Under the pieces are notes generated by a model. It did no database searches. It worked only from the letters and a program-made list of their open reading frames with translations, and was not told the origin of the DNA. From the NCBI GenBank assembly GCA_963792895.1, contig CAWBYA010000008.1, positions 373,495 to 437,494 of the forward strand: a DNA stretch of 64,000 bases, in the 5' to 3' direction. The translations under genes were made by a program, and so were the position numbers. This stretch comes from an uncultured Acidimicrobiia bacterium (lineage in GTDB: Bacteria > Actinomycetota > Acidimicrobiia > Spongiisociales > UBA5794). How positions within the stretch are numbered: position 1 is the stretch's first letter; the number at the start of each line of letters is the position of its first letter. This document shows, piece by piece, positions 1 to 64,000 of the stretch.

Positions 1-121
1 CTGCACGCGACCAAACATCGGATTGGCGGACCCGCCGACCAAAGCGACGTTGTGCAAGAACATGCCATTGGCGACCATCGGCATGGAGGAGGTCGCCGAA
101 GACCAACGCTGCGGCGCTGCG

Positions 122-1399
122 TCACCCCTCCTGAGCCGGAATCACGCACTCGGGCCGGGCGCCGCCGCTACCGGCGAAGCCATCCCAGACTTCGGGGTCG
201 AAGCTGGGAGCCCCGCCGGGCTCATCGGTCGTGACGAAGCGCACGAGCGCCCGGTAGACCGCAGCGGCGTAGGCGTGCTGGAACTCAGGCGTACGCAGCA
301 GCTCGGCCTCGGTTGGGTTGTTGATGTACGCCCCTTCGGCAATCACGGTCGGCACGGTCGAAGCTTTGAGCACGCCGTAGTACTGGCTGACACCATCACG
401 CGGGCTGATGCGAGACTTGGCGCCCAGGAGAAGGGCGCCAACCCAGTCCGCCTCGAATTCGGTGAAGCCACGGCGAAACTCCTCGACGAGGAGCGTGGCC
501 AGACGACGTGAGGGCTCGTTGAGCGCCGCCTGCGACTGGTAGTAGACGTCGCTTCCCGGCAGCTCGGTCGCGACCTCCCACCCGGCGTTGTTGTGGATCG
601 CAATCATGGCGTGAGCGTTCGCTGCGTTCGCTACCGCAGCTCGGAAGTCGAGCCCGGCCTCGTAGTCGCCGGCCGCCCCCTCGCCGACGCGGGTCATTAT
701 CACCGTTCCGGCGGAGGGCACCTCGTCTCCGCTGAGAATGGTGCCGGTCTCCCAGTCGATGCTGTGCGGCTCGCCCAAGAGGTCGCGCACCCGATTGGCT
801 ATCTCGAGGTTGACGTCTTTCTCCAGGAGCCCATCCGGGCTGGAAGCGCCGATGTTCGACGGACCACCGTGGCCAGGATCGAGAACGATGACGGCGTTCG
901 AGAAGTCGAACCCGGCGCCGATTGTCGCCTCGGGTGCCGGCAGGAGCGCAGAGAGTTGGTCTGCACGCGCCCAAGCAACGCCGTCGCACGTGTGGAACAC
1001 CCTGACCCACCCTCGCTCGGCGCTCATCCCTCTGCCGGCAAACACGAGGCCTTCACGTGCTCGGGTGAAAGGCGGGCCATCCGGCGAGCTGGCGAGGTCG
1101 ACTCCTCCCGCGCCGGCGACTACCACCCCGGTGCCGTCGAAGCCTTCGGGCAGACCCGGCTTGGGAGGCGGAGGTGGGGGCGCGGGGCTCTCCGGGACCA
1201 CGACTGGGAGTGGAGCGAGGGTGGTGGTGGTGGTGGTCGTCGTCGTGGTCGTGATTGTCGTTGTGGTCGGCGCCACGGTCGTTGTCGATGACGTCGTCGG
1301 CGCCGCTGCGATCGTGGAGCCATCGCCTCGCGCCGCCATCACGGCTCCCGCAGCGACGAGCAGCACGGCGACTGCGACGGCGGAGAGTCGAGCGATCAC
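122..1399 (-). CDS. secreted N-acetylmuramoyl-L-alanine amidase (Amidase_3 family) with N-terminal signal peptide and poly-Thr/poly-Pro linker
   Basis: 425 aa ORF; motif VIVLDPGHGG...GLLEKDVNLEIANRVRDLL typical of MurNAc-L-Ala amidase catalytic domain; hydrophobic N-terminus; run of about 13 Thr followed by PPPPPP. Confidence 0.7.
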   Translation of the reverse strand: MIARLSAVAVAVLLVAAGAVMAARGDGSTIAAAPTTSSTTTVAPTTTTITTTTTTTTTTTLAPLPVVVPESPAPPPPPPKPGLPEGFDGTGVVVAGAGGVDLASSPDGPPFTRAREGLVFAGRGMSAERGWVRVFHTCDGVAWARADQLSALLPAPEATIGAGFDFSNAVIVLDPGHGGPSNIGASSPDGLLEKDVNLEIANRVRDLLGEPHSIDWETGTILSGDEVPSAGTVIMTRVGEGAAGDYEAGLDFRAAVANAANAHAMIAIHNNAGWEVATELPGSDVYYQSQAALNEPSRRLATLLVEEFRRGFTEFEADWVGALLLGAKSRISPRDGVSQYYGVLKASTVPTVIAEGAYINNPTEAELLRTPEFQHAYAAAVYRALVRFVTTDEPGGAPSFDPEVWDGFAGSGGARPECVIPAQEG

Positions 1400-2565
1400 G
1401 GTTGGGCAGGTATCACGCAGGCGGACGAATTCACAGTCCCTGCGTCGTCGGGGAACAGCTCTGGTTCCTGGATGCCCGTGCCGGTCTCCGTCGTGGTGAG
1501 GAACCGGACGATCCCCCGGTACACGCCTTCTGCATATGACTGGCGGAACTCCTCGGTCTCCAACAGCGCCTCCTCGTCGGGCTGGTCGATATAGACGCCC
1601 TCGACGATGACGGCCGGCATCTCGGCTCGCCGAAGGAGGCCGTAGTAGTCCCCACTGGTGTCCGGATCCACGCGAGCTCGAGCGCCCAGCAGGTCTCCGC
1701 CCTTCCAGTCGGCGGTGTAGCTCGAGAAGCTTCGCAGCAACTCCTCGTAGATCAGCGAGGCGAGGCGAGCGGACTCTTCGACAGACACGGAGTAGAAGAC
1801 CTCGGTACCCGGAATATCGGTGTCGATACGCGGGACCGTGTTGTTGTGGATCGATACGAGCGCGTCCGCGCCGGCCGCATTGGCCAACTCGGCGCGGAAA
1901 GCGAGACCGAGCTCGAAATCCCCCTCGTTCGGGCCCGAGCGGTCACGGGTGAGCCATACCTCACCAAAGGCGGGGACGCCTGTCCCGACGGAGATGACGC
2001 CTGTTTGCCAGTCGACCGCCCGCTCTGCGCTCATCAGCTCGCGAACCCGCTCTGCGATGTCGAGATTGACGCGCTTCTCAGCGAGTCCATTGGGCCCGAC
2101 GCCACCCCAGTCACGGTCACCGTGGCCAGGGTCGAGCACGATGACGGCCTGTGAGATGTCGAAGCCGGGGCCGGGCACCCCGCCAACGGTCGAGTGCGGA
2201 GTGACCTCGACGTCTGCTTCCTCGACCCAGGCGACATCGTTGCAGGTGGTGACTACCTCGAGCCAGCCGTCCTGACGGGCCGTGAAGCCCATGACGATGC
2301 CTTCGTGCGCCAGGATGAACGGAGCATCGCCGGGGGCTTCCGCCAGCGCGGCTCCGCCGACCGGGATCAGCACCACACCTTCAGATGCCGGACCGGGAGC
2401 CTCGGTTGTCGTCGTGGTGGACGCTGCGATCACTCCCTGCGCCTTGGTGGATGTCGGCTCGCCGGCGCCCATGACGGCGTCGCCCGTCGTGACATCAACG
2501 GATGCGCATCCACTCGCCGTTGCGGCGACAACGAGCGCGGCGATGAGAGATGAGCGGCGAAACAT
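1396..2565 (-). CDS. secreted N-acetylmuramoyl-L-alanine amidase, tandem paralog of the preceding gene
   Basis: 389 aa ORF; VIVLDPGHGDRDWGG...GLAEKRVNLDIAERVRELM; signal peptide plus lipobox-like ASGCAS; C-terminus CVIPAQP similar to neighbour; 4-nt overlap with downstream paralog. Confidence 0.7.
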   Translation of the reverse strand: MFRRSSLIAALVVAATASGCASVDVTTGDAVMGAGEPTSTKAQGVIAASTTTTTEAPGPASEGVVLIPVGGAALAEAPGDAPFILAHEGIVMGFTARQDGWLEVVTTCNDVAWVEEADVEVTPHSTVGGVPGPGFDISQAVIVLDPGHGDRDWGGVGPNGLAEKRVNLDIAERVRELMSAERAVDWQTGVISVGTGVPAFGEVWLTRDRSGPNEGDFELGLAFRAELANAAGADALVSIHNNTVPRIDTDIPGTEVFYSVSVEESARLASLIYEELLRSFSSYTADWKGGDLLGARARVDPDTSGDYYGLLRRAEMPAVIVEGVYIDQPDEEALLETEEFRQSYAEGVYRGIVRFLTTTETGTGIQEPELFPDDAGTVNSSACVIPAQP

Positions 2566-2631
2566 GGATCTCGATCCGGGATGACAGGTCCGGCGCCGAT
2601 TATCTCATCGCGTGGGCACAACCCTGCGCAT

Positions 2632-4209
2632 TCAGACCCGCCGAGTGACCGACTTCATCTCCATGAAGAGCCGGAGGTAGTCGGGGCCGCCCGCTTTGGC
2701 GTTTGAGCCCGACATCTTGAACCCGCCGAAGGGTTGGATACCCACCAGCGCACCGGTGATCTTCCGGTTGATGTAGAGGTTGCCGACATGGAAGTCGCGA
2801 CGAGCCCTCTCGATTCGGGTCTCGTCCTGCGAGTAGAGCCCGCCCGTGAGACCGAACTCTGTGTCATTGGCGATCATGAGCGCATCTTCGAAGTCGGCCG
2901 CCTTGATCACGGACAGCACCGGTCCGAATATCTCATGCTGGGCAAGCCGGGCGCGCCGATCGACGTCCGCAAAGATCGTCGGCTCCAGGTAGTAGCCACC
3001 GTCGAGGTCGACAGGATCCCCCCCGACGATGAGCCGCCCCTCGCGCTTCCCGCGGTCGATCTCTTCGAGAATCGCCGTGTACTGCGCGGCGGAGATGACA
3101 GGGCCAACGGCGGTATTGGCCTCGGGCGAGCCGATCTCGAGCGCCTGGGTGCGGGCTACGACTTCGTCGAGCAATGCGTCGTGCACCGCATCGACTGCGA
3201 TGAGCCTGCTGCAGGCGGAGCATTTCTGACCTTGGAACCCGTAGGCACTGCGAACGATGCCGTCTGCCGCAGCAGCCAGGTCGGCAGTCTCGTCCACGAT
3301 GATGGCGTCCTTGCCACCCATCTCCATGTAGGCGCGCTTCAGCCAGCGCTGGCCGGGCTGGATCGCTGCGGCCCGCTGAGCGATGCGCAGGCCGACCTCC
3401 TTCGAGCCGGTGAAGTTCACGAACCGCGTGCTCGGATGGTCGACGAGGGTGTCCCCTATCTCGCCGCCGGGCCCCGGCAGGAAGTTGATGACCCCGGCAG
3501 GCAGACCGGCCTCGGCAACCATGTCCATGAACCGAGACCCAACGACGGGGGTGTTCGAGGCGGGCTTCAGCACGACGGTGTTGCCGGCTGCGACCGGACC
3601 GACCGTCATTCCGACCAGGATCGCAACGGGGAAGTTCCACGGCGGAATGGCCACACCCGCACCCATTGGTATGAGGAAAGACTCGTTCGTCTCTCCCGGG
3701 TAGCCGTACAGCGGCACCGGCTCGGCCAACGCGAGGGCTTGGTGGGCGTAGTAGCGGCAGAAGTCGATCGCCTCGGCAACGTCGGCTTCGGATTCGGCGA
3801 AGTTCTTACCCGCCTCGAGCGTCATCCATGCGGCCAGCTCCAGCTTGCGCTCCGCAATCACGTCGCCGATGCGGTGAACCAGTTCGGCGCGCCGCTCCGC
3901 CGGCGTCGCCGCCCACGCCGGGAACGCATCCCATGCCGCCTCGAGGGCTCGCACGGCCGTCGAGGCGTCACCCGACCCGGCCTGTCCGATCACCTCGTCA
4001 GGTCTGGCCGGGTTCACAGAGGCGATCGTGCGTGCGGTCGTCACCGCCTCGCCTGCGATCACCACTGGTGCGGGAGCACCCAGGTCCCGCCGTACCGTGG
4101 CGAGTGCCGTCGCATACGCCGCCGCAGCGTCGGGATCGGTGAAGTCGGAGTACGGCTCCGGGGTGTAGGGCTCGAGCACGGTGGTCTCCTCGGCGGGGGG
4201 ATGATCCAC
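2632..4209 (-). CDS. pruA: L-glutamate gamma-semialdehyde (1-pyrroline-5-carboxylate) dehydrogenase
   Basis: 525 aa aldehyde dehydrogenase; motifs FTGSKEVG, EMGGKDAIIV, FGFQGQKCSACSRL; length and N-terminus typical of actinobacterial PruA/RocA. Confidence 0.8.
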   Translation of the reverse strand: MDHPPAEETTVLEPYTPEPYSDFTDPDAAAAYATALATVRRDLGAPAPVVIAGEAVTTARTIASVNPARPDEVIGQAGSGDASTAVRALEAAWDAFPAWAATPAERRAELVHRIGDVIAERKLELAAWMTLEAGKNFAESEADVAEAIDFCRYYAHQALALAEPVPLYGYPGETNESFLIPMGAGVAIPPWNFPVAILVGMTVGPVAAGNTVVLKPASNTPVVGSRFMDMVAEAGLPAGVINFLPGPGGEIGDTLVDHPSTRFVNFTGSKEVGLRIAQRAAAIQPGQRWLKRAYMEMGGKDAIIVDETADLAAAADGIVRSAYGFQGQKCSACSRLIAVDAVHDALLDEVVARTQALEIGSPEANTAVGPVISAAQYTAILEEIDRGKREGRLIVGGDPVDLDGGYYLEPTIFADVDRRARLAQHEIFGPVLSVIKAADFEDALMIANDTEFGLTGGLYSQDETRIERARRDFHVGNLYINRKITGALVGIQPFGGFKMSGSNAKAGGPDYLRLFMEMKSVTRRV

Positions 4210-4236
4210 AGGGAGGTTACCGCCGGCCGCCGTGGC

Positions 4237-4878
4237 TCACGAGGCGGCCAGCAGTTCAACCACCTCGCCATCGCTGGTCTGGGTGAAGTCGTCGTACCAC
4301 GCACCGACCGCATCAAACCGAACAGGCTGAAGAGGACACACCACGGCGTCGCAGTGCCCGGCCAGCATCTCTACGGAATCGGGAGGCGCCACCGGAACGG
4401 CGCACACGAGCCGAGAAGGCTGTCTGGTCTGCATCGCTTGGAGCACCGAGGCCAGCGTCGCGCCGGTTGCGACACCGTCGTCGACCACGACCACCGGACG
4501 TCCGGCGATCGGCGCCGCCTTGCGACCCTGCCGATACCGGGAGGCTCGTCGAGCAATCTCAGCCTGAGCTCGGGCGACGGCTTCCTCCACCCAGTCATCG
4601 TCGAGCCGCAGCCTGGCGAGGAGCGGGTGATTCAGCCACACAGCCCCACCCTCTGCAACCGCGCCGACGGCCAGCTCGGGGTTGGACGGTGCGCCGAGCT
4701 TGCGAGCCAGCGCAACGTCGAGCGGCAAGCCCAGACGATGTGCCACTGTCGCGGCAACGACAACTCCCCCGCGGGGGATGCCGAGTACGAGCGCTCCCTC
4801 GGCGACGATCTCCGGCGCAGCGACGAGCACTGCATCCGCGAGCGCATCGCCTGCCGCTTCCCGGTTTCGGTACCGCAT
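4237..4878 (-). CDS. phosphoribosyltransferase-domain protein
   Basis: PRTase type I motif VVVVDDGVATGATLASV and N-terminal LVLGIPRGGVVVAATVAHRLGLPLD; start placed at internal Met (MRYRNREAAGDALA) to avoid 5-prime overlap with divergent gene. Confidence 0.6.
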   Translation of the reverse strand: MRYRNREAAGDALADAVLVAAPEIVAEGALVLGIPRGGVVVAATVAHRLGLPLDVALARKLGAPSNPELAVGAVAEGGAVWLNHPLLARLRLDDDWVEEAVARAQAEIARRASRYRQGRKAAPIAGRPVVVVDDGVATGATLASVLQAMQTRQPSRLVCAVPVAPPDSVEMLAGHCDAVVCPLQPVRFDAVGAWYDDFTQTSDGEVVELLAAS

Positions 4879-4912
4879 TTCCTCACGGTACCTGACGGTT
4901 AGCCTGGATTCG

Positions 4913-5848
4913 ATGCGCCGCCTCCTCCTCATCGCCAACCCGTCGGCATCGGCATTCACGGGAGCCCTGCACCGACGGGTCGTCGGCGACCTGAGCGAAG
5001 CGTTCGAGGTTGCCCCGGCCTGGCCCTCGACACCCGCTGAGGCACGTCAGCTCGCAGCGGAGGCGGCCTTTGATGGATATGACGTCGTGGTGGCAATGGG
5101 CGGAGACGGGGTCGTCCACCACGTTGCCAACGGCATCGCCAGGACCAACACGGCACTTGGCATCGTGCCCGCCGGAACGACGAACGTCGTTGCCCGCATC
5201 GTCGGCCTGCCGTCAAAGCCCGCCAAGGCGGCGCTGGCGCTCGCGGCCGCCGAGGTGACGACTGTGCCGCTTGCCCACCTGGCGACCGATTCGCTCGGCG
5301 GCGCACGCTCGGAGTTCGGGGTCTTCGCGGCAGGCATCGGGTACGACGCCGAGATGGTGCAGATCGCAGAACAACGCCCGGCGTCCAAGTACTACTTCGG
5401 GTCCGTGCACTATGCCCGATCGGCGGCGGCGGCGCTGCTGTCGCGCTTCCGCACCAGGGCCCCGAACCTCAGGGTGGACTGCGACGGCGACCGGGTCGAT
5501 GCCGTATCCGTGATGGTGCAGGTCCACGATCCGTACACGTACTTCGGCAAGATGCCGCTCAGGCTGTCGCCGTCACCCGGCCCGGGGCTGACGGTGCTTG
5601 CGATCGAGTCGCTGGCCCTCCCGCGAGCCGTTGCGGTCTTGGGCCGCGCTACGTGGGGCCGGGATCTCACCCGCATCCCAGGGATGCATGTGTGGCACAA
5701 TCCGGCCAAGCTCATCATCGAGGCCGACCCGCGAAGTAGCTTCCAGGCCGACGGTGAGCTGCTCGGCTCGGCCGATTGGCTCGAGGTGACACCCGTCCCC
5801 GCCGGTCTGCGGGTCCTCACCCCTGTGGAGGCGGCGTCCGATCGATGA
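4913..5848 (+). CDS. diacylglycerol-kinase-catalytic-domain lipid kinase (YegS/DagK-like)
   Basis: MRRLLLIANPSAS...DVVVAMGGDGVVHHVANGI...LGIVPAGTTNV: DAGK_cat signature; start chosen at atg 4913. Confidence 0.65.
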   Translation: MRRLLLIANPSASAFTGALHRRVVGDLSEAFEVAPAWPSTPAEARQLAAEAAFDGYDVVVAMGGDGVVHHVANGIARTNTALGIVPAGTTNVVARIVGLPSKPAKAALALAAAEVTTVPLAHLATDSLGGARSEFGVFAAGIGYDAEMVQIAEQRPASKYYFGSVHYARSAAAALLSRFRTRAPNLRVDCDGDRVDAVSVMVQVHDPYTYFGKMPLRLSPSPGPGLTVLAIESLALPRAVAVLGRATWGRDLTRIPGMHVWHNPAKLIIEADPRSSFQADGELLGSADWLEVTPVPAGLRVLTPVEAASDR

Positions 5849-6680
5849 GCTCGATGTGTGGATACGGGATCGAGATCCCGTCTGCATCGAACCGCTTCTT
5901 GATCCGACGAAGAAACTCGCGCCTCGACGACCAGCGAAACGCCGGATGGACCTTGAACATGAGGCGAATCACGATGGCCGAGTCGTCGAAGCGCTCGACG
6001 CCGAGCATTTCGGGGGGGTCGAGAAAGGCGGACGCCCACTCGGGGTCGGCAACGAACCGGTTCACCTCGTCGGTGATCACGTCGATGGCCCGATCGACGT
6101 TCGTCTCATACGACACACCCAGATCGATCACCACCTGACTGAACTCCTGGGTCAGGTTGGACGCCACGGTCACTTGACCGTTGGGGACGTGGTGAACGTT
6201 CCCGTCCAAGTCGCGCAGCACAGTCGTGCGCAACCGGATCGCCTCGACCTTGCCCGATACGCCGCCAATCCTCACGACGTCGTCGATGCCGTACTGATCC
6301 TCGGCGATGATGAACAGGCCGGCAATGACATCCTTCACGAGGTCCTGCGCCCCGAATCCGATCGCAACGCCGACAACAGACCCCACCGCCAGGAAGGGGC
6401 CAATCGGAACGCCCCACACGTCGAGGAGCAACAGCACCAGAGCGACGCCGAGCAGGATCAGGACGAACATACGCGCCACGACCCAGAGCGTCCTGATGCG
6501 TTGGGCTCGCTCGTCTCCCCGTACGCCGCCCTCGCTGCTGGCGCGTGCGACGAGCCTCTTCATCAGGCGGTGGCCGCCGCGCCTCAGCACGAGCCACACC
6601 ACGAGCAGCATGGCAACGACGACGGCCGACTGGATGAGACCCTCCCGCAGCGGCGGCGCAGCCGCGATCAGCACCGTCAT
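5817..6680 (-). CDS. small-conductance mechanosensitive channel (MscS family)
   Basis: 287 aa; three N-terminal TM helices then MscS beta-domain signature DVVRIGGVSGKVEAIRLRTTVLRDLDGNVHHVPNG. Confidence 0.75.
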   Translation of the reverse strand: MTVLIAAAPPLREGLIQSAVVVAMLLVVWLVLRRGGHRLMKRLVARASSEGGVRGDERAQRIRTLWVVARMFVLILLGVALVLLLLDVWGVPIGPFLAVGSVVGVAIGFGAQDLVKDVIAGLFIIAEDQYGIDDVVRIGGVSGKVEAIRLRTTVLRDLDGNVHHVPNGQVTVASNLTQEFSQVVIDLGVSYETNVDRAIDVITDEVNRFVADPEWASAFLDPPEMLGVERFDDSAIVIRLMFKVHPAFRWSSRREFLRRIKKRFDADGISIPYPHIELIDRTPPPQG

Positions 6681-7864
6681 CGGACTGTGGCCCCGTAGCG
6701 GCGCCCAAGCTGGCGAGCCCCGATGTGCGTGAGGGCGACGAGCGCCGCGAAGCGGCTGCGCCGCGCAACGATGACGCCCATCGGCGCGCCGATCCGCTCG
6801 TCGAGCCTGCTTCTGGCCCCCGCAACATCGCCTGCGTCGACCGCAACCTGCGCCATTCTCACGATGTCATCTACCTCCTCTGTGTCGAATCGACCGCGCA
6901 GCTCGACTGCGAGGAGGCCGCCGACCTCGGCTGCCGTCGCTGCAATCAGGTCCTCAATGCGGCACAACGCATCTTCGCCCGGCGAGCCGGCGTCGGCATC
7001 GATCGCGGCCAAAGCCGATTCTCTCGTCGCCGTCCAACGCTCATCGAGGCCGATCGCAGCGCCTTGCCACACGCCGGACGACTCTCCCACCATTTGAACC
7101 AAGCCTGCGATGTCCGACAGGAGCTTGCCATGAGCGGTGCGTTTTCTGTCGATCTGCGTGCCGAGGAAGGCCACCAGCGGCTCCACCGCCGCTGGGGAGC
7201 CGGACGGCGGATCAGCCGCGAGAGGAAACACGATCGGATCGAAGTACCCACGATCGATGAGGGTCTCACGGACGCTGGAGAGCACGTTGGCGACGTCGTC
7301 GCCGGCGATACGATCGACCTTGTTGAGCACGAAGACGGTCTGGTCGGCATACCTGGCGAGAGGCGTCAGAAAGTCACGGTGGAGCGTTGAGTCGTGGTAC
7401 TTCTCCGGGTCGAGGACCCAGATCACGGCATCGACGTTGGCGATCACACGTTCCGTCGTGCGGCGGTGATGGCCCTCCACGGAATCCATGTCGGGGAGGT
7501 CGATGAGCGTGAGGCCGGGGAGCCGGGCTTGTGTCCTCAGGTCGGTGACACCCAACTCCGTGAGGAGATGCCCCGCAGAGGAGCTCGCATCCTCGGCAAC
7601 CCAGGCCAGCGGCTCGTCCGTATGCGGCCGGAGCCGGCTCACCGACGCAATCCTCTCGGCTGCGATTGCGTTGAGGAGGCTGGACTTGCCCGTCCCGGTG
7701 CCTCCCGCCAGAGCCACGAACAGCGTTGATCCGAGACCCCCAACCCGACGTCGCATGAGGTCGAGGGTTGTTCGGGCACGGGCGATATCTGCCGGCGGGG
7801 CGATCCCCTCGCCGCTCTCGACGAGCTGGTCGAGGGCGTCGTACAGCTCCGAGATGTCACGCAT
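6677..7864 (-). CDS. dynamin-family / YeeP-like GTPase (second of an overlapping pair)
   Basis: P-loop LAGGTGTGKSSLLNAI, G4 NKVD, long helical C-terminal region; 8-nt overlap with upstream paralogous GTPase. Confidence 0.55.
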   Translation of the reverse strand: MRDISELYDALDQLVESGEGIAPPADIARARTTLDLMRRRVGGLGSTLFVALAGGTGTGKSSLLNAIAAERIASVSRLRPHTDEPLAWVAEDASSSAGHLLTELGVTDLRTQARLPGLTLIDLPDMDSVEGHHRRTTERVIANVDAVIWVLDPEKYHDSTLHRDFLTPLARYADQTVFVLNKVDRIAGDDVANVLSSVRETLIDRGYFDPIVFPLAADPPSGSPAAVEPLVAFLGTQIDRKRTAHGKLLSDIAGLVQMVGESSGVWQGAAIGLDERWTATRESALAAIDADAGSPGEDALCRIEDLIAATAAEVGGLLAVELRGRFDTEEVDDIVRMAQVAVDAGDVAGARSRLDERIGAPMGVIVARRSRFAALVALTHIGARQLGRRYGATVR

Positions 7865-9341
7865 TGGCGGCCTCGGCTGGGTCTGTCGCTTCTGGGTCTG
7901 GAGTCGCCATCAGCTCGCTACCGATGCTCTCGACGTTGAGTGGGCCCGTGAGCTCTGTCAGCTCCGCAATCGCGTCCGGCCCCGGATACTGCCCGAGCTG
8001 GACCTGGAACCGTTGCTCATCGTCGCGGACGATCTCGGCAGCCATCTCAGCCAGCCTGCGCTTCGCGGCCGCCACAGCTGGATCGACACCCCCCTTGAGC
8101 CTGCGCCGGATACGCCACTTGATCCTGGCCGGGTCACCGAGCGCCCGCTGCATGACGGCCATACGAGTATCTCTCGCTCGCTCGGGCGACATCGCCCGCT
8201 TGGACTGCTCCTCGACGACGGCAGCGACCTCGACCTCCCATCGCAACAGACGGATGCGAGCGTCCGTTGCTGCACCGGCGGCGTGACGCCACAGTCCCTG
8301 ACCTTGGCTCTCGAGGAGCTCGCCGCCGCCGGGCATCCGGAACCAGGCGGACGCAGTACGGCCTGCGGCTGCACCGATCTCTCGTGTGATGACGGCGGCC
8401 AGCCGCTCGGCACGTACCGGCCAGGCGGTCTCATTGGACGATGCCAAAGCGGCGGCCACCAACTCGGCAACCGCCTCCGCGGTTCTCTCATACTCGCTGT
8501 TCGCTGCAGCGGCTAGATCGGCCCGTGCCGTTCGCAATGCGTCAAACGGCCGAACGAGACCTGCTGCGATCCGCAGAATGGCGCCTTCGCGGGCTGCGAT
8601 AGCGTCGTCGAGCATCCGGTCACGAGCCGGGCCGTGGAGGTCGACCAGCGCTTCGTCGAGGCCGCCCAGCCCGGTGGTGTCTTCTCCAATCGTGAAGATC
8701 GGCAGCGAGCGCCCGGCGGCGGCGAGACGTGCCTCGAAGTCGGCAACGACCTCGTCCCCGGTCCCGATCGTCCGGTTGAGCACCACCCAGCACGGGATTC
8801 CGAGGCCGTCCAACCAGTCCAGGAGCGACCATGTGGCGTTGTCGGCATAGCGAGCAGGCGTGACGACGACGATCACCAGATCGGCGAGGCTGAGCGCGCG
8901 GTGACTCGGGGCACCGACGCTGTCCGCGGGCATGTCGATGAGGGTCGCCCGCTCCGTGATGATCCCGTGGTCGCGACGGAAGCGCACCGGGGCCGCCGAG
9001 GCGCGCATCCTGCGCTCGACGTCCTTGCGCGTACCTTCCTCGAGGCGAGTGGAGATGATTGCGACAGGGGACGTGGTCGTGGGTCGCGTCGCACCCTCGG
9101 GGCTGTGCTGCTCGCTCGTGATCCGGTTGGCGAGATAGGACTTGCCCGCACCGCCCGGACCCGCAATCGCAACGATGAGAGGCGTGTCGGGCCGGTCGAG
9201 ACGGGGGAGGATGTAGCCCGTGACGCTCCGGACGACGTCGCGCCGCGCCTGGTCGGCTGCGCGATCCGGGAGCGGCATGCCGTCGAGCAGCTGCGCCAGG
9301 CGTTTGAGCCGTACCCTCTCCTCCGACAACACTGCGCGCAT
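7857..9341 (-). CDS. dynamin-family GTPase (first of an overlapping pair)
   Basis: P-loop IAGPGGAGKSYLANRI, VVLNRT, helical C-terminus; start set at atg 9339-9341 (MRAVLSEERVRL) because upstream part of the 821-aa ORF runs through mca in another frame. Confidence 0.55.
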   Translation of the reverse strand: MRAVLSEERVRLKRLAQLLDGMPLPDRAADQARRDVVRSVTGYILPRLDRPDTPLIVAIAGPGGAGKSYLANRITSEQHSPEGATRPTTTSPVAIISTRLEEGTRKDVERRMRASAAPVRFRRDHGIITERATLIDMPADSVGAPSHRALSLADLVIVVVTPARYADNATWSLLDWLDGLGIPCWVVLNRTIGTGDEVVADFEARLAAAGRSLPIFTIGEDTTGLGGLDEALVDLHGPARDRMLDDAIAAREGAILRIAAGLVRPFDALRTARADLAAAANSEYERTAEAVAELVAAALASSNETAWPVRAERLAAVITREIGAAAGRTASAWFRMPGGGELLESQGQGLWRHAAGAATDARIRLLRWEVEVAAVVEEQSKRAMSPERARDTRMAVMQRALGDPARIKWRIRRRLKGGVDPAVAAAKRRLAEMAAEIVRDDEQRFQVQLGQYPGPDAIAELTELTGPLNVESIGSELMATPDPEATDPAEAANA

Positions 9342-9399
9342 GCAGCCGATTACACCACACCTCGCGCGGTGGGGATGGTCACGTTGTGCGCATGAGGCC

Positions 9400-10242
9400 T
9401 CACAAGCCGGCAAACAGGTCCTTGGCGCCTTCCGGCAACGGAACCCTCGCACGCAACAGCTCGAAGTCCTCGTACGGATAGACCTCGGCGACGACATCGG
9501 TCGGGAGCTTGAACCAGAAGCCGTCCGGGTCGATCTGGGTGCGGTGCGCCCTGAGCGCATCCCGACCGACCTCCAAGGTGTCGGCGACGTCGACCGAGAC
9601 GAGGAGCTTGCCGTCGTCGGTTGCGCCGTCGAGGCTGTCGATCCACCTCTGGAACGGGGATTCGAGGCCACGATCGATCGACGCATCGTGAAGCGCCCTG
9701 ATACGACGCACGGTGAAGACGGGGGCAAACAGCCTCGCTGCCGACCACGGGTTCCCCGTCCCCGGGAAGCGGTTCGGGTCGGCGGCCGCATCGAAGAGGT
9801 CGAGTGCCAGCCGGTGGACGGCGAGATGATCGGGATGGGGATAGCGCTCATGATCGTCATATCCGAAGATGACGTCGGGGCGGAGGTCGCGCACGATCGT
9901 GACGAGCCGCCCAAGCACTTCCTCGTGTGATGCGTTGACGAGGGCAGCCGGGTGAGCGTTCGCCTCCGTGTCTGGCATGCCGGAGTCCCGGTAGCCGAGC
10001 TCTCTGACCTCGCCGTAGCCGATGATCCGGGCCGCTTCCAGCAGTTCCTCCTTCCGCAGTTCGGCAAGCCGTTCTTTGACGTCTGGCTTGTCCATCGCAG
10101 GATTGAGGATGTCTCCGGCTTCCCCGCCCGTTGCGGTGACGAGCACGCAGTGGACGCCGGCCGCCGCATAGTGAGCGACCGTCGCGGCGCCCTTCGAGCT
10201 CTCGTCGTCGGGGTGGGCGTGGATTGCGAGCAAGGTGCGCAT
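9400..10242 (-). CDS. mca: mycothiol S-conjugate amidase
   Basis: 280 aa; near full-length resemblance to mycobacterial Mca (LAIHAHPDDESSKGAATVAHYA...GGEAGDILNPAMD...HPDH...ELFAGL C-terminus); LmbE/PIG-L zinc motif. Confidence 0.8.
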   Translation of the reverse strand: MRTLLAIHAHPDDESSKGAATVAHYAAAGVHCVLVTATGGEAGDILNPAMDKPDVKERLAELRKEELLEAARIIGYGEVRELGYRDSGMPDTEANAHPAALVNASHEEVLGRLVTIVRDLRPDVIFGYDDHERYPHPDHLAVHRLALDLFDAAADPNRFPGTGNPWSAARLFAPVFTVRRIRALHDASIDRGLESPFQRWIDSLDGATDDGKLLVSVDVADTLEVGRDALRAHRTQIDPDGFWFKLPTDVVAEVYPYEDFELLRARVPLPEGAKDLFAGL

Positions 10243-10372
10243 AGGCCGCAGAAGTATGGCAGGGAGGGCACGCCCTCTTGACGAGCGATCGTGGTGCCAT
10301 TGAGCATGAGCAGGCGCGACACCCCGTTACACTTCCCTCTGGGCCACCACCTCTCTCCAGCGCTCGATACCG

Positions 10373-12391
10373 ATGAACCGTCATTTCAGCCTTGCGGTCA
10401 CCGGGGCCGTCATTGCCGCCGTGATCATCTTCCCCCTGATGGTGTTCGCGCTCGCCCGCGCCCTCAACAGCGGCGAGATCGCACCCAACGTGTCTGCTGC
10501 GGGCGTGCCGATCGGCGGCCTCAGCGAGGAGGATGCACTCGCCCGCCTCCAGGAGCACGAGCGACTCCTGCGCGAAACCCCTGCCGACTTCGTGGTCGAG
10601 GGCACCGAATTTGCGCTCAGCCCAACCGTCGTCGGGCTCGACCTGGACGAGACGGCAGCTGTCGACGCCGCGCTCGATGCCCGCAACGAGGGCGGATTCC
10701 TCGACGAGTTCGCTGCGTGGGTTCGGTCATTTCGGTCGACGATCGAGGTCCCGGTCGACTTCTCGATCGATACGGACGCCCTCGAGACCGTGTTCACGTC
10801 GTGGGAGAACACCGCTGTCGGCGTACCCGCGCACCAAGGCGGGATCCAGGTCATCGACGGCGACATCCAACCCGATTACCCGCAGGCCGGGAGGGGTATC
10901 GACCGATCGAGCGCGGCAGGTCTGGTTGAGGCGTCGCTGGTGACGCTCGAACGCGATGTCGTCGAACTGCCGACGGCGGACATCGTGCCTCGCGTCACCG
11001 ATGAGGATGTCGACGCTGCGATGCTCGTCGCCAGAAGCCTCGTCGACGGCCCCATCACACTCAGCGCCGCCGACCCGCCCGTAGAGGTCACCTTCTCGAC
11101 CGAAGAGCTCGTAGCGGCGATCACTTCTCGGGTCGTCGAGGCTTCGGCGCCCGAGATCGTGGTTGAGTTCGCCCCAGACGCGCTGATGCCCGTGCTCGAG
11201 CAACACCGCGCCGAGATCGAGCGGCCGGCCGAAGACGCACGTTTCGTGATCCTCGACGATGCAACCGTCGACCTCCGACCCTCGAAACGTGCGACGAAGC
11301 TCGATGCCGGCCTCGTCGCCGCAACGCTTCGCGAAGTGGGCACGGGATCTGATACGGGCGAGTTCCCTTTCGCCCTCGGCGAGGAGGCCGGCTTCACCAC
11401 CGAAGAAGCGCGAGCCATGGGACCGATCCGCCAGATGTCGGCTTTCACGACTGAGCATCCGCCCGGCGAGGCCCGCGTGACCAACATCCACCTCATCGCC
11501 GACACCGTCGACGGCGCCATCGTCTGGCCGGGTGCGACCTTCTCGTTGAACGATTACGTGGGCCGCCGGACGGTGGAGAAGGGCTATGTTCCCGCACCGA
11601 TGATCCTCGGAGGCGACATCGTCGACGACGTCGGAGGCGGCGTCAGCCAGTTCGCAACAACCTTCTACAACGCAGTGTTCTTCGGCTGCTACGAGGACGT
11701 CTCCCACCAGCCCCACTCGTACTACTTCTCGCGTTACCCGGTCGGCAGGGAGGCAACGATCTCGTGGCCCAACCCAGACCTGGTGTTCCGCAACGACTCG
11801 GATGCGCTCATCGTCATCGACACGTCCTACACATCCACGTCGATCACCGTGAGGTTCTTCGGCAACAACGGCGGGCGCGAGTGCACCTCGGAGGTGTCTG
11901 AACGCTACAACTTCACCGATCCAGAGACCGTGTACGAATCCGATTCGTCGGTGAGACCCGGCGACGAGATCATCGACTCCAATGGATGGCAGGGATTCAC
12001 GGTCGACGTCACGCGGTTGATGCTCATGCCCGATGGCTCGGAGCGGGAACAGATGTGGACTCATCGTTACCTCGCCGGCCCGGTGCGTATCCGCGTGCAC
12101 CCCTGCCAGGTGCCGGGCTCGAGCGTCGTGTGCCCGATCGCAGTGCCAAACGTCATCGGGTTGAGCTTCGATGCGGCTGCGGCCAACCTGGCGGAGGCCG
12201 GCTTCACGATCGAGGACGGCGGTACGGTGGACGTCACCGACCCTGCGCAGGCAGGTTTGGTGCAGTCGCAGAACCCGGGTTCCGGCTCACTCGTCGACCC
12301 CGGGTCGGTCGTGACGGTCCTCACCGGGGTCTTCGTCGAGCCTCCACCCGACGACGGTGGTTCGACGACCACCACGACGGTCGCCCCCTGA
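10373..12391 (+). CDS. VanW-domain protein with N-terminal membrane anchor and C-terminal PASTA domain
   Basis: 672 aa; TM helix at N-terminus; VanW core (LNDYVGRRTVEKGYVPAPMILGGDIVDDVGGGVSQFATTFYNAVFFGCYE); C-terminal PASTA-like segment VPNVIGLSFDAAAANLAEAGFTIEDGGTVDV. Confidence 0.7.
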   Translation: MNRHFSLAVTGAVIAAVIIFPLMVFALARALNSGEIAPNVSAAGVPIGGLSEEDALARLQEHERLLRETPADFVVEGTEFALSPTVVGLDLDETAAVDAALDARNEGGFLDEFAAWVRSFRSTIEVPVDFSIDTDALETVFTSWENTAVGVPAHQGGIQVIDGDIQPDYPQAGRGIDRSSAAGLVEASLVTLERDVVELPTADIVPRVTDEDVDAAMLVARSLVDGPITLSAADPPVEVTFSTEELVAAITSRVVEASAPEIVVEFAPDALMPVLEQHRAEIERPAEDARFVILDDATVDLRPSKRATKLDAGLVAATLREVGTGSDTGEFPFALGEEAGFTTEEARAMGPIRQMSAFTTEHPPGEARVTNIHLIADTVDGAIVWPGATFSLNDYVGRRTVEKGYVPAPMILGGDIVDDVGGGVSQFATTFYNAVFFGCYEDVSHQPHSYYFSRYPVGREATISWPNPDLVFRNDSDALIVIDTSYTSTSITVRFFGNNGGRECTSEVSERYNFTDPETVYESDSSVRPGDEIIDSNGWQGFTVDVTRLMLMPDGSEREQMWTHRYLAGPVRIRVHPCQVPGSSVVCPIAVPNVIGLSFDAAAANLAEAGFTIEDGGTVDVTDPAQAGLVQSQNPGSGSLVDPGSVVTVLTGVFVEPPPDDGGSTTTTTVAP

Positions 12392-12422
12392 GGCGTACGC
12401 GCCGCATGGCACGCCGTGCTGC

Positions 12423-12764
12423 TCAGCCCTCCGGCGGGTAATAGAGGAAGAAGTCTGCGATCACCTGCGAGGCCGCGGCGACGTCGTCATCGGTCCATCC
12501 GCCCCTCTTGCGCACGACCACCTGATTGGACGCCACGAACACGTGGTTCACGGCACTGTCGCCTGCGAACAGCCTCGCAGCGAGCTGCGCAGGGAACTCG
12601 GCGGTCTCGGCGGCTTCCTCAGCCGATGCGAAACTCGCCCCGTCCTGGCCGGAAATGCTGCGGTCGGTGTCGAACATCACGACGTCGTCCAGACGGGTGG
12701 CAGCGACTTGGATCGGTTGGCCCATGGGCTGTCGTACCTCCTCACAGCGGGTGCGAACCGGCAT
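12423..12764 (-). CDS. Nfu/NifU N-terminal-domain-like small protein
   Basis: about 100 aa; pattern AARLFAGDSAVNHVFVASNQVVVRKRGGW...VIADFFLYYP resembles Nfu_N scaffold domain; true start may be the internal Met (MGQPIQ) at about 12725. Confidence 0.45.
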   Translation of the reverse strand: MPVRTRCEEVRQPMGQPIQVAATRLDDVVMFDTDRSISGQDGASFASAEEAAETAEFPAQLAARLFAGDSAVNHVFVASNQVVVRKRGGWTDDDVAAASQVIADFFLYYPPEG

Positions 12765-12798
12765 GGTAGATGCCTCGCCCGGCGGCCGGGTCCCGCCG

Positions 12799-14232
12799 TC
12801 AGTCTCCGCCGGGGACGCCGATGGTGGTCGAGCCGATGGAGTGGAGCTTCATGAGGTTGGTCGATGCGCTCTGATTGGGCGGGATTCCTGCCGCCATCAC
12901 CACGCCGTCGCCGGGCTTGACGATGCCCGAGTGCAGCAGGTTCTGCTCGGCGTAGGCGATCATCTCGTCGGTCGAGTCGACCGGGTGGAACGGCAGGGGT
13001 GTGACTCCGGCGTAGAGGGCCATACGGCGATATGTCCGTTCGTGGGGTGTGTAGGCGAAGATGTCGGCTCGGGGCCGGTACTTCGAGATCAAGCGGGCAG
13101 TCGACCCCGATTCGGTGAAGGCCACGATCGCACCGAGCCCGAGGTTGGCGGCGGCGTCGACACACGCCTGCGCCGTTGCGGACGCAAACCGTGCCCGATC
13201 CTCGAGGAAGTGGATCTCCGGGCCCCTCCCGTAGTCGGGGCTGAGCTCGGCCTCCCGGCAGATGCGATCCATCATCTTCACTGCCCGAACGGAATACTCG
13301 CCGATCGCGGTCTCCGCCGACAGCATCACTGCGTCGGACCCGTCGAGCACCGCACTCGATACGTCTGTGACCTCGGCGCGGGTCGGGCGTGGCGAGTGCG
13401 TCATCGACTCGAGCATCTCGGTCGCAGTGATCGATACCCTGGCGCGTGCATTGGCCCTGGCGAGGATGTCCTTCTGCGCCCGCGGCACGCTCTCCATCGA
13501 CAACTCGACGCCGAGGTCGCCGCGGGCGACCATCATGCCGTGCGCCTCCTCGAGGATGTCGTCCAGGTTGCCGTAACCGACGGCGCTTTCGATCTTCGCG
13601 ATCACGGGAGTACCAGGTGCCAGCTTGCGGATGCGACGAATATCGGCGCCCGACGACACAAACGAGGCGGCGATGAGGTCGACGCCGATCGACGATCCAA
13701 AGGCGAGGTCGACCTCGTCTTTGGCGGTGACGGCGGGAATGCGAATCGGTGTCCCGGGAAACGCAACCCCTTTGTGATCGCGCAGTTCGCCTCCGTGGAT
13801 GACGCGTGCCACGACATCCGAGCCACGGTGGGCGATGACCTCGAGGGCGACCAAGCCATCCGACATCAACACCGGCGCCCCCGCAGCCAACTCCGCATCC
13901 TCGAGGTGCCCGATGAAGATCCGCGACGCCGAGCCCTCCGCTTCGCCGGGCGTCAGCACCACATCCTCGCCGGACGTCAACTCGACGGTGCCGCCGGGGA
14001 AGGTCCCGACCCGAATGCGCGGCCCTTGGATGTCCTGGAGGATGGCGACAGGCTCTTCGAGGTCCTCGCTCGCTCGCCGTACCCAACTGAAGAACTTCTC
14101 GTGCGTGTCGTGGGTGCCGTGCGAGAAGTTGAGCCGGGCAACATTCATCCCCGCGGACACGAGCTCACGAATGGCTTCGTACGACTCGACAGCGGGACCA
14201 AGCGTTGCGATGATCTTCGTCTTTCGCTTCAC
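12799..14232 (-). CDS. pyk: pyruvate kinase
   Basis: 477 aa; MKRKTKIIATLGPAVESYEAIRELVSAGMNVARLNFSHGTHDTHE canonical PK N-terminus. Confidence 0.9.
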   Translation of the reverse strand: MKRKTKIIATLGPAVESYEAIRELVSAGMNVARLNFSHGTHDTHEKFFSWVRRASEDLEEPVAILQDIQGPRIRVGTFPGGTVELTSGEDVVLTPGEAEGSASRIFIGHLEDAELAAGAPVLMSDGLVALEVIAHRGSDVVARVIHGGELRDHKGVAFPGTPIRIPAVTAKDEVDLAFGSSIGVDLIAASFVSSGADIRRIRKLAPGTPVIAKIESAVGYGNLDDILEEAHGMMVARGDLGVELSMESVPRAQKDILARANARARVSITATEMLESMTHSPRPTRAEVTDVSSAVLDGSDAVMLSAETAIGEYSVRAVKMMDRICREAELSPDYGRGPEIHFLEDRARFASATAQACVDAAANLGLGAIVAFTESGSTARLISKYRPRADIFAYTPHERTYRRMALYAGVTPLPFHPVDSTDEMIAYAEQNLLHSGIVKPGDGVVMAAGIPPNQSASTNLMKLHSIGSTTIGVPGGD

Positions 14233-14271
14233 CAGGCGAGCATACCGGTGCCCGCTCTCCCGACCCAGTGG

Positions 14272-15012
14272 TCACTCCCACCGGAACACGACGAGTGCGG
14301 CCACAACGGCGCCCACACCGAGGGCGCCGAGCACGAACCAGGAGGATCCGGGGTCGAGACGGAGCCAGCCGTCGTGCATCGCACGGATCGCATACGGAAG
14401 CGGCGTGGCGTCCCCGACCCGTCGCATCGCGGCGCTGAGGACCTCGGGCGGCGGGCCGGCGCCGCCGAGGAACAACATCACGAACCACACCATGATGCCG
14501 AGGCCCTGCGCGGCGCGAGCCGTCGGCAACACAGCCCCGAGCAGCACGCCCAGCGCTCCGAAGACCACGGAGATCAACCCGAATCCGGCGATGACGAGCC
14601 CGACCGACTGCGGTGCCGAGAAGTCGTAGAGCAGTGCGGCCGCGACGAGGAGGACGACGGCCGATGCGGTGGCGATCACCACGGCCACGGCGATCTCGGC
14701 AACGACGACAGTCCACGTCGGAACACCCGACGCGTGGAGACGCCGCAGCACGCCGCGCTCCCGATTCCCGGCGAGCTGGGTGGGGACGCTGACGATCCCA
14801 ACCGACGCGACCACAAGGGCGAGGTATGCAGGCACGTAGTAGGACATCGCGCCGACACCGCGGTACACGTCGGATTCAGACTCGTTGCCGAAGACTCCAC
14901 CGAGGATGACGAGGATCACGGCCGGCAACGCCAGCGCGAAGATCAACGTGAGCGGCTCACGCACCAACAGCTTCAGCTCAACAGTGGCGAGCTTGCGGAC
15001 GGTGCGCATCAT
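14272..15012 (-). CDS. ABC-2 family transporter permease
   Basis: 246 aa, six predicted TM helices, translationally coupled (4-nt overlap) to upstream ABC ATPase. Confidence 0.7.
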   Translation of the reverse strand: MMRTVRKLATVELKLLVREPLTLIFALALPAVILVILGGVFGNESESDVYRGVGAMSYYVPAYLALVVASVGIVSVPTQLAGNRERGVLRRLHASGVPTWTVVVAEIAVAVVIATASAVVLLVAAALLYDFSAPQSVGLVIAGFGLISVVFGALGVLLGAVLPTARAAQGLGIMVWFVMLFLGGAGPPPEVLSAAMRRVGDATPLPYAIRAMHDGWLRLDPGSSWFVLGALGVGAVVAALVVFRWE

Positions 15013-15911
15013 CCGACCTCGGCGGTGAGCTTCAGAAACACGTCTTCGAGGGTTGCCCGGTGGACCTGAAGATCCGCCGGAGCTTCGCCGCGGGCCACGA
15101 GGCCGGCGGCCACGAGGGCGACCACGGGGCCGATGCCGCGAACCGTGACCGTCCGCCCGTTCAGGTTGTAGGCGGCCACCGGCTCCAGCTCACCCAGCCA
15201 CGACAGGTCTTCGAGGTCGGAGCTGAAGCTGAGCGTGACATCGCCGCCGTGGCGCGTCACGAGGGCACCAGGCGAGTCCAGCGCAACGATCCGCCTGCGG
15301 TCGAACACGGCTACCCGGTCGCACAGCGTCTCCGCTTCGTCCATGAAGTGGGTGACCAGGACGACGGTCGCACCGCGATCTCTGATCGAGCGGATCAGGT
15401 CCCACGCAACCCGCCTCGACGAAGGATCGAGGCCCGTGGTCATCTCATCGAGGAACACGACCTCGGGGTCGTTGACCACGGCGAGAGCGACGAGGAGACG
15501 CTGCTGCTGCCCTCCAGAAAGGCTCCCGAATGTCGCCTTTGCCTTCGGTCCGAGCCCCCATTCGTCCATTACGTGGCGCCAGTCACCGCCGCCGCGCCCG
15601 AGCGATGAGAACAGGTCCAGCGCCTCCCAGACCTTGATACGCTCCGGGAGCGCTGCGTCCTGGAGCTGCGCACCCATGCGCCTGCGGAGCTGGGCAGCCT
15701 GCCGGCTCGGATCGAGCCCGAGCACTTCGATGCGCCCTCCGTCGGGATGGCGAAGACCCTGGATGCACTCGACGGTCGTCGTCTTGCCGGCTCCATTCGG
15801 TCCGAGAATCCCGAAGATCTCGCCTTCCTCGACCGCAAACGAGACGTCCTCCACGGCGGGCACCGCACCGTACGCCTTTCGCAGGTGCTCGACCGTGATG
15901 ACCGGACGCAC
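15009..15911 (-). CDS. ABC transporter ATP-binding protein
   Basis: Walker A GPNGAGKTT, signature LSGGQQQRL, Walker B VVFLDEMTTGLD. Confidence 0.85.
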   Translation of the reverse strand: MRPVITVEHLRKAYGAVPAVEDVSFAVEEGEIFGILGPNGAGKTTTVECIQGLRHPDGGRIEVLGLDPSRQAAQLRRRMGAQLQDAALPERIKVWEALDLFSSLGRGGGDWRHVMDEWGLGPKAKATFGSLSGGQQQRLLVALAVVNDPEVVFLDEMTTGLDPSSRRVAWDLIRSIRDRGATVVLVTHFMDEAETLCDRVAVFDRRRIVALDSPGALVTRHGGDVTLSFSSDLEDLSWLGELEPVAAYNLNGRTVTVRGIGPVVALVAAGLVARGEAPADLQVHRATLEDVFLKLTAEVG

Positions 15912-15926
15912 GGTGACGCTCTCCGC

Positions 15927-16883
15927 TCAGTGGAAGCTGGGCATGACGTCAGAGGCGAAACGACGCATCGAGTCACCCCAGGTGCCATCTGCGAAGTAGA
16001 CGATCAAATACTCGACGCCGCGGTCGCGAAACGCCGTCACCTTCTCCGCAACCTGCTCGGCGGTACCGTAGAGCGCGCGGCCCGCCCACACCGCCTTGTC
16101 CTCGCTCCCCGGCTTGTTCCATTCTGCCAACTTGTCGGCTGCCTCGGACTCGGTTTCTCCGATCAGGCAATCGACGTTCGCCGTGAGGGTGATCTCATCG
16201 AAGTCACGTCCGACGTCGCGGCAGTGACCCTGCAGCACTGCCGTCTTGTGACGGAACGTTGCGTCGTCGCCGAAATAGTTGGCGTAGTCCGCATATCGGG
16301 CGACGATCCGCAACGTGAGCTGCTCGCCGCCGCCTGCGATCCACAGCGGCGGATGCGGGTCTTGCAGCGGGCGGGGCCGATTGATCGCACCGGCCAGGCG
16401 GTAGTGCACACCGTCGAACGTCGTCTCGTCATGGGTCCACATCGACTTGAGAATCTGCACGGCTTCGTCGAGCTGCCCGATGCGCGTTGCCGCCGAGGGG
16501 AAGTCATACCCGTATCCGTGGTACTCGTGCTCGTACCAGCCCGCCCCGATGCCGACGTCGAGGCGGCCCCCCGACATGACGTCGATGCACGCGGTGACCT
16601 TGGCGAGGTACGACGGCGGACGGTAGGAGTTGCAGGTGCACATCTGTCCGAGGCGGACTTGCTCGGTCGCCTCGGCGAGACCCGCCATCAGCGTCCACGC
16701 TTCCCACGTTGATTGCTGGCTGACTTCCGGGAACGTGTGCAGGTGGTCGTAGACCCAGATGGAGTCGAAACCGGTCTCCTCAGCGACACGAGCGATCGCC
16801 ACCATGGTGTCCCACTGCAGTGCGGCGGGGATGTCGGCGAGGTCCAGCCGCCACCCCTGCGGGACGAATGCGCCAAACTGCAT
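15927..16883 (-). CDS. LLM-class (luciferase-like) F420-dependent oxidoreductase
   Basis: MQFGAFVPQGW...FDSIWVYDHL...GRLDVGIGAGW; start set at atg 16881-16883 rather than the upstream ORF start. Confidence 0.7.
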   Translation of the reverse strand: MQFGAFVPQGWRLDLADIPAALQWDTMVAIARVAEETGFDSIWVYDHLHTFPEVSQQSTWEAWTLMAGLAEATEQVRLGQMCTCNSYRPPSYLAKVTACIDVMSGGRLDVGIGAGWYEHEYHGYGYDFPSAATRIGQLDEAVQILKSMWTHDETTFDGVHYRLAGAINRPRPLQDPHPPLWIAGGGEQLTLRIVARYADYANYFGDDATFRHKTAVLQGHCRDVGRDFDEITLTANVDCLIGETESEAADKLAEWNKPGSEDKAVWAGRALYGTAEQVAEKVTAFRDRGVEYLIVYFADGTWGDSMRRFASDVMPSFH

Positions 16884-16961
16884 CTTGTGCTCCTTGGTGT
16901 GCGCACGGGCCACCCTAGGAGGATGTCTTGTCGCGCTCCTCCACAGGTAGGCTCGCCGCCC

Positions 16962-17480
16962 ATGACCTCCGACGTGCCCGAGCATGCCCTGACCGTGCCT
17001 ACAGAGCTCTCCAGCTTGGTCGAACGCTTCGACCACCTTGCGTTGGCCGTTCACGACGTGCGCCGCACCTTGCCCTTGCTGGGCTTTCTGGGAGCGACGT
17101 ACCGAACGGGGGGCCACCATCGCACCCAAGGCTTTCGTTGGGTGCAATTCGACCTCGCCGCCGGGCCGAAGATCGAGCTGTTGTCACCCCTCGACCCCGA
17201 AGATCGCGCCAACTTCTTGGTCAGATTCCTCGCCGCCAGCGGGGAAGGGCCGCACCACGTGACGTTCAAGGTGCGCAACATCACCCAGACCGTCGCTGCA
17301 GTTCGCAACCTCGGCTACTCCGTCGTCGGCGAGGACCTCACGAGCCCGAACTGGAAAGAAGCGTTCGTGCACCCCAAGTCGTCACACGGTCTCCTCATCC
17401 AGATCGCCGAATGGGACGAGGCCATTCCCCTGCAACACCGCACCCTGTCAGAGGTGCTCGCTGCGCCGGAGACCCTGTGA
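16962..17480 (+). CDS. VOC/glyoxalase-family protein
   Basis: 172 aa; FDHLALAVHDV...GPHHVTFKV...IQIAEW pattern of VOC fold; start atg 16962 inside a longer ORF. Confidence 0.55.
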   Translation: MTSDVPEHALTVPTELSSLVERFDHLALAVHDVRRTLPLLGFLGATYRTGGHHRTQGFRWVQFDLAAGPKIELLSPLDPEDRANFLVRFLAASGEGPHHVTFKVRNITQTVAAVRNLGYSVVGEDLTSPNWKEAFVHPKSSHGLLIQIAEWDEAIPLQHRTLSEVLAAPETL

Positions 17481-18091
17481 CGTTGCTCGTTGGGGTCCCG
17501 ATCAAGCCGTTCGGGGTCGCCAAAGCGCGTCTGGCGCCTGCGCTCGACGCCCGCGCCAGGTCTCTATTGGGACGTGAGATCGCGGCGCACACACTGCGCA
17601 TGATCGAGGCGAGCGGTGCGAGAGCCGCCGTGGTCACCGCCGACCCAGGTGTGCGCCGGTGGGCGCGGCGCCACCGCTGGGAGGTGCTCGCGGAAGCACC
17701 TGGCAGTGGGCTCGACGCCGCAGCGAGGGCGGTGACGGAAGCGGCGCACGACGCTCTCTGGGCCGTCGTCCACGCGGACCTGCCGCTGCTCACCCCCACC
17801 GACCTGGCCACGGCGTGGGCCGCCCTGGAGGCCGGCCCGGTGCTGGCCCCTTCCCACGACGGGGGGACGTCGCTCGTTGCCGGAAGCGGCGCCTTCCCGT
17901 TCTCCTACGGGCCCGGCAGCTTCTTCCGCCACCTCTCCGCTGCTCCGGCGGCGACCATCCTGGTGCGGGCCGGCTTGGCGCTCGACCTCGACACGGTCAC
18001 CGACCTCGATTGCGCCCTTCGCCTTCCCGCGGGTAGGTGGTTGCGGGCGTATGTGCCTCTGGAGGGGCCGCCGCCGATGCGGGCGCTCTAA
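17477..18091 (+). CDS. cofC: 2-phospho-L-lactate/phosphoenolpyruvate guanylyltransferase (F420 biosynthesis)
   Basis: GVPIKPFGVAKARLAPALDARARSLLGREIAAHTL signature of CofC/FbiD; GTG start overlaps stop of upstream gene (GTGA). Confidence 0.7.
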   Translation: MTLLVGVPIKPFGVAKARLAPALDARARSLLGREIAAHTLRMIEASGARAAVVTADPGVRRWARRHRWEVLAEAPGSGLDAAARAVTEAAHDALWAVVHADLPLLTPTDLATAWAALEAGPVLAPSHDGGTSLVAGSGAFPFSYGPGSFFRHLSAAPAATILVRAGLALDLDTVTDLDCALRLPAGRWLRAYVPLEGPPPMRAL

Positions 18092-18101
18092 CCTCGACGT
18101 C

Positions 18102-18851
18102 GTGACCAGCGATCTCTACGGCGACCTGCGCGAGACACCGCCGCCTCTCGACACGCCGGCGCGAGCCCTCGCCATCGGTGCGCATCCCGACGACATCGAG
18201 TTCGGAGCCGGCGGCACCCTCGCCAAGTGGGCCGGGGCCGGGTGCCACGTGACGATGCTGGTGGTCACCGACGGCTCGAAGGGCACCTGGGATCCGGAGG
18301 TGTCACCGAACGACCTCGCCCATCGCCGACGGGTGGAGCAGGCATCGGCGGCATCCGCACTCGGCGCCGCGGCGGTGGTGCATCTCGGCCACGTCGACGG
18401 GGAGCTCGAGGTCTCCATGGCGCTGCGCGAGGAGATGTGCCGCCAGATCCGCCTGGCCGCTCCCGACGTGCTGCTCACCCACGATCCGTGGCAGCGCTAC
18501 CAACTGCACCCCGACCATCGAGCCACCGGAACGGTGGCGGTCGACGGGGTGATTGCGGCGCGCGACCCCTTGTTCTTCCCCGGCCAAGGGCTCACCCCGC
18601 ACCGTCCTGCGGCCGTGCTGTTGTGGTCGGCAGACACGCCAGACCACGCCGAGCCGATCGCCGACACGATCGATGCGAAGATCGCCGCACTGCTGTGCCA
18701 CTCGTCGCAAGGGACGACGACCATGGGTGATGCCCATGCCGGCGAGGAGCAACGTACGGCTTTCGCCGCCCGCATCCGGAAGTGGGCCGAGACCGCCGGC
18801 GAAGCGGTGGGGCATCCCATGGCGGAGCGGTTCAAGCGGCTGACACCTTGA
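18102..18851 (+). CDS. PIG-L/LmbE-family N-deacetylase
   Basis: AIGAHPDDIEFGAGGTLAKWAGAGCHVTMLVVTDGSKG...HPDH: LmbE-like zinc deacetylase motifs; GTG start just after cofC stop. Confidence 0.65.
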   Translation: MTSDLYGDLRETPPPLDTPARALAIGAHPDDIEFGAGGTLAKWAGAGCHVTMLVVTDGSKGTWDPEVSPNDLAHRRRVEQASAASALGAAAVVHLGHVDGELEVSMALREEMCRQIRLAAPDVLLTHDPWQRYQLHPDHRATGTVAVDGVIAARDPLFFPGQGLTPHRPAAVLLWSADTPDHAEPIADTIDAKIAALLCHSSQGTTTMGDAHAGEEQRTAFAARIRKWAETAGEAVGHPMAERFKRLTP

Positions 18852-18918
18852 TCCGTTGGTCGCAGAACCCGTCGAACGCCCCAGGGTCGTGGCAACGCTC
18901 GCCGCTATCGTTGGAGAT

Positions 18919-19629
18919 ATGAACACGGACCACGTCGCAATCGTCACCGGTGGTACCGGCGCCCTCGGGCAGTCTCTGGTGCCCGTCCTCTTGAGGCGCA
19001 ACTTCAAGGTGGCGGTGACCTACCTCGTACCTGAAGAAGCTCGCGCCCTGGAGTCGAGTCTCGACGTCGACGAAGACCGCATGGTGCTGCGCAGGGTCGA
19101 CTGCACGGATGCCGAAGCGGTCAATCGATTCATGAAGGAGACCGTCGAAGCCTTCGGGCACATCAACGTTGTGTGTGCGCTGGTCGGCGGCTGGGCCGGC
19201 GGTCGCGATGTCGGAGAGACCGACGACGTGCGGTTCGATCGTATGCTCGACATCAATCTCCGCTCTACCTTCTATACGGTACGCGCTGCGATACCCCACG
19301 TCCTCGAGGCCGACTGGGGCCGCATCATCGCCATGGGCAGCCGTGCCGCCGTCGACACCCCGGCGGGTCAAGCGGCCTTCAACGTCGCAAAAGCCGGGGT
19401 GGTCACCCTGATCAAGAGCTTGGCCAACGAGCTCGACGACACGAACGTCACCGCCAACGTCATCCTCCCCGCAGTGATCGACACAGAAGACACCCGTGCC
19501 GCGCTGCCTTACGCCGACTACGTACGGTGGCCCAAACCGGCCGAGATCGCCAGCGTGGTGGACTTCCTCGCCAGCCCGCAGTCGGCGGTCATCAACGGTG
19601 CGGCGATACCCGTCTATGGTCAGAGCTGA
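18919..19629 (+). CDS. SDR-family oxidoreductase
   Basis: HVAIVTGGTGALGQSLV Rossmann motif, catalytic Y-x3-K region (FNVAKAG), 236 aa. Confidence 0.75.
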   Translation: MNTDHVAIVTGGTGALGQSLVPVLLRRNFKVAVTYLVPEEARALESSLDVDEDRMVLRRVDCTDAEAVNRFMKETVEAFGHINVVCALVGGWAGGRDVGETDDVRFDRMLDINLRSTFYTVRAAIPHVLEADWGRIIAMGSRAAVDTPAGQAAFNVAKAGVVTLIKSLANELDDTNVTANVILPAVIDTEDTRAALPYADYVRWPKPAEIASVVDFLASPQSAVINGAAIPVYGQS

Positions 19630-19681
19630 CCGGTAGGCGCATGCGGACACCAGGGAGCGCCGGTGGCGAGAGGGGCCACAC

Positions 19682-20434
19682 ATGACAGGTAGGGATGGAT
19701 TCAGCTCGGACGATCTACTGCGCCAGGCGCGTGAGGCGATCGCACGCAAGGACGTCACGGAGAACGATGACGAGCGAGCGGCCTCGTCTCGAACGGAGCC
19801 GACAGCGCCACCGCCCGATCCCTCCCCGACTCTTCCGCGGTTCGAGACCGTCGCGGCGGAGCCGTATGAGCCCCACGAAGAGCCGGATCGCCTCGTGTCC
19901 GAGCGCCCCCGGCCCGCCACCGACGGCATGGTCAGACCGACCGATCGTATCGCTACGGGTGTTCCCCCATCTACGAAACGCCGCCCGGCGGTGGCGGTTG
20001 GAATCGCGATCGCCATCTTCTCGGTCGGCTTTGCGGTCTTCGTCGCCGGGCTCGTCGATGACTCCACCGACGTCCAGAACGTCGGTGTCGGGACATGTCT
20101 CAACGATCCGGGGGGCGAGGTCGTAACCGGGATCGACCCGATCCCGTGTGACGAGCCCCATCAATTCGAGATGATCGGATCCGTGAAGATTCCCGGCGAC
20201 GCCTTCCCCGGGAACGACGAGTCGTTCGACCTCGCCATCGATCGTTGTGTACCGATGTTCGAGGAATACGTCGGCATCGCCTACCAGGACTCGCTCTGGT
20301 GGCTCAATGCCTTCACCCCGACTGCCGAAGGGTGGGAAAGCGGCGACCGCATCGCCAACTGTCTCGTCTTCCAGTTCGACGACGACCGCAACATCGTCTC
20401 GGTGACGGGCTCGGCCAGAGGCGACGGACGCTGA
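19682..20434 (+). CDS. septum-formation-family membrane-anchored protein
   Basis: 250 aa; cytoplasmic N-terminus, single TM (VAVGIAIAIFSVGFAVFVAGLV), extracellular domain with conserved Cys pattern (CDEPHQFE...CVPMFEEY...NCLVFQFDD). Confidence 0.6.
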   Translation: MTGRDGFSSDDLLRQAREAIARKDVTENDDERAASSRTEPTAPPPDPSPTLPRFETVAAEPYEPHEEPDRLVSERPRPATDGMVRPTDRIATGVPPSTKRRPAVAVGIAIAIFSVGFAVFVAGLVDDSTDVQNVGVGTCLNDPGGEVVTGIDPIPCDEPHQFEMIGSVKIPGDAFPGNDESFDLAIDRCVPMFEEYVGIAYQDSLWWLNAFTPTAEGWESGDRIANCLVFQFDDDRNIVSVTGSARGDGR

Positions 20435-20505
20435 CAGGCACGGCAGACCCGCCGCGCCGCCGGGGCCGGACGTTCGTCACTGCGCTGGTCGTCGTCGTTG
20501 CGGCA

Positions 20506-20916
20506 GTGGTGGTGGCGATCGTCGTTGTGAGCTTGTTCGACCGATCAGCCTCTGCCCTGTCGCTGCGTCGAGGAGACTGTCTGCTCGATCCGGGGGCAGA
20601 TCGAGTTGTCGATGTCGACCGGGTCGCCTGTGACTCGCCGCACCAGTTCGAGGTCATCGGTTCGGTGAGCTTTCCCGGCGCGACGTTTCCGGGCGACGAG
20701 GCTCTCGTTGCGCAGGGACGAGCGGCATGCGAGCCCCTGTTCGTCGACTACGTGGGCCAGCCGTACGACACGTCGCCGTGGTTCGTCAATGTGTTCACGC
20801 CGACGGCCGAGGGGTGGGCGAATGGCGAGCGCAGCACCACGTGCCTCGTCTTCCAGTTCGACGAGGCCCTCGAGATTCGGACGGTCACGGGGTCTGCAGC
20901 CGGGTCGGGGCGCTAG
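20506..20916 (+). CDS. septum-formation-family protein, tandem paralog (start uncertain)
   Basis: same domain pattern as upstream gene (CDSPHQFEVIGSV...CEPLFVDYVG...TCLVFQFDE); reading frame open from 20431 but no ATG/GTG/TTG before the TM segment, first GTG at 20506. Confidence 0.45.
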   Translation: MVVAIVVVSLFDRSASALSLRRGDCLLDPGADRVVDVDRVACDSPHQFEVIGSVSFPGATFPGDEALVAQGRAACEPLFVDYVGQPYDTSPWFVNVFTPTAEGWANGERSTTCLVFQFDEALEIRTVTGSAAGSGR

Positions 20917-20934
20917 GAGGGTGCTGCCCGGCGG

Positions 20935-21450
20935 CTACTTCTTCTTCTTCTTGCTCTTCTTGCTCGACCCGGAGCTCTCGCTCTCGATCTTGTACCGAGT
21001 CTCCACCGTCCCGATGGTCGAGCCGTCATCGCTGAACTCGGTGTAAGTGACCTTGATCTCCTCGAAGCTGTTGGCGATGACCACGGTCGGCGGTCCGGCT
21101 TCGTCGTTGCCCGATGCGTTGATCTGGTACGACGTCACCATGACGTTCGTGAGCTCGTATGCGAGGTAGGTGACCCGGGTCCCGCCGTACGTGGCGGTCA
21201 GCTCGACATGGAGCTTGGGGACGACCTCGCCCTTCACGCACTTTTCCTGCAGCTTGGGCGACGCCTTGTCGTAGTCCATGGTGAGCACCATGTCATCGAC
21301 GACGGCAGCCCCGCGCCTGCGGCTTTGCCCGGTTGCGCCACCTCCCGGCCGGCGCACCCCCCAGTCGAGGGCGAGGAGATCGATCCACTTGTCGTGGTGA
21401 GCGTCCCGCGACTCCCCATCGACACCGTCGTAGTTCGCAAAGATGGCCAT
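20935..21450 (-). CDS. hcp: Hcp-family protein (type VI secretion tube protein homolog) with Ser/Lys-rich C-terminal tail
   Basis: MAIFANYDGVDGESRDAHHDKWIDLLALDWG...KASPKLQEKCVKGEVVPKLHVELTATYGG...YLAYELTNVMVTSYQ...VIANSFEEIKVTYTEF aligns along its length with Hcp1 hallmarks (e.g. P. aeruginosa Hcp1); tail SESSGSSKKSKKKKK; GC about 60% vs about 70% flanks; alternative upstream start at 21486. Confidence 0.8.
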   Translation of the reverse strand: MAIFANYDGVDGESRDAHHDKWIDLLALDWGVRRPGGGATGQSRRRGAAVVDDMVLTMDYDKASPKLQEKCVKGEVVPKLHVELTATYGGTRVTYLAYELTNVMVTSYQINASGNDEAGPPTVVIANSFEEIKVTYTEFSDDGSTIGTVETRYKIESESSGSSKKSKKKKK

Positions 21451-22096
21451 CGCACGCTCCGTGTTTGCAGCATCGAACCGAACCAATCGCTCCAGAACCT
21501 ATCGCAACTGGGATGGATGTGCGGCCCGGGCCCACGCTGCAACCGGTGCCGTCGAGGCTGAAAGGTCGACTTCGTCGTCGGTCATCTCCGGCGCCATGCT
21601 GATTCCGGAATGCCCTCTGCGGTTGCGGGCCCCGCCGGCACGCTCAACGGCTACCTCGGCATATCCGAGTCCCATTCCTCGACGCCCAAGACCAACACCG
21701 GTCGATGCACTCATGGACGTGGGCGGCATCCCCGTTTGCAGACTCTGTGATCTGCTCGCTACAAAGCTCGAGTCGTCGGTGACCGTGGTGCGCTCGGGGA
21801 TTGCTTCGACCTGCTCACGATCGAGCGCGACACCCGGTGATGGAAGGCGCCCACGGCGGCACCCCTTCTTCACCTCGCGGTTGGACAGCCGGTCTGAGGC
21901 GGACGCATGACCTTGGCTCAGTCGCCACTGTCGGCAGCCGTCGGTCGGCCGCATGGAACGCGCCGAGTAGTCGACAAGCCGCGCCTGACCAAAGCGCGAG
22001 GTGCCGTTTTTCCGATACTTCACAGGACGTGCGTTCGTGTCGGAGATGCGGTTGATCGGCGTGGTCGGAGGGCCGGCGGCGCCTAGAGTCCGATGC

Positions 22097-22780
22097 ATGG
22101 ACATCCTTCTCATCGCTGGGTTGTGGCTACCCCGCTCGATTTGGGCCGACGTCTGTGGTGAGCTGGAGAGCCGTGGGCACCGGCCGTTGCCGGTGGCTCT
22201 GCCCGGTGTCGATGACGCCTCGACCACGGCGACGTTGGCCGATCAGGTGACGGCCGTCCTGGCTGAGGTCGACGATGCCGATCGACCGATGGTCGTCGGG
22301 CACTCGGCGGCTTGCACTCTGGCGTGGATGATCGCCGACCGGCGGCCGGACACGATCAGTCGGGTCGTGCTGGTGGGCGGATTCCCGTCTTCCCAGGGCG
22401 AGGCCTACGCCGACATCTTCCCAACCGTCGACGGCGCAATGGCCTTCCCGGGTTGGGCACCGTTCGAGGGGGCCGACTCGGGTGACCTCGGCGACGCCGA
22501 TCGGGAACGCATCGCCTCGGAAGCCGTTCCCGTTCCTGAGGGTGTCGCCAAGGGGATCGTCCGGTTGAGCGACGATCGACGCTTCGACGTTCCCGTGCTC
22601 CTGGTCTGCCCCGAGTTCAGCCCCGACCAGGCCAAGGCGTGGATGGACGCCGGCGATGTCCCCGAGCTCAGCCGGGCCAGGCAAGTCGCGTTCGTCGACA
22701 TCGACTCGGGACACTGGCCGATGGTCAGTCAACCCGCTGAACTGGCCCGGATCCTCGACGATGCGACCAAAGAAGGCTGA
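22097..22780 (+). CDS. alpha/beta-hydrolase-fold protein
   Basis: 227 aa; MVVGHSAAC nucleophile elbow (G-H-S-A-A), C-terminal D/H candidates; typical size. Confidence 0.6.
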   Translation: MDILLIAGLWLPRSIWADVCGELESRGHRPLPVALPGVDDASTTATLADQVTAVLAEVDDADRPMVVGHSAACTLAWMIADRRPDTISRVVLVGGFPSSQGEAYADIFPTVDGAMAFPGWAPFEGADSGDLGDADRERIASEAVPVPEGVAKGIVRLSDDRRFDVPVLLVCPEFSPDQAKAWMDAGDVPELSRARQVAFVDIDSGHWPMVSQPAELARILDDATKEG

Positions 22781-22795
22781 ACCCCGAAGACCGGT

Positions 22796-22957
22796 GTGGT
22801 CCGCGAACTCGACGCGTCGGCCTGGGACGGCTTCGCTGAGCTCGTCGAGCGCAACAATCGGATCTTCGGGGGTTGCTGGTGTGTCGGCTGGCACCCCGAG
22901 TGCGGGCAGCAAGGGATCAACCATCGCGAGGTCAAGGAACACCGGCCCCCGCGCTGA
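22796..22957 (+). pseudogene. GNAT N-acetyltransferase N-terminal fragment (partial duplication of downstream gene)
   Basis: GTG-initiated 54-codon ORF VVRELDASAWDGFAELVERNNRIFGGCWCVGWH parallels IRELTPDLWPALEDLFDTSGAVGRCWCMYWR of the gene at 23061; lacks acetyl-CoA-binding core. Confidence 0.35.
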
Positions 22958-23060
22958 GTGAACGCGCGCAGGTCGGTCACCGCTCCTCAAAGTGCCGTTG
23001 GAGCGCACTCGGCGAGCGCCACAGAGCGGGTCTAGCTTATGGAACGCAAAGGGAGCCTTC

Positions 23061-23621
23061 ATGGACCGTGTCATTCGTGAACTCACCCCAGATCTGTGGC
23101 CTGCGCTTGAGGACCTGTTCGACACGTCCGGCGCCGTCGGCCGTTGCTGGTGCATGTACTGGCGTATCGGTAGCCGATATCGCGACGTGGACCGCGACGC
23201 CAACAAGGCAGCGTTCCGCAAGGTCTTGGACGACGGACCGCCCCCGGGTTTGCTCGCGTTCGATGACGATGTCGCCGTTGGGTGGTGCCAGCTCACGCCT
23301 CGCGATGCGTTGCCGTGGCTGGATCGCACGTGGCGACTCAGGCGTGTTGACGAGGTCCCAGTGTGGTCGATCTCATGCTTCTACGTGCGAAAGGGTTACC
23401 GCAGACAGCGTGTCGCGAGTGCCATGATCACTGCGGCAGTGGATGCCGCCAAGCGCGCCGGCGCCCCAGCGGTCGAGGCGTATCCGCTTGACGCAGACTT
23501 GACACCGAGCACCTCGCACACCGGGTACGCAACGACGTTCAAGCGCGCTGGGTTCAAGATCGTTGGTCGACATGTGCCTTCTCGCCCGATCATGCGCTAC
23601 GACTTCCGGCACGCAGACTGA
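23061..23621 (+). CDS. GNAT-family N-acetyltransferase
   Basis: 186 aa; start atg 23061 (MDRVIRELTP); core VRKGYRRQRVASAMITAAVDAAKRAGAPAVEAYP resembles GNAT motif A. Confidence 0.65.
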   Translation: MDRVIRELTPDLWPALEDLFDTSGAVGRCWCMYWRIGSRYRDVDRDANKAAFRKVLDDGPPPGLLAFDDDVAVGWCQLTPRDALPWLDRTWRLRRVDEVPVWSISCFYVRKGYRRQRVASAMITAAVDAAKRAGAPAVEAYPLDADLTPSTSHTGYATTFKRAGFKIVGRHVPSRPIMRYDFRHAD

Positions 23622-23849
23622 ACAGCATTCAGGCCGCACAGAACACTCACCACCCAGGGCGTTATCGAGCACACACGAGCGTCCGGGATGCGGCATATCA
23701 TGCAATCGGCGCCACCGCGTCGATACGTGGAAGGCGACGGGAGCGGTGGGTGCTCAGCGTTTCGAGACCGAGGGTGTCTCGGTCCACGTCTGCTCGAAAG
23801 TGCGCTGTTGGGCTGCTCGGTGCTGGATCTCGGCGAGCCGCCGCCACAC

Positions 23850-24275
23850 GTAACCGTCGCCCTCCCGGTGTTCGTCTTCGACACGCTGGCACGACACTGC
23901 GATGACCACCCACCCGCCGGCGACATGGTGTGGACCACACAGCGAGGCGACCTCCTGCAACGCGGCTCCTTCGGCCGCATCTGGAGGAGAGCGGTCGCCG
24001 AGTCGGTGGGGCCACCCTGTCGCGTTCACGATCTTCGACACACCCACGCTGCATGGCTGATTGCCGACGGAGAGCACCCGAAGGCGATCCAGGCGCGGCT
24101 GGGGCACAGCTCGATCACCGTGACGATGGACCGCTACGGACACCTGATGGACGGGCTCGATGACGAGATCGCCGCGCATCTGGACACTCGTGCCGCTGCT
24201 GCCGCGCCCCCACCGCGCCCCGAGGCCCGAGCACCAGCAGAGCCGACCGACCCCCAAACACGTCGAAACCCCTGA
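23850..24275 (+). pseudogene. tyrosine recombinase/phage integrase, C-terminal catalytic fragment only
   Basis: RVHDLRHTHAAWLIADGEHPKAIQARLGHSSITVTMDRYGHLM = integrase box II (HxxR ... Y); no N-terminal SAM/core-binding or box I region upstream; ends 86 nt from tRNA-Glu 3-prime end. Confidence 0.6.
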
Positions 24276-24295
24276 CGCACAGGGTTCTCGATGAT

Positions 24296-24326
24296 GCAGA
24301 AACCCCCGCCTGGCGGGGGTTTCTGC
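24296..24326. terminator. perfect 15-bp inverted repeat hairpin between convergent integrase remnant and tRNA-Glu
   Basis: gcagaaacccccgcc t ggcgggggtttctgc; GC-rich stem, no U-tract (common in high-GC actinobacteria). Confidence 0.4.
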
Positions 24327-24360
24327 CAACGGACTCGCCGAAGGCGAGTACGGTAGGACG

Positions 24361-24433
24361 TAGCCCCGACCGGATTTGAACCGGCGTTACCGCCTTGAGA
24401 GGGCGGCGTCCTAGGCCCCTAGACGACGGGGCC
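24361..24433 (-). tRNA. tRNA-Glu (anticodon CTC)
   Basis: reverse complement folds as cloverleaf: acceptor GGCCCCG/CGGGGCT, D-arm GTCT..GGAC, anticodon stem CCGCC/GGCGG with loop CTCTCAA, T-arm GCCGG TTCAAAT CCGGT; no encoded CCA. Confidence 0.85.
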
Positions 24434-24501
24434 AGGGGAGACGGATATTAACCGCCGACGAGATGCCAACTGCGCAGCTGTGCCGCCGGCGCCCCGCGGA
24501 G

Positions 24502-24573
24502 CTCGGGGGGGAGGACTCGAACCCCCAACGACAGGACCAGAACCTGCTGTGTTACCGATTACACCACCCCCGA
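24502..24573 (-). tRNA. tRNA-Gln (anticodon CTG)
   Basis: reverse complement: acceptor TCGGGGG/CCCCCGA (U1-A72 typical of tRNA-Gln), D-arm GTGT..ACAC, anticodon stem GCAGG/CCTGT loop TTCTGGT, T-loop TTCGAGT. Confidence 0.85.
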
Positions 24574-24661
24574 AGGGCGGTGCGGAAGGATAGGGAGACG
24601 GGTGAAAAAGGCCAAGCCGCCCCATTGCGTTGTCCCCGGACCCGGGTACGCTGCCCTTGGG

Positions 24662-26044
24662 ATGCAGGGCAGGAAACGCCTCGGGGGGATCATCGCAGCA
24701 GCAGCGCTGCTCGCAGCCGCGTGCTCTTCTCCCGCTGCGACCACCGCAGCCGGAACAGCCGGCCCAAGCCCCGAACCCGGCGCAACGACGACCGTTGCCA
24801 TCTCTTCAGATGGTGCGACGACGCCACAGCAACCCCCTTCGTGTGACGCGACGCCGGACCTCGCCGGCGGCGATCCGCAGCCGTGGCATACCGACGTCAC
24901 CGTCGAGGCCACGGCTTTCCAGGAACCGGGTGCCGATGGGCCAGGTATCCGGGCCGTCGTGTATCCGCACCCGGATTATCGCGGCAAGCCGTGGTCGCAG
25001 TGGGGGCAGGGAGTCGTTCTCGCCGACGGCCGGTTCCTGTCCGCGATCGGCGACCACTTCGGGGCAGACGGGAACTCGTTCATCTACGAGTACGACCCTG
25101 CGACGAGCACGCTCGTCCAGATCGCAGACGTCCTTTCGCTCGTGGACCACACGGCCGGCGAGTGGGGCTACGGCAAGATCCACGCCCAGATGGTGGAACT
25201 CGGCTGCGGCGAGGTCTACCTGTCGACCTATTGGGGCTCTCGCCGCAACCTCACGTACACCGACGAGTACCAGGGCGATCTCCTCTTTCGCCTCGACCCT
25301 GCGGGCCGCACGAGCGCAGAGGTCGGCGTGATCCTGCCTGAGCACGGCGTCGCGTCGATGGCCGGCTGGTCGCACGGCGGTCTGCTCTACGCAGAGGCCG
25401 CCGACCCGTTCGGCCAGAAGACGGGCTCGTTCGTGGTCCTCGATGCCGCCACTGGTGGGCAGGTGTTCGAGGATGCCGACGACGCCCACGGCGGCTACCG
25501 CGCCGTCGCCGTCGACGCTGCAGGTCGGGCGTACATCACCTGGAACGAGACCTCCCTCGCCCGCTACGACCCGGATACCAACACCCTCACACCCCTCGAC
25601 GTGACGATGCCGGGCGGGATACTACGCGCCGTGACGGTTCCCGACGCAAACGGCACGATCTTCGCTGCGACCAGAGATCCAGCCGTGTTCTTCAGCCTCA
25701 CGGAAGACGGCACGATCACCGAGCTCGGCCCGGCTCGCGGCTACACCACTTCGATCGCTCTCTCCCCAGACGGGAGCCGCTTCTACTACGTGCCAGACGC
25801 CCACGGTGGTGCGTGGCGTGAAGGGACGCCGCTCATCGCCGTAGACACCACCACCGGTGAGGAAGCGGTCATCGCCGAGCTCCAGCCGATCGTCGGGGAA
25901 GCGCTCGGGCTCAAGCTCGGCGGAACCTACAACGTCGCCGTCGACGAGTCGGGCAGCCGGATCTATGTCGGCCTCAACGCCGGCGAGCTGGCGGGCGGGG
26001 AGAGCTTCGGCGAGGTCGTGCTCGTCGTCGTCACCCTGCCGTGA
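24662..26044 (+). CDS. lipoprotein with predicted beta-propeller domain
   Basis: 460 aa; signal peptide ending in lipobox LAAAC; Ala/Thr/Pro-rich linker; repeated beta-strand-rich segments (YEYDPATSTL..., YITWNETSLARYDPDTNTL...); 4-nt overlap with downstream gene. Confidence 0.5.
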   Translation: MQGRKRLGGIIAAAALLAAACSSPAATTAAGTAGPSPEPGATTTVAISSDGATTPQQPPSCDATPDLAGGDPQPWHTDVTVEATAFQEPGADGPGIRAVVYPHPDYRGKPWSQWGQGVVLADGRFLSAIGDHFGADGNSFIYEYDPATSTLVQIADVLSLVDHTAGEWGYGKIHAQMVELGCGEVYLSTYWGSRRNLTYTDEYQGDLLFRLDPAGRTSAEVGVILPEHGVASMAGWSHGGLLYAEAADPFGQKTGSFVVLDAATGGQVFEDADDAHGGYRAVAVDAAGRAYITWNETSLARYDPDTNTLTPLDVTMPGGILRAVTVPDANGTIFAATRDPAVFFSLTEDGTITELGPARGYTTSIALSPDGSRFYYVPDAHGGAWREGTPLIAVDTTTGEEAVIAELQPIVGEALGLKLGGTYNVAVDESGSRIYVGLNAGELAGGESFGEVVLVVVTLP

Positions 26045-27741
26045 AGCGGCTCGCGGCCGTCCTGGCGCTGTTGCTCGTGGCTGCAGCTTGTTCGGGCGCC
26101 ACCGCCGACACCGTCGTTCCCGCACGTGAGTCGGCTCCCACGAATGATGCATCGGGGACGGCCGCCACTGCCCCGCCGGCAGCAGGCTCGGAAACGACGG
26201 GCGACGGCATCACCTGCTGGGCCGCCCCGGCAGCCGGGGGCTCGCCGGGCACGACCTTCGAGGACGTCACCGCCGCATGGGGTCTCATCGATCCGCTCAC
26301 CGGGATGCGCGGCCACGCTGCCGCATGGGGTGAGGTCGGCGCCGCCCACAGAGCCGACCTCTTCGTCGGCACCTTCGCCACTGCCCGCTCCGACATCTAC
26401 GTCGAGAGGGGTGCGACCGGCCCATCACCCGACCGGCTCCTGACCGACGACGGTGAGGGCTTCGCCATGGACTCCGGGTTTCCCCAGTCGTTCGGACGGA
26501 CCAGCGGCGCTGCATTCGCCGACCTCGACGGGGACGGCGACCACGATCTCGTCGTATCCCGCAACGCAGCGGAGCGAGATCAAGAGGGCGCGCCTACCCA
26601 AGTGCTGGAGAACACCGGATCGGGCTTTGCGATCGTCCCGGATGCCGGCATCGACCCGACGCTCGGCGGAAGATCCGTTGGGGTGCTCGACGTCGACGAA
26701 GACGGGCTGCTCGACCTCGTGATCATCGAAGACCGCTACCGCGGCGGATCCAGCCGCCTCTATCGCAACCTCGGCGACCTTCGTTTCGAAGACGCGACGA
26801 CGGCTCTCGGGCTCGGTGACGACGTCGAAGGGCTTGGAATCGCAACAGGCGATCTCAACAACGATGGCCACACCGATGTCTTCGTCGCCGGATCGAACCG
26901 GCTGTTCGTCGGAACGGGCTCGCGGCTGGCCGAAGCCGACGGCGCAGCGCTCCAGTGGGAGACGTTCGGGAACGAGGACGACGTGGCCGGAGCTGCCATC
27001 GCCGACGTCAACCGCGACGGATGGCTCGACCTCGTCGTCGGGCACCACTACAACAGCACTCTCAGCCAGGGCCAGCAGGTCCCGGTGCGGCTGTACCTCA
27101 ATCGCACCCGCGACGCCGGGGCGGCTCCTGTCCTCGAAGACGTGACTGAAGCGGCGGGCTTGATCGGGCTCCCGACGAAGGCGCCCCACGTCGAGTTGGC
27201 CGACCTCGACAACGACGGATGGCCCGACATCGTGACGACGGCGTCCGCCGACGACGGCATGCGGCCCGCCGTGTTCCGCCACCTCGGCCTCGTCGACGGC
27301 GTCCCCCGTTTCGAGGCGCCATCCGGGCTCGGGGCCGCCCAATACTGGGTGACCGGACCCACCGCCGACGTCGACCACGACGGCCGGCTCGACATCCTCC
27401 TCGTCGAGTGGGAGCCCTCGCTCCCGTCTCTGCTCCTCCACAACACCTCGGCGTCCGGCCATTGGCTGGAAGTGTCAGTCGGCCCCGAATTCGGCGGTGG
27501 CGTCGGCACCCGTGTCGATATCTATGCGGCCGGCGGAGCCGGCGACTCTGCGGCGCTCCTGGGCAGCCGCGAGATCGTTGCATCCCTCGGCTACACGGCG
27601 GGCGTACTCCAGGTCGCGCATTTCGGATTGGGAGACGCAACGACGGTCGACGTCATCGTCACGCCACCCCGAGGTGCCGAGCCCGTCACCGTCGACGGCG
27701 TCGCCGCAGACCAGCACATCCGGCTCCCCGGCGGCTGCTGA
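26041..27741 (+). CDS. FG-GAP/VCBS-repeat lipoprotein with C-terminal ASPIC/UnbV domain (CRTAC1-like)
   Basis: 566 aa; lipobox LLVAAAC; six D-x-D/N-x-DG-x-xD calcium-type repeats (DLDGDGDHDLVVS, DVDEDGLLDLVII, DLNNDGHTDVFVAG, DVNRDGWLDLVVG, DLDNDGWPDIVTT, DVDHDGRLDILLV); C-terminal RVDIYAAGG...HFGLGDATTVD. Confidence 0.7.
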   Translation: MKRLAAVLALLLVAAACSGATADTVVPARESAPTNDASGTAATAPPAAGSETTGDGITCWAAPAAGGSPGTTFEDVTAAWGLIDPLTGMRGHAAAWGEVGAAHRADLFVGTFATARSDIYVERGATGPSPDRLLTDDGEGFAMDSGFPQSFGRTSGAAFADLDGDGDHDLVVSRNAAERDQEGAPTQVLENTGSGFAIVPDAGIDPTLGGRSVGVLDVDEDGLLDLVIIEDRYRGGSSRLYRNLGDLRFEDATTALGLGDDVEGLGIATGDLNNDGHTDVFVAGSNRLFVGTGSRLAEADGAALQWETFGNEDDVAGAAIADVNRDGWLDLVVGHHYNSTLSQGQQVPVRLYLNRTRDAGAAPVLEDVTEAAGLIGLPTKAPHVELADLDNDGWPDIVTTASADDGMRPAVFRHLGLVDGVPRFEAPSGLGAAQYWVTGPTADVDHDGRLDILLVEWEPSLPSLLLHNTSASGHWLEVSVGPEFGGGVGTRVDIYAAGGAGDSAALLGSREIVASLGYTAGVLQVAHFGLGDATTVDVIVTPPRGAEPVTVDGVAADQHIRLPGGC

Positions 27742-27912
27742 CCACCCTCGTCGAAGATGCCACCCTCCGCCAGTCGGGCGGCGGCGTCCCTCCTCAGGCC
27801 CAAAACGCCCCACGGCAAGCATGAACGGTCGAGCTTTGCTGCCACTTTGCGCTGCCGCGCGCCGATGCCGTGCCGGGGTCGGCGATGCCTCCCCCGGCAC
27901 AGCTCGATGGGC

Positions 27913-28734
27913 TCAGGCCTCGGCGACCGGCATCCGGATCTCGGTGACCGGAGGTCCCGGCTCGTCTGGGCCCGTCAGGTAGATCTCGCGCACCGGGCCT
28001 GCGATGTGATAGCCGTGCTCTTCGATCCAGGACCCCAGTGCCTGGTACGTGCCGGCGAGCTCCTCGTACGGCCCGACATGTACGATCACTGCCGCGAGAC
28101 CGCCCTCCAGGGTCCGCACGTCGAGCTTGCGGCTCCCGGGGGTCGAGAGCGGCCCGCCGTCGTGCGCACCAACCGGACACACCACCTCGACGTCGATGCT
28201 CTCCGGGGTGAACTCGAGATCGTGGTACACCATGACCGGGGGGCCGACGATCTGGAGGCCGTTGGCGAACACCCCGCCGATCGCATCCTGAATCAGCTCC
28301 GCAATCCCTTCCGTGCTCGGCACGACCTCCCGCACCGCCAAGCCGGTGAGCGGCTCGATGGTCTTGACGATGACTTCCTTGTCGGGCATGGCGCCCTCCT
28401 TCTCGATCAGCCGGAGACGGGCCTCCACTCGGGCGAGCCTCGCCTGATCCTCGGCAACCCTCCGTCCGATCTCCGCGCGCTTGAGCACGAGCATGCCGCG
28501 CAACTCGGCGGGGCCGAGGTGCTCAGCCAGCACCCCTTTGATCTCGTCGAGGGACAGCCCGAGGTCTTTGAGCGCCAGGATCCGGTTGAGGACGGGGAGT
28601 TGGGCCCCTGTGTAGTACCGGTACCCGGACCAAGCGTCCACCACGGCGGGCGCGAAGATTCCGATGGAGTCGTAGTACCGCAGCGCAGATACCGGCACCA
28701 TCGAAACTTGCGAGAACTCGCCGATCTTGAACAC
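27913..28734 (-). CDS. MerR-family transcriptional regulator with GyrI-like effector-binding domain
   Basis: N-terminal HTH FKIGEFSQVSMVPVSALRYYDSIGI, coiled-coil linker, C-terminal GyrI-like domain; GTG start at 28734 preferred. Confidence 0.7.
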   Translation of the reverse strand: MFKIGEFSQVSMVPVSALRYYDSIGIFAPAVVDAWSGYRYYTGAQLPVLNRILALKDLGLSLDEIKGVLAEHLGPAELRGMLVLKRAEIGRRVAEDQARLARVEARLRLIEKEGAMPDKEVIVKTIEPLTGLAVREVVPSTEGIAELIQDAIGGVFANGLQIVGPPVMVYHDLEFTPESIDVEVVCPVGAHDGGPLSTPGSRKLDVRTLEGGLAAVIVHVGPYEELAGTYQALGSWIEEHGYHIAGPVREIYLTGPDEPGPPVTEIRMPVAEA

Positions 28735-28857
28735 GCACCGCCTCCGATCACTCAATCTGCTGAAGGCCCACCGAGTGTGCACCCTCGAGTAGGTCGAGAG
28801 TCAAGAGGCTTTGGGCTCAGTCGCCCCGATCCTCGCTCGCCGGAGGCGTGAAGGCGT

Positions 28858-30300
28858 TCAGAGCCGGTCGAGCGCCGTGCCGATGCGCTCCAAGGTCGTC
28901 TCCCTGCCAACCGCCGCCAACGACTCGAACAGAGGCGGGCTGATGGATGAGCCGGTGACGGCGACTCGCAGCGGCTGGAACCCCTTCCGGGCAGACAGCT
29001 CGAGGTCGTCGAGCACTCCACGCAGCGTTCCTTCGATCGCTTCCGTATGCCACTCGTCCAGGGCTGCGAGACGCTCGCCCGCCGTCGCCAGCAAGCCGCC
29101 GACCTCCGGCTTCGTCATCACCTTGTCCCAGGAAGCATCGTCGTATTCGATCGCTCCGAACAGGAACCGCACCTGCGGGCCGATCTCGGTGAGCAACTTC
29201 GTGCGCTCTTGCACGAGCGGTGCGATCTCACCGAACACGGCCTGCTCCGCATCATCGAGATCGCGGCCGAGGGTGGCCGCCACGAAGGGCATCGCATGAG
29301 CCACGAAGTCGGCGACGCTCAACTCGCGGATGTAGACGCCGTTCATCCACTCGAGCTTCGTCACATCGAAGACTGCCGGGCTCTTCGAGACCGCGCCGAG
29401 GTCGAAACGCTCCGCCATCGTCGCCAGCGACACGATCTCCTCGTCCTCCCCCGGAGACCACGACAGGATCGCCAGGTAATTGCGGACCGCCTCGGCAAGG
29501 TACCCGTCTTCACGGTAGGCGGAGATGGCCGTGTGACCGTGCCGCTTCGACAGCTTGGCGCCATCGGGCCCCATGAGAAGCGGCAAGTGCGCGTATGTCG
29601 GTAACGCGTTGCCAAGCGCCTGGGTAAGCAGGATGTGCTTGGGCGTGGACGACAGCAAGTCCTCGCCGCGCACGACGTGAGTGATCTCGAAGTCGACATC
29701 GTCGACGGTTGAGGCGAGGTGGTAGGTCGGGGACCCATCCGACCGCAAGATGACGAAGTCGTCCACCTGCACGTGGTCGAAACGCACTTCGCCGCGCACC
29801 ACGTCGGTGAACACCGTCTCCCCCGGCCTCGGCACGGCGAACCTGATCGGGGCGGGCTCACCTTCGGAAACGCGCCGCTCGGTCTCCTCGGCGGTCAACC
29901 GCATGCGACCGTCGTAGGCAGGCGGCCTCCCGGCGGCCTGCGCCTCCTTGCGGAACGCATCGAGCTGATCGGGAGTCTCGAACGAGTAGTAGGCCAGCCC
30001 CTCCGCAACGAGGCGATGCGCCACGGTGCGATAGCGGTCCATCCGTCTGCTCTGCCGGTAGGGGTCGTGCGGGCCGCCGACGGCGATTCCTTCGTCCCAA
30101 TCGAGGCCGAGCCACTCCATACTGGCGAGGATGTCCGCGTAGTACTCGTCAGTCGATCGCTCCTGATCCGTGTCGTCGCTGCGCAGGATCATCGTTCCGC
30201 CGTTGCGCCGAGCGAACAGCCAGTTGTACAGCGCCGTCCGGCCACCGCCGACGTGGAGGAAGCCCGTTGGGGAGGGAGCGAAGCGCACACGCACGCTCAC
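28858..30300 (-). CDS. gltX: glutamate--tRNA ligase
   Basis: 480 aa; RVRFAPSPTGFLHVGGGRTALYNWLFAR (HIGH region), KLSKRHG (KMSKS motif). Confidence 0.9.
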   Translation of the reverse strand: MSVRVRFAPSPTGFLHVGGGRTALYNWLFARRNGGTMILRSDDTDQERSTDEYYADILASMEWLGLDWDEGIAVGGPHDPYRQSRRMDRYRTVAHRLVAEGLAYYSFETPDQLDAFRKEAQAAGRPPAYDGRMRLTAEETERRVSEGEPAPIRFAVPRPGETVFTDVVRGEVRFDHVQVDDFVILRSDGSPTYHLASTVDDVDFEITHVVRGEDLLSSTPKHILLTQALGNALPTYAHLPLLMGPDGAKLSKRHGHTAISAYREDGYLAEAVRNYLAILSWSPGEDEEIVSLATMAERFDLGAVSKSPAVFDVTKLEWMNGVYIRELSVADFVAHAMPFVAATLGRDLDDAEQAVFGEIAPLVQERTKLLTEIGPQVRFLFGAIEYDDASWDKVMTKPEVGGLLATAGERLAALDEWHTEAIEGTLRGVLDDLELSARKGFQPLRVAVTGSSISPPLFESLAAVGRETTLERIGTALDRL

Positions 30301-31061
30301 GCAGCCACCACCGGGTTCAGCAGCACGCCAACGCCTTCGATCTCGACCTCGACCCTGTCCCCAGCGACGATTGGGCCGACCCCAGCGGGCGTGCCGGTGA
30401 GGATCACGTCGCCGGGGAGCAGCGTCATGATCTCGGAGATGAACGACACGAGCTCGCCTACGCCGAACACCATGTCACTCGTTGAGCCCGCCTGGCGGAT
30501 CTCATCGTTGACGCGGCAGATGATCGACAGGCCCTCCTGGGGATCGAGTTCCGTGTCGATGGCCGGCCCTAGCGGACAGAAAGTGTCGAAGCCCTTGGCT
30601 CTCGTGAACTTTCCGTCGGCCCGCTGAAGGTCCCGCGCCGTGACGTCGTTGGCAGCCGTGTACCCCAGGATGTGCGGCCCCACGTCTTCGATTTGCACGT
30701 TGCGGGTGACGGTGCCGATGACCACGGCGAGCTCGGCCTCGTGATGAACCTCATGCGACATCGCCGGCAGCCGGATCGCCTGGAGGGGCCCGATGATCGT
30801 CGTCGGCGGTTTGAGGAAGATGATCGGGATGTCGGGGACCGGGTTGCCGAGCTCGGCGGCGTGGTCGGCGTAGTTGCGGCCGACGGCGACGATCTTCGTT
30901 GGGATCACCGGGGCGAGCAGCCGCGCCTTGTCCCATGCCACGATCGTCTCGGTCGGCTCCCATGCGACGAACGGGGTGCCACGATGAAGACGAATCCCCT
31001 CGGGCTCCACGGCGCCGTAGGTGATGTCATCGACCTCCGAGTCGACGCGCACGATCTTCAT
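30297..31061 (-). CDS. fumarylacetoacetate-hydrolase (FAH) family protein
   Basis: 254 aa; FAH-fold motifs (IVAVGRNYADHAAELG..., EAELAVVIG, PLGP); 4-nt overlap with gltX as in mycobacterial synteny. Confidence 0.75.
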   Translation of the reverse strand: MKIVRVDSEVDDITYGAVEPEGIRLHRGTPFVAWEPTETIVAWDKARLLAPVIPTKIVAVGRNYADHAAELGNPVPDIPIIFLKPPTTIIGPLQAIRLPAMSHEVHHEAELAVVIGTVTRNVQIEDVGPHILGYTAANDVTARDLQRADGKFTRAKGFDTFCPLGPAIDTELDPQEGLSIICRVNDEIRQAGSTSDMVFGVGELVSFISEIMTLLPGDVILTGTPAGVGPIVAGDRVEVEIEGVGVLLNPVVAA

Positions 31062-31089
31062 GTCATCCCCATTCGATTGAGCGGTGAGC

Positions 31090-31611
31090 TCACCGCAGGA
31101 TCAAGCGCTCGCCGGCCGCCATCCGGGCGCGCAAGTCCTCGAGGGGCGCTGCCAGGTTCTCGATCGGTACCGAAGCGACCAGCTCCCTCGCCTTCGCCGG
31201 ACTGTGTCCGAGGTTGGCGAACCATTTGATGCGTTGTTTCGCCATCGTGGTCACGAGATCCGATGGGAGCCCGCTGGGGGCGAGTCCGAGGATCGTGATG
31301 GCGACATCGACGTCGCGAGCGATGGGAGCCCTGCCGAAATGCGACGCTCTCGCGCCCGCGAGCGCCGCTATCGCGACCTCTGCGTTGTGGCGGTCCTCGC
31401 CGGCGAGCAACACGAGATCCCGGCCGCGGACGAGCTTGAGGGCGTAACCGGTGTCGGGGCCCGTGGTGCCGAACGCTCCGCCCCACGGCACTTCCTGCGG
31501 GGTGGTCATCTCCCCCGGGCGCCGGGGGCTCCATCGCCGCGCCGGCGCCGGCGCCGCCTTGGGACGGGGGAGGTCGGAGATCTCGAGCTCGATGTTCGGC
31601 TGCTGGCCCAT
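31090..31611 (-). CDS. hypothetical protein
   Basis: 173 aa ORF with good coding-frame GC3 bias, no recognisable motif. Confidence 0.4.
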   Translation of the reverse strand: MGQQPNIELEISDLPRPKAAPAPARRWSPRRPGEMTTPQEVPWGGAFGTTGPDTGYALKLVRGRDLVLLAGEDRHNAEVAIAALAGARASHFGRAPIARDVDVAITILGLAPSGLPSDLVTTMAKQRIKWFANLGHSPAKARELVASVPIENLAAPLEDLRARMAAGERLILR

Positions 31612-31657
31612 GGAGACGGCATGCTACCCGAGTCGTCACGAACCCGGGCAGCGGACG

Positions 31658-32692
31658 TTACCCGGTGACCGGGGTGAGCCAACCGTGCCGATCTTCGGCT
31701 TCGCCAATGTGCAGATCGGTGAGCGCTTTGCGCAGCCGAAGGGTGTGGCTGCCTACGGCGCCGGTTCCGACGGGCAGCTCTTCACTGACGAGCATGAGGC
31801 TGCCGACGGCGGCGAGCACCGCAGCGGTTCCGGAGAGCGCCGCCTCGGAGGCCTCGTGAGAGGCCCATTCAACGAGCTCGTCGACGGTGAGTTTGTCGCG
31901 TTGCCCCACCTCGTAGCCGAGGTCTGCAGCGAGCGTGAGGACGGAGTCGCGGGTCACGCCGTGCAGAAACGCCTCGGTGAGTGCGGGGGTGATCACATGC
32001 TCGGGATTGATCATGAGGAAGTTGGCGGCACCCGTCTCTTGGATGATTCCTCCGGGGGCGAAGAGCACCTGGTCGGCGCCGAGCGACTGCTTCGCGTGCA
32101 TGGTCGGCCCAAGTGCCATGACGTAGTTGGCGCCGGACTTCACCATGCCGAACTGCGGTGTCGTGCGCGGCCTGACAGTCTCGAGGGCGAGCTTCAGGGG
32201 CCGAACGCCACCGGCGAAGTAGTCGCCGACGGGGCTCGCCAACACGTAGAGCATGGCCTGTGAAGACGGCACCGCGGCCGCTCCGATGTTGGGGACCGTT
32301 CCGATCAAGGTCGGGCGCAGGTAGAGCGATCCGGGCGCGGCAGGCACCTCGTCGAGGCAGGCGCTCACGACGTCGAGCACCATGCTCGTGAGCATCTCCG
32401 CCGGCGGGACCGGCAACATCAGGATCTCGGCCGAAGAACGCATGCGCCGCACGTGAGCATCGAGCCGGAACACGCGAACGATGCCGTCGGTGCCGCGGTG
32501 GGCCTTCAGACCCTCGAAGCACGCGCTTCCGTAGTGGAGGACGTGCGTGGCCGGGTGCAACGACAACGGCTCCACTGGGCCGACTCTCGGCTCACTCCAC
32601 TCGCCTTCGGCCCAGCCGGCTACCACCATCGAGCTCGCAAAGACACTGCCGAACGGCGCAGTCGGGGCGGGCGGTGCGGACTGGGTGGTCAT
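31658..32692 (-). CDS. ilvE: branched-chain amino acid aminotransferase (class IV)
   Basis: HYGSACFEGLKAHR...GANYV...LFAPGGIIQETGAANFLMI; start at atg 32690-32692 (MTTQSAPP), upstream 280 codons of the ORF are non-coding artefact. Confidence 0.85.
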   Translation of the reverse strand: MTTQSAPPAPTAPFGSVFASSMVVAGWAEGEWSEPRVGPVEPLSLHPATHVLHYGSACFEGLKAHRGTDGIVRVFRLDAHVRRMRSSAEILMLPVPPAEMLTSMVLDVVSACLDEVPAAPGSLYLRPTLIGTVPNIGAAAVPSSQAMLYVLASPVGDYFAGGVRPLKLALETVRPRTTPQFGMVKSGANYVMALGPTMHAKQSLGADQVLFAPGGIIQETGAANFLMINPEHVITPALTEAFLHGVTRDSVLTLAADLGYEVGQRDKLTVDELVEWASHEASEAALSGTAAVLAAVGSLMLVSEELPVGTGAVGSHTLRLRKALTDLHIGEAEDRHGWLTPVTG

Positions 32693-32781
32693 CGGTCCTC
32701 CCTGAGGTCTCCTGAGATGCAGACTGTATCGGCCGTGCGGCCGGCAGCCAATCGGGCGGGCGACCCGGCGGCCCGGGTACC

Positions 32782-34719
32782 TCAGTCCCCGGCGCCGCCC
32801 TTCAGGTGACGGGCATGCCACTCGAGGATCATTTCGAACCGTTCCAGTCGGTGCTTCGGGGCACCCCCTCGGCTGAGCTCGTGGCCCTCGCCGGCCGGGA
32901 AGCGCACCATCGCAGTTTCCGTTCCGGCGTGTACGAGTGCGGCAAACAGTTGCTCGCCCTGCTCGATGGGCGTCCGGTAGTCCGTCTCGGAATGAACTAC
33001 CAGCGTCGGTGTGGTGATGGCAGATGCGCGGGCGAGGGGCCCCGACCGCCAGAGGAGGTCCGGGTCCTCGTGTGCGTCGACTCCCACGTAGGCCTTGCCG
33101 AACCACATTCCGATGTCGGAGGTGCCCGCAAAGGACGTCCAGGAGTAGAGGCCTCTCTCGGCGACCGCCGACCGGAAGCGATGCTCGACGGCGGTCGCCC
33201 GGGCCGTCATCAAGCCCCCGTACGATCCGCCCATGATCCCGACGTTCTGGATGTCCAGGCGTGGCGCAACCGCAGCGGCGGCATCGACGGCGGCGAGGAC
33301 GTCGGCGAGATCGGGCGGCATCTCTTCGTGCCATCTGCCGACGACGGCGCGTACGTGGTCGTCCCCATAGCCGCTCGACCCGCGAGGGTTGGTTGCCACA
33401 ATGCCGTAGCCGGCACCGACGTACACCTGGAACTCGTCGAAGAACCCGTAGCCGTACTGGGTCGCCGGGCCACCATGGATGTTGAGGAGCGTCGGTACCG
33501 GCCCCTCGCCAGGCGGCAGGTAGACCCATCCCTCGACCGTCGCGCCGTCGTGGTCGATCGTGAAGCGCTGCGGCTCGGCCAGTTCAACGCCTGCCCGGAA
33601 TTCGTCGTTGAGCGTCGTGAGACGTCGCTCCTCGCCGTCCTCCCACCACCACAGCTCCCCCGGGTCCGTGGGAGTGGTCGCCGTGAACGCAAAGGCCGAG
33701 CCGTCGCTCCGCGGACTCGCTCCCGTCACCACGCGGTCGCCGCCGACCAGATCGTTCGTCGTGCCGTCGGATCCCAGTCGAATCACCCGAATCCTGCCCT
33801 CGTCCTCGAGGATCGACACTGCGGTTCCGTCATCCAGCCACTGCGGCCCTGCCGGGGCAATCTCAGGCGAGAACGTCGCGATGCTGCGATCCAAGTGGCC
33901 GGTGAGGTTCGTCATGGCATCGTCGAGCCGGCGCAACACAGGGACGCCGGGGAACGCCCATGGGTCGGGGTCGCCGATTGCGTGGAGCATGCCCGACCGG
34001 TCGTAGCTCGGCGTCCCCCACGTGCCCACGGGCGCCACATCGGCAACGTCGCCTCCAGGTAGCGAAACGGTGAAGATCTGCGCTCCCGGGTCGACGTGCC
34101 GGGTCGCGTGGCGCCTACTCACGAACGCTATCTCGGCGGCGTCCGGCCGCCACGCGATCATGCTCTCGGTGAAGTCGCCTTCGGTGAGACATCGGGGATC
34201 TGCGGTGCGAGCAGGATCGACCAGCCACACATGGGTGTGCCGGTCGGATCGCCATCCCTGATTGTCTCCCCGGTAGGGAATCTCGGTGATCCTTCGCGGG
34301 CGCCTCGCGCGCTCCTCATCGTCGAGGTCGGCCAGTTCGGGGATCCACTCGGACGCGACAACGGCGATCGACGCACCGTCGGGGGACCACTCCGCCTCCG
34401 TCACGCCGAGGGCAAAACCGGTGATGATCTCGGCTTCGCCGCCGCCCATCGGCAACACGGCAACCTGCGCCTTCGCGCTCTTGTCCGCACCCTTGCGAAG
34501 GAACAGCAGGTGGCTCCCGTCCGGAGCCCAGCGCGGGCGGGTGTCGCCCGGCCCGGCGGTCAACGCGCGTGCGGTCGCTCCGTCCCACAGCCACAGCCTC
34601 CGAACGTACCGGTCGGCTGCGAGGTCCATCTGGGTGACCACGAATGCGACCGAGACACCGTCCGGGTGGATCCGGGGATCCGACGGGACCCGGTAGTCGC
34701 CGAGCTGATCGGGGCGCAT
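32782..34719 (-). CDS. S9-family serine peptidase (prolyl oligopeptidase/acylaminoacyl peptidase-like) with N-terminal beta-propeller
   Basis: 645 aa from atg 34717-34719; catalytic GGSYGG nucleophile elbow, C-terminal Asp/His region. Confidence 0.8.
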   Translation of the reverse strand: MRPDQLGDYRVPSDPRIHPDGVSVAFVVTQMDLAADRYVRRLWLWDGATARALTAGPGDTRPRWAPDGSHLLFLRKGADKSAKAQVAVLPMGGGEAEIITGFALGVTEAEWSPDGASIAVVASEWIPELADLDDEERARRPRRITEIPYRGDNQGWRSDRHTHVWLVDPARTADPRCLTEGDFTESMIAWRPDAAEIAFVSRRHATRHVDPGAQIFTVSLPGGDVADVAPVGTWGTPSYDRSGMLHAIGDPDPWAFPGVPVLRRLDDAMTNLTGHLDRSIATFSPEIAPAGPQWLDDGTAVSILEDEGRIRVIRLGSDGTTNDLVGGDRVVTGASPRSDGSAFAFTATTPTDPGELWWWEDGEERRLTTLNDEFRAGVELAEPQRFTIDHDGATVEGWVYLPPGEGPVPTLLNIHGGPATQYGYGFFDEFQVYVGAGYGIVATNPRGSSGYGDDHVRAVVGRWHEEMPPDLADVLAAVDAAAAVAPRLDIQNVGIMGGSYGGLMTARATAVEHRFRSAVAERGLYSWTSFAGTSDIGMWFGKAYVGVDAHEDPDLLWRSGPLARASAITTPTLVVHSETDYRTPIEQGEQLFAALVHAGTETAMVRFPAGEGHELSRGGAPKHRLERFEMILEWHARHLKGGAGD

Positions 34720-34899
34720 GGCATTCCTCTCGAGAGATCGGGCACGAAGAGTACCGCCGGCGTCGGTGCCGCTTCTCACGCCGCAGCCAGGACGGTGCAG
34801 GATGTTTCGGCGGTTTCGGTGGGATAGGTGTTGGAGCGCATCGACGTCATTGCATTCCAGGTTTCTGGTTGCGCGTCTTCGGCACCCTCCTAGGGTCAC

Positions 34900-35409
34900 G
34901 TGATGAGCAAGACTCCCGAATCTGAGCTTTCAACCCTCGGCCGGTTCCTCGATGCCTATCGCGGGGCCTGTCTGTTCAAGCTCGACGGGCTCTCAGAGGG
35001 CGACGCCCGCCGGCCGATGGTTCCCTCTGGGAACTCGTTGCTCAGCATCGTCAAGCACCTCGGTTACGTCGAGCGCTGGTGGTATCGAGCAGTGCTGGCG
35101 GGCGAGGATCCGGAGTTTCCTTGGAGCGACGAGGACCCCGATGCCGATTGGCGTCTCGAAGAGTCGGACACGGTGGCATCCGTCGCCGCGTTCTATGCAG
35201 CTGAGTGCGACGTGAGTCGACGCATCCACGAAGCCCTCGACGATCCTGAGGTGAAGGTCACGTTCGGCCCAAACGAGTCCCCTGTGCGCGACATCGTGGT
35301 CCACATGATCGAGGAGACGGCTCGCCACGCAGGGCACATGGACATCATGCGAGAGCTCATCGACGGCGCCACCGGCGGCTTCGCACCCGGAGGGGCCCCG
35401 TGGGCCTGA
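34900..35409 (+). CDS. DinB/DUF664-family (mycothiol-dependent-enzyme-like) protein
   Basis: 169 aa; LSIVKHLGYVERWWY and HMIEETARHAGHMDIMRE four-helix-bundle His motifs. Confidence 0.6.
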   Translation: MMSKTPESELSTLGRFLDAYRGACLFKLDGLSEGDARRPMVPSGNSLLSIVKHLGYVERWWYRAVLAGEDPEFPWSDEDPDADWRLEESDTVASVAAFYAAECDVSRRIHEALDDPEVKVTFGPNESPVRDIVVHMIEETARHAGHMDIMRELIDGATGGFAPGGAPWA

Positions 35410-35422
35410 GCGCACGTCCCGA

Positions 35423-36451
35423 TCAGTAGGCAGCGAGCGATCTCGCAGCCGCCTCGATCTTGACAGCCGAGGGGCGGTATGCGGCCTCGAGGGGAGGGCT
35501 GAAGGGGACGGGCGCGTCGAGCCCCCCGAGGCGCAGCGGCGGGGAATCCAAGAGATCGAACCACCGCTCTGCGATCTCAGCCGCGATCTCGGCTCCAACG
35601 CCGAGCATCCGGTTCGCCGAATGGACTATCAGCACCTTGCCGGTTCGTCGCACGGTCGCAGCAACCGCATCCCAGTCCAGCGGCTTCAAAGAGCGGAGAT
35701 CCAGCACCTCGGCGTCGATGCCGTCGGTGGCCATCGTCTCCGCAGCGGTGATCGCCTCCCGAACCTGGGCGCCGTAGGTGATGATCGAGAGGTCGTTTCC
35801 CGGCCGCACGACCGCTGCGGTGCCGATCGGCACGACGTGCTCGCCGGCCGGGACGTGTCCTTTCACGGACCGGTAGAGCGGTTTCGGCTCGAAGTAGATC
35901 ACCGGGTTTGGGTCTCGGATCGATGCGACGAGCAGCCCCTTGGCGTCGGCCGGGTTGGACGGCGACACCACCTTGAGTCCCGGCGTATGGACGAACCACG
36001 CTTCGGGATTCTGGCTGTGGAAGGGACCGCTCGAAATGCCCCCGTCGCTCGGCGCCCGGATCACCCACGGCACGGCGGCACCCCATCGGTAGTGGTTGGT
36101 GGCGGCGTACTGGACGATGCTGTCGAACGCGGAGCTGATGAAGTCGGCGAACTGTATCTCGACCACGGGCCGCAACCCCATGAGCGCCATCCCGGTGGCC
36201 ATACCAACGAAGCTCAACTCGGCGAGTGGCGTGTTGCGGACCCGATGATCGCCGAACTCGGCGGCCAGGCCGTCGGTGACCTTGAAGGCCCCACCGAACT
36301 CGCCGCCGACATCTTCGCCGATGATGCACACGTTCTCGTCGCGTGCCATCTCGTGTCGCAGCGCCTCGCGAATCGCCTCGAGGAACGTCAGCTCCCGCCC
36401 CTTCGGTTGCGCACCCGGTCCCCCATCGACGACATCGCCGACGCCGGTCAT
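35423..36451 (-). CDS. 2-oxoacid dehydrogenase E1 component beta subunit
   Basis: 342 aa; transketolase-like pyrimidine-binding and C-terminal domains (IIGEDVGGEFGGAFKVTDGLAAEFG). Confidence 0.85.
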   Translation of the reverse strand: MTGVGDVVDGGPGAQPKGRELTFLEAIREALRHEMARDENVCIIGEDVGGEFGGAFKVTDGLAAEFGDHRVRNTPLAELSFVGMATGMALMGLRPVVEIQFADFISSAFDSIVQYAATNHYRWGAAVPWVIRAPSDGGISSGPFHSQNPEAWFVHTPGLKVVSPSNPADAKGLLVASIRDPNPVIYFEPKPLYRSVKGHVPAGEHVVPIGTAAVVRPGNDLSIITYGAQVREAITAAETMATDGIDAEVLDLRSLKPLDWDAVAATVRRTGKVLIVHSANRMLGVGAEIAAEIAERWFDLLDSPPLRLGGLDAPVPFSPPLEAAYRPSAVKIEAAARSLAAY

Positions 36452-37470
36452 GGTGCAAACACCCTCTCCCCAACCTCCTCAGGGTTGGGGAACGGCGCCG
36501 CCTCGGCTTCGGCAACCGCCTCTGCTATCTCACCCTGGGCCCTCTCGTCGATCCCCCGCAGCACCTCCGCGGGGGTACCCCGGGTCACCAGGCGGCGCGC
36601 ATACGCCGCTACCGGATCACGCGCCTCCCACTCGGAGAGCATCGCGTCGGGCACGTATTCGGCGCCGTCGTGGATGGCATGCCCCAGCATGCGCATCGTC
36701 TTGGCCTCGATCAGGCTCGGCCCACCGCCCGACCGAGCCCGCACGAGCGCTTCTTGCGTGGCCAGGTGCACGGCCTCGACGTCGTTGCCGTCGACGATGA
36801 TCCCTGGGATCCCATATCCGGCTGCACGGTTGGCGATGTCGGGTACGACCGTCTGCTCGCTGAGCGGCGTCGAATAGGCGTACTGGTTGTTCTCGACCAC
36901 GAGGACGAATGGTGCCTGGTACACGGCGGCCATGTTCACCGTCTCGTGCCAGCCCCCGGTGCTGCTCCCGCCGTCGCCGATGAAGGTGAGTGCGGCTCGG
37001 GGCTCGCCCCGCATCTGGAAAGCCATGGCAGCGCCGAGCGTCACCGGCATCGACATCGGGAGGTGACTCACGAACCCGATGATGCCGAGCGAGAGGTCGC
37101 CAAGACCATGCAGATTGGCGTCACGTCCCCGCGTCACGCCGGTCTCCTTCCCGAGCAGGTTGCCGAAGATGCGAGCAGGGCTCATCCCTCGCACCAGGTA
37201 GCACCCGAGATCACGATGCATCGGTGCGACGACGTCGTCGGGACCGAGGGCGAAGCCTGCGCCGACGGCAACGGCCTCGTGCCCTCGCTCGCTGAAGGCC
37301 CCGCCGAGGCCGCGGCCTTGTTTCCACATCGCGACCATCCGGTCGTCGAACGCCCGAGTCAGGCGCATCCAGTAGTACACCTGCAGCGAGTCGTCGTGCG
37401 AGAGCGGGCTCAGCAGATCAGGGTTCCATTCGGTCATGGGGAGCGAGCCTACCCAGGACCACCACGGCAC
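36448..37470 (-). CDS. 2-oxoacid dehydrogenase E1 component alpha subunit (TPP-dependent)
   Basis: YRMMRLTRAFDDRMVAMWKQGR, GDGGSSTGGWHE TPP motif; start may be internal Met at 37437. Confidence 0.85.
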   Translation of the reverse strand: MPWWSWVGSLPMTEWNPDLLSPLSHDDSLQVYYWMRLTRAFDDRMVAMWKQGRGLGGAFSERGHEAVAVGAGFALGPDDVVAPMHRDLGCYLVRGMSPARIFGNLLGKETGVTRGRDANLHGLGDLSLGIIGFVSHLPMSMPVTLGAAMAFQMRGEPRAALTFIGDGGSSTGGWHETVNMAAVYQAPFVLVVENNQYAYSTPLSEQTVVPDIANRAAGYGIPGIIVDGNDVEAVHLATQEALVRARSGGGPSLIEAKTMRMLGHAIHDGAEYVPDAMLSEWEARDPVAAYARRLVTRGTPAEVLRGIDERAQGEIAEAVAEAEAAPFPNPEEVGERVFAP

Positions 37471-37529
37471 GGCCGAGAGGGAGCGGCGGAATCGACCGTT
37501 CCCGTCACGCGCCGTATGCTCGCGGCCCT

Positions 37530-38045
37530 ATGGAGGGGTGGTTCTTCGTCGTCGCTGCGCTCTTGATCGGCGCCGGCTTCCTGAAGGTTCGGGACCCTGC
37601 GCCCACGCAGGGCGCCCTCGCCGCGGCATCACTGCCGTCGGGGGCATGGCCGGCGCTCACCCTCGGTGTCGGCGAGATCGTCGTCGGCTCGTACGGGCTG
37701 CTCGCCGGCGGACGGCTCGGCGGTGTCGCGGTTGCCGCCATCTACGGAGGATTCGCGGCTTTCGTTCTCGTCGCGCTGCGACGGAAGCTGCCACTGCAAT
37801 CGTGCGGCTGTTTCGGCAAGGACGACACCCCCCCGTCGCCGGTCCATGCCGTGACCAACGTTCTCGCCGCCGTGGGCGCCATCGGGTACGCACTCACGTC
37901 TGCGCCGTCCCTGCCGGAAGTGATCGCCTCCCAGCCGGGATGGGGTTTCCCCTACCTCGTGTTCCTCGCAGTGGGCGTCTACGCGCTCTACCTGATGCTC
38001 GCCGAGCTGCCCCGGCTTCGCCTGATCGTCCGGGGGCCGGCGTGA
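37530..38045 (+). CDS. MauE-like (methylamine-utilisation protein E family) membrane protein
   Basis: 171 aa, four TM helices, conserved CGCFG motif between TM2 and TM3. Confidence 0.65.
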   Translation: MEGWFFVVAALLIGAGFLKVRDPAPTQGALAAASLPSGAWPALTLGVGEIVVGSYGLLAGGRLGGVAVAAIYGGFAAFVLVALRRKLPLQSCGCFGKDDTPPSPVHAVTNVLAAVGAIGYALTSAPSLPEVIASQPGWGFPYLVFLAVGVYALYLMLAELPRLRLIVRGPA

Positions 38046-38866
38046 GCACCCGGCTGGTTGAAGCAACCGCCGGCTTCCTCGGTCGAAGGACCAGCAGGCG
38101 CGGCTTCCTGCGTCGCGCGGCCATCGTCGGCTCGGCGCTCGCTGCCGCCCCCGCAGCGTATGTCCTCCGTCCGACCACCGCGTATTCGGCGATCGTCAAG
38201 ACCTGCAGCGACTGCCCGTCCGGATCGCGATGTTGCGGCGGATACACCGAGTTCTGCTGCGCCATGTCCGGGGTCAACACGTGCCCTCCGGGCAGTGTCA
38301 TCGCAGGCTGGTGGCGGGCCGAGGGCTCCGGCTACTGCGATGGCGGGTCCCGCTACTACATGGACTGCAACACCGCAGACTGCGGGGGCTGCGGCTGTGG
38401 GTATTCGGGCACGTGCTCGGACTCATGCGTCGACTGCAGCTGTGGATGCGCCAACAACGACTGCAACCTGAGGCAGGCGTGTTGTGTCCGGTTCCGGTAC
38501 GGCCAATGCAACCAGCACATCGAGTGCGTCGGCCCGATCATCTGCCGGGTCGTCACCTGCGTGCCGCCGTGGGAGTGGGATTCGTCGTGCTCGAAGGCCG
38601 ACGCCCGCGACGACAACACCCGATTCCACGATGCGGCATGTCTCCGGCCGTCGCTCGTGCGCCAGGCGTACCCCGGCGTCGTGTCGGGCGCCACCTTCGA
38701 GCTGCGCGAGTCACTCAGCACAGGCATCCCTACGGAGAAGTACGACTACGGGCTGCCGGGCGACATCCCAATCATGGCGGACTGGTCCGGCTCGGGCCTG
38801 GAGACGGCCGGACTGGTGCGGGGGCGCGCCATGGGGCCCTGGACGCTGGTGCGCTCACGTGGCTGA
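38042..38866 (+). CDS. Tat-exported cysteine-rich protein with C-terminal FG-GAP repeat (possibly 5-prime part of a longer frameshifted gene)
   Basis: GTG start overlapping mauE-like stop; twin-arginine signal SRRGFLRRAAIVGSALAAAPAAYV; 26 Cys in about 150 residues; C-terminal YDYGLPGDIPIMADWSGSG repeat. Confidence 0.5.
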   Translation: MSTRLVEATAGFLGRRTSRRGFLRRAAIVGSALAAAPAAYVLRPTTAYSAIVKTCSDCPSGSRCCGGYTEFCCAMSGVNTCPPGSVIAGWWRAEGSGYCDGGSRYYMDCNTADCGGCGCGYSGTCSDSCVDCSCGCANNDCNLRQACCVRFRYGQCNQHIECVGPIICRVVTCVPPWEWDSSCSKADARDDNTRFHDAACLRPSLVRQAYPGVVSGATFELRESLSTGIPTEKYDYGLPGDIPIMADWSGSGLETAGLVRGRAMGPWTLVRSRG

Positions 38867-38874
38867 TCCGCCAA

Positions 38875-39363
38875 GTGCCCGGGCCAGGCGACCCCGACCT
38901 CGTCGTGGAGTACGGAACCGCAGGCGACGTGCCCGTCGCCGGTGATTGGAATGGCGACGGCGTCGACACGATCGGGGTCGTCCGGGGCAACCGCTGGCTG
39001 CTGAGCAACCACAACGCCGGGGGCACGGCAGACATCGATATCGTGTTCGGCGAGCCCGGCGACATCCCTGTGGCGGGCGACTGGAACGGCGACGGTGTCG
39101 ATACGCCGGGCGTAGTCCGGGGAACACGGTGGATACTGCTCAACGGCTTCGACCCAGCGGGCCCTCGGGTCGAATTCGACTTTGGGCCTGCCGACGGCGT
39201 CCCCATCGTCGGCGACTGGACCGGGGCAGGGCGCCATCTGCCGGGGCGCTTCGTCGCCGGGTCTTGGCAGCTTCGGCTGTCGCTGTCGGACGGACCGGCG
39301 AACAGCACCTTTTCGTTCGGCGACCCGAACGGGGTGCCGGTGGTGTGGGGCCGGGTGCCATGA
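38875..39363 (+). CDS. FG-GAP repeat protein (likely continuation of preceding gene across a 1-nt frameshift)
   Basis: three tandem units GD-x-PVAGDWNGDGVDT-x-GVVRG-x-RW; no signal peptide of its own; first in-frame GTG at 38875. Confidence 0.45.
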   Translation: MPGPGDPDLVVEYGTAGDVPVAGDWNGDGVDTIGVVRGNRWLLSNHNAGGTADIDIVFGEPGDIPVAGDWNGDGVDTPGVVRGTRWILLNGFDPAGPRVEFDFGPADGVPIVGDWTGAGRHLPGRFVAGSWQLRLSLSDGPANSTFSFGDPNGVPVVWGRVP

Positions 39364-40070
39364 CCGCTCTCGTCGTGTTGGAAGCGGTCGTGATCGTGCT
39401 GCTCGTCGTGCTCGTCGCCGGGCTGCTGCGCAGCCACGCCGAGATTCTCCGCAGACTCCACGAGCTCGGCGCGGGCGAAGCCGAGCCAGACCAGGCTGCG
39501 GCGATGGTGGCCGCACCACGCGGCTCGCAGCCGCTCGCCGCCACCGAACTGGCCGGGGTCACGCCCGGCGGGGGCGCCGCTTCAGTTGCGCTTGCCGGGT
39601 CGCGCGGTCTGGTGCTCGTGACGTTCCTCACGTCCGGCTGCTCCTCGTGCCGTCTGTTGTGGCGCGGGCTCGCCAACCCGATTGCGATGCCGCGCAAAGA
39701 CATCCGCACCGTGGTCGTCACGAAAGGCCCAGAAGAGGAGAGCCCGGCCACGATCCGCAACCTCGCCCCTTCGGATGCGATCGTCATCATGTCCAGTCCT
39801 GCGTGGGATGCGTTCCGGGTGCCGGTCGCGCCCTATTTCGCCCTCGTCGACGCCGGGCGCGGCCATGTCATCGGCGAGGGTGCTGCGGGATCGTGGCCCC
39901 AAATCGCGGAACTCGCCGGACGAGCACTGGGTGACGCCACCGGCGATTCCCGTCTCCACGCCGGGACGGCACAACGTCTCGAGGACACCGACGAAGAGCT
40001 GCGCCGGGCCGGTGTCGAGCCCGGCGACCCGAGCTTGTGGGCGCCGCCATCGAACGGTGGTGGACGGTGA
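39360..40070 (+). CDS. TlpA/MauD-like membrane-anchored thioredoxin-fold protein
   Basis: N-terminal TM helix, redox motif LTSGCSSC, thioredoxin-fold spacing; ATG overlaps upstream stop (ATGA). Confidence 0.6.
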   Translation: MTALVVLEAVVIVLLVVLVAGLLRSHAEILRRLHELGAGEAEPDQAAAMVAAPRGSQPLAATELAGVTPGGGAASVALAGSRGLVLVTFLTSGCSSCRLLWRGLANPIAMPRKDIRTVVVTKGPEEESPATIRNLAPSDAIVIMSSPAWDAFRVPVAPYFALVDAGRGHVIGEGAAGSWPQIAELAGRALGDATGDSRLHAGTAQRLEDTDEELRRAGVEPGDPSLWAPPSNGGGR

Positions 40071-40144
40071 CGATCACATCGCTGGGAGTGCTCGTCGCGG
40101 TGTTCGCAGCACTCCGATCGCATTGGTCGCCGTGAGGGGAGTCG

Positions 40145-40729
40145 ATGCTCTCGAGCATCCACCCGCTCGGCGAGCGGGCACGTCACAACCGATGGGTGCT
40201 CACGGTGACTGCCTTCTCGGTGGGCGCTATCGGAGCGGCCGGCGCCGTCGGGGCCGTCCTCGGCATCGCGGGTTCGTACGTGCTCGGCGGACCGACGGGT
40301 AGAACGGTCGCCATCATCGGGGTGGCGGCTCTTGCGGCGGCGGGCCTCGACCTCCTCGGCGCCCGGCCGCCCGGACCCCACCGCCAGGTCAACGAACGCT
40401 GGATCGGCGCGTATCGAGGATGGGTGTACGGCGCAGGATTCGGCGCCCAACTCGGTGCGGGGGTTGCCACGTACATCGTGACATGGGGTGTGTGGGTCGT
40501 CCTCGCTGCCGAGGTGGCCAGTGGATCTGGTGCTGCAGGGGCTGTGGTCGGGCTTGCGTTCGGTGTTGGCCGGTCGCTCCCCGTCGTCGCGGGCCGGTGG
40601 ATCAACACGCCGAGTCGACTGGGCTCCTCGTCGGCTGTCATGCGCCGGCTCGCAGGTCCTGCGTTCCGCCTGATGGCCGCCGCCACTGCCGTTGCAGGCA
40701 TCGCCGGGATCTTCGCGGGAGTGGTGTGA
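40145..40729 (+). CDS. polytopic membrane protein, unknown function
   Basis: 194 aa, Gly/Ala-rich, 4-5 predicted TM helices, no Cys. Confidence 0.45.
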   Translation: MLSSIHPLGERARHNRWVLTVTAFSVGAIGAAGAVGAVLGIAGSYVLGGPTGRTVAIIGVAALAAAGLDLLGARPPGPHRQVNERWIGAYRGWVYGAGFGAQLGAGVATYIVTWGVWVVLAAEVASGSGAAGAVVGLAFGVGRSLPVVAGRWINTPSRLGSSSAVMRRLAGPAFRLMAAATAVAGIAGIFAGVV

Positions 40730-40733
40730 CGTG

Positions 40734-41231
40734 GTGCGCCTGAACAGCGGCGGTGTCGGGTTCGAGTTGCCGTCAGGGTGGGAGGGTCAGATCGACCCGG
40801 GCTCAGGCACATGGCGAGAGTCCCCTCGCATCGGGACGACGGAACCACTCCCCGAGACGCATCCGGACGGAGCGGTGCGACGCGTTGTCGCCCACGTCGC
40901 CAACTTCCCGTTGCCCCCTGGGCGAGGAGACTTCGGCAACGGGGCAGTCCAGACGATGCGAGCGGGCGACGTCTTCGTCACATTGTTCGAATACGACCCG
41001 GAATCGGCGCGGACGCCGCTCTTCCGCCACGAGGGACTCCCCGAGGTCGGCGCCGGCGACTTCGAACCCGCCGCTCTCCAAAAGCCGGTGCCGGGCGGCT
41101 CCGCGATGCAGCGCTTCTTCCGCACCGCCGGGCGTGCGTTCTGCCTCTATGTCGTCGTCGGCAGCCACATCGACCGCGCCGACGTCGTGCCGACGATTCG
41201 CGAACTGTTGGCCGGCGTGGAGATCACGTGA
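40734..41231 (+). CDS. hypothetical protein
   Basis: GTG start immediately after upstream stop; 166 aa; strong third-position GC bias. Confidence 0.4.
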   Translation: MRLNSGGVGFELPSGWEGQIDPGSGTWRESPRIGTTEPLPETHPDGAVRRVVAHVANFPLPPGRGDFGNGAVQTMRAGDVFVTLFEYDPESARTPLFRHEGLPEVGAGDFEPAALQKPVPGGSAMQRFFRTAGRAFCLYVVVGSHIDRADVVPTIRELLAGVEIT

Positions 41232-42229
41232 AGCGGTGGGTCGCGCTTGTCGTGGTCGGAGCCCTCGCCACCGCCGTCGCGGCAGGCCCCCTCGTTGCGG
41301 AGCCCGCTGAAGCGGTCGTGGTGGACTCGCGGTTCACGGACGACGACTGGAACATCCACGAGCCCAACATCAACGCCATCGCCGCGGCGAGCATCACCTT
41401 CGGCTGCAATCCACCGACCAACGACCACTACTGCCCCGATCGCCCGGTCACCAGGGGCCAGATGGCGGCTTTTCTCACCCGTGCATTCGGCTACACCGAG
41501 CGGCTCGCCGACCCCTTCACCGATGACGACGGATCGATCTTCGAAGCCGACATCGAACGTCTGGCCGCAGCAGGCGTGACGCTCGGCTGCAATCCGCCTG
41601 CCAACACGAGGTACTGCCCGGACGATCCAGTCTCGCGGGCGCAGATGGCGAGCTTCCTCGCTCGTGCCCTCGACCTCCAACCGTTGGCGGCCGGGCCGTT
41701 CCAGGACATCTCGGGCAACATCCACAGCTTCACCATCAACGCAATCGCCGCCGCCCGCATCACCTATGGATGCAATCCTCCGGCCAACGACCTCTACTGC
41801 CCGAACGACCTCGTGACCCGCGCCCAGATGGCGAGTTTCCTGGCGCGGGCGCTCGACCTGTCGCCGATCCCGAGCCGCCTCTCGCTCCGCCCGGGATCGG
41901 CATGCGACCGGGTGCGCACCTCGTGCACTGCGACGCTCGCCATCCCCGCCGGCCGCACATTCGAGCTCCGCGAGGGCTGGTACAACGTGCTCCCGTTTGC
42001 CCCGGGCGAGGAAGCCGCCTTCAGGGGGCCGGATACCACCTTCACTGCGACGCTCGACGGGACGCCGCTGTCAATGGCGACACTCGACACCGCATCCACC
42101 ACCATGGCAACGCGTGAGTGGCACGCTGTGATCGCAAGCGTCGGTGCAGGGACCCACGTGCTACGCGGCGTCTGGCAGTGGGACGGCACCACCAACCTCA
42201 CCGTCGTGGTGACCATCGTCGCCGGGTAG
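41228..42229 (+). CDS. secreted protein with three SLH-like (S-layer homology) domains
   Basis: signal peptide; three approximately 60-aa repeats F-x-D-x4-H/F-x3-I-x2-A/L-A-x3-T-x-GCNPP-x-N-x2-YCP-x-D-x-V(T/S)R-x-QMA-x-FL-x-RA; GTG overlaps upstream stop. Confidence 0.6.
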   Translation: MKRWVALVVVGALATAVAAGPLVAEPAEAVVVDSRFTDDDWNIHEPNINAIAAASITFGCNPPTNDHYCPDRPVTRGQMAAFLTRAFGYTERLADPFTDDDGSIFEADIERLAAAGVTLGCNPPANTRYCPDDPVSRAQMASFLARALDLQPLAAGPFQDISGNIHSFTINAIAAARITYGCNPPANDLYCPNDLVTRAQMASFLARALDLSPIPSRLSLRPGSACDRVRTSCTATLAIPAGRTFELREGWYNVLPFAPGEEAAFRGPDTTFTATLDGTPLSMATLDTASTTMATREWHAVIASVGAGTHVLRGVWQWDGTTNLTVVVTIVAG

Positions 42230-42366
42230 CGGGACCACCCGAGAACACTGCCGTGGCGCAGGCGACGAGTCATTGTGCCCGATGCGCTCGATCTGACCGC
42301 CTGGACCGCCGCGAAAGAGCCGGTTGCGGCCTGGCGCGATCGTGCACAGCGGGCCACGATTACGTC

Positions 42367-43338
42367 ATGGAAGCCCTTCACCCCGCAGGGAACGGATCCT
42401 CGACCGGGGACGAGGGCTCCGCCACGATGATCGACTGGCTGATGGAAGGGGATCCGGCCATCCGCTGGCAGACGATGCGTGACCTCGCCGACGCCGCACC
42501 GGCCGAGGTCGCTGCCGAGCGGGCACGGGTTGCGACGGACGGCTGGGGTGCGAGGCTTCTCGAGCTTCAGGACGACGAGGGAACCTGGGCCGGTGCGCTC
42601 TACAGCCCAAAGTGGACATCCACGACGTACACGCTGCTTCTCCTGCACCGGCTCGGCCTACCTCGCGGCCACCCCCAGGCCCTGGCAGGCTGCAGGGTGC
42701 TCTGGGATCGGGCCAAGTGGTTCGACGGCGGCCTCACGCTCGCCAAGACGATCAGGGAGCCGGAGACCTGCATCACCGGAATGCTGCTGCAGCTGGCGGC
42801 TACGTTCGGCCACGACGACACTCGTCTCGACGAGGCCGCTGCATGGCTCATCGGCCAGCAGCTTGCCGACGGAGGCTGGAACTGCGAGTCGATTCGCAGC
42901 GGCTCGCGCCACGGGTCGTTTCACACGTCGATCACGGTGCTCGAAGCACTGGACGCCTATCGGGGGGCCGACGGCGGGATTGCGGTTGCCAGGGCGATGG
43001 AGCGAGGCCGCCAGTTCTTCCTCGACCACCGGCTCTACTGCTCGCATCGAACGGGCGAGGTCGTCGACACGACCTTCACCCGCTTCCCGTTCCCACCGCA
43101 GTGGCACTTCGACGTCGTCCGCGGACTCGAGCACTTCCTGACGCAAGGCGTCGCACCCGACGAGCGGCTCGCCGGCGCCGTCGATGCCGTGTCACGAGCC
43201 CGTCGCCGCGACGGCAGGTGGCCCGTCTACCGGGCCTACCCGGGACGTCGATGGTTCCTGCTCGAACAGAATGGGCCCGGGCGCTGGTCGACGCTCCGTG
43301 CGCTCCGGGTGCTGCGCTGGTGGGGCGGCGCCGGCTGA
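42367..43338 (+). CDS. prenyltransferase/squalene-cyclase-like alpha/alpha-toroid repeat protein
   Basis: 323 aa; about six 45-50-aa repeats carrying Q/D-x2-DGGW motifs (LQDDEGTW, WFDGG, QQLADGGW, RRDGRW). Confidence 0.5.
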   Translation: MEALHPAGNGSSTGDEGSATMIDWLMEGDPAIRWQTMRDLADAAPAEVAAERARVATDGWGARLLELQDDEGTWAGALYSPKWTSTTYTLLLLHRLGLPRGHPQALAGCRVLWDRAKWFDGGLTLAKTIREPETCITGMLLQLAATFGHDDTRLDEAAAWLIGQQLADGGWNCESIRSGSRHGSFHTSITVLEALDAYRGADGGIAVARAMERGRQFFLDHRLYCSHRTGEVVDTTFTRFPFPPQWHFDVVRGLEHFLTQGVAPDERLAGAVDAVSRARRRDGRWPVYRAYPGRRWFLLEQNGPGRWSTLRALRVLRWWGGAG

Positions 43339-43370
43339 GCCACCGGACGCTGCCCCGCTACGCTCGCCCG

Positions 43371-43820
43371 ATGCGTCGCGTTGTTGCAGCCGGATTCGGG
43401 GTGGGTTGGATCCCTCGCCGGCTGTGGGGCAGCGACAATGGTGCAGGCACGTTTGGGGCGGCCGTAGGAGGCATCATCGGCATCGCCTCCTGGCTTGGCG
43501 CATGGTGGGTGGGCCTCATCATCGCCGTAGCCGCAATTGCCCTCTCGGTATGGGCATCCGGCCCGGAAGGCCGTGGCGGGGCAGATCCGGGTTGGGTGGT
43601 GATCGACGAGGTTGCAGGAGCCTTGGTCGCCGTCATCGGGCTCTCCGGTGTGGCGTGGGCCGTCGCCTGGATCGTGGCCAGGTTGGCCGACATCTTCAAG
43701 GTGCTCCCCGGCGTCGGGCAGGCAGAAGGTCTCCCTCCGCCGTGGGGCATCACTGCAGACGACGTTGTCGCCGGGCTGTACGGCTTGGCCGCCGGCTGGC
43801 TCGTCACCTGGCTCCTGTGA
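43371..43820 (+). CDS. pgpA: phosphatidylglycerophosphatase A
   Basis: 149 aa; DPGWVVIDEVAG signature, hydrophobic C-terminal half. Confidence 0.7.
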   Translation: MRRVVAAGFGVGWIPRRLWGSDNGAGTFGAAVGGIIGIASWLGAWWVGLIIAVAAIALSVWASGPEGRGGADPGWVVIDEVAGALVAVIGLSGVAWAVAWIVARLADIFKVLPGVGQAEGLPPPWGITADDVVAGLYGLAAGWLVTWLL

Positions 43821-43828
43821 GCCCGACG

Positions 43829-45409
43829 TCACTGCAGCCTGATGTAGCGCGCAGCGAGCACGCCCTCGAGCGCACGGAGCCGCTCCACGAGCTCGTCGTC
43901 CATGGACTGGTCGATGCTGATCCCCATCATCGCACCGTGGTCCGGCCCACGGCCGACCGCCATGTCGGCGATGTTGATGCCGGCGTCGCCGAGCAGCGTG
44001 CCGACCCGCCCAATGACACCGGGGGTGTCGGAGTTGCGAACCAACGCCATGTGATCGGCGATGGGGAATTCGATCTCGTAGCCGTCGACCTCGACGAGCA
44101 CTGCGCCGCGGTGGGCCATCACCGACCCGCAGATGGAGCGAGCTTTCCCTGCGACCGTGCCGCCGAGACGAACGACCGATCGGTAGTCGGCAGCCTCGGG
44201 CACGGCTTCCTCGCGCCAGGACATCCCGTGGCGGGCCGCCAGGACGGGGGCGTTGACGAACGAGACCGGGGTTTCGCTTGCGGATGCCAGCGTGCCCTTG
44301 ACGGCACTCAAGGCGATCGCCCGCACCGCATCGGCGATGTCCCGACCCCGTGCCGACACCGTCAGCTCGCTGGGGAGCCCGAAAGAGAATCCCGCGAATA
44401 TCCGCCCGAGCCGCTCGGCGAGGTCGACGTACGGTCTCGCTTCGACAGACACGCGCGGACCGAGATCGAGGTTCACGGCCGAAGGCACGAGCTCACCTGC
44501 GAGCGCCGCTACGACGGCCTCCGCAACCGAAGTGCCGGCCTTGTCCTGCGCCTCTTGGGTCGAGGCTCCGAGGTGCGGAGTCACGACGACGTTTGCGAGG
44601 CCGAAGAGCGGGCTCGTGGTGGTGGGCTCGGTTGCGAACACGTCGACGGCGGCGCCTCCCACCTGCCCGCTGGCGACGGCGGCGGCGAGGGCTTCTTCGT
44701 CGACGAGGCCCCCTCTGGCGACGTTGACGATACGAACACCCGGCTTGGCGCGGGCGAGAGCTGCAGCATCGATGAGACTCTCGGTGTCAGGGGTGCGGGG
44801 GAGATGAATGGTCACGAAATCCGACTCGGCAAGCACGTCGTCGAGTGGTGCCAACCGCACGCCGAGGCGCCCAGCGCGCTCGTCGCTCACGAACGGGTCG
44901 TAGGCGATGAGATGCATGCCGAACGCCGAAGCACGCTGCGCCACCAGAGTCCCGATGCGGCCGAGGCCGAGGATCCCGAGTGTCTTGCCGTGCAACTCGA
45001 CTCCTTGGAACCGCGATCGTTCCCATGCGCCGCCACGAAGGGAGGCGTCGGCCTCAGCCACTCGGCGGGCTTGAGCGAGCAGCAACGCCATCGTGTGCTC
45101 CGCTGCCGAGATCGTATTTGCGTCAGGGGCGTTCACAACCAAGACGCCTGCGGCTGTCGCAGCATCGAGATCGATGTTGTCGACACCGATACCGGCCCGA
45201 CCTACCACCCGCAGGAGCGGAGCGGCGGCGATGAGCTCAGCATCGACCTTTGTCGCCGAACGGACGATGAGGCCGTGTGCGGATGCGAGCCGATCGCCCA
45301 ATTCGGGTCGCGACAGACCGGCAGCGACGACGACATCGACCGAGGCGCGCAACAGGTCGAGTGCAGCCTCGGCGATGGTCTCGGCGATGACAACGGTGGG
45401 TCGGTCCAT
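43829..45409 (-). CDS. serA: D-3-phosphoglycerate dehydrogenase
   Basis: 526 aa; NAD Rossmann GLGRIG, catalytic R/H/E region, C-terminal ASB + ACT domains. Confidence 0.9.
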   Translation of the reverse strand: MDRPTVVIAETIAEAALDLLRASVDVVVAAGLSRPELGDRLASAHGLIVRSATKVDAELIAAAPLLRVVGRAGIGVDNIDLDAATAAGVLVVNAPDANTISAAEHTMALLLAQARRVAEADASLRGGAWERSRFQGVELHGKTLGILGLGRIGTLVAQRASAFGMHLIAYDPFVSDERAGRLGVRLAPLDDVLAESDFVTIHLPRTPDTESLIDAAALARAKPGVRIVNVARGGLVDEEALAAAVASGQVGGAAVDVFATEPTTTSPLFGLANVVVTPHLGASTQEAQDKAGTSVAEAVVAALAGELVPSAVNLDLGPRVSVEARPYVDLAERLGRIFAGFSFGLPSELTVSARGRDIADAVRAIALSAVKGTLASASETPVSFVNAPVLAARHGMSWREEAVPEAADYRSVVRLGGTVAGKARSICGSVMAHRGAVLVEVDGYEIEFPIADHMALVRNSDTPGVIGRVGTLLGDAGINIADMAVGRGPDHGAMMGISIDQSMDDELVERLRALEGVLAARYIRLQ

Positions 45410-45469
45410 GGCTTCCTCCGGCGTGAGGAGTCATGTTGGCACCGGCCGCTACCGAGGCCGAATCGGTGG

Positions 45470-45880
45470 GTGCCGGCGCGAGTACCCTGGCGGCTCGTGG
45501 AGCCATTCCCTCAGCCGACACTGGTTCGCGCGCTCCTCAGGGGAGCCGTTGGCCGCTGTCCACGCTGCGGTTCCGGCCACATCTTCCGCTATTGGGTCAC
45601 GATGGTCGACGACTGCCCGCGGTGCGGGATGCACTTCGAGCGGAGCCAGGGTTACTGGTTGGGCTCGATGCTCATCAACAGCGCGGTCACGATGGGAACG
45701 TGGCTGATCGTGTTCGTCGGCATGATGGTCGCCACCTGGCCCGACGTGCCGTGGACGACCGTGTTGATCATTGTCGTTGCGGTGACGGCGCTCGTCCCCG
45801 TGCTGTTTCACCCCCTAGCCCGGACGCTGTGGGTAGCGCTCGAACGGCACGTTCGCGCCCGCAGCGAGCCGTACGCCTGA
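45470..45880 (+). CDS. DUF983-family zinc-ribbon membrane protein
   Basis: CPRCGSGHIF...CPRCGMHFE followed by two TM helices; GTG start at 45470 (or 45497). Confidence 0.5.
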   Translation: MPARVPWRLVEPFPQPTLVRALLRGAVGRCPRCGSGHIFRYWVTMVDDCPRCGMHFERSQGYWLGSMLINSAVTMGTWLIVFVGMMVATWPDVPWTTVLIIVVAVTALVPVLFHPLARTLWVALERHVRARSEPYA

Positions 45881-45924
45881 CGGCACCAGCACGCAAAACG
45901 CCCTCGATGTAGGTTGCCGGGGCC

Positions 45925-47049
45925 ATGGTCGTGGACACGCCCCCTACCCGCCGCCACGAAATCGATGCTCTGCGCGTGACAGCGACGCTGCTCCTGATCT
46001 TGTTTCACACCGGGATGGTGTTCACCGCGTTCGATGCGTTCCACATCCAGAACGCCGAACGAAGCGAACTGATCGGCGAAGTCAACAACTTCATCCACCA
46101 GTGGCATATGCCGCTGTTCTTCCTTCTCGCCGGCATGTCGGCTTGGTATGCCTTCCGGTCCCGCCTCGCGCACGAGTTCCGGTTGGAGCGGCTCAGGCGG
46201 CTTCTCGTACCGCTCGTATCCGGGATGCTCCTGATCATCCCGCCCCAGGTCTACGTGGAGCGCATTGCGACGTGGGTAGGCACTCGAAGGAGCCCAATCG
46301 ACTTCTCCGGCACCTTCTTCGAGTGGTATCCCAACACCTTCCAGTGCTGTTATCCCGATGCGAACCTCTCGTGGCACCACCTGTGGTTCCTCATGTACCT
46401 GTTCCTCTACTCCGTGCTGTTCGCCGGCGTCTTCGCTTGGCTCCGCAACGGAGGCGCTCCCTTTCGGATTCGCGTCACCGCAGTGCTCGCTCGAGGATGG
46501 AACCTGGTCCTGATCCCAGCGGCGTACCTCGGAATCGCCGAGGCCGTGTTGCGGCCATCGTTCCCCAACAACCAGGACCTCGTCACCGATCTCGCCAACC
46601 ATGCCAACTATCCGGTCGTGTTCCTGCTCGGCTTTCTCGTCGTGAGCGATCCGCGACTCGACGACGCCATCAATCGGCTGTGGGTGTGGTCGTTGCCACT
46701 GGGAATCGCAGTGATCGTTCTCCCGGACGTGTCCCGACAGTTCGACGCCGCAACACGTGGTGTTGCCGAGTGGCTGGTGATCGTCGGCCTGGTTGGGCTG
46801 GGTCGCAGGTACGTCACCCGGCCTACCGATTGGATCACTCGGTTCTCCGCCATCTCACTCCCCTTCTACATCTGGCATCAGACCGTGATCATCGTTCTTG
46901 CGTACTTCGTCATCCAGTGGGAGGTCGCAATACTGCCCAAGTACGCAACGATCGCGACGCTGGCGTTTCTCATCACCTGGGCACTCTCCGAGGCCGTCGC
47001 ACGCACCAACCCCACTCGGGCGCTGTTCGGCCTTCGACCTCGCGTGTAG
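45925..47049 (+). CDS. acyltransferase-3 family membrane protein
   Basis: 374 aa, about 10 TM helices, N-terminal EIDALRVTATLLLILFHTG motif. Confidence 0.7.
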   Translation: MVVDTPPTRRHEIDALRVTATLLLILFHTGMVFTAFDAFHIQNAERSELIGEVNNFIHQWHMPLFFLLAGMSAWYAFRSRLAHEFRLERLRRLLVPLVSGMLLIIPPQVYVERIATWVGTRRSPIDFSGTFFEWYPNTFQCCYPDANLSWHHLWFLMYLFLYSVLFAGVFAWLRNGGAPFRIRVTAVLARGWNLVLIPAAYLGIAEAVLRPSFPNNQDLVTDLANHANYPVVFLLGFLVVSDPRLDDAINRLWVWSLPLGIAVIVLPDVSRQFDAATRGVAEWLVIVGLVGLGRRYVTRPTDWITRFSAISLPFYIWHQTVIIVLAYFVIQWEVAILPKYATIATLAFLITWALSEAVARTNPTRALFGLRPRV

Positions 47050-47110
47050 CCGCCCGGCGTCGCCTCCGGCACCCGTCGATCGATCCCAGAGCGGCGGCTA
47101 CGCTCGCCCG

Positions 47111-49871
47111 ATGCCAGACGAAGAGCGCATCGAGCGCGACACCCGGCTCAGAGCGGACATCCGCCTCCTCGGCAACCTCTTGGGTGAGACCCTCGTTCGC
47201 CAGGAGGGCGCCGGCCTGCTCGAGCTCGTCGAAGACGTGCGAGCGCTCACGAAACGCATCCGGGGTGGGACAGACGACGACCGAGACGCCGCCGATGAAC
47301 TGACCCAGCTCCTCGCGCAACTCGATCTCGAGACGACGATCCAACTCGTCCGCGCCTTCTCGGCGTTCTTCTATCTCGCCAACGTGGCCGAGCAAACCCA
47401 CCGCCTCGATGAGGAGGGGGCCCGTTCGGGCCAGCGCGGCTGGCTCGCAGCGACCGTCGACCGTGTTCTTGCTGCCGACATGCCGGCGGAGATCCTGAGC
47501 GCCGTCGCCACCAGGCTGGAGTTGCGCCCCGTGTTCACGGCACACCCCACCGAGGCCGCCCGCCGCTCGATCCTCACCAAGACGGACCGGGTGGCAGATC
47601 TCCTCGAGCTCCGCGCCGACCCACGCCTCACAGACAGCGACCGCGACCGGATCGACCGGCGCCTCGCCGAGGTCGTCGATCTGATTTGGCAGACCGACGA
47701 GCTGCGTCGGGAGCGCCCCACCCCGATCGACGAGGCTCGCTCGGTGATGTATTACTTCGACGAGATCTTCCGCGAGGTCGCTGCCGAGCTGTTCGACGAG
47801 CTCGATCATCAGCTCGGCCGGCTCGGTATCGAGCTTCCGTCGACCAGCCGACCGCTCCACTTCGGCACCTGGGTCGGGGGCGACCGTGATGGCAACCCGA
47901 ACGTGACACCCGACGTGACGATGCGGGTGCTCCAGATGCAGCACGATCATGCGCTGCGCGAGCTCATCGCCGCCGTCGAGCAGCTGGCAACCGACCTCAG
48001 CTCGTCCGACCGGATCACACCCATCACCGACGAGCTGGAGATGTCGCTGGCGGGGGACGCCCGCGACCTGCCGTCGACCTACGAGGTCTTCTCCGACCTC
48101 TCCGCCGGCGAGGCCTACCGGCAGAAGTGCGCGTACGTCCACCAGCGCCTCATCAACACGCGACAGCGGCTCGCAGACGAGACCCCGCATCATCCGGGTC
48201 GGGACTACGGATCCGCCGACGCGCTGCTCGACGACCTGGCCGTGATGCGGCGGTCGCTCCTTGCTCATCACGGCGAGCTCATCGCACGTGGCTCGCTGGA
48301 TCGTCTCATCCGCCGTGTCGCCACGTTCGGGTTCCGGCTCGCCACGATGGATGTGAGGGAGCACGCGACAGCCCATCACGCTGCGATCAGCCAGCTCTAC
48401 GCCAGGCTCGACGTCGCCTACCCCGCCGACCCGGCCGAACGCACGGCGGTGCTGGCAGCGGAGCTGGAGAGCCGTCGTCCGCTGGCATCGCTCACGACTC
48501 GCCTCGACGACGGTCCGGCTCGTACCGTCGAGACCTTCCACACCGATCCGCAAAGCCCTCGACCACTTCGGCCCAGACACCATCGAGAGCTACATCGTGT
48601 CCGAGACCCGCGGCCCCGAGGACATCCTCTCCCCCGCCGTCCTCGCCAGGGATGCGGGCCTGATCGACCTCCACACCGGTGTGGCGCGCATCGGCTTCGT
48701 TCCACTCTTCGAGACGATCGACGAAGTGCGTGACGCCGGCGACCTCCTCGACGAGATGCTGACATGTGCGCCCTACCGAGAGATCGTGCGGCTGCGCGGC
48801 GACCTCCAGGAGGTGATGCTCGGCTACTCCGACTCCAACAAGCATGCCGGCATCACGACGTCGCAATGGGAGCTGTACAAGGCGTCTCGGGCGCTCCGCG
48901 ACGTCGCCAGCGGCCACGGCGTCGAGCTGCGCATCTTCCACGGCAGGGGCGGCACGGTTGGGCGGGGTGGCGGCCCGACCGGCGAGGCCATCCTGGCTCA
49001 GCCGTGGGGCACCGTCGACGGCCGGATCAAGATCACCGAGCAGGGCGAGGTCATCGCCGACAAGTACGGCCTCCCCCGCCTCGCCGCCTCCAACCTCGAG
49101 TTGACACTCGCCGCCACTCTGGAGGCGTCGTTGCTGCACCGTACCTCACGCCAGATCGAGCGATGTGCTGGCGAGGTGGGACGAGAGCATGGACGTGGTC
49201 AGCGATGCCGCCTTCGCCGCCTACCGAGGACTCGTCGACCTGCCCGACCTCGTGCCGTACTTCGTGACCTCGACGCCGGTCGAGGAGCTGGCGGCGATGA
49301 ACATCGGCTCGCGCCCGGCCCGCCGGCCGGGTGGCGGTGCCGACAACGTAGGCCTCGGCGGGATGCGGGCGATTCCGTGGGTATTCGGGTGGACCCAGTC
49401 GCGCCAGATCGTTCCCGGCTGGTTCGGTGTCGGCACCGGCCTGCCGCGCCGCTCGGTCCGCCGGTCTCGACGGCGCCATCGCCCACATGTACGAGCAGTG
49501 GTCGTTCTTCCGCACCTTCATCTCGAATGTGGAGATGACGCTGACCAAGACCGACCTCACGGTGGCAGAGCGATACGTCGAGACGCTCGTCGCCCCCGAG
49601 CACCGCCACGTGTTCGACGTGATCCGTGAGGAGCACGACGCGCACGGTGGCCGAGGTGCTGGCGGTGACGGGCCAGGACGACCTGCTCGACCGCTACCCG
49701 GTGCTGCAGCGCACGCTGCGCATCCGCGACGTCTACATCGACCCGATCTCGTACCTGCAGGCAGCGCTCCTGCAACGATCGCGCTCGGCTGCCGAGGGTG
49801 ACGATTCATTGTCGCGGGCGTTGCTGCTCACCGTCAACGGCTTGGCGGCAGGTCTGCGCAACACCGGGTGA
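47111..49871 (+). pseudogene. ppc: phosphoenolpyruvate carboxylase disrupted by about four frameshifts
   Basis: PEPC hallmarks in order but spread over five frames: a (47111-48550, ...RTVETF), b (48550-49160, [12 protein letters not shown]...[15 protein letters not shown]...[11 protein letters not shown]), e (49165-49450, [10 protein letters not shown]...GWFGVGTGL), c (49450-49640, [31 protein letters not shown]), d (49640-49871, [10 protein letters not shown]...[16 protein letters not shown]). Confidence 0.7.
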
Positions 49872-50029
49872 GGTCCGACCTCTGTGCGCGATGCGGTTCG
49901 ACCCATGAACCAACTGCGCCCGGCCGGCGGTCGGGCGGCGTCGCCATCCCCTGCCCAACCATCGGGCCGGGCCTTGTGTCACGTCAGCGGTCGCCGCAGA
50001 CCCATCCCCTCGTTCGTAGGCTCGGGTTG

Positions 50030-50389
50030 GTGACCACGCTCGATCACGTCCGGTCCGTTGCGCTGACGCTGCCGGGGGCGTTCGAGCAGCCTTCGTATGG
50101 AGGCCGGCCATCGTGGCGGACGAAGTCGCGGATGTTCGCCTGGTTCCGAGACGACCCCGAGGCGCTCGTCGTCTGGGTCGAGACGCCCGAGGAGAAGCTC
50201 GGTCTCATCGCCGGCGAGCCGGAGAAGTTCTTCACGACCGACCACTACGACGGTCTCCCCGTCGTGCTGGTACAGCTCGATGCCATCGATGACGCCGAAG
50301 CCGGCGAGCTGATCGTCGAGTCCTGGCGCCTACGAGCGCCGAAGGGGCTCGTGAGTTCCTGGGACGAACCCAACGCTGCGAGTCGTTGA
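50030..50389 (+). CDS. MmcQ/YjbR-family putative DNA-binding protein
   Basis: 120 aa from GTG 50030; LTLPGAFEQPSYGGRPSWRTKSRMFAWF pattern. Confidence 0.45.
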   Translation: MTTLDHVRSVALTLPGAFEQPSYGGRPSWRTKSRMFAWFRDDPEALVVWVETPEEKLGLIAGEPEKFFTTDHYDGLPVVLVQLDAIDDAEAGELIVESWRLRAPKGLVSSWDEPNAASR

Positions 50390-50416
50390 CATCACGGCGG
50401 CGGGGTTGCGTATGCG

Positions 50417-50746
50417 CTACTCCGGCGGGCTCATGTCGACGCACGTGTAGACCTGCACTTGACCACCGTGGCTGATATGGGGATGGTTTTCGCAGGCCGC
50501 CGCGGCTGCGTCCAGCGAGTCGGCCGTGATGACCGTGTAGCCCGTCGCTGGGTTGTCACCGAGCGGACCGTCTTCGATACCGCTGCCGCTCATGTGTTTG
50601 GCATCGGCGAAGGGAGAACCACCGTCGACGATCGAGGCACCCATCTTGTCGTACCAAACGCCCCACTCACCCATGATCCGCTGCTGTTCCTCGGGGCTCG
50701 CTCCCATGCCCCCGCCACCGGTGTAGATCACCATGAACTTCGCCAT
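50417..50746 (-). CDS. YciI-like (Dabb/stress-response) small protein
   Basis: 109 aa, MAKFMVIYTGG N-terminus and His-containing core typical of YCII-related domain. Confidence 0.5.
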   Translation of the reverse strand: MAKFMVIYTGGGGMGASPEEQQRIMGEWGVWYDKMGASIVDGGSPFADAKHMSGSGIEDGPLGDNPATGYTVITADSLDAAAAACENHPHISHGGQVQVYTCVDMSPPE

Positions 50747-50886
50747 CGCCGGCTCCTCGCTCGTCGCTGGGTGCCGACACTACCGATCGTGGCGGAGCCG
50801 TGACGAGGGCCGGCGATCTCCCCGGCCCCGCGCCGGTTGGCACGGAAAGCGGCCCTCAGGGAAGGGCAGGCCGATACCATCACCCA

Positions 50887-51598
50887 ATGACCGCTCGACC
50901 CCATGTGGGCACGTTGCGCGAGAAGCCGCTGCATGCGGCGCTGAAGCGCTGGTATGCCGAGCAGGGAGATCGCATCGAGGAGCCGGTCGACGGGTTTCGT
51001 CATCGACCTCGTCCGCGAAGAGATGCTCATCGAGATCCAGACGCGCGGCTTCTCCTCGATGAAGCCCAAGCTGCACAACCTGCTGCAACGGCATTCCGTG
51101 CATCTCGTGTACCCGATCCCGCTCGAGAAGTGGATCGTGAAGATCGACGACAGCGGGGCGGTCATGTCCCGGCGGAGATCGCCCAAGCGAGGTGCAGTGG
51201 TAGACGTCTTCGCCGAGCTGGTGAGCTTCCCTGAGCTCCTCGCCCATCCGAACTTCACGCTGGAGGTGCTGCTCATCCAAGAGGAAGAGGTGCGCAGGTT
51301 CGACCCAAGCAAGGCATGGCGCCGCAAGGGCTGGGTGGTCGTCGAGCGCCGGCTGCTCGACGTCGTCGATCTCCTCGTGGTCGAATCACCGCACGCCCTC
51401 GTCTCGCTGCTGCCGACCGAAGTGCCTCGGGAGTTCACGACTGCCGACCTCGCGGCGGAGCTCAGCTGCCACCGCCGCTTGGCGCAACAGATGACCTACT
51501 GCCTGCGCCGCACGGGCGTCATCGAGATGGTCGGCAAGGAGGGGAACGCCATCATGTATGCCCGCATCGATGACGCCGACTGGCCGGAAACGACGTAG
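50887..51598 (+). CDS. hypothetical protein (nuclease-fold-like N-terminus plus winged-helix-like C-terminus), interrupted by a single-T insertion
   Basis: frame 1 MTARPHVGTLREKPLHAALKRWYAEQGDRIEEPVDGF continues in frame 2 VIDLVREEMLIEIQTRGF...; joining requires removing one T from run ttt at about 50994; C-terminal MTYCLRRTGVIEMVGKEGNAIMY resembles wHTH. Confidence 0.45.
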
Positions 51599-51610
51599 GA
51601 ATCTGGAGCC

Positions 51611-51973
51611 TCAACGGCCTCGCATGTCGAAGAACTCGCGAACCTCGATCGGGGCATTGATCGCATCCACCACCTTGCCGGCCCACGTCAGCGCCGCATC
51701 ACGATCATCTGCCTCGATGACATAGAAGCCGCCGATCTGCTCCTTCGACTCGGCAAACGGACCGTCGGTCACGACCAGGTCGCCGCCGGTTCTTCGGACG
51801 ACGGCCGCCGCATCGGGGCCATGCAGCCCGCCGGTGAACACGAACGCACCGCTCGCCCTCATCTCGGCCTCGAGGGCGTTGATGCGTTGCATGAAGACTT
51901 CCCTCTCCTCGGGCGACGCCGGCCCGCGGCTCTCCCCCTCGACCATGTGAACGGACAGCAGATACTGGCTCAT
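51611..51973 (-). CDS. YciI-like/DGPF-domain small protein
   Basis: 120 aa from atg 51971-51973; GPFAESKEQIGGFYVIEADDRDAALTWA. Confidence 0.5.
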   Translation of the reverse strand: MSQYLLSVHMVEGESRGPASPEEREVFMQRINALEAEMRASGAFVFTGGLHGPDAAAVVRRTGGDLVVTDGPFAESKEQIGGFYVIEADDRDAALTWAGKVVDAINAPIEVREFFDMRGR

Positions 51974-52107
51974 GTGTGCTCCTCTTGCTCGTGCGGGCAT
52001 TCCGTGCTCACCCACCCTACGAATGGGATGCGCTCGCGACGACATCATCGGCGAGATAGCAACAGCCGACATGGTCGGTCGGACCGGAGTCTCGGCCCCG
52101 AGGCTCG

Positions 52108-54920
52108 TCACTCCAGCTCGGCGTAGTAGTTCGTCAGCACCTCCTCAGGTGTGAGCACTCGGTCGTAGACGGCCGCCCCGAAGAACGTTCCGAGCCAGTG
52201 CGCGCCGCCGCCGCCGTCGGCGAGCGAGAGAATGACGTCACCGGCTGCGGGTGTGCCCCACGATCCCGTGAAGCGCTCTTGCGCAAGCATCGATCCATCG
52301 ACGTAGAGGCGCAGCTGCGCATTCTCGATGTCGACGCTGCATGCCACATGGAGCCGCCCGGGTTCGTCTGCGATCACCGACCTCACGGCTTCCATTGCCC
52401 GTCGACGGCGCATCGTCAGCTCGACCGCCCCGACGAGACCGATCTCGTCGAAGGCGAGCGTCAGGTGAGGACCGAGCGAGTCGGCCACGGTCACCGTCCT
52501 GGCCGAGGTGCGCCGGAACACCATTCCCGGGCTCGGAGTGACCATTGCCTCGAGTGTGCCACCGCCGTTGGCCACCATCGCCTCGAGGATCCACGCGCGC
52601 AGAACCCTCAGCCGACAGGGTGCTCGGGCCCACGAGCTCGAGACCGCCACCGGACCACGCAACGGCGCTCGGGTCCGTGATCTCCAGGTCGAGTGCCGAC
52701 GCTCCCGGCGCCCGGTCGTGAACGACCGAACCAGCACCCTCATCGAAGGCGTAGTGGGCAACCAGTCCATGGGAGACGTGCGGCGGCCGGAGTGCGTGCA
52801 CGACGACGCTATCGAAAGACTCGGCGGCACCGTCGTCGGCGACGATCGTGAGCGTGTAGTCGCCGGGTCTCGTGAACCGGGCACGAGTGAGATCGGACGA
52901 GGCGTCATCGAAGCTGGTATTCCCCGGGCCGTCTTCCTGACGCCACCGAAGCGTGACGCGACCCGGCGAATGTGGGAGCCCGTCGTCGCCGACCGTTGCG
53001 TCGAGCACGGCCGGATTCGGCAAGACAACCGACCGTTCCGGCCCCGCATCGACGGTCGGCCGCTGGTTGACGGTGAACGTGACCATCTCCGCCGAGCTGA
53101 GGTAGCCGTTCCCGACGGTGAGTTCGAAGACGTAGTCGCCGTTCCGCTCGACCGTTGCCGTCGCCGTCAACCCGTTCGGCGAATCGATGACCGGCTCCGA
53201 TGGGCCGGACACATACCGCCAGGTCGTGGTCACCGGAGCTCCCGGGTCTCCGAGCGCCGGGTCGATGATCGTTCCCGCCAGCGATATCGCTGCGCTACCG
53301 CTGGAGTCGAGCGTGACGATCTGCGGCGCGTCCGTCGTGATCTGCGGAGTGCCGAACGCTGCGACGTACACGTCCGCGCTCGCCACGAAGGCTGTCGAGA
53401 GCTCCACCCCGGTAGACGTCGGCATCTTCCGTGCGGTCGCGCAGCCGGCCGTTGACGTACGTGCGCAAGGTCGACCCATCGAACGAGATAGCAAGGTGGT
53501 TCCAGCTATCCAGGGTCAGGACTCGCGACGAGCGGTGCTCGACCCAGGTTCCGTCAGCGCCGAAGCCGATCCGAAGCGCGTTCATGTCCTCGATCCACAC
53601 GGACGGCGGCGAGTTGTTGGTGCGGCGCGCTCCGGCGATGGTCTTGCCGGCGCCGATCAACCGCTGCGGCTTGACGGCGTGCTCGCCCTCGGGCCGCCTC
53701 GGGAAGATCCAGGCCTCGATCGAGAATGCGCCTTCCAACGACACGCCGCCGTCGAGAGCGATCTTCGTCTGCCCCGAGAACTCCAGCGCAGTCTCGGCGT
53801 GCCCGGTCGACTCGACGAAGGGGATCAGGTCTTCTCCGGTGAACGGGTCCTTCCCTGGCCGCGCCTCGAACACGTCGCCGCGGTGCGCGGGGTCTGGGCT
53901 CGTGTAGAACTGCGTGCCGCGTGGGTTGAAGAGGCCATCCGCGGCGCGCTCGAGGCTGTAGGAATCGATGCGGCCGGTGCGTGCGTTGTGGGTGAGGATC
54001 TGCCAGCGCTGCATCCCAGCAACCTGGGTCGGAACCAACAGCACGGTGAATCGGCCATCGCGGAGCTGATTGACGAACGACAGCTCGAGCGTCGGCTCGA
54101 TGAAGGGGTTGCCGTCCAGATCGCGGTCACCGAGACCATCCCGGCGGCTTTGCGGCCGGCTCTTGCTCCGGCTCCGCTGGAAGCGGACCTCCCGCACACT
54201 GGTCAACTCGTTGCCGGAAAGCAGGAAGCGATCCACGAGCAGCGTCGAATCGACCAGCGGCACGGCCACGCCCGCGGCGTCTGTCACGAGATCACCGTCC
54301 GGCGTCGTCTTGGCCAAGGCGCTCGGTGAGTCGGCTGCGATGGCCTGGCGGAAGACGTAGATGTGCTGCCCATCCGACATTGCCTCGAAGGGCTGCACCG
54401 CGGTGAACCGTGCGGTCGTCGACAGGAACTCGTCGCGATCAGGGGCCGCCAGTCTCACCCCGGCGGGCTCAGCGACGGTCGAGCCCCTCTTGTAGGTAGG
54501 AACGGTGGTCTGGTCGACGATGCCGTAGCCGACCTGTGCGATCTCAGTGGGGAAGCTCAACAGCAGCGGCGTCGGGCTCCAACCATCCACGTCGCGCGAC
54601 GGGGCGGCGGACCCATTCGTCGACGCCTGAGCAGCGGCGGCCGCGGCATCCAGCACGGAGTAGTAGATGCTCGGTCGGCCGTTTGGCTCCACAGCAAGAG
54701 CAAACGATACGACGCGCCCTTGGTGGCGCACCATGGTCGTGAACCGGAAGTCGCGCTGCGAGTAGCGCTTGACGAATGAGTCGAGCATACGTTCAGAACC
54801 CCCAGGTCCGGGCGTCAGGCCTTCTGGATTGTGTGCCTGGTCCCGTCTCCCCCGAGATCCCGAACGCGCCAGCGCCTCCGACTCTATAGAAGCGGGAAGG
54901 CGCATGACGGCTCGAGACAC
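52108..54920 (-). CDS. large (about 930 aa) LamG(ConA-like)/PKD-domain protein, reading frame broken twice
   Basis: three consecutive minus-strand ORFs (54920-53295, 53494-52238, 53049-52108) carry in order: unknown N-terminal domain, LamG-like (WNHLAISFDGSTLRTYVNGRL), PKD/Ig-like (TATATVERNGDYVFELTVGNG), second LamG-like (LVAHYAFDEGAGSVVHD...LRLYVDGSMLAQ...AVYDRVLTPEEV); no signal peptide. Confidence 0.5.
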
Positions 54921-54974
54921 AAGACGATGGCCGTGCGGTCGCAGCCGGTCGCCGCACCAGCCGAAGCGGTCACC

Positions 54975-56999
54975 TCAGCGGACGGTGTCGAGGCGTACCA
55001 GGAGGTCACCCATGCCGACCCGATCGCCGACGGCGAACCGGACCTCGACAACAGTCGCGAAGCCGGTGGCTGCGATCCTGTGCTCCATCTTCATCGCCTC
55101 GATCACCATCAAGACGTCACCGTCCTCGACCTGCTGACCGGCGGACACATTCACGGCGATGACGGTGCCGGGTAGAGGGCTGACGGGGCCACTGCCTGCC
55201 TCGGACGCGTCGTGGTCGGAGAATCGCCGCATGAGCGTCCATGTCGCACTGCCCACCGCACCTATCGCCGTGATGCCACGCTCCGGCGTTCCGACCAGCA
55301 TGATCGAGCGCCGGACGCCGTCGACCTCGATACCGAGCTGCTCCCCGGCATGAGACAGCACCCGTACCCGCAGCCGGCGCCGCTCGTCGGGACCGAGGGC
55401 GCCGTCGTCGCCCGGTTGCGGCCACGGACCGACGACCACGGCTGCCTCCCGATCGCTCACCCACAGCTCCTCGATGTGGTTGGCAGCGCCACTCCGGTCG
55501 AGCCACACCGACCGCTGCCCCATCGTCCGCAGATTGCGCCATCCGGGCCGGACGAATCCCCAGAGCCCGTCCGCCGCCCGGTTCGCCAGCGCCCTGTGCA
55601 CCACGCACGCCACGAGCAGAGCGAGAAGGTCGTCGCCCTCCGCACCCGTGGCCGCGGTCACCTGCGGATGCTCCTCCAGATACGAGGTCGGCGTCGCCGC
55701 CGCCAGGAAGTCCGCTTCGTCGAGCAGGGCAACGAGCGTGTTGCGGTTCGTCGCCGGCCCCGCGAGATGAGCTGTGCGCAACGCGCGAGCAAGAGAGCGG
55801 GCCGCCTCTCCCCGCGTTGGGGCGTGGGCAATCACCTTTGCGAGCAGCGAGTCGTAGTCGGTCGACACCACCGAACCCAGCCGGACACCTGCATCCACCC
55901 GCACGTCATCGGCGACCGAGAACGCCGTGATCTCACCGGTGGCCGGGATCCAGCCTGCCGCCGGGTCCTCAGCAACGAGCCGGGCCTCGACGGCGTGGCC
56001 GGCGATCACCACGTCGTCCTGGGCCAGCGGCAACGGCTCCCCCGCCGCAACCCGCAACTGGAGCTCGACGAGATCCAGCCCCGTCACCGCCTCTGTGACG
56101 GGATGCTCGACCTGGAGGCGGGTGTTGACCTCGAGGAAGCTGATGGTGCCTTCGCCGGCCACCAGGAACTCGACGGTGCCGGCGTTCTGGTAGCCAACCG
56201 CCCTACCGAGGGCGAGCGCACCCTCGCACACGGCCGCTCTCATGGCTGCGGTGATCCCGGCGGACGGTGCCTCTTCGACGATCTTCTGGTTGCGGCGCTG
56301 GATCGAGCACTCCCGCTCGCCGAGGTGGATCACGTTGCCGTGGGCGTCGCCCATGATCTGGACCTCGATGTGACGCGTCTGCTCGATATAGGGCTCGACG
56401 AAGACGGTCCCGTCTCCGAACGCACTCGCCGCTTCTCTGGCCGCCGCTTCCACCGCCGCGACCAGCTCGGTCGGGTTGCGCACGATCCGCATCCCCCGCC
56501 CACCGCCACCGGCGGCGGCCTTCACGATGGCGGGCATCGGTACGTTGTCGGGGATCGCCTCAGGTGCTGCTGCGAACACCTGCGCCGTCGGGACCCCGGC
56601 GTCGACGGCGACCTGCTTCGCCGCCACCTTGTCGCCGAGCAGGGCAATCTGGTCCGGCGTCGGGCCCACCCACGCCAGCCCCGCGTCGATCACTCGCCGT
56701 GCAAACTCGGCGTTCTCGGCGAGGAATCCATAGCCGGGGTGGACGGCGTCGCAACCCTGCGACAGCGCAGCCTCGAGCACGGCATCGATATGGAGATACG
56801 ATTCAACAGGCGTTGCTCCGCCCAGCGCAACGGCGACATCGACGACATCGACGTGGAGCGCGTTCGCGTCGGGCTCGGAGTACACGCCCACCGTCTCGAT
56901 GCCCATGCGGTGGGCGGTGCGGGCGATTCGGCAGACGATCTCGCCACGGTTGGCGATGAGGAGCCGGCGGATCGGGCGCACCTCCATCAGTGCCTCCAC
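54975..56999 (-). CDS. accA: acyl-CoA carboxylase alpha subunit (biotin carboxylase + biotin carboxyl carrier domains)
   Basis: 674 aa; ATP-grasp biotin carboxylase N-terminus, C-terminal EAMKME biotinylation motif. Confidence 0.9.
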   Translation of the reverse strand: MEALMEVRPIRRLLIANRGEIVCRIARTAHRMGIETVGVYSEPDANALHVDVVDVAVALGGATPVESYLHIDAVLEAALSQGCDAVHPGYGFLAENAEFARRVIDAGLAWVGPTPDQIALLGDKVAAKQVAVDAGVPTAQVFAAAPEAIPDNVPMPAIVKAAAGGGGRGMRIVRNPTELVAAVEAAAREAASAFGDGTVFVEPYIEQTRHIEVQIMGDAHGNVIHLGERECSIQRRNQKIVEEAPSAGITAAMRAAVCEGALALGRAVGYQNAGTVEFLVAGEGTISFLEVNTRLQVEHPVTEAVTGLDLVELQLRVAAGEPLPLAQDDVVIAGHAVEARLVAEDPAAGWIPATGEITAFSVADDVRVDAGVRLGSVVSTDYDSLLAKVIAHAPTRGEAARSLARALRTAHLAGPATNRNTLVALLDEADFLAAATPTSYLEEHPQVTAATGAEGDDLLALLVACVVHRALANRAADGLWGFVRPGWRNLRTMGQRSVWLDRSGAANHIEELWVSDREAAVVVGPWPQPGDDGALGPDERRRLRVRVLSHAGEQLGIEVDGVRRSIMLVGTPERGITAIGAVGSATWTLMRRFSDHDASEAGSGPVSPLPGTVIAVNVSAGQQVEDGDVLMVIEAMKMEHRIAATGFATVVEVRFAVGDRVGMGDLLVRLDTVR

Positions 57000-58594
57000 A
57001 CCCCGTAGCTCGTGGCGCCGGCGACCTCGTTCGAGTGGACCGCCGAGAGCGCCATCCCCAGCACGACCCGGGTGTCACGGGGATCGATGATCCCGTCGTC
57101 CCACACGCGGCCGGTGGCGTACAGCGCCGTCGACTCCCGCTCCACCTGAGTCTCCAGCATCGAGGTCTGGGCGGCGAGCGCCTCCTCCTCGATCTCGAGC
57201 CCGCGCTTGGCGGCGGAGTTGCGGGCGATGATCTCCATGACCCCGGCGAGCTGCTTCGGCCCCATAACGGCGATGCGGTGGTTGGGCCAGGTGAAGATGA
57301 AGCGGGGGTTGTAGGCCCTGCCCGCCATCCCGTAGTTGCCCGCCCCGTAGCTGGCCCCCACCATCATCACCAGGTGGGGTACCTCGGAGTTGGAGACGGC
57401 GTTGATGAGCTTGGCGCCGTTGCGGATGATGCCTCCCTGCTCCGCCTTGGATCCGACCATGAACCCGGTGATGTTCTGGAAGAACACGAGCGGGGTGTCG
57501 GTGCGGTTGCACAGCTGGATGAACTGGGCGCCCTTCTTGGCCTCCTCGGAGAACAAGATGCCGTTGTTGCCGAGCACCCCGACGGGGTAGCCGCAGATCG
57601 AACCCCAGCCGCACACGAGCTGGCCGCCGTACAGCGGCTTGAACTCCTCCATGCGGCTGCCGTCGAGCACCCTGGCGAAGATCTCCCTGATCTCGAAGGG
57701 GATGCGGACGTCCGCCGAGGCGCACCCCATCAGCTCCTCAGGGTCGTGGAGCGGATCGTCGGCAGGCTCGGTGGGACCGGGACCGAGCTTTCGCCAGCGC
57801 AGGTGGCGGACGATGCCACGCCCGATGCGGAGCGCATCCATCTCGTCGATCGCCAGGTAGTCGGACAGCCCGCTGATCCGGGAATGCATCTCCGCCCCGC
57901 CGAGGGTCTCCTCGTCGACGACCTCGTCGATCGCCATCTTCACCAGTGGTGGGCCGCCGAGATAGGCGGTGGCCCGCTCCTTCACGAACACCGAGTAATC
58001 GCTCATCCCCGGCACGTAGGCGCCACCCGCCGTTGCCGGGCCAAAGCCGAGCGTGATCGAGGGGATCCCCGCCTTCGACATCTGGGTGAGGTAGCGGAAC
58101 TGGGCGCCGCCGGGCACGAAGATGTCGGCCTGGCGGGGCAGCTCGGCGCCGGCGGCCTCGTTGAGGATGATGGTCGGCAGCCGGTTCTGGAGCACGATCT
58201 CATACAGCCGCATCATCTTGGTGAGCGTGGTGGGGTTGGCGGAGCCGCCCCGGTACGTCATGTCCGAGCCGGTGATGGCCACCTCGGTTCCCTCGACGAT
58301 CCCTATGCCGGCGACGATGCCCGCCCCGATCGGGTCCTGGGTGCCCCAGGCGGCAAGGGGACTCAGCTCGAGGAAGGGGGTGTGCGGGTCGACCAGGGCC
58401 TCGATCCGCTCCCGCACCAGCATCTTGCCTCGCTTGCGATGGCGGTCGACGTACCGCTGGCCACCCACGGCAGGGACCTTGGCGAGAAGGGTTGCGACCT
58501 CGTCCCACAGTTCCCGCATAGCCGCTCGGTTGGTGGCGTACTCCGCGGAGCGGGTGTCGAGCCGGCTGCGCAGCGGCGTGCCGATCGGGCTCAC
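56987..58594 (-). CDS. accD: acyl-CoA carboxylase carboxyltransferase beta subunit (methylcrotonyl/propionyl-CoA type)
   Basis: 535 aa carboxyltransferase N and C halves; 13-nt overlap with downstream accA (accD-accA order as in mycobacterial accD1-accA1). Confidence 0.85.
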   Translation of the reverse strand: MSPIGTPLRSRLDTRSAEYATNRAAMRELWDEVATLLAKVPAVGGQRYVDRHRKRGKMLVRERIEALVDPHTPFLELSPLAAWGTQDPIGAGIVAGIGIVEGTEVAITGSDMTYRGGSANPTTLTKMMRLYEIVLQNRLPTIILNEAAGAELPRQADIFVPGGAQFRYLTQMSKAGIPSITLGFGPATAGGAYVPGMSDYSVFVKERATAYLGGPPLVKMAIDEVVDEETLGGAEMHSRISGLSDYLAIDEMDALRIGRGIVRHLRWRKLGPGPTEPADDPLHDPEELMGCASADVRIPFEIREIFARVLDGSRMEEFKPLYGGQLVCGWGSICGYPVGVLGNNGILFSEEAKKGAQFIQLCNRTDTPLVFFQNITGFMVGSKAEQGGIIRNGAKLINAVSNSEVPHLVMMVGASYGAGNYGMAGRAYNPRFIFTWPNHRIAVMGPKQLAGVMEIIARNSAAKRGLEIEEEALAAQTSMLETQVERESTALYATGRVWDDGIIDPRDTRVVLGMALSAVHSNEVAGATSYGVWRH

Positions 58595-58727
58595 CGCCTG
58601 CTCCTGTCCATCCCATCGGCTACGTGCTGCATCGGCTCGCAGGCTACCGCGCCGGTCGGGCGGCCCGATCCCGAGCGGGCGGTGCGGGGATCGCTCGTTT
58701 CAACCGCCGCCTACCGTTGCCACTCCG

Positions 58728-59459
58728 ATGAGTGATCACGACTTCTCCCGGCTCGCCGAGCTCCACACGCTCGGCGACGACCCGATCCCCGAGGTCGTGA
58801 GCGGAATCGCAGCCGGCCGGGCAGCCGAGCTGGTCTGGCGCAACGAACTCGGTGGGCTCACGTTTCGCATCGGCGACAGCATCGTGAAGTGGAATCCACG
58901 TCGGACAGGCATCGACCTCGAGCGAGAACGCCTGCGGCTCGACTGGATTGCGGGTCGATTCCCGGCTCCACTCGTCAGGTCTTTCGGCTCGAACGACCAT
59001 GGGCAGTGGATCGTGACCGATGCACTGCCGGGCGACTGCGCCGTCGGCGACACCTGGCGGGCCCGCCGGCAGGAGGCAATCGAGGCGATCGCCACCGGGC
59101 TGCGTGCCATCCACGCCGTCGCAATCGACGACTTCCCGGTTGATTGGATCGGCGAGGTCTGGCACGCCAGGACGCCTGCAACGCTCGGGCAACGGCCGCC
59201 ACTCGACGAGCCGGTCCTCGTGCACGGCGACGCATGTGCGCCCAACACGCTGATCACGCCGGAAGGCGAGTGGTCCGGCATTGTCGATCTCGGCGATCTC
59301 GGCGTGGGCGACCGCTGGGCCGATCTGGCCATTGCATCGCTCAGCCTCGATTGGAACTTCGGCGATGGTCATCAGGGAGAGTTCTTCGATGCGTACGGGA
59401 TTCAGCCAGATGAGGTGCGAATCCGCTACTACCGAGAGCTGTGGCACCTCGAGTCGTGA
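58728..59459 (+). CDS. aminoglycoside/choline-kinase-like phosphotransferase (APH family)
   Basis: 243 aa; Brenner motif VLVHGDACAPNTLI and DLGDLGVGDRWADLA. Confidence 0.7.
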   Translation: MSDHDFSRLAELHTLGDDPIPEVVSGIAAGRAAELVWRNELGGLTFRIGDSIVKWNPRRTGIDLERERLRLDWIAGRFPAPLVRSFGSNDHGQWIVTDALPGDCAVGDTWRARRQEAIEAIATGLRAIHAVAIDDFPVDWIGEVWHARTPATLGQRPPLDEPVLVHGDACAPNTLITPEGEWSGIVDLGDLGVGDRWADLAIASLSLDWNFGDGHQGEFFDAYGIQPDEVRIRYYRELWHLES

Positions 59460-59750
59460 CGCTGTCGCCACTCGCCAGCCGTTGGCGGTCACGCCTCCGC
59501 AAGCTGCGGGACGACGGACTTGCCGAGACGCTCCACCGTTGCAGCCGATCCCGGACCGAGCCGAATCAGTTGGGCTTCCTGGATGCCGGCGTCGTCGAGC
59601 CGCACGGATCTCTCCGACCAAGGCAGCGTCACCACGAGCCGAGCTCATGGTTTCAGTCGTGCTGGTCCTTCTGGGACTGCCGCTGCTGTTGGCCGCATGA
59701 CCAACGGCTGGCACCATGTCGACGAGGGAATGACCTCCGGATGGCGCCGG

Positions 59751-60383
59751 TCAGCGCAGCCCGAGCCAGTGGAGGATGAGGTCGGCGTCGAGGAGCGAGA
59801 TGGCGGTGTGCCGGGTCGACACCGAGCCGTCCCGAGAAAGCAGCACGGTACGCATCCCGGCGGCCACGGCGGCGTCTGCGCCGATCTCGGTGTCGTCGAT
59901 GGCGAGACAGCTCGCCGGTGGCACCGCTATCCCCTCTGCGGCGGCGAGGAACAGGTCCGGCGCCGGCTTGCCACGGGTGACGTCGTGGCCCGAGACCACC
60001 GCATCGAAATAGCGGGTCAAATCGAACTTGGCCAGCTTCAGGTCGAGCATCTCGCGGCCGCTCGACGAGGCCACCGCCAGCGGCACGCCCTCGGCCGCCA
60101 GCGCCCGCACCGTATCGACCGCATCAGGGAACGCTTCGAGCTCCGTCATGAACACATCCCGGCGCACGACGTCGACCTCGGCCACCAGGTCGTGACTCGG
60201 ATCGACGTCGACGAAGCGTCTGAAGTAGATCGCGGCGTCCTCGCTGGTGGTGCCGCGGGTGGCCAGGAAGTCGCCGTCGGTGGCTGCGTAGCCGTAGCGA
60301 TCGAGGATGATCGCCCAGGACCGTTCGGAGATCGGCTCGCTGTCGACGAGGACGCCATCGCAGTCGAACACGACGCCCCGCAT
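59751..60383 (-). CDS. HAD-family hydrolase (beta-phosphoglucomutase-like subfamily IA)
   Basis: MRGVVFDCDGVLVDSE motif I, S/T motif II, K and DD motifs. Confidence 0.75.
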   Translation of the reverse strand: MRGVVFDCDGVLVDSEPISERSWAIILDRYGYAATDGDFLATRGTTSEDAAIYFRRFVDVDPSHDLVAEVDVVRRDVFMTELEAFPDAVDTVRALAAEGVPLAVASSSGREMLDLKLAKFDLTRYFDAVVSGHDVTRGKPAPDLFLAAAEGIAVPPASCLAIDDTEIGADAAVAAGMRTVLLSRDGSVSTRHTAISLLDADLILHWLGLR

Positions 60384-60389
60384 GCCGGA

Positions 60390-61838
60390 TCAGCCTGCGG
60401 CTCGGGTGCGCACGAGCTGCGACACCACCTTGGGGTCGGCCTTGCCGCCCGTCGCCCGCATCACCTGTCCCACGAGGTAGCCGACCGGCTTCATGTCGCC
60501 CTCGCGGATCCTCGCGATCTCGTCCGGATGCGCCGCCAGTACTGCGTCGACCTCCCCCTCGAGCACGCTCGTGTCGGAGATCTGGATGAGGTCGCGAGCC
60601 TCGGCTACCGAGGAGGGTTTCCCCTCCCCCGCCAGCACGCCGCGCAGCACGTCCTTGGCCGCGGATGCCGACACCGTGCCATCGGCGACCATCTCCGAAA
60701 GCTCGACGAGATCGGCTGAATCGAGCCCGGTCGAGGCGAGCGTCGCCTCTTCCTGACGGAGGTAGGCGACGACCTCGCCGGTCAGCCAGTTGGCGACGGT
60801 GCGGGCATCTGCCCCCTCGGCCACGGCGGCGTCGAAGAGCGCGCCGAGGTCATCGTCGTCCACGAGCGACGCCGTAGTGGCGGCGTCGACCCCGGATGCG
60901 AGATACCGTGCGCGGCGGGCTGCCGGCAGCTCGGGAAGCGATGCGATCACTCGCTGCCGCCACGCCGCGTCCACCTCCAGCGGCACGAGGTCGGGCTCCT
61001 GGAAGTAGCGATAGTCCTCGGACTCCTCCTTCGAGCGCATCGATGACGTCGCTCCAGCTCCTTCATCCCAGTGCCGGGTCTCCTGGACGACGGTCCCGCC
61101 CGACTCCACGAGCGCAATCTGGCGGTCGATCTCGTACGCAACGGCGCGCTGCAGCGACCGCAGCGAGTTCATGTTCTTCACCTCGGCCCGGGTGCCGAAG
61201 ACCTCATCGTCGGCGAGGCGGATCGAGATGTTGGCGTCGAACCGCATCGAGCCCTCCTCCAGCCGGGCATCGGAAACGCCGAGCGTGCGCACGATGCGCT
61301 GCAGCTCAGTGGCGTAGGCCCTCGCCTGCTCAGGACTGCGGATGTCCGGCTCGGTGACGATCTCGACCAGCGGCACGCCGGCCCGGTTGAAGTCGAGCAG
61401 CGAGTGGTCGGCATCGTGGATGCGGCCGCCCTCGCTGGCGTGAAGGCTCTTGCCGGTGTCCTCTTCCATGTGCACGCGGGTGATGCCGATCCGCCCGATC
61501 TCGTCGTCGACCGGCACCTCGAGGTGACCGCCGACACACAGCGGGATGTCGTACTGGGAGATCTGGTAGTTCTTCGGAAGGTCGGGGTAGAAGTAGTTCT
61601 TGCGGTGGAAGACGGAGCGCTCGACGATCTCGCAGTTGAGCGCCGCCCCGATGCGAAGGATGCCTTCGATCGCTTCCTCGTTGGGCACCGGGAGGGCGCC
61701 GGGGAGGGCAAGACACACGGGGCAGGTATTCGTGTTGGGCTCGGCGCCGAACTCGACGGCGCAGCCGCAGAACATCTTCGACCGGGTGCGCAGCTCGACG
61801 TGGGTCTCGATGCCGATCACCGCCTCGTACCCGCTCAC
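60390..61838 (-). CDS. gatB: Asp-tRNA(Asn)/Glu-tRNA(Gln) amidotransferase subunit B
   Basis: [13 protein letters not shown]...[13 protein letters not shown]...; GTG start overlaps gatA stop (GTGA). Confidence 0.9.
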
Positions 61839-63316
61839 GGCAGCCTCACCTCCGACGTCGCCAGCGCCGGCCGGGCGACGAAGCCGCTGAGCCGCTCGAG
61901 CTCGGCGGCGACGCGGAACATGACCTCCTCGCCGAGCGCAGGTGCCATCACCTGGAAGCCGATCGGCAGCCCTGTGGAGTCGAGACCGATCGGCAGGGAG
62001 AGGGCCGGATCGCCGACGAGGTTCGCCGGCAGGGTGCAGATGTCCGACAAGTACATCGTCAAGGGGTCGTCGGTCTTCTCGCCGAGCCGGAACGCAGTCG
62101 TGGGGCTCGTCGGCGACACCAGGACGTCGACCTGCTCGTAGGCGGCGGCGAAGTCCCTCCGCATCAGCGTGCGCACCCGCTGCGCCTGGCCGTAGAAGGC
62201 GTCGTAGTAGCCGGCGCTGAGAGCGTACGTGCCGAGCAGGATGCGCCTGGTGACCTCGGGGCCGAAACCCTCGCCGCGGGTCTTCGCCATCATCTCCTCG
62301 GTGGTGTCTCCGTCCACCCGCAGCCCGTAGCGCACACCGTCGAAGCGAGCGAGGTTCGCCGAGCACTCGGCGGGAGCGATGAGGTAGTAGGTGGGGATCG
62401 CATGGGCGACGGCCGGCACTGCCACCTCGACGACCTCCGCACCAGCGTTGGCGAGGCCGTCGACCGAGGCGCGAAACGCAGCGAGCACCTCGGAGTCGAT
62501 CCCCTCGGCGGCGAGCTCCGTCACCACTCCGATGCGGAGACCACTGACGCCGGCGCCCAGGCTGTTGGCGAGGGGCGGGACGTCGCCTCGGATGGTCGTC
62601 GCATCCTGCCGATCCCAGCCGGCGATGGCCTCGAGGATCACCGCTGCGTCCTCCACCGTGCGAGCGAGCGGTCCGATCTGGTCGAGCGACGAGGCAAAGG
62701 CGATGAGGCCGTAGCGGCTCACGAGGCCGTAGGTCGGCTTCACGCCAACGAGCCCACACAGCGCCGCAGGCTGGCGCACCGATCCGCCCGTGTCGCTGCC
62801 GAGCGCCCCGAGCGCCGACCCCGCGGCGACGGCCGCGGCCGCACCACCCGAGGAGCCGCCGGGCACCCGGTCCGGGTCCCAGGGGTTGCGGGTGGGGCCA
62901 AAGGCGGAGTTCTCCGTCGAGGAGCCCATGGCGAACTCGTCGAGGTTGGTCTTCCCGGTGAGCACCGCACCTGCCTCGCGCAGGCTGGTCACGGCCGACG
63001 CGTCGTAAGGGGGCACGTAGCCGGCGAGGATCTTCGACCCGGCCGTGGTCTCGGTGCCGCGCGTGCACATGTTGTCCTTGAGCGCGATCGGGATGCCGTG
63101 AAGCGGGCCGCGATCGTCGCCGGCGGCGAGCTCCAGATCGGCCTGAGCTGCGGCGGTGCGGGCGCCCTCCTGGTCGAGGGTGAGGTAGGCGTGGAGGTGG
63201 GCTTCGGTGATCGACGCCCTCCGCACGACGGCATCGAGCAGCTCGACGGCCGACAGTTCACCGCTGCGCAAGGCAGCACCGGCCGCGGCGATCGTGAGGT
63301 CGGCGGCGTCGGTCAC
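61835..63316 (-). CDS. gatA: Glu-tRNA(Gln) amidotransferase subunit A
   Basis: 493 aa amidase-signature protein, [38 protein letters not shown]. Confidence 0.9.
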
Positions 63317-63317
63317 G

Positions 63318-63608
63318 TCACGCCTCGTCGAGGATGCGCGGCACCCGGAAGTAGCCGTCGACTGCGTCCGGGGCCTGGGCGAGCACCTCGTCTGGATCGA
63401 GCGAGGGCGCCAGCTCGTCGGGTCGGAACGAGTTGGTCATCGGCATCGGATGGGAGGTTGGGGGCACACCTTCAGTGGGAAGGGCTTGCACGCTCTCGGC
63501 GTAGGCGAGGATCGAGTCGAGCTGGGCGCCGTACTCGGCGAGTTGCTCCTCGCTGAGCGCGATGCGGGCGAGCTTGGCCACCTTGGCGATGTCGACGTGG
63601 ACGGGCAT
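63318..63608 (-). CDS. gatC: Glu-tRNA(Gln) amidotransferase subunit C
   Basis: 96 aa; [32 protein letters not shown] typical GatC. Confidence 0.85.
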
Positions 63609-63653
63609 AGACCGGCGAGGTTAGTGCGGGTCCTGACCGGTCGGGCGACCGCC

Positions 63654-63965
63654 TCAGGCGTGATCGCAGCTCGCGCAGACCCATACGGCGCCGCTGAGCG
63701 ATCTCGTGCCGCCACACGTCCGGCATCGGACGAGGTCGGCGTCGGCACCCTCGCGGGTCCAGGCTGCGGCCGAGCGAATCGTCTTCCTCGGGGTGCGCGG
63801 CGCCGCGTTGAGCTTGGAGCCGATCGCGATCCCGACGGCGACGGGCAATGCGAACAGGGCGAGCATGAATGCCGCCGCTCCAACGAACCCGTCGAACGCC
63901 TGGCTCACGCCGAAGGCGACGGCGGCCGCTGCGGCGAATCCAGCGCCGATCAGGACAGCTCGCAC
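63654..63965 (-). CDS. small membrane protein with C-terminal CxxC...CxxC zinc-ribbon (hypothetical; N-terminus may extend beyond ORF start)
   Basis: two TM helices then RCRTCGG...CASCDH. Confidence 0.35.
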   Translation of the reverse strand: MRAVLIGAGFAAAAAVAFGVSQAFDGFVGAAAFMLALFALPVAVGIAIGSKLNAAPRTPRKTIRSAAAWTREGADADLVRCRTCGGTRSLSGAVWVCASCDHA

Positions 63966-64000
63966 CGTGCCTGCATCTTCGTCGCCCGCCGCCGCCGGCG

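Follow-up and report, generated by a model that had tools for sequence, protein, structure and literature searches.

The window, that is the whole 64,000-nucleotide stretch of DNA analysed here, carries on its minus strand two adjacent and overlapping genes, A and B, whose products belong, on the evidence of sequence comparison, to the DynA/DynB family described in Streptomyces, A being of the DynA type and B of the DynB type. Both proteins are members of the dynamin superfamily, composed of a G domain and a helical bundle. The new feature, as read from alignments with longer homologs, is one of reduction: the G domain and the helical bundle are what is left after the membrane anchors have been lost. 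We consider it rather probable that A and B represent a widespread two-gene module, whose products form a soluble, partner-recruited complex that serves as a switch or scaffold. The minus-strand gene order is mca, A, B and MscS:

9400..10242, minus strand: mca (mycothiol conjugate amidase), 280 aa; TIGR03446 294.4 bits, cutoff 277.15
7857..9341, minus strand: gene A, DynA-type dynamin-like GTPase, 494 aa; ORF listing and translation
7857..7864, minus strand: stop/start overlap of A and B, 8 nt, ATGCGTGA
6677..7864, minus strand: gene B, DynB-type dynamin-like GTPase, 395 aa; ORF listing and translation
5817..6680, minus strand: MscS-type mechanosensitive channel, 287 aa; Pfam MS_channel_2nd 65.5 bits, MS_channel_3rd 34.6 bits

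The original prediction of two paralogous GTPase genes of 494 and 395 aa, overlapping by 8 nt, with MscS directly downstream and mca upstream, proved correct in its coordinates (ORF listing, translation) and in the identity of both neighbours (Pfam, TIGR03446). Homologs that share the start position of A support its placement at 9341; mca lies 58 nt upstream of A, and MscS starts within the stop codon of B (ATGA, 6677-6680; 4-nt overlap). Read in its two frames, the overlap octamer gives the last residues of A, [D/N]-A, and the first residues of B, M-R-D, and the identical octamer is also present at nine homologous loci (L001, L004-L006, L008, L010, L016, L027, and L031). No second GTPase pair was found elsewhere in the window.

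That the window holds two dynamin-like GTPases as a paired operon, as was predicted, is borne out by the Dynamin_N match of B, the fold match of A and the recurrence of the pair. Pfam Dynamin_N is passed by B (41.9 bits, cutoff 27) and both proteins pass MMR_HSR1; A itself stays below the Dynamin_N cutoff (13.9 bits), while its longer homologs pass it with 43–48 bits (long homologs of the two types taken together, 33–48 bits) and are retrieved by the A profile at E 1e-44. That the G domains of A and B are paralogs follows from BLASTP, which aligns 128 aa at 30% identity (E 2e-7), and from a profile–profile comparison covering 194 columns (probability 99.7%, E 7e-27). In fold searches with the predicted structures dynamin-family structures rank first, and the best 50 Foldseek matches for A are exclusively of this family, with no Era or EngA structure among them. 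The AlphaFold2 models (mean pLDDT 86.0 for A and 89.9 for B) bear out the long helical tails; in them the G domain is followed by a bundle (neck/HB1) to which both N- and C-terminal helices contribute and which matches solved dynamin-like proteins (DLPs) in fold. The expected stalk-tip paddle is absent, and neither protein has a PH domain, a lipid-interacting loop, a TM hairpin or another membrane-binding element. No curated NCBIfam family claims A, B or their long homologs, a PHROGs search returned nothing relevant, and clusters looked up for the window's own proteins gave no informative name.

Protein A consists of an N-terminal helical hairpin, a G domain (approximately residues 55–235), a helical bundle (237–465) and a disordered acidic tail (469–494), and is devoid of a hydrophobic hairpin. 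Its nucleotide-binding motifs are as follows:

9138..9161, minus strand: A G1/P-loop GPGGAGKS, residues 61-68; G61, G64, G66, K67 and S68 invariant in the A family
9075..9086, minus strand: A switch I RPTT, residues 86-89; invariant in the A family
8925..8936, minus strand: A G3 position DMPA, residues 136-139; D136 and P138 invariant
8772..8777, minus strand: A G4 position N189-R190 (LNRT), without the NKxD guanine-specificity motif; family-wide pattern [N/D]-R-x-P

Protein B begins with N-terminal helices, followed by a G domain (approximately residues 48–225) and a six-helix bundle (228–389), and its motifs are more complete:

7679..7705, minus strand: B G1/P-loop GGTGTGKSS, residues 54-62; invariant
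7619..7630, minus strand: B G2/switch I RPHT, residues 79-82; R79, P80 and T82 invariant
7481..7501, minus strand: B G3 DLPDMDS, residues 122-128; D122, L123, P124 and D127 invariant, D125 nearly invariant
7313..7324, minus strand: B G4 NKVD, residues 181-184, canonical; N181, K182 and D184 invariant

Of the canonical motifs, A and B both have G1 and G2, the Gly of G3 is replaced in both (DLPD in B, DMPA in A), and G4 is NKVD in B and NR in A. The atypical G3, noticed already in the original prediction, is a conserved feature, since DxPD at this position is a hallmark of the whole family, A and B types alike. In B the canonical Gly position of DxxG is occupied by Asp within the hallmark D-x-P-D-x-D-S, which is found likewise in the long forms and in the Streptomyces-type DynB. 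At the fourth position of the A motif, 93% of the wider A family have D, but the clade of the window has A or P; with such degenerate switch II sequences in this clade (DMPA, DTPP and the like), A may be unable to hydrolyse nucleotide. The NKxD motif is absent from all A-type proteins, which have [N/D]R in its place. These deviations do not exclude dynamin membership, because the same ones occur in Streptomyces-type DynA/DynB. Short B has more than 500 homologs, in which the G1–G4 residues and many residues of the helical domain are invariant down to 37% identity, implying purifying selection.

The characterised pair of the family is vnz_12110/vnz_12105 of Streptomyces venezuelae (Schlimpert et al., 2017; Bush et al., 2022, PMC8748795; bioRxiv 10.1101/2025.06.23.661029). 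Streptomyces DynA and DynB are divisome-associated stabilisers of FtsZ rings, and DynB, anchored by two TM segments, binds SepX by way of these segments and recruits cytoplasmic DynA (PMC8748795; bioRxiv 10.1101/2025.06.23.661029). The link between this pair and the window was made through contig L086, which comes from a close relative of S. venezuelae, maybe another species: both published dynA primers, ss65 and ss66, match it exactly and the dynB primer ss21 does not. Its DynA product has 543 aa with the P-loop Lys at position 74 (K74), as published for DynA, and scores 131 bits on the A model vs. 51 on the B model, whereas the following gene scores 173 bits on the B model vs. 82 on the A model. 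BLASTP between the L086 and window proteins gave E 1e-18 for A and E 3e-32 for B. Since dynA of L086 is of the A type and the next gene of the B type, the window pair falls into the DynA/DynB family, and the parallel with Streptomyces drawn by the original prediction turns out to be real homology. An opposite assignment of DynA to the B type, considered because its primer-derived N-terminus, MTLDERP, resembles Micrococcales B-type N-termini, was rejected with the full L086 DynA sequence.

The likeness extends to gene order, as in both systems the DynA-type gene comes first and the DynB-type gene second, adjacent to it, and to motifs, i.e., the DxPD family G3, [N/D]R for NKxD in A/DynA and N[K/Q]xD in B/DynB; DynA, like window A, is of the cytoplasmic type without a hydrophobic segment. 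There are also clear differences. Published DynB has two TM segments and window B has none, the G3 of window A (DMPA) is degenerate unlike that of Streptomyces DynA, an MscS gene is joined to the operon in the window, and the host is an Acidimicrobiia-type bacterium and not a sporulating filamentous actinomycete. Published DynA/DynB act in the context of the divisome partners FtsZ, SepF2, SsgB, and SepX and under developmental (WhiH) control. Beside the window pair there is no ftsZ, ssgB or recognisable sepX, SepX being too poorly conserved (<10% identity) for a homology search. In L086 the DynB-type gene starts at 1869, 1 nt after the dynA stop codon (1865-1867), and does not overlap it; this gene runs off the end of the contig, and any TM segments would fall in the missing part.

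The pair recurs far beyond Streptomyces. Among related loci from Acidimicrobiia, Chloroflexota, Acidobacteriota, and Micrococcales, A precedes B in all 85 that have upstream DNA, which argues against a chance arrangement, and the genes overlap at 75 of the 80 scored junctions, by 4 nt at 45 and by 8 nt at 23 of them; conservation of the overlapping stop and start across phyla implies translational coupling. No natural A–B fusion (Rosetta-stone evidence) was found among the long A-family representatives, since all of them have a single P-loop. The A family comprises 1,345 clusters at 50% identity (E ≤ 1e-30), so that a module usually treated as a feature of filamentous actinomycetes becomes a large cross-phylum family. 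The family has a signature of its own, namely DxPD in switch II together with the lack of NKxD in DynA-type members, and it raises a testable question as to which nucleotide these members, the studied Streptomyces DynA among them, are specific for. The importance of these findings is modest and they do not overturn current understanding.

As regards the membrane anchors, no segment of A or B reaches the Kyte–Doolittle 19-residue value of 1.6. Alignment of short and long forms revealed that window B lacks the two-TM hairpin located at the tip of the helical domain in long homologs, that window A lacks their hydrophobic hairpin, and that the flanking helices are kept in both cases; window B is approximately 130–170 aa shorter than the long B-type proteins. 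Long forms occupy the same syntenic locus in other Acidimicrobiia (e.g., L018, L024, L026, and L029), and at this one locus B occurs in three grades, TM-anchored, anchor-less and of approximately 300 aa, a natural gradient along which the purpose of the anchors could be studied. Published DynB requires its TM segments to bind at least one partner, SepX, so that a DynB deprived of them may do something different.

In the model that we favour, A and B would form a heterotypic nucleotide-regulated complex, as the published DynA/DynB and Campylobacter DLP1/2 suggest by analogy. B, in which G1, G2, and G4 are complete and switch II has the unusual form DLPDxDS of the family, is probably the specific GTPase of the two. 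A retains the P-loop together with the Thr of switch I and the Asp of G3; its probable part is that of a regulator or a divergent partner that binds nucleotide. Since neither protein can insert into a bilayer, the complex is probably soluble, acting as a switch or scaffold and not itself as a membrane-remodelling machine; protein partners would bring it to its site, most likely the division or membrane machinery.

One may ask if the neighbouring genes point to a different function. The original prediction saw in MscS and mca an envelope-stress neighbourhood. On such a reading the pair would work with the co-transcribed MscS, and perhaps with Mca, in membrane repair or osmotic/thiol stress, the channel supplying the lost membrane contact. 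MscS indeed overlaps the B stop codon in the window and is the next gene after B in 16 of 35 syntenic Acidimicrobiia loci, among them 6 of the 7 with the shortest B (~300 aa), and membrane-stress roles were proposed for other bacterial DLPs (IniA, Bacillus DynA, and Cj-DLP1/2). However, the channel is missing from the other 19 syntenic loci and from every locus outside the class, which leaves the envelope-stress link unsupported. Nor does its presence track TM loss: it adjoins B in about half of the TM-bearing loci and in 5 of the 18 loci of the window's short grade, and these counts do not support MscS as compensation for the lost segments. The mca gene adjoins A in some homologous loci, and in several others it is absent or separated by another gene, while the whole syntenic stretch, VanW-(mca)-A-B-(MscS)-DAGK-PRT-Aldh, consists of conserved housekeeping genes. 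Adjacency of both genes is class-level synteny, confined to Acidimicrobiia; outside this class there was no conserved neighbour, the best neighbour cluster covering 4 loci. MscS is therefore a variable accessory of the locus, predicted to be co-transcribed here, and mca a syntenic neighbour, both outside the conserved module, and we regard the envelope-stress function as unlikely. Quite improbable is a related proposal, that a soluble "minimal GTPase domain" pair, derived in this lineage from anchored DynA/DynB, gets membrane contact from the translationally coupled MscS, so that a GTPase–channel complex would couple division, or the upkeep of the membrane, to membrane tension or the osmotic state.

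It is very improbable that the pair is an evolutionary relic, decaying after anchor loss and deprived of function, although at a single syntenic locus B shrinks step by step, the TM-bearing form giving way to the short one and this to one of approximately 300 aa, the G3 of A is degenerate in the window's clade, and a 2025 preprint regards the defective DynAB homologs of unicellular bacteria as products of genomic erosion (bioRxiv 10.1101/2025.06.23.661029). Against decay speak the intact reading frames, the conserved coupling overlap, the confident, well-folded models of both proteins, and the abundance of short-form homologs with the invariant residues of B mentioned above. Anti-phage defence of the Eleos type (LeoA/LeoBC), likewise a two-component system built from dynamin-like GTPases, has remote G-domain homology to the pair, and for long A forms also in the helical region: the PADLOC LeoA model matches B (38 bits, E 2.4e-10) and, in the helical region, the LeoBC model matches a long A homolog (37 bits). 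These scores are low and mostly limited to the G domain, that of LeoA against B entirely so, window A has no PADLOC match, the neighbourhood is vertically conserved housekeeping DNA across the whole class and not a variable island, and direct homology to the division proteins DynA/DynB makes a defence role extremely improbable. Equally improbable is a role as ribosome-assembly GTPases akin to Era, EngA and EngB, which is what public names such as "GTP-binding protein EngB" and "50S ribosome-binding GTPase" suggest. Both proteins exceed the MMR_HSR1 cutoff and a PDB profile search with A puts EngA/Der first (E 2e-6), but these matches span little beyond the P-loop. The NCBIfam Era, EngA, and EngB models gave 12–36 bits against cutoffs of 116–307 (Era 35.9/237; EngA 25.2/306.7; YsxC 21.5/124.45), so the placement that could have overturned the dynamin assignment did not occur; A and B carry a mitofusin/BDLP-type helical bundle, have no KH or other RNA-binding domain, and the Foldseek result for A given above agrees with this. 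The public labels "EngB," "50S ribosome-binding GTPase" and "EcfA2" for these proteins are thereby corrected.

The IniA/IniC parallel of the original prediction did not hold as orthology, since no IniA match at E ≤ 1 was obtained in four PDB sequence searches and the likeness is at the fold level only; IniA, with its neck, trunk and lipid-interacting loop (PDB 6J72/6J73; PMC6715688), and IniC are a different branch of the dynamin superfamily, and the upstream gene here is mca, with no iniB-like gene, unlike in the iniBAC operon. Campylobacter jejuni DLP1/DLP2 (PDB 5OWV; PMC6104087), which tether membranes, have only remote sequence similarity to the window pair, are larger (~600–730 aa), and possess a full trunk with a membrane-binding tip and the canonical DxPG G3 (PMC6104087). 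Full-length mitofusins have HB2 and a TM hairpin and perform membrane fusion, unlike the window proteins, which resemble truncated mitofusin/Fzo1 "minimal GTPase domain" constructs (e.g., 9KFD, 5GNS, and 6JFK) at approximately 13% identity.

Four consecutive genes lie on the minus strand of the window, which is part of a 508-kb contig, and their coordinates and overlaps reproduce the arrangement proposed in the original prediction, i.e., two overlapping dynamin-like GTPase genes (here A and B) beside MscS and mca:

9400-10242, minus strand, mca (TIGR03446, 294 bits, cutoff 277)
7857-9341, minus strand, A, 494-aa ORF (start Met backed by homologs)
6677-7864, minus strand, B, 395-aa ORF (from the ORF listing)
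5817-6680, minus strand, MscS channel (MS_channel_2nd, 65.5 bits)

Although the mechanical ORF that holds A extends farther upstream, the predicted Met was retained as the start, since the homologs start at it. A and B share the octamer ATGCGTGA (window 7857-7864), which specifies the last residues of A ([D/N]-A) as well as the first of B (M-R-D), and the same junction is present in the homologous loci L001, L004-L006, L008, L010, L016, L027, and L031. Owing to this dual coding of 8 nt both termini are conserved, while the tail of A is otherwise disordered and variable. B overlaps MscS by ATGA. The 3′ end of MscS in turn overlaps by about 32 nt (window 5817-5848) that of a convergent, plus-strand diacylglycerol-kinase-like gene (DAGK, approximately 4913-5848).

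The G domains of A and B are 30% identical over 128 aa (BLASTP, E 2e-7), and the profile-profile comparison joins the two proteins over 194 columns with a probability of 99.7% (E 7e-27), so that these P-loop GTPases are paralogous, as predicted. In the search with dynamin-family models B passed Pfam Dynamin_N (41.9 bits, cutoff 27), but A reached only 13.9 bits and passed solely the generic MMR_HSR1 (24.3 vs. 21.9). The AlphaFold2 models (mean pLDDT 89.9 for B and 86.0 for A) share one layout—N-terminal helical hairpin, G domain and C-terminal helical bundle, the last corresponding to the long helical tails noted earlier—and resemble in architecture the engineered "minimal GTPase domain" constructs of mitofusin, with a G domain and a neck-type bundle. 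Both proteins are dynamin-like. The alternative that they are ribosome-assembly GTPases is less likely, since the equivalog models of Era, EngA, and EngB all scored far under their cutoffs; the Era/EngA-like placement that would have refuted the prediction thus did not arise. Some homologs (P0003, P0007, P0070, P0092, P0133, P0146, and others) are publicly annotated as EngB ("GTP-binding protein EngB required for normal cell division"), 50S ribosome-binding GTPase or EcfA2 ([quoted passage not shown]); these family labels derive from generic P-loop matches and are thus misleading. In another homolog, P0140 (890 aa), Asn_synthase (PF00733) is joined to Dynamin_N.

The parallel with Streptomyces DynA/DynB was followed through the primers ss65 and ss66, used for cloning of S. 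venezuelae dynA (Bush et al., 2022, supplement). The gene-specific 20 nt of ss65 were found on a single metagenome contig, L086; the reverse complement of ss66 also matches this contig without a mismatch, where the same ORF (L086:236-1867) ends. This ORF encodes 543 aa with the P-loop lysine at position 74, the residue substituted in the published DynA mutant K74A, and the lack of a hydrophobic segment agrees with the cytoplasmic location of DynA. Its product scores 131 bits on the A model vs. 51 on the B model and is 40% identical to an Arthrobacter A protein (453 aa) and 32% to the window A (285 aa, E 1e-18), and is hence A-type. The next gene, starting 1 nt past the dynA stop codon, is by the same measures B-type (173 bits on the B model vs. 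82 on the A model; 42% identity to the window B over 203 aa, E 3e-32). The dynB primer has no match on L086, and the lysine lies at position 110, not 129; L086 therefore belongs to a close relative, not necessarily to S. venezuelae. The contig end also truncates this B-type gene. Sequence comparison thus assigns the window pair to the DynA/DynB family, one of the parallels that had been drawn.

Searches with the short B returned more than 500 homologs at E ≤ 1e-5, nearly all of 390-450 aa, and the few with a source name are all from Acidimicrobiia; the A profile, run through a full HMMER scan, gave 1,345 clusters (50% identity) at E ≤ 1e-30. In a set of 85 loci, collected from homolog contexts and by scanning a single genome for each species, an A-type gene directly precedes the B-type gene wherever upstream DNA is available. 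Stop/start overlaps among the 80 junctions scored (4 nt in 45, 8 nt in 23, 1 or 11 nt in a few) indicate that coupled translation is a family trait. The module occurs in Acidimicrobiia, Chloroflexota (Limnocylindria), Acidobacteriota, Thermoleophilia and cultured Micrococcales and Actinomycetales (Arthrobacter, Dermabacter, Sanguibacter, Actinotignum, Cellulomonas, Rhodoglobus), and no conserved neighbor gene was found outside Acidimicrobiia; A and B together make up the functional unit. Some A-family representatives of 750-1387 aa (P0170, P0176, P0190, P0195, P0205, P0248, and others) bear large extra N- or C-terminal regions; with a single P-loop each, they are not A-B fusions.

The atypical G3 motifs of the window, DMPA (A) and DLPD (B), were correctly noticed, and an atypical G3 marks the entire family, in one paralog as in the other. 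Over 28 diverse B-type homologs the invariant elements are GGTGTGKSS (G1), the Thr of RPHT (G2), D-L-P-D-x-D-S (switch II) and NKxD (G4), while those of A-type proteins are the P-loop, RPTT, D136, P138, and N189-R190. DxPD stands at G3 in 138 of the 148 A-family representatives, and none has NKxD at G4, where [N/D]-R-x-P is found instead; the window A, with DMPA, diverges beyond its own family. The Streptomyces-type DynA has DAPD and DRVP, and its partner DLPDHDS and NQVD. The studied DynA type (L086:236-1867; representatives P0168-P0315) therefore has neither the canonical G3 glycine nor NKxD. The absence of a guanine-specificity motif is a constant feature of the DynA type, whose nucleotide specificity may differ from that of a standard GTPase; no discussion of this deviation was found in the limited part of the DynA literature covered.

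In long B-type proteins (approximately 525-565 aa) two strongly hydrophobic helices lie about 365 and about 405 residues past the P-loop, and many long A-type proteins have one hydrophobic hairpin at about 390-410 residues. The two transmembrane (TM) segments of published DynB are required for SepX binding, whereas the window B has none, and neither window protein has a hydrophobic anchor segment (Kyte-Doolittle maxima 1.45 and 1.25). In alignments with the long forms, B has cleanly lost about 65 aa of insert sequence as well as the TM hairpin of about 75 aa, with the flanking helices, including the C-terminal one, retained; in A, an insert of about 40 aa is missing together with the hairpin. 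Since in other Acidimicrobiia the same syntenic locus holds TM-bearing forms (L018, L024, L026, L029, and others), the anchors were lost in place. A third, ultrashort grade, in which B measures about 300 aa and A about 430 aa, is present in L028, L030, L032, L035, L037, and L039. One MAG, CAYLIR01 ("uncultured Acidimicrobiaceae SRP144503_co3_73"), holds both a very short pair beside MscS in the syntenic locus (L039) and, elsewhere, a long TM-bearing pair of Chloroflexota-like type (L065), hence some Acidimicrobiia may retain an anchored pair beside the reduced one.

The feature is real and was described correctly: the window pair is a known kind of system, a DynA/DynB-type bacterial dynamin-like pair, in reduced, anchor-less form. 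Its two paralogs are translationally coupled, B has a complete though unusual set of GTPase motifs, A is a divergent nucleotide-binding paralog, and the membrane-insertion element is absent from both. By analogy with DynA/DynB and Cj-DLP1/2, they would form a heterotypic nucleotide-regulated complex, which without anchors would most likely be a soluble switch or scaffold that protein partners bring to the division or membrane machinery. Decay of the pair after anchor loss is a weaker explanation, given the intact reading frames, the invariant motifs and the hundreds of homologs. An Eleos-like defence role, to which weak PADLOC matches point, is likewise less probable than the soluble switch or scaffold. 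The family-wide DxPD signature without NKxD and the graded anchor loss are worth pursuing.

The proposed envelope-stress neighborhood is not supported. Gene order in Acidimicrobiia is conserved as VanW/PASTA-(mca)-A-B-(MscS)-DAGK-phosphoribosyltransferase-aldehyde dehydrogenase, but MscS directly follows B in only 16 of the 35 syntenic loci (about half of the TM-bearing, 5/18 of the short grade of the window, 6/7 of the shortest) and never outside the class, and mca is sometimes separated from A by another gene or missing. Adjacency to MscS and mca is thus lineage-specific synteny, and an MscS-linked stress role is a weaker reading. MscS is co-transcribed with the pair in some lineages, but this does not amount to evidence of an envelope-stress system; the pair and MscS may nonetheless be functionally tied. 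A small ORF, about 100-113 aa long and without a Pfam match (window 12423-12764, minus strand; L001:860-1156), is flanked at both loci by pyruvate kinase and the VanW/PASTA gene and may encode a conserved small protein.

What the first reader, a model, noticed from the sequence alone, without database searches (positions are those of the whole stretch)
20935..21486. Orphan T6SS-type Hcp tube-protein gene with a Ser/Lys-rich tail in a high-GC actinobacterial background
The minus-strand ORF aligns essentially end to end with canonical Hcp proteins. The N-terminus MAIFANYDGVDGESRDAHHDKWIDLLALDWG matches the MAVDMFIKIGDVKGESKD...EIDVLAWSWG region of Pseudomonas Hcp1. The internal K-x-SP-x-L segment and the YLAYELTNVMVTSYQ and VTYTEF segments follow in the conserved order. 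Type VI secretion is regarded as absent from Actinobacteria, and nothing resembling TssB/C, VgrG, TssM or ClpV is present within 20 kb on either side. The gene sits in a locally lower-GC stretch and carries a roughly 20-residue SESSGSSKKSKKKKK extension that is not part of the Hcp fold. It could be a horizontally acquired remnant. It could also be the tube subunit of an undescribed extracellular contractile or phage-tail-like apparatus encoded elsewhere. A third option is a repurposed hexameric-ring chaperone or effector carrier, which is a known Hcp side function.
Basis: partly seen in the sequence, partly recalled or inferred. Interest (0 to 1): 0.8.

Follow-up and report, generated by a model that had tools for sequence, protein, structure and literature searches.

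The report
Stand-alone Hcp ring protein with polylysine tail
A high-GC, Acidimicrobiia-like actinobacterial genome carries a well-conserved copy of the type VI secretion "tube" protein Hcp with no secretion machinery nearby and a lysine-rich tail, one member of a conserved set of Hcp proteins that seem to work outside type VI secretion.

Summary
The minus-strand ORF 20935-21450 (171 aa, ATG start with a GGAG ribosome-binding site) is an end-to-end Hcp/TssD homologue: PF05638 E=7e-30, and the AlphaFold model matches solved Hcp1 structures at TM 0.72-0.87. No T6SS or contractile-injection gene was found among the window ORFs I scanned.

It is not a decaying remnant.
- GC3 is 0.86-0.88, the same as or higher than host genes.
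- dN/dS against relatives is 0.14-0.21.
- The disordered Ser/Lys tail is a conserved trait of a subfamily: at least 29 of 124 sequences from the closest 90%-identity clusters are leaderless with a "...SGSKKKKKKK" end.
- These genes sit in Acidimicrobiia-like DNA, each in a different housekeeping context.

Tail-less relatives at 73-74% identity lie inside complete T6SS clusters in compositionally different, Planctomycetota-like genomes. Across 160 loci, 81 of 101 canonical copies have T6SS neighbours. None of the 7 K-tail copies do, and none of the 47 copies with a signal peptide or N-terminal extension do. That last group includes Dehalococcoidia and genuine Nitrosopumilaceae archaeal contigs.

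Best reading: a T6SS-derived Hcp ring repurposed in a T6SS-less monoderm, with polycationic tails that probably bind a polyanion. That mechanism is inferred. I rate it a new variant of a known kind, of moderately high interest.

The parts
20935..21450 (-). Hcp-family gene: 171 codons plus TAG stop, monocistronic
   Evidence: ORF. PF05638 E=7.4e-30, full model length. Hcp fold. GC3 0.86-0.88. Found identically in three assemblies and three read-set assemblies with the same neighbours.
20983..21450 (-). Hcp beta-barrel domain, residues 1-156
   Evidence: Pfam match on residues 4-136. AF2 strands E2-7 to E145-154 plus helix 65-73. Foldseek TM 0.72-0.87 to Hcp1 structures 4w64, 8yun, 4tv4, 3eaa and 1y12. 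It is 73-74% identical to the T6SS-embedded Hcps P0021 and P0024.
20938..20982 (-). Ser/Lys-rich disordered C-terminal tail, residues 157-171 (SESSGSSKKSKKKKK); all Lys codons are AAG
   Evidence: pLDDT <50 for residues 159-171. The same kind of tail is present in at least 29 of the 124 closest cluster sequences held. It is absent from T6SS-embedded relatives, which end ...KVEKGE.
21457..21460 (-). GGAG ribosome-binding site, 6 nt upstream of the ATG at 21450
   Evidence: Read directly from the sequence.
21451..22000 (.). 550-bp spacer between the Hcp gene and the divergent alpha/beta-hydrolase gene; presumably holds the promoter, but nothing was recognised
   Evidence: No Rfam match at E<=0.1. 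No sigma-70-like consensus hit. The ORFs there lack coding GC3 bias.
20245..20916 (+). Convergent neighbour: Septum_form (PF13845) protein, the second of two tandem paralogues; its stop lies 18 bp from the Hcp stop
   Evidence: Pfam. A 160-nt direct repeat at 71% identity links the two paralogues.
22001..22780 (+). Divergent neighbour: alpha/beta hydrolase (Abhydrolase_6)
   Evidence: Pfam.
23688..24275 (+). C-terminal remnant of a tyrosine recombinase/integrase (...HDLRHT...GHSSITVTMDRYGHL...)
   Evidence: PF00589 on the called gene in L075 and L076. Sequence read.
24360..24433 (-). tRNA-Glu(CTC); its 3' end faces the integrase remnant, so it is a likely former integration site
   Evidence: ARAGORN. 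Rfam tRNA 57.8 bits. L076 carries an extra 1.65 kb with a second integrase remnant inserted exactly at the tRNA 3' end.

Best explanation
The gene encodes a stand-alone Hcp (TssD-type) ring protein. It derives from, or is sister to, the tube protein of a Planctomycetota-type T6SS. It is now kept by selection in Acidimicrobiia-like organisms whose Hcp loci show no T6SS genes.

**Shown**
- The Hcp fold.
- Close kinship (about 70-74% identity) to genuine T6SS tube proteins.
- Native codon usage and purifying selection.
- A conserved leaderless, polylysine-tailed subfamily.
- No T6SS or other shared neighbour at any K-tail locus.

**Inferred**
- It still assembles into hexameric rings, because it retains about 70% identity to tube-forming relatives.
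- It stays in the cytoplasm, because it has no signal peptide.
- Its six disordered polycationic C-terminal tails tether the ring to a polyanion, most likely nucleic acid. Anionic membrane or polyphosphate are alternatives. The precedent is the lysine-repeat tails of actinobacterial HupB, HupS and TopA, and of ring-shaped bacterial Ku.
- The tail starts where canonical Hcp ends. From my recollection of the engineered Hcp1 G90C/R157C nanotubes, that end lies on a ring face, so the tail could limit ring-on-ring stacking and favour single rings over tubes.

**Confidence by step**
- T6SS-independent, selected Hcp ring: about 0.8.
- Polyanion or nucleic-acid binding through the tail: about 0.35.
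For: - **Hcp identity and fold:**
- **Tail-less relatives at 73-74% identity (P0021, P0024) and 67-71% (L002, L003, L005) are T6SS-linked.** P0021, P0024, L003 and L005 lie in full clusters (TssC, ImpE, TssE, TssF, TssG, ClpV, Hcp, VgrG, DUF2169, with a PAAR-like gene in L081). L002 shows ClpV, VgrG and DUF2169 on a shorter locus.
- **The window holds none of these genes**.
- **Architecture tracks context across 160 loci.** Canonical copies have T6SS neighbours at 81 of 101 loci (50 of 60 for loci of at least 8 kb). K-tail copies: 0 of 7. Signal-peptide or N-extended copies: 0 of 47.
- **K-tail loci are compositionally Acidimicrobiia-like** (GC 0.62-0.69, tetranucleotide r 0.92-0.99 with Acidimicrobiia-labelled loci). 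They are unlike the T6SS-bearing loci (GC 0.57-0.58, r 0.75-0.89).
- **Selection:** dN/dS 0.14-0.21 at dS 0.87-1.4. GC3 of the K-tail genes is 0.78-0.88.
- **Tail conservation:** 29 of 124 sequences, with 20 of 28 in one pure NJ clade. Some members have longer histone-H1/HupB-like Lys/Ala tails, such as P0111 and L112.
- **The tail is disordered**.
- **Five K-tail loci have five different housekeeping contexts**.
- **Literature precedent** for lysine-repeat tails that bind DNA in Actinobacteria and on the Ku ring: PMC5714199, PMC5676037, PMC11229371, PMC4889933 (titles and abstracts listed; the papers were not opened).
Against: - No experiment or computation here shows ring formation, localisation or any ligand.
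- The tail could equally serve membrane or cell-wall attachment, a secretion signal, or solubility.
- Only 64 kb of a contig of at least 435 kb, from a multi-Mb genome, was inspected, so a distant T6SS or CIS cluster is not excluded.
- The very high identity to tube-forming Hcps could mean the same constraints (sheath, VgrG, effectors) still act.
- Most sister lineages in monoderms are exported. That points to an extracellular role for the wider family and sits awkwardly with a cytoplasmic nucleic-acid role.
- The taxonomic assignment of the window rests on gene content, composition and MAG labels, not on a marker-gene phylogeny.
Confidence: 0.45

Rival explanations
1. Envelope-associated Hcp. 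Like its signal-peptide-bearing sister proteins, it acts outside the cytoplasm after non-classical export or release by lysis. The polylysine tail anchors rings or short tubes to anionic wall polymers or to the membrane surface.
For: Most orphan relatives in Acidimicrobiia, Dehalococcoidia, Verrucomicrobiales, Saprospiraceae and Nitrosopumilaceae carry an N-terminal basic-hydrophobic signal or anchor in place of the initiator Met. Many have AxA-like cleavage motifs, and the Acidimicrobiia ones have a TRRG twin-arginine. None of these has T6SS neighbours. Polybasic tails are classic binders of anionic surfaces (general knowledge).
Against: The window protein and all 29 K-tail relatives start at the canonical Met with no hydrophobic leader. 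No export system is encoded beside any of them.
Confidence: 0.2
2. Ring chaperone or carrier. The hexamer lumen holds a small partner protein, the known Hcp side function, without secretion. The tail is accessory.
For: Hcp rings chaperone effectors in T6SS-positive bacteria (established knowledge, Silverman et al. 2013, recalled from memory). The lumen-facing extended loop GQSRRRG is invariant across the clade.
Against: No conserved neighbouring gene that could be a client: 0 shared neighbour clusters among 7 K-tail loci. The invariance of the loop is shared with T6SS-embedded relatives, so it is not specific to the orphans.
Confidence: 0.15
3. Ordinary auxiliary (orphan) hcp that feeds a T6SS or another contractile injection system encoded elsewhere in the same genome.
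For: Orphan hcp genes away from the main cluster are common in T6SS-positive bacteria. About 20% of canonical copies in my set also lacked T6SS genes in their flanks. Identity to tube-forming Hcps is very high. Only part of the genome was seen.
Against: - 0 of 7 K-tail and 0 of 47 N-extended loci have T6SS genes, against 81 of 101 canonical loci.
- The K tail never occurs on T6SS-embedded copies.
- The hosts are Acidimicrobiia-like, regarded as monoderm, whereas T6SS is described as a machine of diderm bacteria (abstract of bioRxiv 10.64898/2025.12.08.692957). A RefSeq-wide screen found only sporadic partial clusters on Actinobacteria plasmids.
- T6SS-bearing contigs in the same samples have a different GC and tetranucleotide signature.
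Confidence: 0.1
4. Functionless leftover of a horizontally acquired island that integrated at tRNA-Glu.
For: A decayed integrase remnant (23688-24275) abuts tRNA-Glu 2.2 kb upstream. The sister assembly L076 has a second remnant there. A second contig, L074, shares a 1.5-kb stretch including the gene at about 100% identity inside an otherwise ~78%-identical region.
Against: - The ORF is intact, with a good RBS.
- GC3 is 0.86-0.88.
- dN/dS is 0.14-0.21 over dS of about 1.
- The tail is conserved across dozens of clusters.
- No attR repeat of the tRNA end was found.
- No tRNA was found at five other K-tail loci, and no integrase at the four whose genes were Pfam-annotated.
Confidence: 0.05

Closest known systems
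T6SS-embedded Hcp/TssD of Planctomycetota-type T6SS-i clusters (P0021 in L081, P0024 in L082, L003, L005)
   Same: 73-74% (P0021, P0024) and 67-69% (L003, L005) amino-acid identity over residues 1-156. Same length of core, same invariant GQSRRRG loop, leaderless Met-Ala start.
   Different: Those genes end ...KVEKGE with no tail. They sit between ClpV and VgrG in full T6SS clusters, in DNA of 57-58% GC. The window gene has a 15-residue polylysine tail, no T6SS neighbour, and lies in 67% GC Acidimicrobiia-like DNA.
Structurally solved Hcp1 proteins (P. aeruginosa 1Y12, A. baumannii 4W64, E. tarda EvpC 3EAA, B. pseudomallei 4TV4)
   Same: Same beta-barrel fold with one helix. TM 0.72-0.87, 25-29% identity, phmmer E 1e-14 to 1e-16.
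   Different: Those proteins are secreted tube subunits of characterised T6SSs in Proteobacteria. None has a polybasic C-terminal extension.
Hcp-ET (Hcp with C-terminal extended toxin domains)
   Same: Hcp core with extra sequence appended at the C-terminus.
   Different: As I recall them, Hcp-ET extensions are folded toxin domains of roughly 100 residues or more, with cognate immunity genes, in T6SS-positive Enterobacteria. Here the extension is 15 disordered Ser/Lys residues, with no immunity-like neighbour.
Lysine-repeat C-terminal tails of actinobacterial DNA-binding proteins (HupB, HupS, TopA) and of the bacterial Ku ring
   Same: Low-complexity Lys-rich C-terminal tail appended to a folded core in Actinobacteria. 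In those proteins the tail increases DNA affinity or processivity (PMC5676037, PMC11229371, PMC5714199, PMC4889933). Some K-tail Hcps (P0111, L112) have longer Lys/Ala/Pro tails of the HupB type.
   Different: There is no homology between the folded parts. This is a functional analogy only, and it is untested for Hcp.
Signal-peptide or N-extended orphan Hcp proteins found here (L008, L009, L010, L021, L024, L063, L069, P0067, P0084)
   Same: Same tight Hcp clade (46-68% identity to the window protein) and the same lack of T6SS neighbours.
   Different: They replace the initiator Met with a Sec/Tat-like leader and linker, and they lack the K tail. The window protein is leaderless and tailed.

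Membership tests
Hcp / TssD (Pfam PF05638 T6SS_HCP) | Sequence match to the family HMM above the curated gathering threshold, over the full model | tested here: met
   104.3 bits against a cutoff of 23.5, E=7.4e-30, model 1-129/129.
Hcp / TssD (Pfam PF05638 T6SS_HCP) | Hcp beta-barrel fold | tested here: met
   AF2 pLDDT 79, pTM 0.72. The listed Foldseek PDB hits are Hcp proteins or Hcp1-containing entries (engineered fusions, sheath-tube complexes), TM 0.72-0.87 for the best.
Hcp / TssD (Pfam PF05638 T6SS_HCP) | Assembly into hexameric rings that stack into a tube | not testable with these tools
   Only a monomer could be predicted. Ring formation is inferred from about 70% identity to T6SS-embedded relatives.
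T6SS tube protein TssD in the functional sense (NCBIfam TIGR03344) | Score above the curated subfamily cutoff | tested here: not met
   49.8 bits against a cutoff of 58.9.
T6SS tube protein TssD in the functional sense (NCBIfam TIGR03344) | Genomic association with T6SS core genes (TssB/C, TssE/F/G/K, VgrG, ClpV, TssJLM) | tested here: not met
   None among the 40 window ORFs scanned with Pfam, and no credible tblastn hit across the window for the eight components queried; TssB, TssK, TssJLM and TssA were not separately queried. 0 of 7 K-tail loci have them, against 81 of 101 canonical loci. The rest of the genome was not inspected.
T6SS tube protein TssD in the functional sense (NCBIfam TIGR03344) | Host with a diderm envelope and T6SS-dependent secretion of the protein | not testable with these tools
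   The host is inferred to be Acidimicrobiia (monoderm) from neighbours, composition and MAG labels. There are no secretion data.
Hcp-ET (Hcp with extended toxin domain) | Folded C-terminal toxin domain and an adjacent immunity gene | tested here: not met
   The extension is 15 residues and disordered. The downstream gene is a convergent Septum_form protein.
Phage or eCIS tail tube proteins (T4 gp19/Afp1-like) with sheath and baseplate | Match to tail-tube families and neighbouring sheath, baseplate or spike genes | tested here: not met
   PF05638 is the only Pfam hit. The single PHROG hit is a family of unknown function. There are no close relatives in IMG/VR. The Pfam scans of window ORFs returned no sheath, baseplate or spike family.
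Known anti-phage defence proteins (PADLOC-DB) | Match to any defence-system HMM | tested here: not met
   0 families at E<=0.01.

The most novel reading that the evidence does not exclude
T6SS-independent Hcp rings would be a widespread class that I could not find described in the searchable literature. They occur in organisms regarded as monoderm (Acidimicrobiia, Dehalococcoidia) and in Nitrosopumilaceae archaea, which have no outer membrane. They come in two forms. One is Sec/Tat-exported. The other is cytoplasmic with a polylysine tail, and the window gene is a typical example of it. In this reading the tailed form acts as a ring-shaped nucleic-acid or polyanion-binding protein, a new cellular use of the contractile-tail tube fold outside any injection machine.
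Probability: 0.3. Interest if true: 0.75.

Novelty: new variant of a known kind. Interest (0 to 1): 0.62.

Why it matters
Hcp is treated as a marker of type VI secretion, and automatic annotation calls these genes "T6SS secreted protein Hcp". This window shows a conserved, selected Hcp lineage in organisms with no T6SS genes at any of the loci examined. It is recognisable by simple sequence features: a polylysine tail, or a signal peptide in the sister lineages.

Three consequences follow if this holds.
- Hcp hits alone should not be read as evidence of T6SS in metagenomes of soils and sediments.
- The tube fold has been co-opted for at least one other role in monoderm bacteria and archaea.
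- The 70%+ identity to working tube proteins gives a natural matched pair (tailed orphan versus T6SS-embedded) for asking which Hcp properties are intrinsic to the ring and which depend on the machine.

Tried and rejected
- **Conserved neighbours.** All-vs-all clustering of ORFs from 74 and then 160 loci found no cluster shared by 3 or more K-tail loci. For N-extended loci the only recurrent neighbour was a second Hcp paralogue.
- **T6SS genes in the window.** tblastn with the T6SS protein clusters gave only one marginal TssE hit, E=0.001 at 46345-46638 on the strand opposite the Acyl_transf_3 ORF there. I treated it as chance.
- **Genomic-island boundary.** A search for a repeat of the tRNA-Glu 3' end found none, so island limits cannot be set.
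- **Phage origin.** No relatives in IMG/VR. One PHROG of unknown function.
- **Defence system.** No PADLOC hit.
- **Regulatory RNA or promoter in the 550-bp upstream spacer.** Nothing found.
- **Organism names.** The listing of cluster members returned no taxon names for the NCBI copies.
- **Literature.** Searches for orphan or stand-alone Hcp in Actinobacteria, monoderms or Acidimicrobiia found nothing relevant.
- **More K-tail loci.** The JGI metagenome scan added only one (L112); most new loci were canonical or N-extended.
- **Recent foreign DNA.** Considered and rejected on codon usage.
- **Assembly artefact.** Considered and rejected, because the same gene and flanks recur in independent assemblies.
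Full report

Yes. The minus strand carries an ORF at 20935..21486. The biologically likely start is the ATG at 21450. It gives MAIFANYDGVDGES..., the canonical Hcp N-terminus, and a GGAG lies 6 nt upstream. The product is 171 aa.

- Pfam PF05638 (T6SS_HCP) matches from model position 1 to 129 of 129 at E=7.4e-30, 104 bits against a cutoff of 23.5.
- phmmer against all PDB chains finds only Hcp proteins and engineered Hcp1 fusions, E down to 2e-16.
- An AlphaFold2 model built on 46 homologues has mean pLDDT 79 and pTM 0.72. It shows the Hcp beta-barrel with one helix. Its Foldseek neighbours in the PDB are Hcp1 of Acinetobacter, Burkholderia, Edwardsiella, Salmonella and Pseudomonas, at TM 0.72-0.87.
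- The stricter NCBIfam TssD model scores 49.8 bits, below its 58.9 cutoff.
- The tail is residues 157-171 (SESSGSSKKSKKKKK), so about 15 residues rather than about 20. It is predicted disordered.

**2. Surroundings**

Pfam scans of 40 ORFs between positions 2 and 57074 show housekeeping genes or no hit. ORFs at about 49.6-52.1 kb and beyond 57 kb were not scanned with Pfam. The families found include:
- pyruvate kinase, gltX, PEP carboxylase and serA;
- an ABC-2 transporter, SDR and luciferase-like monooxygenase;
- PIG-L, PASTA-VanW and FAA hydrolase with the Rv2993c-like N-domain;
- two tandem Septum_form (PF13845) proteins.

This gene content and the 67% GC fit Actinomycetota. The best labelled genomic relative, at 75% identity, is an Acidimicrobiia MAG.

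No T6SS component was found. tblastn over the whole window with TssC, TssE, TssF, TssG, ClpV, VgrG, ImpE and DUF2169 from related loci gave one marginal hit on the strand opposite the Acyl_transf_3 ORF.

The gene is monocistronic. It converges on a Septum_form gene whose stop is 18 bp from its own. A 550-bp spacer upstream holds nothing I could recognise.

The "lower GC" is slight and is not a codon-usage signal. GC3 is 0.86-0.88, at or above the neighbours.

**3. Relatives and what they show**

The protein database returns 556 homologues, and the top 120 are 67-79% identical. Three architectures appear within this tight clade.

- **(A) Canonical.** 159-160 aa, leaderless, ending ...KVEKGE or ...EGES.
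- **(B) K-tail.** Leaderless with a C-terminal Lys-rich tail (...E-R-x-x-S-G-S-K-K-K-K-K-K-K), 164-182 aa. This group holds 29 of the 124 sequences held from the closest clusters, including the window protein.
- **(C) N-extended.** These lack a Met at the canonical position. Instead they have an N-terminal basic-hydrophobic leader, often with an AxA-like site, sometimes followed by a Pro/Ala linker. In several Acidimicrobiia the leader has a TRRG twin-arginine.

Genomic context separates the three cleanly. I clustered all ORFs of 160 loci from GTDB species genomes, JGI metagenomes and look-ups of individual proteins. I named the clusters through Pfam on one reference locus.

| Architecture | Loci with at least one T6SS core gene | Same, loci of at least 8 kb |
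|---|---|---|
| A, canonical | 81 of 101 | 50 of 60 |
| B, K-tail | 0 of 7 | 0 of 5 |
| C, N-extended | 0 of 47 | 0 of 19 |

Type-A relatives as close as 73-74% identity (P0021, P0024) sit between ClpV and VgrG. Their clusters are complete: TssC-ImpE-TssE-TssF-TssG-ClpV-Hcp-VgrG-DUF2169, with a PAAR-like gene in L081.

The five K-tail loci with annotated genes have five unrelated housekeeping contexts:
- alpha/beta hydrolase | Septum_form;
- DUF1684 | DUF2807;
- MetE | small unknowns;
- methylmalonyl-CoA mutase | ACT;
- FGGY kinase | CDP-alcohol phosphatidyltransferase.

Composition separates the hosts as well.
- K-tail loci have 62-69% GC. Their tetranucleotide profiles correlate at 0.92-0.99 with loci labelled Acidimicrobiia.
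- The T6SS-bearing loci have 57-58% GC. They correlate with each other and with Planctomycetota-labelled loci, but only at 0.75-0.89 with K-tail loci.

**4. Is it a relic?**

No.
- Against five K-tail homologues, dN/dS is 0.14-0.21 at dS 0.87-1.4. The lineage is therefore old and under purifying selection.
- Each copy has the high GC3 of its host.
- The tail is compositionally conserved. 20 of 28 tailed sequences form one pure neighbour-joining clade.
- In a tree of locus-derived sequences, the window protein groups with L001 (Acidimicrobiia) and L006. It is sister to the T6SS-embedded L002/L003/L005 group. All of these sit inside a larger clade otherwise made of orphan N-extended proteins. 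This tree is NJ with a midpoint root, so the direction of transfer is not resolved.

**5. Horizontal origin**

Some signs exist. A C-terminal tyrosine-recombinase remnant (23688-24275) abuts tRNA-Glu (24360-24433), with tRNA-Gln next to it, 2.2 kb from the Hcp start. A sister assembly, L076, has 1.65 kb more, with a second decayed integrase, inserted exactly at the tRNA 3' end.

I found no attR repeat. No tRNA was found at five other K-tail loci, and no integrase at the four whose genes were Pfam-annotated. The association is therefore local and may not involve the Hcp gene.

Another contig from the same sample, L074, is about 100% identical over 1.5 kb: the hydrolase 3' end, the spacer and Hcp. 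Downstream it is syntenic but only about 78% identical. Upstream it is unrelated and carries a full-length integrase. This is either a recent recombination tract or an assembly chimera.

**6. How it most likely works**

*Shown.* It is an Hcp-fold protein very close to working tube subunits. It is leaderless, has a disordered polycationic tail, is conserved under selection, and lies in Acidimicrobiia-like genomes with no T6SS context.

*Inferred.*
- It forms hexameric rings, given its identity to tube-formers.
- It remains intracellular.
- It uses six Lys tails to bind a polyanion.

Nucleic acid is the leading candidate. In Actinobacteria, lysine-repeat C-terminal tails are a recurrent device for DNA binding (TopA PMC5714199, HupB PMC5676037, HupS PMC11229371). 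The ring-shaped bacterial Ku also uses a C-terminal extension to control its DNA bridging and threading (PMC4889933). All four are known here from the titles and abstracts listed.

Some subfamily members carry longer HupB/H1-like Lys/Ala/Pro tails (P0111, L112).

From my recollection of the engineered Hcp1 G90C/R157C nanotubes, the Hcp C-terminus lies on a ring face. If so, the tail might also disfavour stacking.

I put about 0.8 on "selected, T6SS-independent Hcp ring" and about 0.35 on the polyanion or nucleic-acid mechanism.

*Rivals.*
- An envelope-associated role like that of the exported sister proteins: 0.2.
- A ring chaperone for an unlinked client: 0.15.
- An auxiliary hcp for a distant T6SS or CIS: 0.1.
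- A functionless relic: 0.05.

**7. Comparison with the known, and novelty**

It is a member of the Hcp family by sequence and fold. It fails the contextual criteria for a functional T6SS tube protein, and it is below the TIGR03344 cutoff.

It is not an Hcp-ET, because it has no folded toxin domain. It is not a phage or eCIS tube, because it has no such neighbours or viral relatives. It is not a known defence protein.

Literature searches found nothing on stand-alone Hcp in Actinobacteria, monoderms or Acidimicrobiia. A RefSeq-wide survey reports only sporadic partial T6SS gene sets on Actinobacteria plasmids.

I rate it a new variant of a known kind. The fold and family are known. The tail, the host range and the T6SS-free context are not described in what I could search.

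**8. Verdict**

Its interpretation is partly supported: the "remnant" and "hidden contractile apparatus" options lose, and "repurposed ring" gains.

Interest is moderately high (0.62). This is a clean, testable case of the T6SS tube fold living outside T6SS. It belongs to a broader set of orphan Hcps that includes exported forms in Dehalococcoidia and in genuine Nitrosopumilaceae contigs. The function remains inferred, and the rest of the genome was not inspected.

Noticed in passing
L008, L009 (two copies), L010, L012, L014-L016, L019, L021-L023, L063, L066, L068, L069, L004, L007, L020; proteins P0067, P0084: A large set of Hcp-domain proteins lack the canonical initiator Met. They carry instead an N-terminal basic-hydrophobic signal peptide or anchor, and in Acidimicrobiia a TRRG twin-arginine plus a Pro/Ala linker. 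0 of 47 such loci have T6SS neighbours. Hosts include Acidimicrobiia, Dehalococcoidia (two on 3.3-3.5 Mb records), Verrucomicrobiales and Saprospiraceae.
   Followed up: partly
L018 (3-428), L024 (2156-2776), L061 (506-1486): Hcp homologues at 48-61% identity to the window protein lie on 33-35% GC contigs binned as Nitrosopumilaceae. L018 carries archaeal hallmark genes (aTrm56, TFIIE-alpha/TFE, archaeosine TGT C2/PUA), so the archaeal host looks genuine. L024 and L061 have hydrophobic N-terminal leaders, and L061 has a 166-aa N-extension.
   Followed up: partly
window 23688-24573; L076 5413-7763: tRNA-Glu(CTC) and tRNA-Gln(CTG) sit next to a decayed tyrosine-integrase remnant. The sister assembly L076 has a second, frameshifted integrase remnant inserted exactly at the tRNA-Glu 3' end, so this is an integration hot spot. 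A perfect GC-rich hairpin at about 24298-24326 lies between the integrase remnant and the tRNA.
   Followed up: partly
L074 9039-10550 versus L075 and the window: A 45-kb contig from the same sample is about 100% identical over 1.5 kb: the hydrolase 3' end, the spacer and the whole Hcp gene. Downstream it is syntenic at only about 78% identity. Upstream it is unrelated and has a full-length integrase. This is either a recent recombination or transfer tract centred on Hcp, or an assembly chimera.
   Followed up: partly
L004 10478-11326, L020 4318-5460, L063 10477-11337, L066 10447-11343, L068 2490-3500: Several signal-peptide Hcp genes are followed immediately by a second, longer Hcp-domain protein (282-381 aa, PF05638 E 2e-8 to 5e-26, with extra N- or C-terminal sequence). 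This is a recurrent two-gene Hcp module with no T6SS.
   Followed up: partly
L112 207-863; protein P0111; L092 2630-3910: Variant tails occur. L112 and P0111 have 30-36-residue Lys/Ala/Pro/Ser tails that resemble HupB or histone H1 tails. L092 has an Hcp domain followed by a Pro-rich linker and a C-terminal region of about 200 aa of unknown function.
   Followed up: no
window 19682-20434 and 20245-20916 (+): Two tandem Septum_form (PF13845) paralogues lie directly downstream, convergent with Hcp. Their C-terminal domains share a 160-nt repeat at 71% identity. The listed ORFs overlap, so the true start of the second gene is probably later. Gene callers gave 83 aa for it and 250 aa for the first.
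   Followed up: no
window 38356-43338: A run of GC3-biased ORFs (38356-38745, 40136-40729, 40674-41231, 41794-42657, 42118-43338) has no Pfam family at E<=1e-4. Their function is unknown and they do not look like T6SS or CIS genes.
   Followed up: no

Follow-up and report, generated by a model that had tools for sequence, protein, structure and literature searches.

The closest described systems to the locus analysed here are the tRNA-gene islands and integrative elements of Actinomycetota with phage- or AICE-type tyrosine integrases (AICE, actinomycete integrative and conjugative element), among them temperate actinophages and AICE-type integrating plasmids such as those of Micromonospora. 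As in these, a tRNA gene has the integrase gene immediately at its 3′ end, the identity block (47 nt, seen in a sister locus, L091) runs from the anticodon stem-loop to the tRNA 3′ end, the tRNA would be regenerated on integration, and tandem accretion and presence/absence variation occur among relatives. Among annotated integrases the nearest likewise come from Gordonia phage Finkle (32% identity across 90% of the length) and from the Micromonospora rosaria plasmid NC_006910 (29%). Unlike these systems, the present islet has no replication, transfer or phage structural genes, its integrase is reduced to the last 140 codons, no distal att copy accompanies it and its cargo is a patchwork. No described element was found for Acidimicrobiia or for this integrase subfamily.

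Two further systems are relevant to the cargo. The Hcp protein resembles T6SS Hcp/TssD and the "orphan hcp" islands of T6SS-positive Gram-negatives in its full-domain PF05638 match, its 67–72% identity and its matches to Hcp1 structures, and differs from them in its Acidimicrobiia host, the absence of any T6SS gene within 10 kb and a Lys-rich tail. The hydrolase resembles that of an unnamed two-gene hydrolase-GNAT cassette of soil and sediment metagenomes, from which the locus departs in having a GNAT of another family behind a partner GNAT that breaks off after about 50 codons.

The window, the whole stretch of 64,000 nt that was analysed, comes from an uncultured Acidimicrobiia bacterium (GCA_963792895.1, contig CAWBYA010000008.1, positions 373,495–437,494 of the forward strand). 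The parts that a first-pass annotation had listed for the islet at 20935–24433 (Hcp, alpha/beta hydrolase, GNAT fragment, full GNAT, integrase remnant, hairpin and tRNA-Glu(CTC)) are all present, and the locus is laid out as follows.

20464..20916, + strand: second Septum_form gene (Sept2; PF13845), with which the conserved backbone on the left ends and beyond which the variable slot begins
20917..20934: left junction, 18 nt separating the converging Sept2 and Hcp stop codons (direct reading)
20935..21450, − strand: solitary Hcp (TssD family), 171 aa, PF05638, with Lys-rich C-terminal tail SSKKSKKKKK
21451..22096: spacer of 646 bp, from which the Hcp and hydrolase genes diverge
22097..22780, + strand: alpha/beta hydrolase, intact, first gene of a hydrolase-GNAT pair (PF12697, E 5e-14)
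22796..22957, + strand: GNAT fragment, truncated 5′ end (~50 codons; 53-codon ORF) of the hydrolase's partner GNAT
23061..23621, + strand: full GNAT acetyltransferase, intact (full-length Acetyltransf_1 match, PF00583, E 2e-10)
23622..23852: 231 nt from the GNAT stop to the integrase truncation point, supplying the ATG and first 55, unrelated codons of ORF 23688–24275
23853..24275, + strand: tyrosine-integrase remnant, last 140 of ~382 codons, within ORF 23688–24275
24262..24352: from the integrase stop codon to the tRNA, three hairpins (24262–24292, 24296–24326, 24330–24352)
24360..24433, − strand: tRNA-Glu(CTC), intact (ARAGORN; Rfam 57.8 bits)
24501..24573, − strand: tRNA-Gln(CTG), backbone partner of tRNA-Glu (ARAGORN/Rfam)

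Three of the ORFs are intact (Hcp, hydrolase and second GNAT), and the earlier description of a degraded islet holds for the first GNAT and the integrase only. Pfam searches of all islet ORFs returned Hcp, hydrolase, GNAT and integrase domains, and no phage structural or lysis, replication or FtsK-like transfer genes; Rfam found nothing besides the two tRNAs over 19.5–24.7 kb, and a promoter and terminator scan gave no signal exceeding shuffles. The left junction has no att-like sequence and no match to the tRNA-Glu 3′ half. The 646-bp spacer has flat GC over codon positions, no Pfam match on its ORFs and no Rfam match, and the regions upstream of other tailed Hcp genes do not conserve it. We consider it probable that 20917–24359 represents what an integration hotspot at the 3′ end of tRNA-Glu(CTC) contains at present, a mosaic left after the decay of integrated DNA. 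As such the islet is a textbook case and not surprising, an ordinary tRNA islet in decay in which mobile DNA survives as a dead patchwork.

Integrase remnant, hairpins and attachment site

The integrase remnant is the 3′ part of a gene whose full-length orthologue occupies the same position in a related genome (L008). Homology to full-length integrases begins at about 23853 and covers residues 243–382 of the 382-aa L008 protein, and only residues 70–153 of ORF 23688–24275 match PF00589, at profile positions 82–168 of 172. HDLRHT, LGHSS and DRYGH are kept, providing the H-x-x-R, H and catalytic Y; the counterpart of residues 1–242, with the N-terminal domains and the box I arginine region (TGLRWGEL), is missing. 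The earlier reading of an intact box II (HDLRHT) with box I and the N-terminal domains lost agrees with both comparisons, and the remnant falls short of the complete catalytic set (R..K..HxxR..H/W..Y) with N-terminal DNA-binding domains. The stretch 23622–23852 has no homology to full-length integrases or to the slot of any relative, and ORFs of 23563–23853 have no Pfam match; an alignment of residues 3–55 of the ORF to the L008 integrase was rejected as not real, with only ~17% identity.

The remnant's stop codon lies 84 nt from the tRNA-Glu 3′ end, rather than the 86 nt first given, placing a tyrosine integrase beside a tRNA 3′ end as in tRNA-targeted integrative elements. The interval had been described as a single perfect 15-bp hairpin. 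It contains three: an interrupted 5+5-bp stem across the integrase stop codon, a perfect stem of 14 bp closing a 3-nt loop (24296–24326) and a 7-bp stem (24333–24349), with fold z-scores for the region of −5.3 on the + strand and −7.2 on the − strand. L006 and L091 have the same hairpin module, apart from base differences in the two loops, and an equivalent hairpin stands beside the second integrase (int2) of a co-occurring strain (L003) and also in L025. The hairpins belong to the conserved integrase/att module, in which they probably terminate transcription from both sides.

Integrases of this type adjoin tRNA-Glu in L006, L008 and L091; the L006 orthologue, at the same position, is longer than the remnant. 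At the nucleotide level the remnant is 94.3% identical to L006 and 93.1% to L008, whereas backbone genes in the same genome comparisons are 70–80% identical (FAA 88%). Synonymous and non-synonymous codon differences stand at about 1:1 in the integrase module, against 2:1 to 4.5:1 in the backbone genes. The excess of integrase identity over backbone identity means that the module moved horizontally between species.

The attachment site is visible in the sister locus L091, where 47 nt of the tRNA-Glu 3′ end recur, displaced and without a mismatch, at ~14579–14625. The order there is the last ~87 nt of the same integrase, the same hairpins, the 47-nt fragment and 6 kb or more of other island DNA. 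At this copy ARAGORN makes no tRNA call, and the contig is not readable as far as the complete tRNA. The copy has been displaced by a newer island, and the 3′-terminal 47 nt of tRNA-Glu are the identity block, or att site, of the element family. An identity block from the anticodon stem-loop to the 3′ end is what Williams reportedly described in 2002 as the classic anticodon-loop type of tRNA site.

The window itself holds no such copy. A direct repeat of the tRNA-Glu 3′ end had been expected to the left of the islet, and none, whole or fragmentary, was detected there with a 22-mer at up to 3 mismatches; searches with all 16-mers of the tRNA 3′ half at up to 2 mismatches and by local alignment against 19.6–24.36 kb gave nothing above chance, and a general repeat search returned chance-level pairs and the Sept1/Sept2 paralogy only. 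The suggested GC-skew and k-mer comparisons revealed no anomaly either: tetranucleotide z stays below 2 over the islet, GC is 0.64–0.67 against 0.65–0.70 in the flanks, and GC skews carry no island signal. GC3 is mildly low only in the GNAT (0.73) and the integrase stump (0.75), with 0.80 in the hydrolase and 0.88 in Hcp.

The slot in related genomes and strains

In distant relatives within the Acidimicrobiia (L012, L018 and L019) gltX, tRNA-Gln and tRNA-Glu are followed after 300–580 bp by SDR, the gene to the left of the islet in the window, and the slot is nearly empty. In closer relatives Sept2 orthologues directly follow SDR and Sept1 (L091, L092, L093), and homology between the window and all relatives stops at the Sept2 stop codon. 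From there to tRNA-Glu the slot content differs in every lineage:

UBA6912 (two contigs, L092 and L006): 312-aa protein, ABM, TetR, 469-aa protein, integrase
L095/L096: two unrelated genes, no integrase
L091: toxin-antitoxin genes
L008: full integrase, SEC-C protein, another hydrolase, second recombinase

The gltX / tRNA-Gln / tRNA-Glu neighbourhood is therefore an integration hotspot, as had been proposed, with content varying at the same site among related genomes and down to the level of strains. Gene order across the slot is not shared with any relative in the synteny comparison that the first-pass annotation had called for. Its view of a decayed tRNA-targeted integrative element is upheld by this synteny, by the integrases of the same type, by the 47-nt copy in L091 and by a second integrase relic in L003. 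The islet thereby documents tRNA-Glu(CTC) downstream of gltX as a live integration hotspot in uncultured soil Acidimicrobiia, and the 47-nt att block together with a species-crossing integrase family should be useful for island annotation in a poorly known class.

Strain variation is provided by L003, a 448-kb contig of a co-occurring strain from a different sample, whose flanks are 99.5–99.7% identical to the window. Precisely at the end of the tRNA this strain has an additional 1647 bp, which hold a second integrase pseudogene (75% nucleotide identity to the remnant) and a transposase fragment, and this difference represents recent activity at the tRNA-Glu site. It is neither a simple insertion in L003 nor a simple deletion in the window, as the junction differs by 7 nt and retains no 47-nt copy. 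The history that fits best is integration, then insertion of the transposase gene (IS-like), then deletion in the L003 lineage.

The same contigs bear on whether the islet is a chimeric join made during metagenome assembly, which we regard as very improbable. The window, L002 (a 436-kb contig) and L003 agree at 99.5–99.7% across the islet, and the Hcp-Sept2 junction recurs in three short contigs from other sequencing runs. In favour of a chimera, L001, which carries an identical Hcp, switches within the hydrolase gene to unrelated, proteobacterial-looking DNA and is noisy; for these reasons that contig is itself probably the chimeric one. L001 was also set aside as evidence for an identical Hcp beside a "full-length integrase", the enzyme being of integron type and lying in the proteobacterial-looking DNA. 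The concordant contigs lead us to treat the islet as a real arrangement.

Origin of the cargo

The hydrolase has homologues at 80 metagenome loci (62–84% identity). In 28 of these the first 50 aa of the next gene are 58–78% identical to the GNAT fragment, and that gene is a full-length GNAT wherever the contig extends far enough. The fragment has no Pfam match by itself and shares just 31% identity with the N-terminal part of the neighbouring GNAT. It is the truncated partner of a widespread hydrolase-GNAT pair. The full GNAT belongs to another large family (5207 homologues, the best 120 of which, from several phyla, are 70–80% identical), and a homologue in the L008 genome lies ~750 kb from that genome's tRNA-Glu island with no integrase nearby.

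Hcp and the hydrolase are not linked to an integrase anywhere else examined. Hcp and this integrase type have no match in any of the 80 hydrolase loci, no tRNA was found in the 14 longer loci scanned, and none of six tailed-Hcp contexts shows linkage to other islet genes, a matching integrase or a tRNA-Glu slot. By these comparisons the cargo resolves into a mosaic of at least four pieces and not one element.

A single element bringing Hcp, hydrolase, both GNATs and integrase into tRNA-Glu, with only in-place decay since, which is the first-pass annotation taken literally, would account for all five features falling precisely into the interval from the last backbone gene to the tRNA, and for the absence of Hcp, hydrolase and GNATs from the slot in relatives. 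We nevertheless think it improbable: besides the unlinked distributions above and the distant GNAT homologue in the L008 genome, the hydrolase's conserved partner is cut after ~50 codons and abuts an unrelated GNAT, and GC3 spans 0.73 to 0.88 across the islet.

Slightly less credible still is that only the integrase stump is foreign, with Hcp, hydrolase and GNATs as older residents and the element's own cargo lost in the deletion that truncated the integrase. The GC3 values of Hcp, the highest in the neighbourhood, and of the hydrolase, which is backbone-like, fit this explanation, as do the frequency of tailed Hcp in housekeeping contexts of similar high-GC genomes and an integrase module clearly younger than the backbone. 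Against it, four related lineages each have other genes in the slot and none has Hcp, hydrolase or the GNATs, the slot is almost empty in distant relatives, and the truncated GNAT partner is a rearrangement within the supposed resident block.

Under the favoured reading of a mosaic left by decayed elements, an integrase of an actinophage- or AICE-like tyrosine family would have recombined the chromosomal gene with an attP carrying the final 47 nt of tRNA-Glu, which extend from its anticodon stem-loop to its 3′ end. Integration would regenerate the tRNA, place the integrase gene and its hairpin (terminator) module directly against it and leave a displaced 47-nt copy at the element's far end. 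The element would have reached the window lineage after its split from the nearest sampled species, and later deletions would have stripped away the first ~240 codons of the integrase, most of the cargo and the att copy at the far end, so that the remainder could no longer excise. What remains is the solitary Hcp, the 646-bp spacer, the hydrolase with its partner-GNAT stump, the second GNAT and the integrase stump. The hotspot, the integrase family, the 47-nt att block of the sister locus, the truncation and the mosaic make-up are shown directly; we infer that some or all of the cargo arrived by integrase-mediated events and not by other recombination at the slot. The missing distal att copy, the unremarkable composition and the lack of transfer, replication or phage genes that would tell the kind of element weigh against this reading, and for individual genes a loss in the relatives may formally explain the difference.

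A solitary, lysine-tailed Hcp

By sequence the Hcp protein is a member of its family, with a full-domain match to PF05638 (104 bits, cut-off 23.5, E 9e-30) and matches to solved Hcp1 structures in the PDB (E 1e-14 to 2e-16); its score against NCBIfam TIGR03344 is 49.8 bits, below the cut-off of 58.9. The first-pass annotation held that the element explains this gene, a view that draws on position only; codon use in Hcp is the most host-like in the neighbourhood, and its closest relatives have no matching integrase nearby.

Homologues number 556 (67–79% identity), and identity to 159-aa Hcp proteins inside complete T6SS clusters is 67–72%. The closest relatives stand alone in unrelated housekeeping contexts. 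Lys-tailed Hcp is solitary in six of six contexts, with no T6SS gene within ~10 kb here or in the five others; untailed relatives sit in T6SS clusters. To our knowledge, T6SS is not known in the class Acidimicrobiia, and a literature search returned nothing relevant on solitary or lysine-tailed Hcp in Actinobacteria or Acidimicrobiia.

We tentatively suggest, as a possibility short of an even chance, that the tailed Hcp is a domesticated lineage of high-GC, T6SS-less Acidimicrobiia-like bacteria, with a single origin from a T6SS tube, a poly-lysine tail, an always solitary gene, strong conservation, adapted codons and a role outside secretion. Within that reading, a cationic ring binding nucleic acid or anionic cell-envelope polymers is one possibility. 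If these genomes truly lack T6SS, a contractile-injection tube protein would have been recruited to a new role in Gram-positive-type bacteria, and this clade is the part that could matter more than the islet itself. The tail, 10–20 Lys-rich residues, is the mark of a clade that is nearly exclusive: a tree computed with the tail left out places all 27 tailed sequences in one group, which is why a single derivation from a T6SS tube protein is proposed, and identity within the clade is 72–79%.

Architecture and gene order of the islet

The islet lies in high-GC DNA (67% in the window) of an uncultured Acidimicrobiia bacterium. The GluRS encoded there shares 82% identity with its counterpart in the relative MAG UBA6912, with the following matches all from Acidimicrobiia. 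Every part named in the first-pass annotation is present by ORF listing, tRNA search and Pfam.

Features of the islet and its flank (window coordinates)
20935-21450, minus strand: Hcp (PF05638, 104 bits)
22097-22780, plus strand: alpha/beta hydrolase (ORF listing, Pfam)
22796-22957, plus strand: GNAT-like fragment, 53 codons
23061-23621, plus strand: complete GNAT
23688-24275, plus strand: integrase-stump ORF; match to the tyrosine-recombinase catalytic domain confined to the C-terminal part (profile positions 82-168 of 172)
24360-24433, minus strand: tRNA-Glu(CTC) (tRNA search)
24501-24573, minus strand: tRNA-Gln(CTG) (tRNA search)
28858-30300, minus strand: gltX

The 84 nt from the integrase stop to tRNA-Glu fold into three hairpins, one of them a perfect 14-bp stem, and this stretch has fold z-scores of -5.3 and -7.2. 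Against an assembly artefact, the islet arrangement is found again in two further long contigs, which come from two samples, and the junction between the second Septum_form gene and Hcp in three short contigs of separate runs.

Synteny is decisive among the tests that had been suggested. Distant Acidimicrobiia (L012, L018 and L019) have an SDR gene within 300-580 bp of tRNA-Glu and, beyond it, PIG-L and/or CofC and pyruvate kinase, the same as in the window, where the SDR gene (18919-19629) is 4.7 kb from tRNA-Glu; L026 has the same backbone without an SDR match. In the closer clade SDR is followed by one or two added Septum_form genes, and the slot between the second of these (20464-20916) and tRNA-Glu differs in content in every closer-clade lineage examined. 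For UBA6912 this slot is divided over two contigs (DKBA01000131 and DKBA01000135).

Content of the slot between the second Septum_form gene and tRNA-Glu
Window: Hcp, hydrolase, GNAT fragment, GNAT, integrase stump
UBA6912, contig L092: 312-aa protein, ABM, TetR, 469-aa protein
UBA6912, contig L006: integrase against the tRNA, box I still included
L095/L096: two unrelated genes, without integrase
L091 (sister lineage, ENA contig ERZ25039600:contig_72160): toxin-antitoxin genes
L008: full 382-aa integrase, SEC-C protein, different hydrolase, second recombinase

Because the slot differs by lineage, and Hcp and the window-type hydrolase and GNAT are absent from it in all compared lineages (UBA6912, L095/L096, L091, L008), the gene order with Hcp is not common to relatives; a common order is what the first-pass annotation would have read against recent acquisition.

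The tandem Septum_form (PF13845) genes at 19682-20916 have a 160-nt stretch in common at 71% identity and therefore arose by local duplication; there is a single copy in L095/L096, and the available DNA after SDR in distant relatives gives no match. Beyond the tRNAs as seen from the islet, in the interval up to gltX (24602-28782), lie genes for a 460-aa lipoprotein-like protein, an FG-GAP/ASPIC protein and a MerR-GyrI regulator. The tRNAs directly follow gltX in several more distant Acidimicrobiia (e.g. L011, L013, L018, L019, L026), the MerR gene is absent in L007, L008, L009, L014 and L095, and the three-gene block looks like an older, clade-specific insertion.

The distal att repeat proposed at roughly 19-22 kb did not materialize: the window holds no match to the tRNA-Glu 22-mer (≤3 mismatches) or to any 16-mer of the tRNA-Glu 3′ half (≤2 mismatches), and aligning the complete tRNA-Glu locally with the region gives at best a 10-nt chance match. 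Composition likewise carries no island signal, as GC, skews and tetranucleotide distance of the islet are all ordinary (z < 2); GC3 dips mildly in GNAT (0.73) and in the integrase stump (0.75) compared with backbone genes (0.81-0.86), and Hcp has the top value of all (0.88). The most deviant tetranucleotide composition of the window falls at 37500-41000 (z 2.6), where five long ORFs tested have no Pfam match and tandem repeats are absent; an SLH-domain protein follows at 40778-42229.

Integrase relics at tRNA-Glu

The integrase stump starts near 23853 and is equivalent to residues 243-382 of the integrase in L008. At the DNA level the stump is 94.3% identical to UBA6912 and 93.1% to L008, whereas identity to these genomes is 70-80% in backbone genes (gltX 78%, SDR 80%) and 88% in FAA. 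The stump has roughly as many synonymous as non-synonymous codon differences (11:12 and 14:13); backbone genes have 162:84 and 104:23. Being far more similar than the surrounding housekeeping genes, the integrase pseudogene, to judge from these identities, must have spread horizontally later than the split of the species. Its closest annotated counterparts are integrases of temperate actinophages (32%) and of a Micromonospora integrating plasmid (29%). Among the integrases of this type examined, only L008:16671-17819 is full length; there Cys replaces the catalytic Tyr (DRCGHL) and LGYS replaces LGHS, changes that could be inactivating mutations or long-read errors. Contig L001 was set aside as a source of a full-length integrase, being noisy and probably chimeric, with an integrase of integron type.

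In the sister lineage, L091:14415-14625 comprises the final ~87 nt of this integrase, its hairpins and then a perfect 47-nt copy of the 3′ end of tRNA-Glu, which spans the anticodon stem to the terminus and at which ARAGORN calls no tRNA. Past this copy lie at least 6 kb of other, toxin-antitoxin-rich island DNA, with the complete tRNA-Glu past the stretch read. A newer element integrating into the tRNA would carry the former 3′ end away along with the earlier relic, and this layout is the one expected of such an event. The co-occurring strain L003 matches the window at 99.5-99.7% in its flanks; flush with the tRNA-Glu 3′ end it carries 1647 additional bp (L003:5452-7098) in place of 7 nt (window 24353-24359). 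This DNA includes a transposase HTH fragment, its own hairpin, similar to that of locus L025, and a second, frameshifted integrase pseudogene, 75% identical to the stump in nucleotides and with a full catalytic domain once the frameshifts are bridged; no displaced tRNA copy is left. Therefore, from the L091 and L003 arrangements, the tRNA-Glu site has been hit repeatedly and recently. Together with the variable slot content, they give good support to the insertion hotspot of the first-pass annotation. The islet at that site is real and, as decayed tRNA-associated DNA goes, ordinary.

Contigs of several Acidimicrobiia MAGs (L006, L009, L011, L013, L023) end 0-740 bp past tRNA-Glu, consistent with strain-variable DNA at the site disrupting short-read assemblies.

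Mosaic cargo

A metagenome scan with the hydrolase gave 80 loci at 62-84% identity. Directly downstream in 28 of these (among L100-L179) is a gene whose first 50 residues are 58-78% identical to the window GNAT fragment and which encodes a full-length GNAT wherever the contig reaches far enough; the fragment is therefore what remains of the GNAT that usually accompanies the hydrolase. A duplicate of the neighbouring full GNAT is ruled out by an identity of only 31%. The hydrolase and its specific GNAT (22097-22957) form a conserved adjacent pair in many soil and sediment metagenomes.

No match to Hcp, this integrase type, Septum_form or SDR occurs near the 80 hydrolase loci, and the 14 longer ones scanned hold no tRNA. 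The second GNAT is one of a family with over 5000 members, the closest among the matches listed being 70-80% identical and spread across phyla; in the L008 genome about 750 kb separate its homologue from the tRNA-Glu locus. Neither the 646-bp spacer nor the 231 nt preceding the integrase stump has a match. The cargo is a mosaic, and since its parts lack linkage elsewhere, the link between integrase and Hcp is positional only. Thus, of the earlier proposal that a tRNA-targeted element explains Hcp, the hotspot and the integrase relic stand, and the connection to Hcp is presumptive. A single-element origin of the whole islet is improbable, given the truncated GNAT partner and the hydrolase loci free of Hcp and this integrase; older resident genes next to an unrelated integrase stump are about as improbable.

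A solitary Lys-tailed Hcp

Among the mosaic parts, Hcp is 67-79% identical to 556 database proteins. Two untailed 159-aa relatives (72% and 67% identity; L097, L099) sit inside complete T6SS clusters with TssC, TssE/F/G, ClpV, VgrG and DUF2169, and in one a PAAR-like gene, at a locus GC of 0.58. In contrast, the window Hcp and its nearest relatives carry a Lys-rich C-terminal tail of 10-20 residues, found in 27 of the 120 best matches of the 556, and tailed genes are solitary in all six contexts read (tailed loci: window, L004, L005, L086-L088, L098). A neighbour-joining tree with the tail left out places all 27 tailed proteins on one side of a split, with only two untailed ones there, so that the tailed homologues form a nearly exclusive clade. 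We found no literature on a Lys-tailed solitary Hcp, and this clade is the only islet element that might repay further work. Differing housekeeping genes surround the tailed genes, at a locus GC of 0.63-0.69; the host is an actinomycetote for the window and probably so for the other tailed-Hcp genomes.
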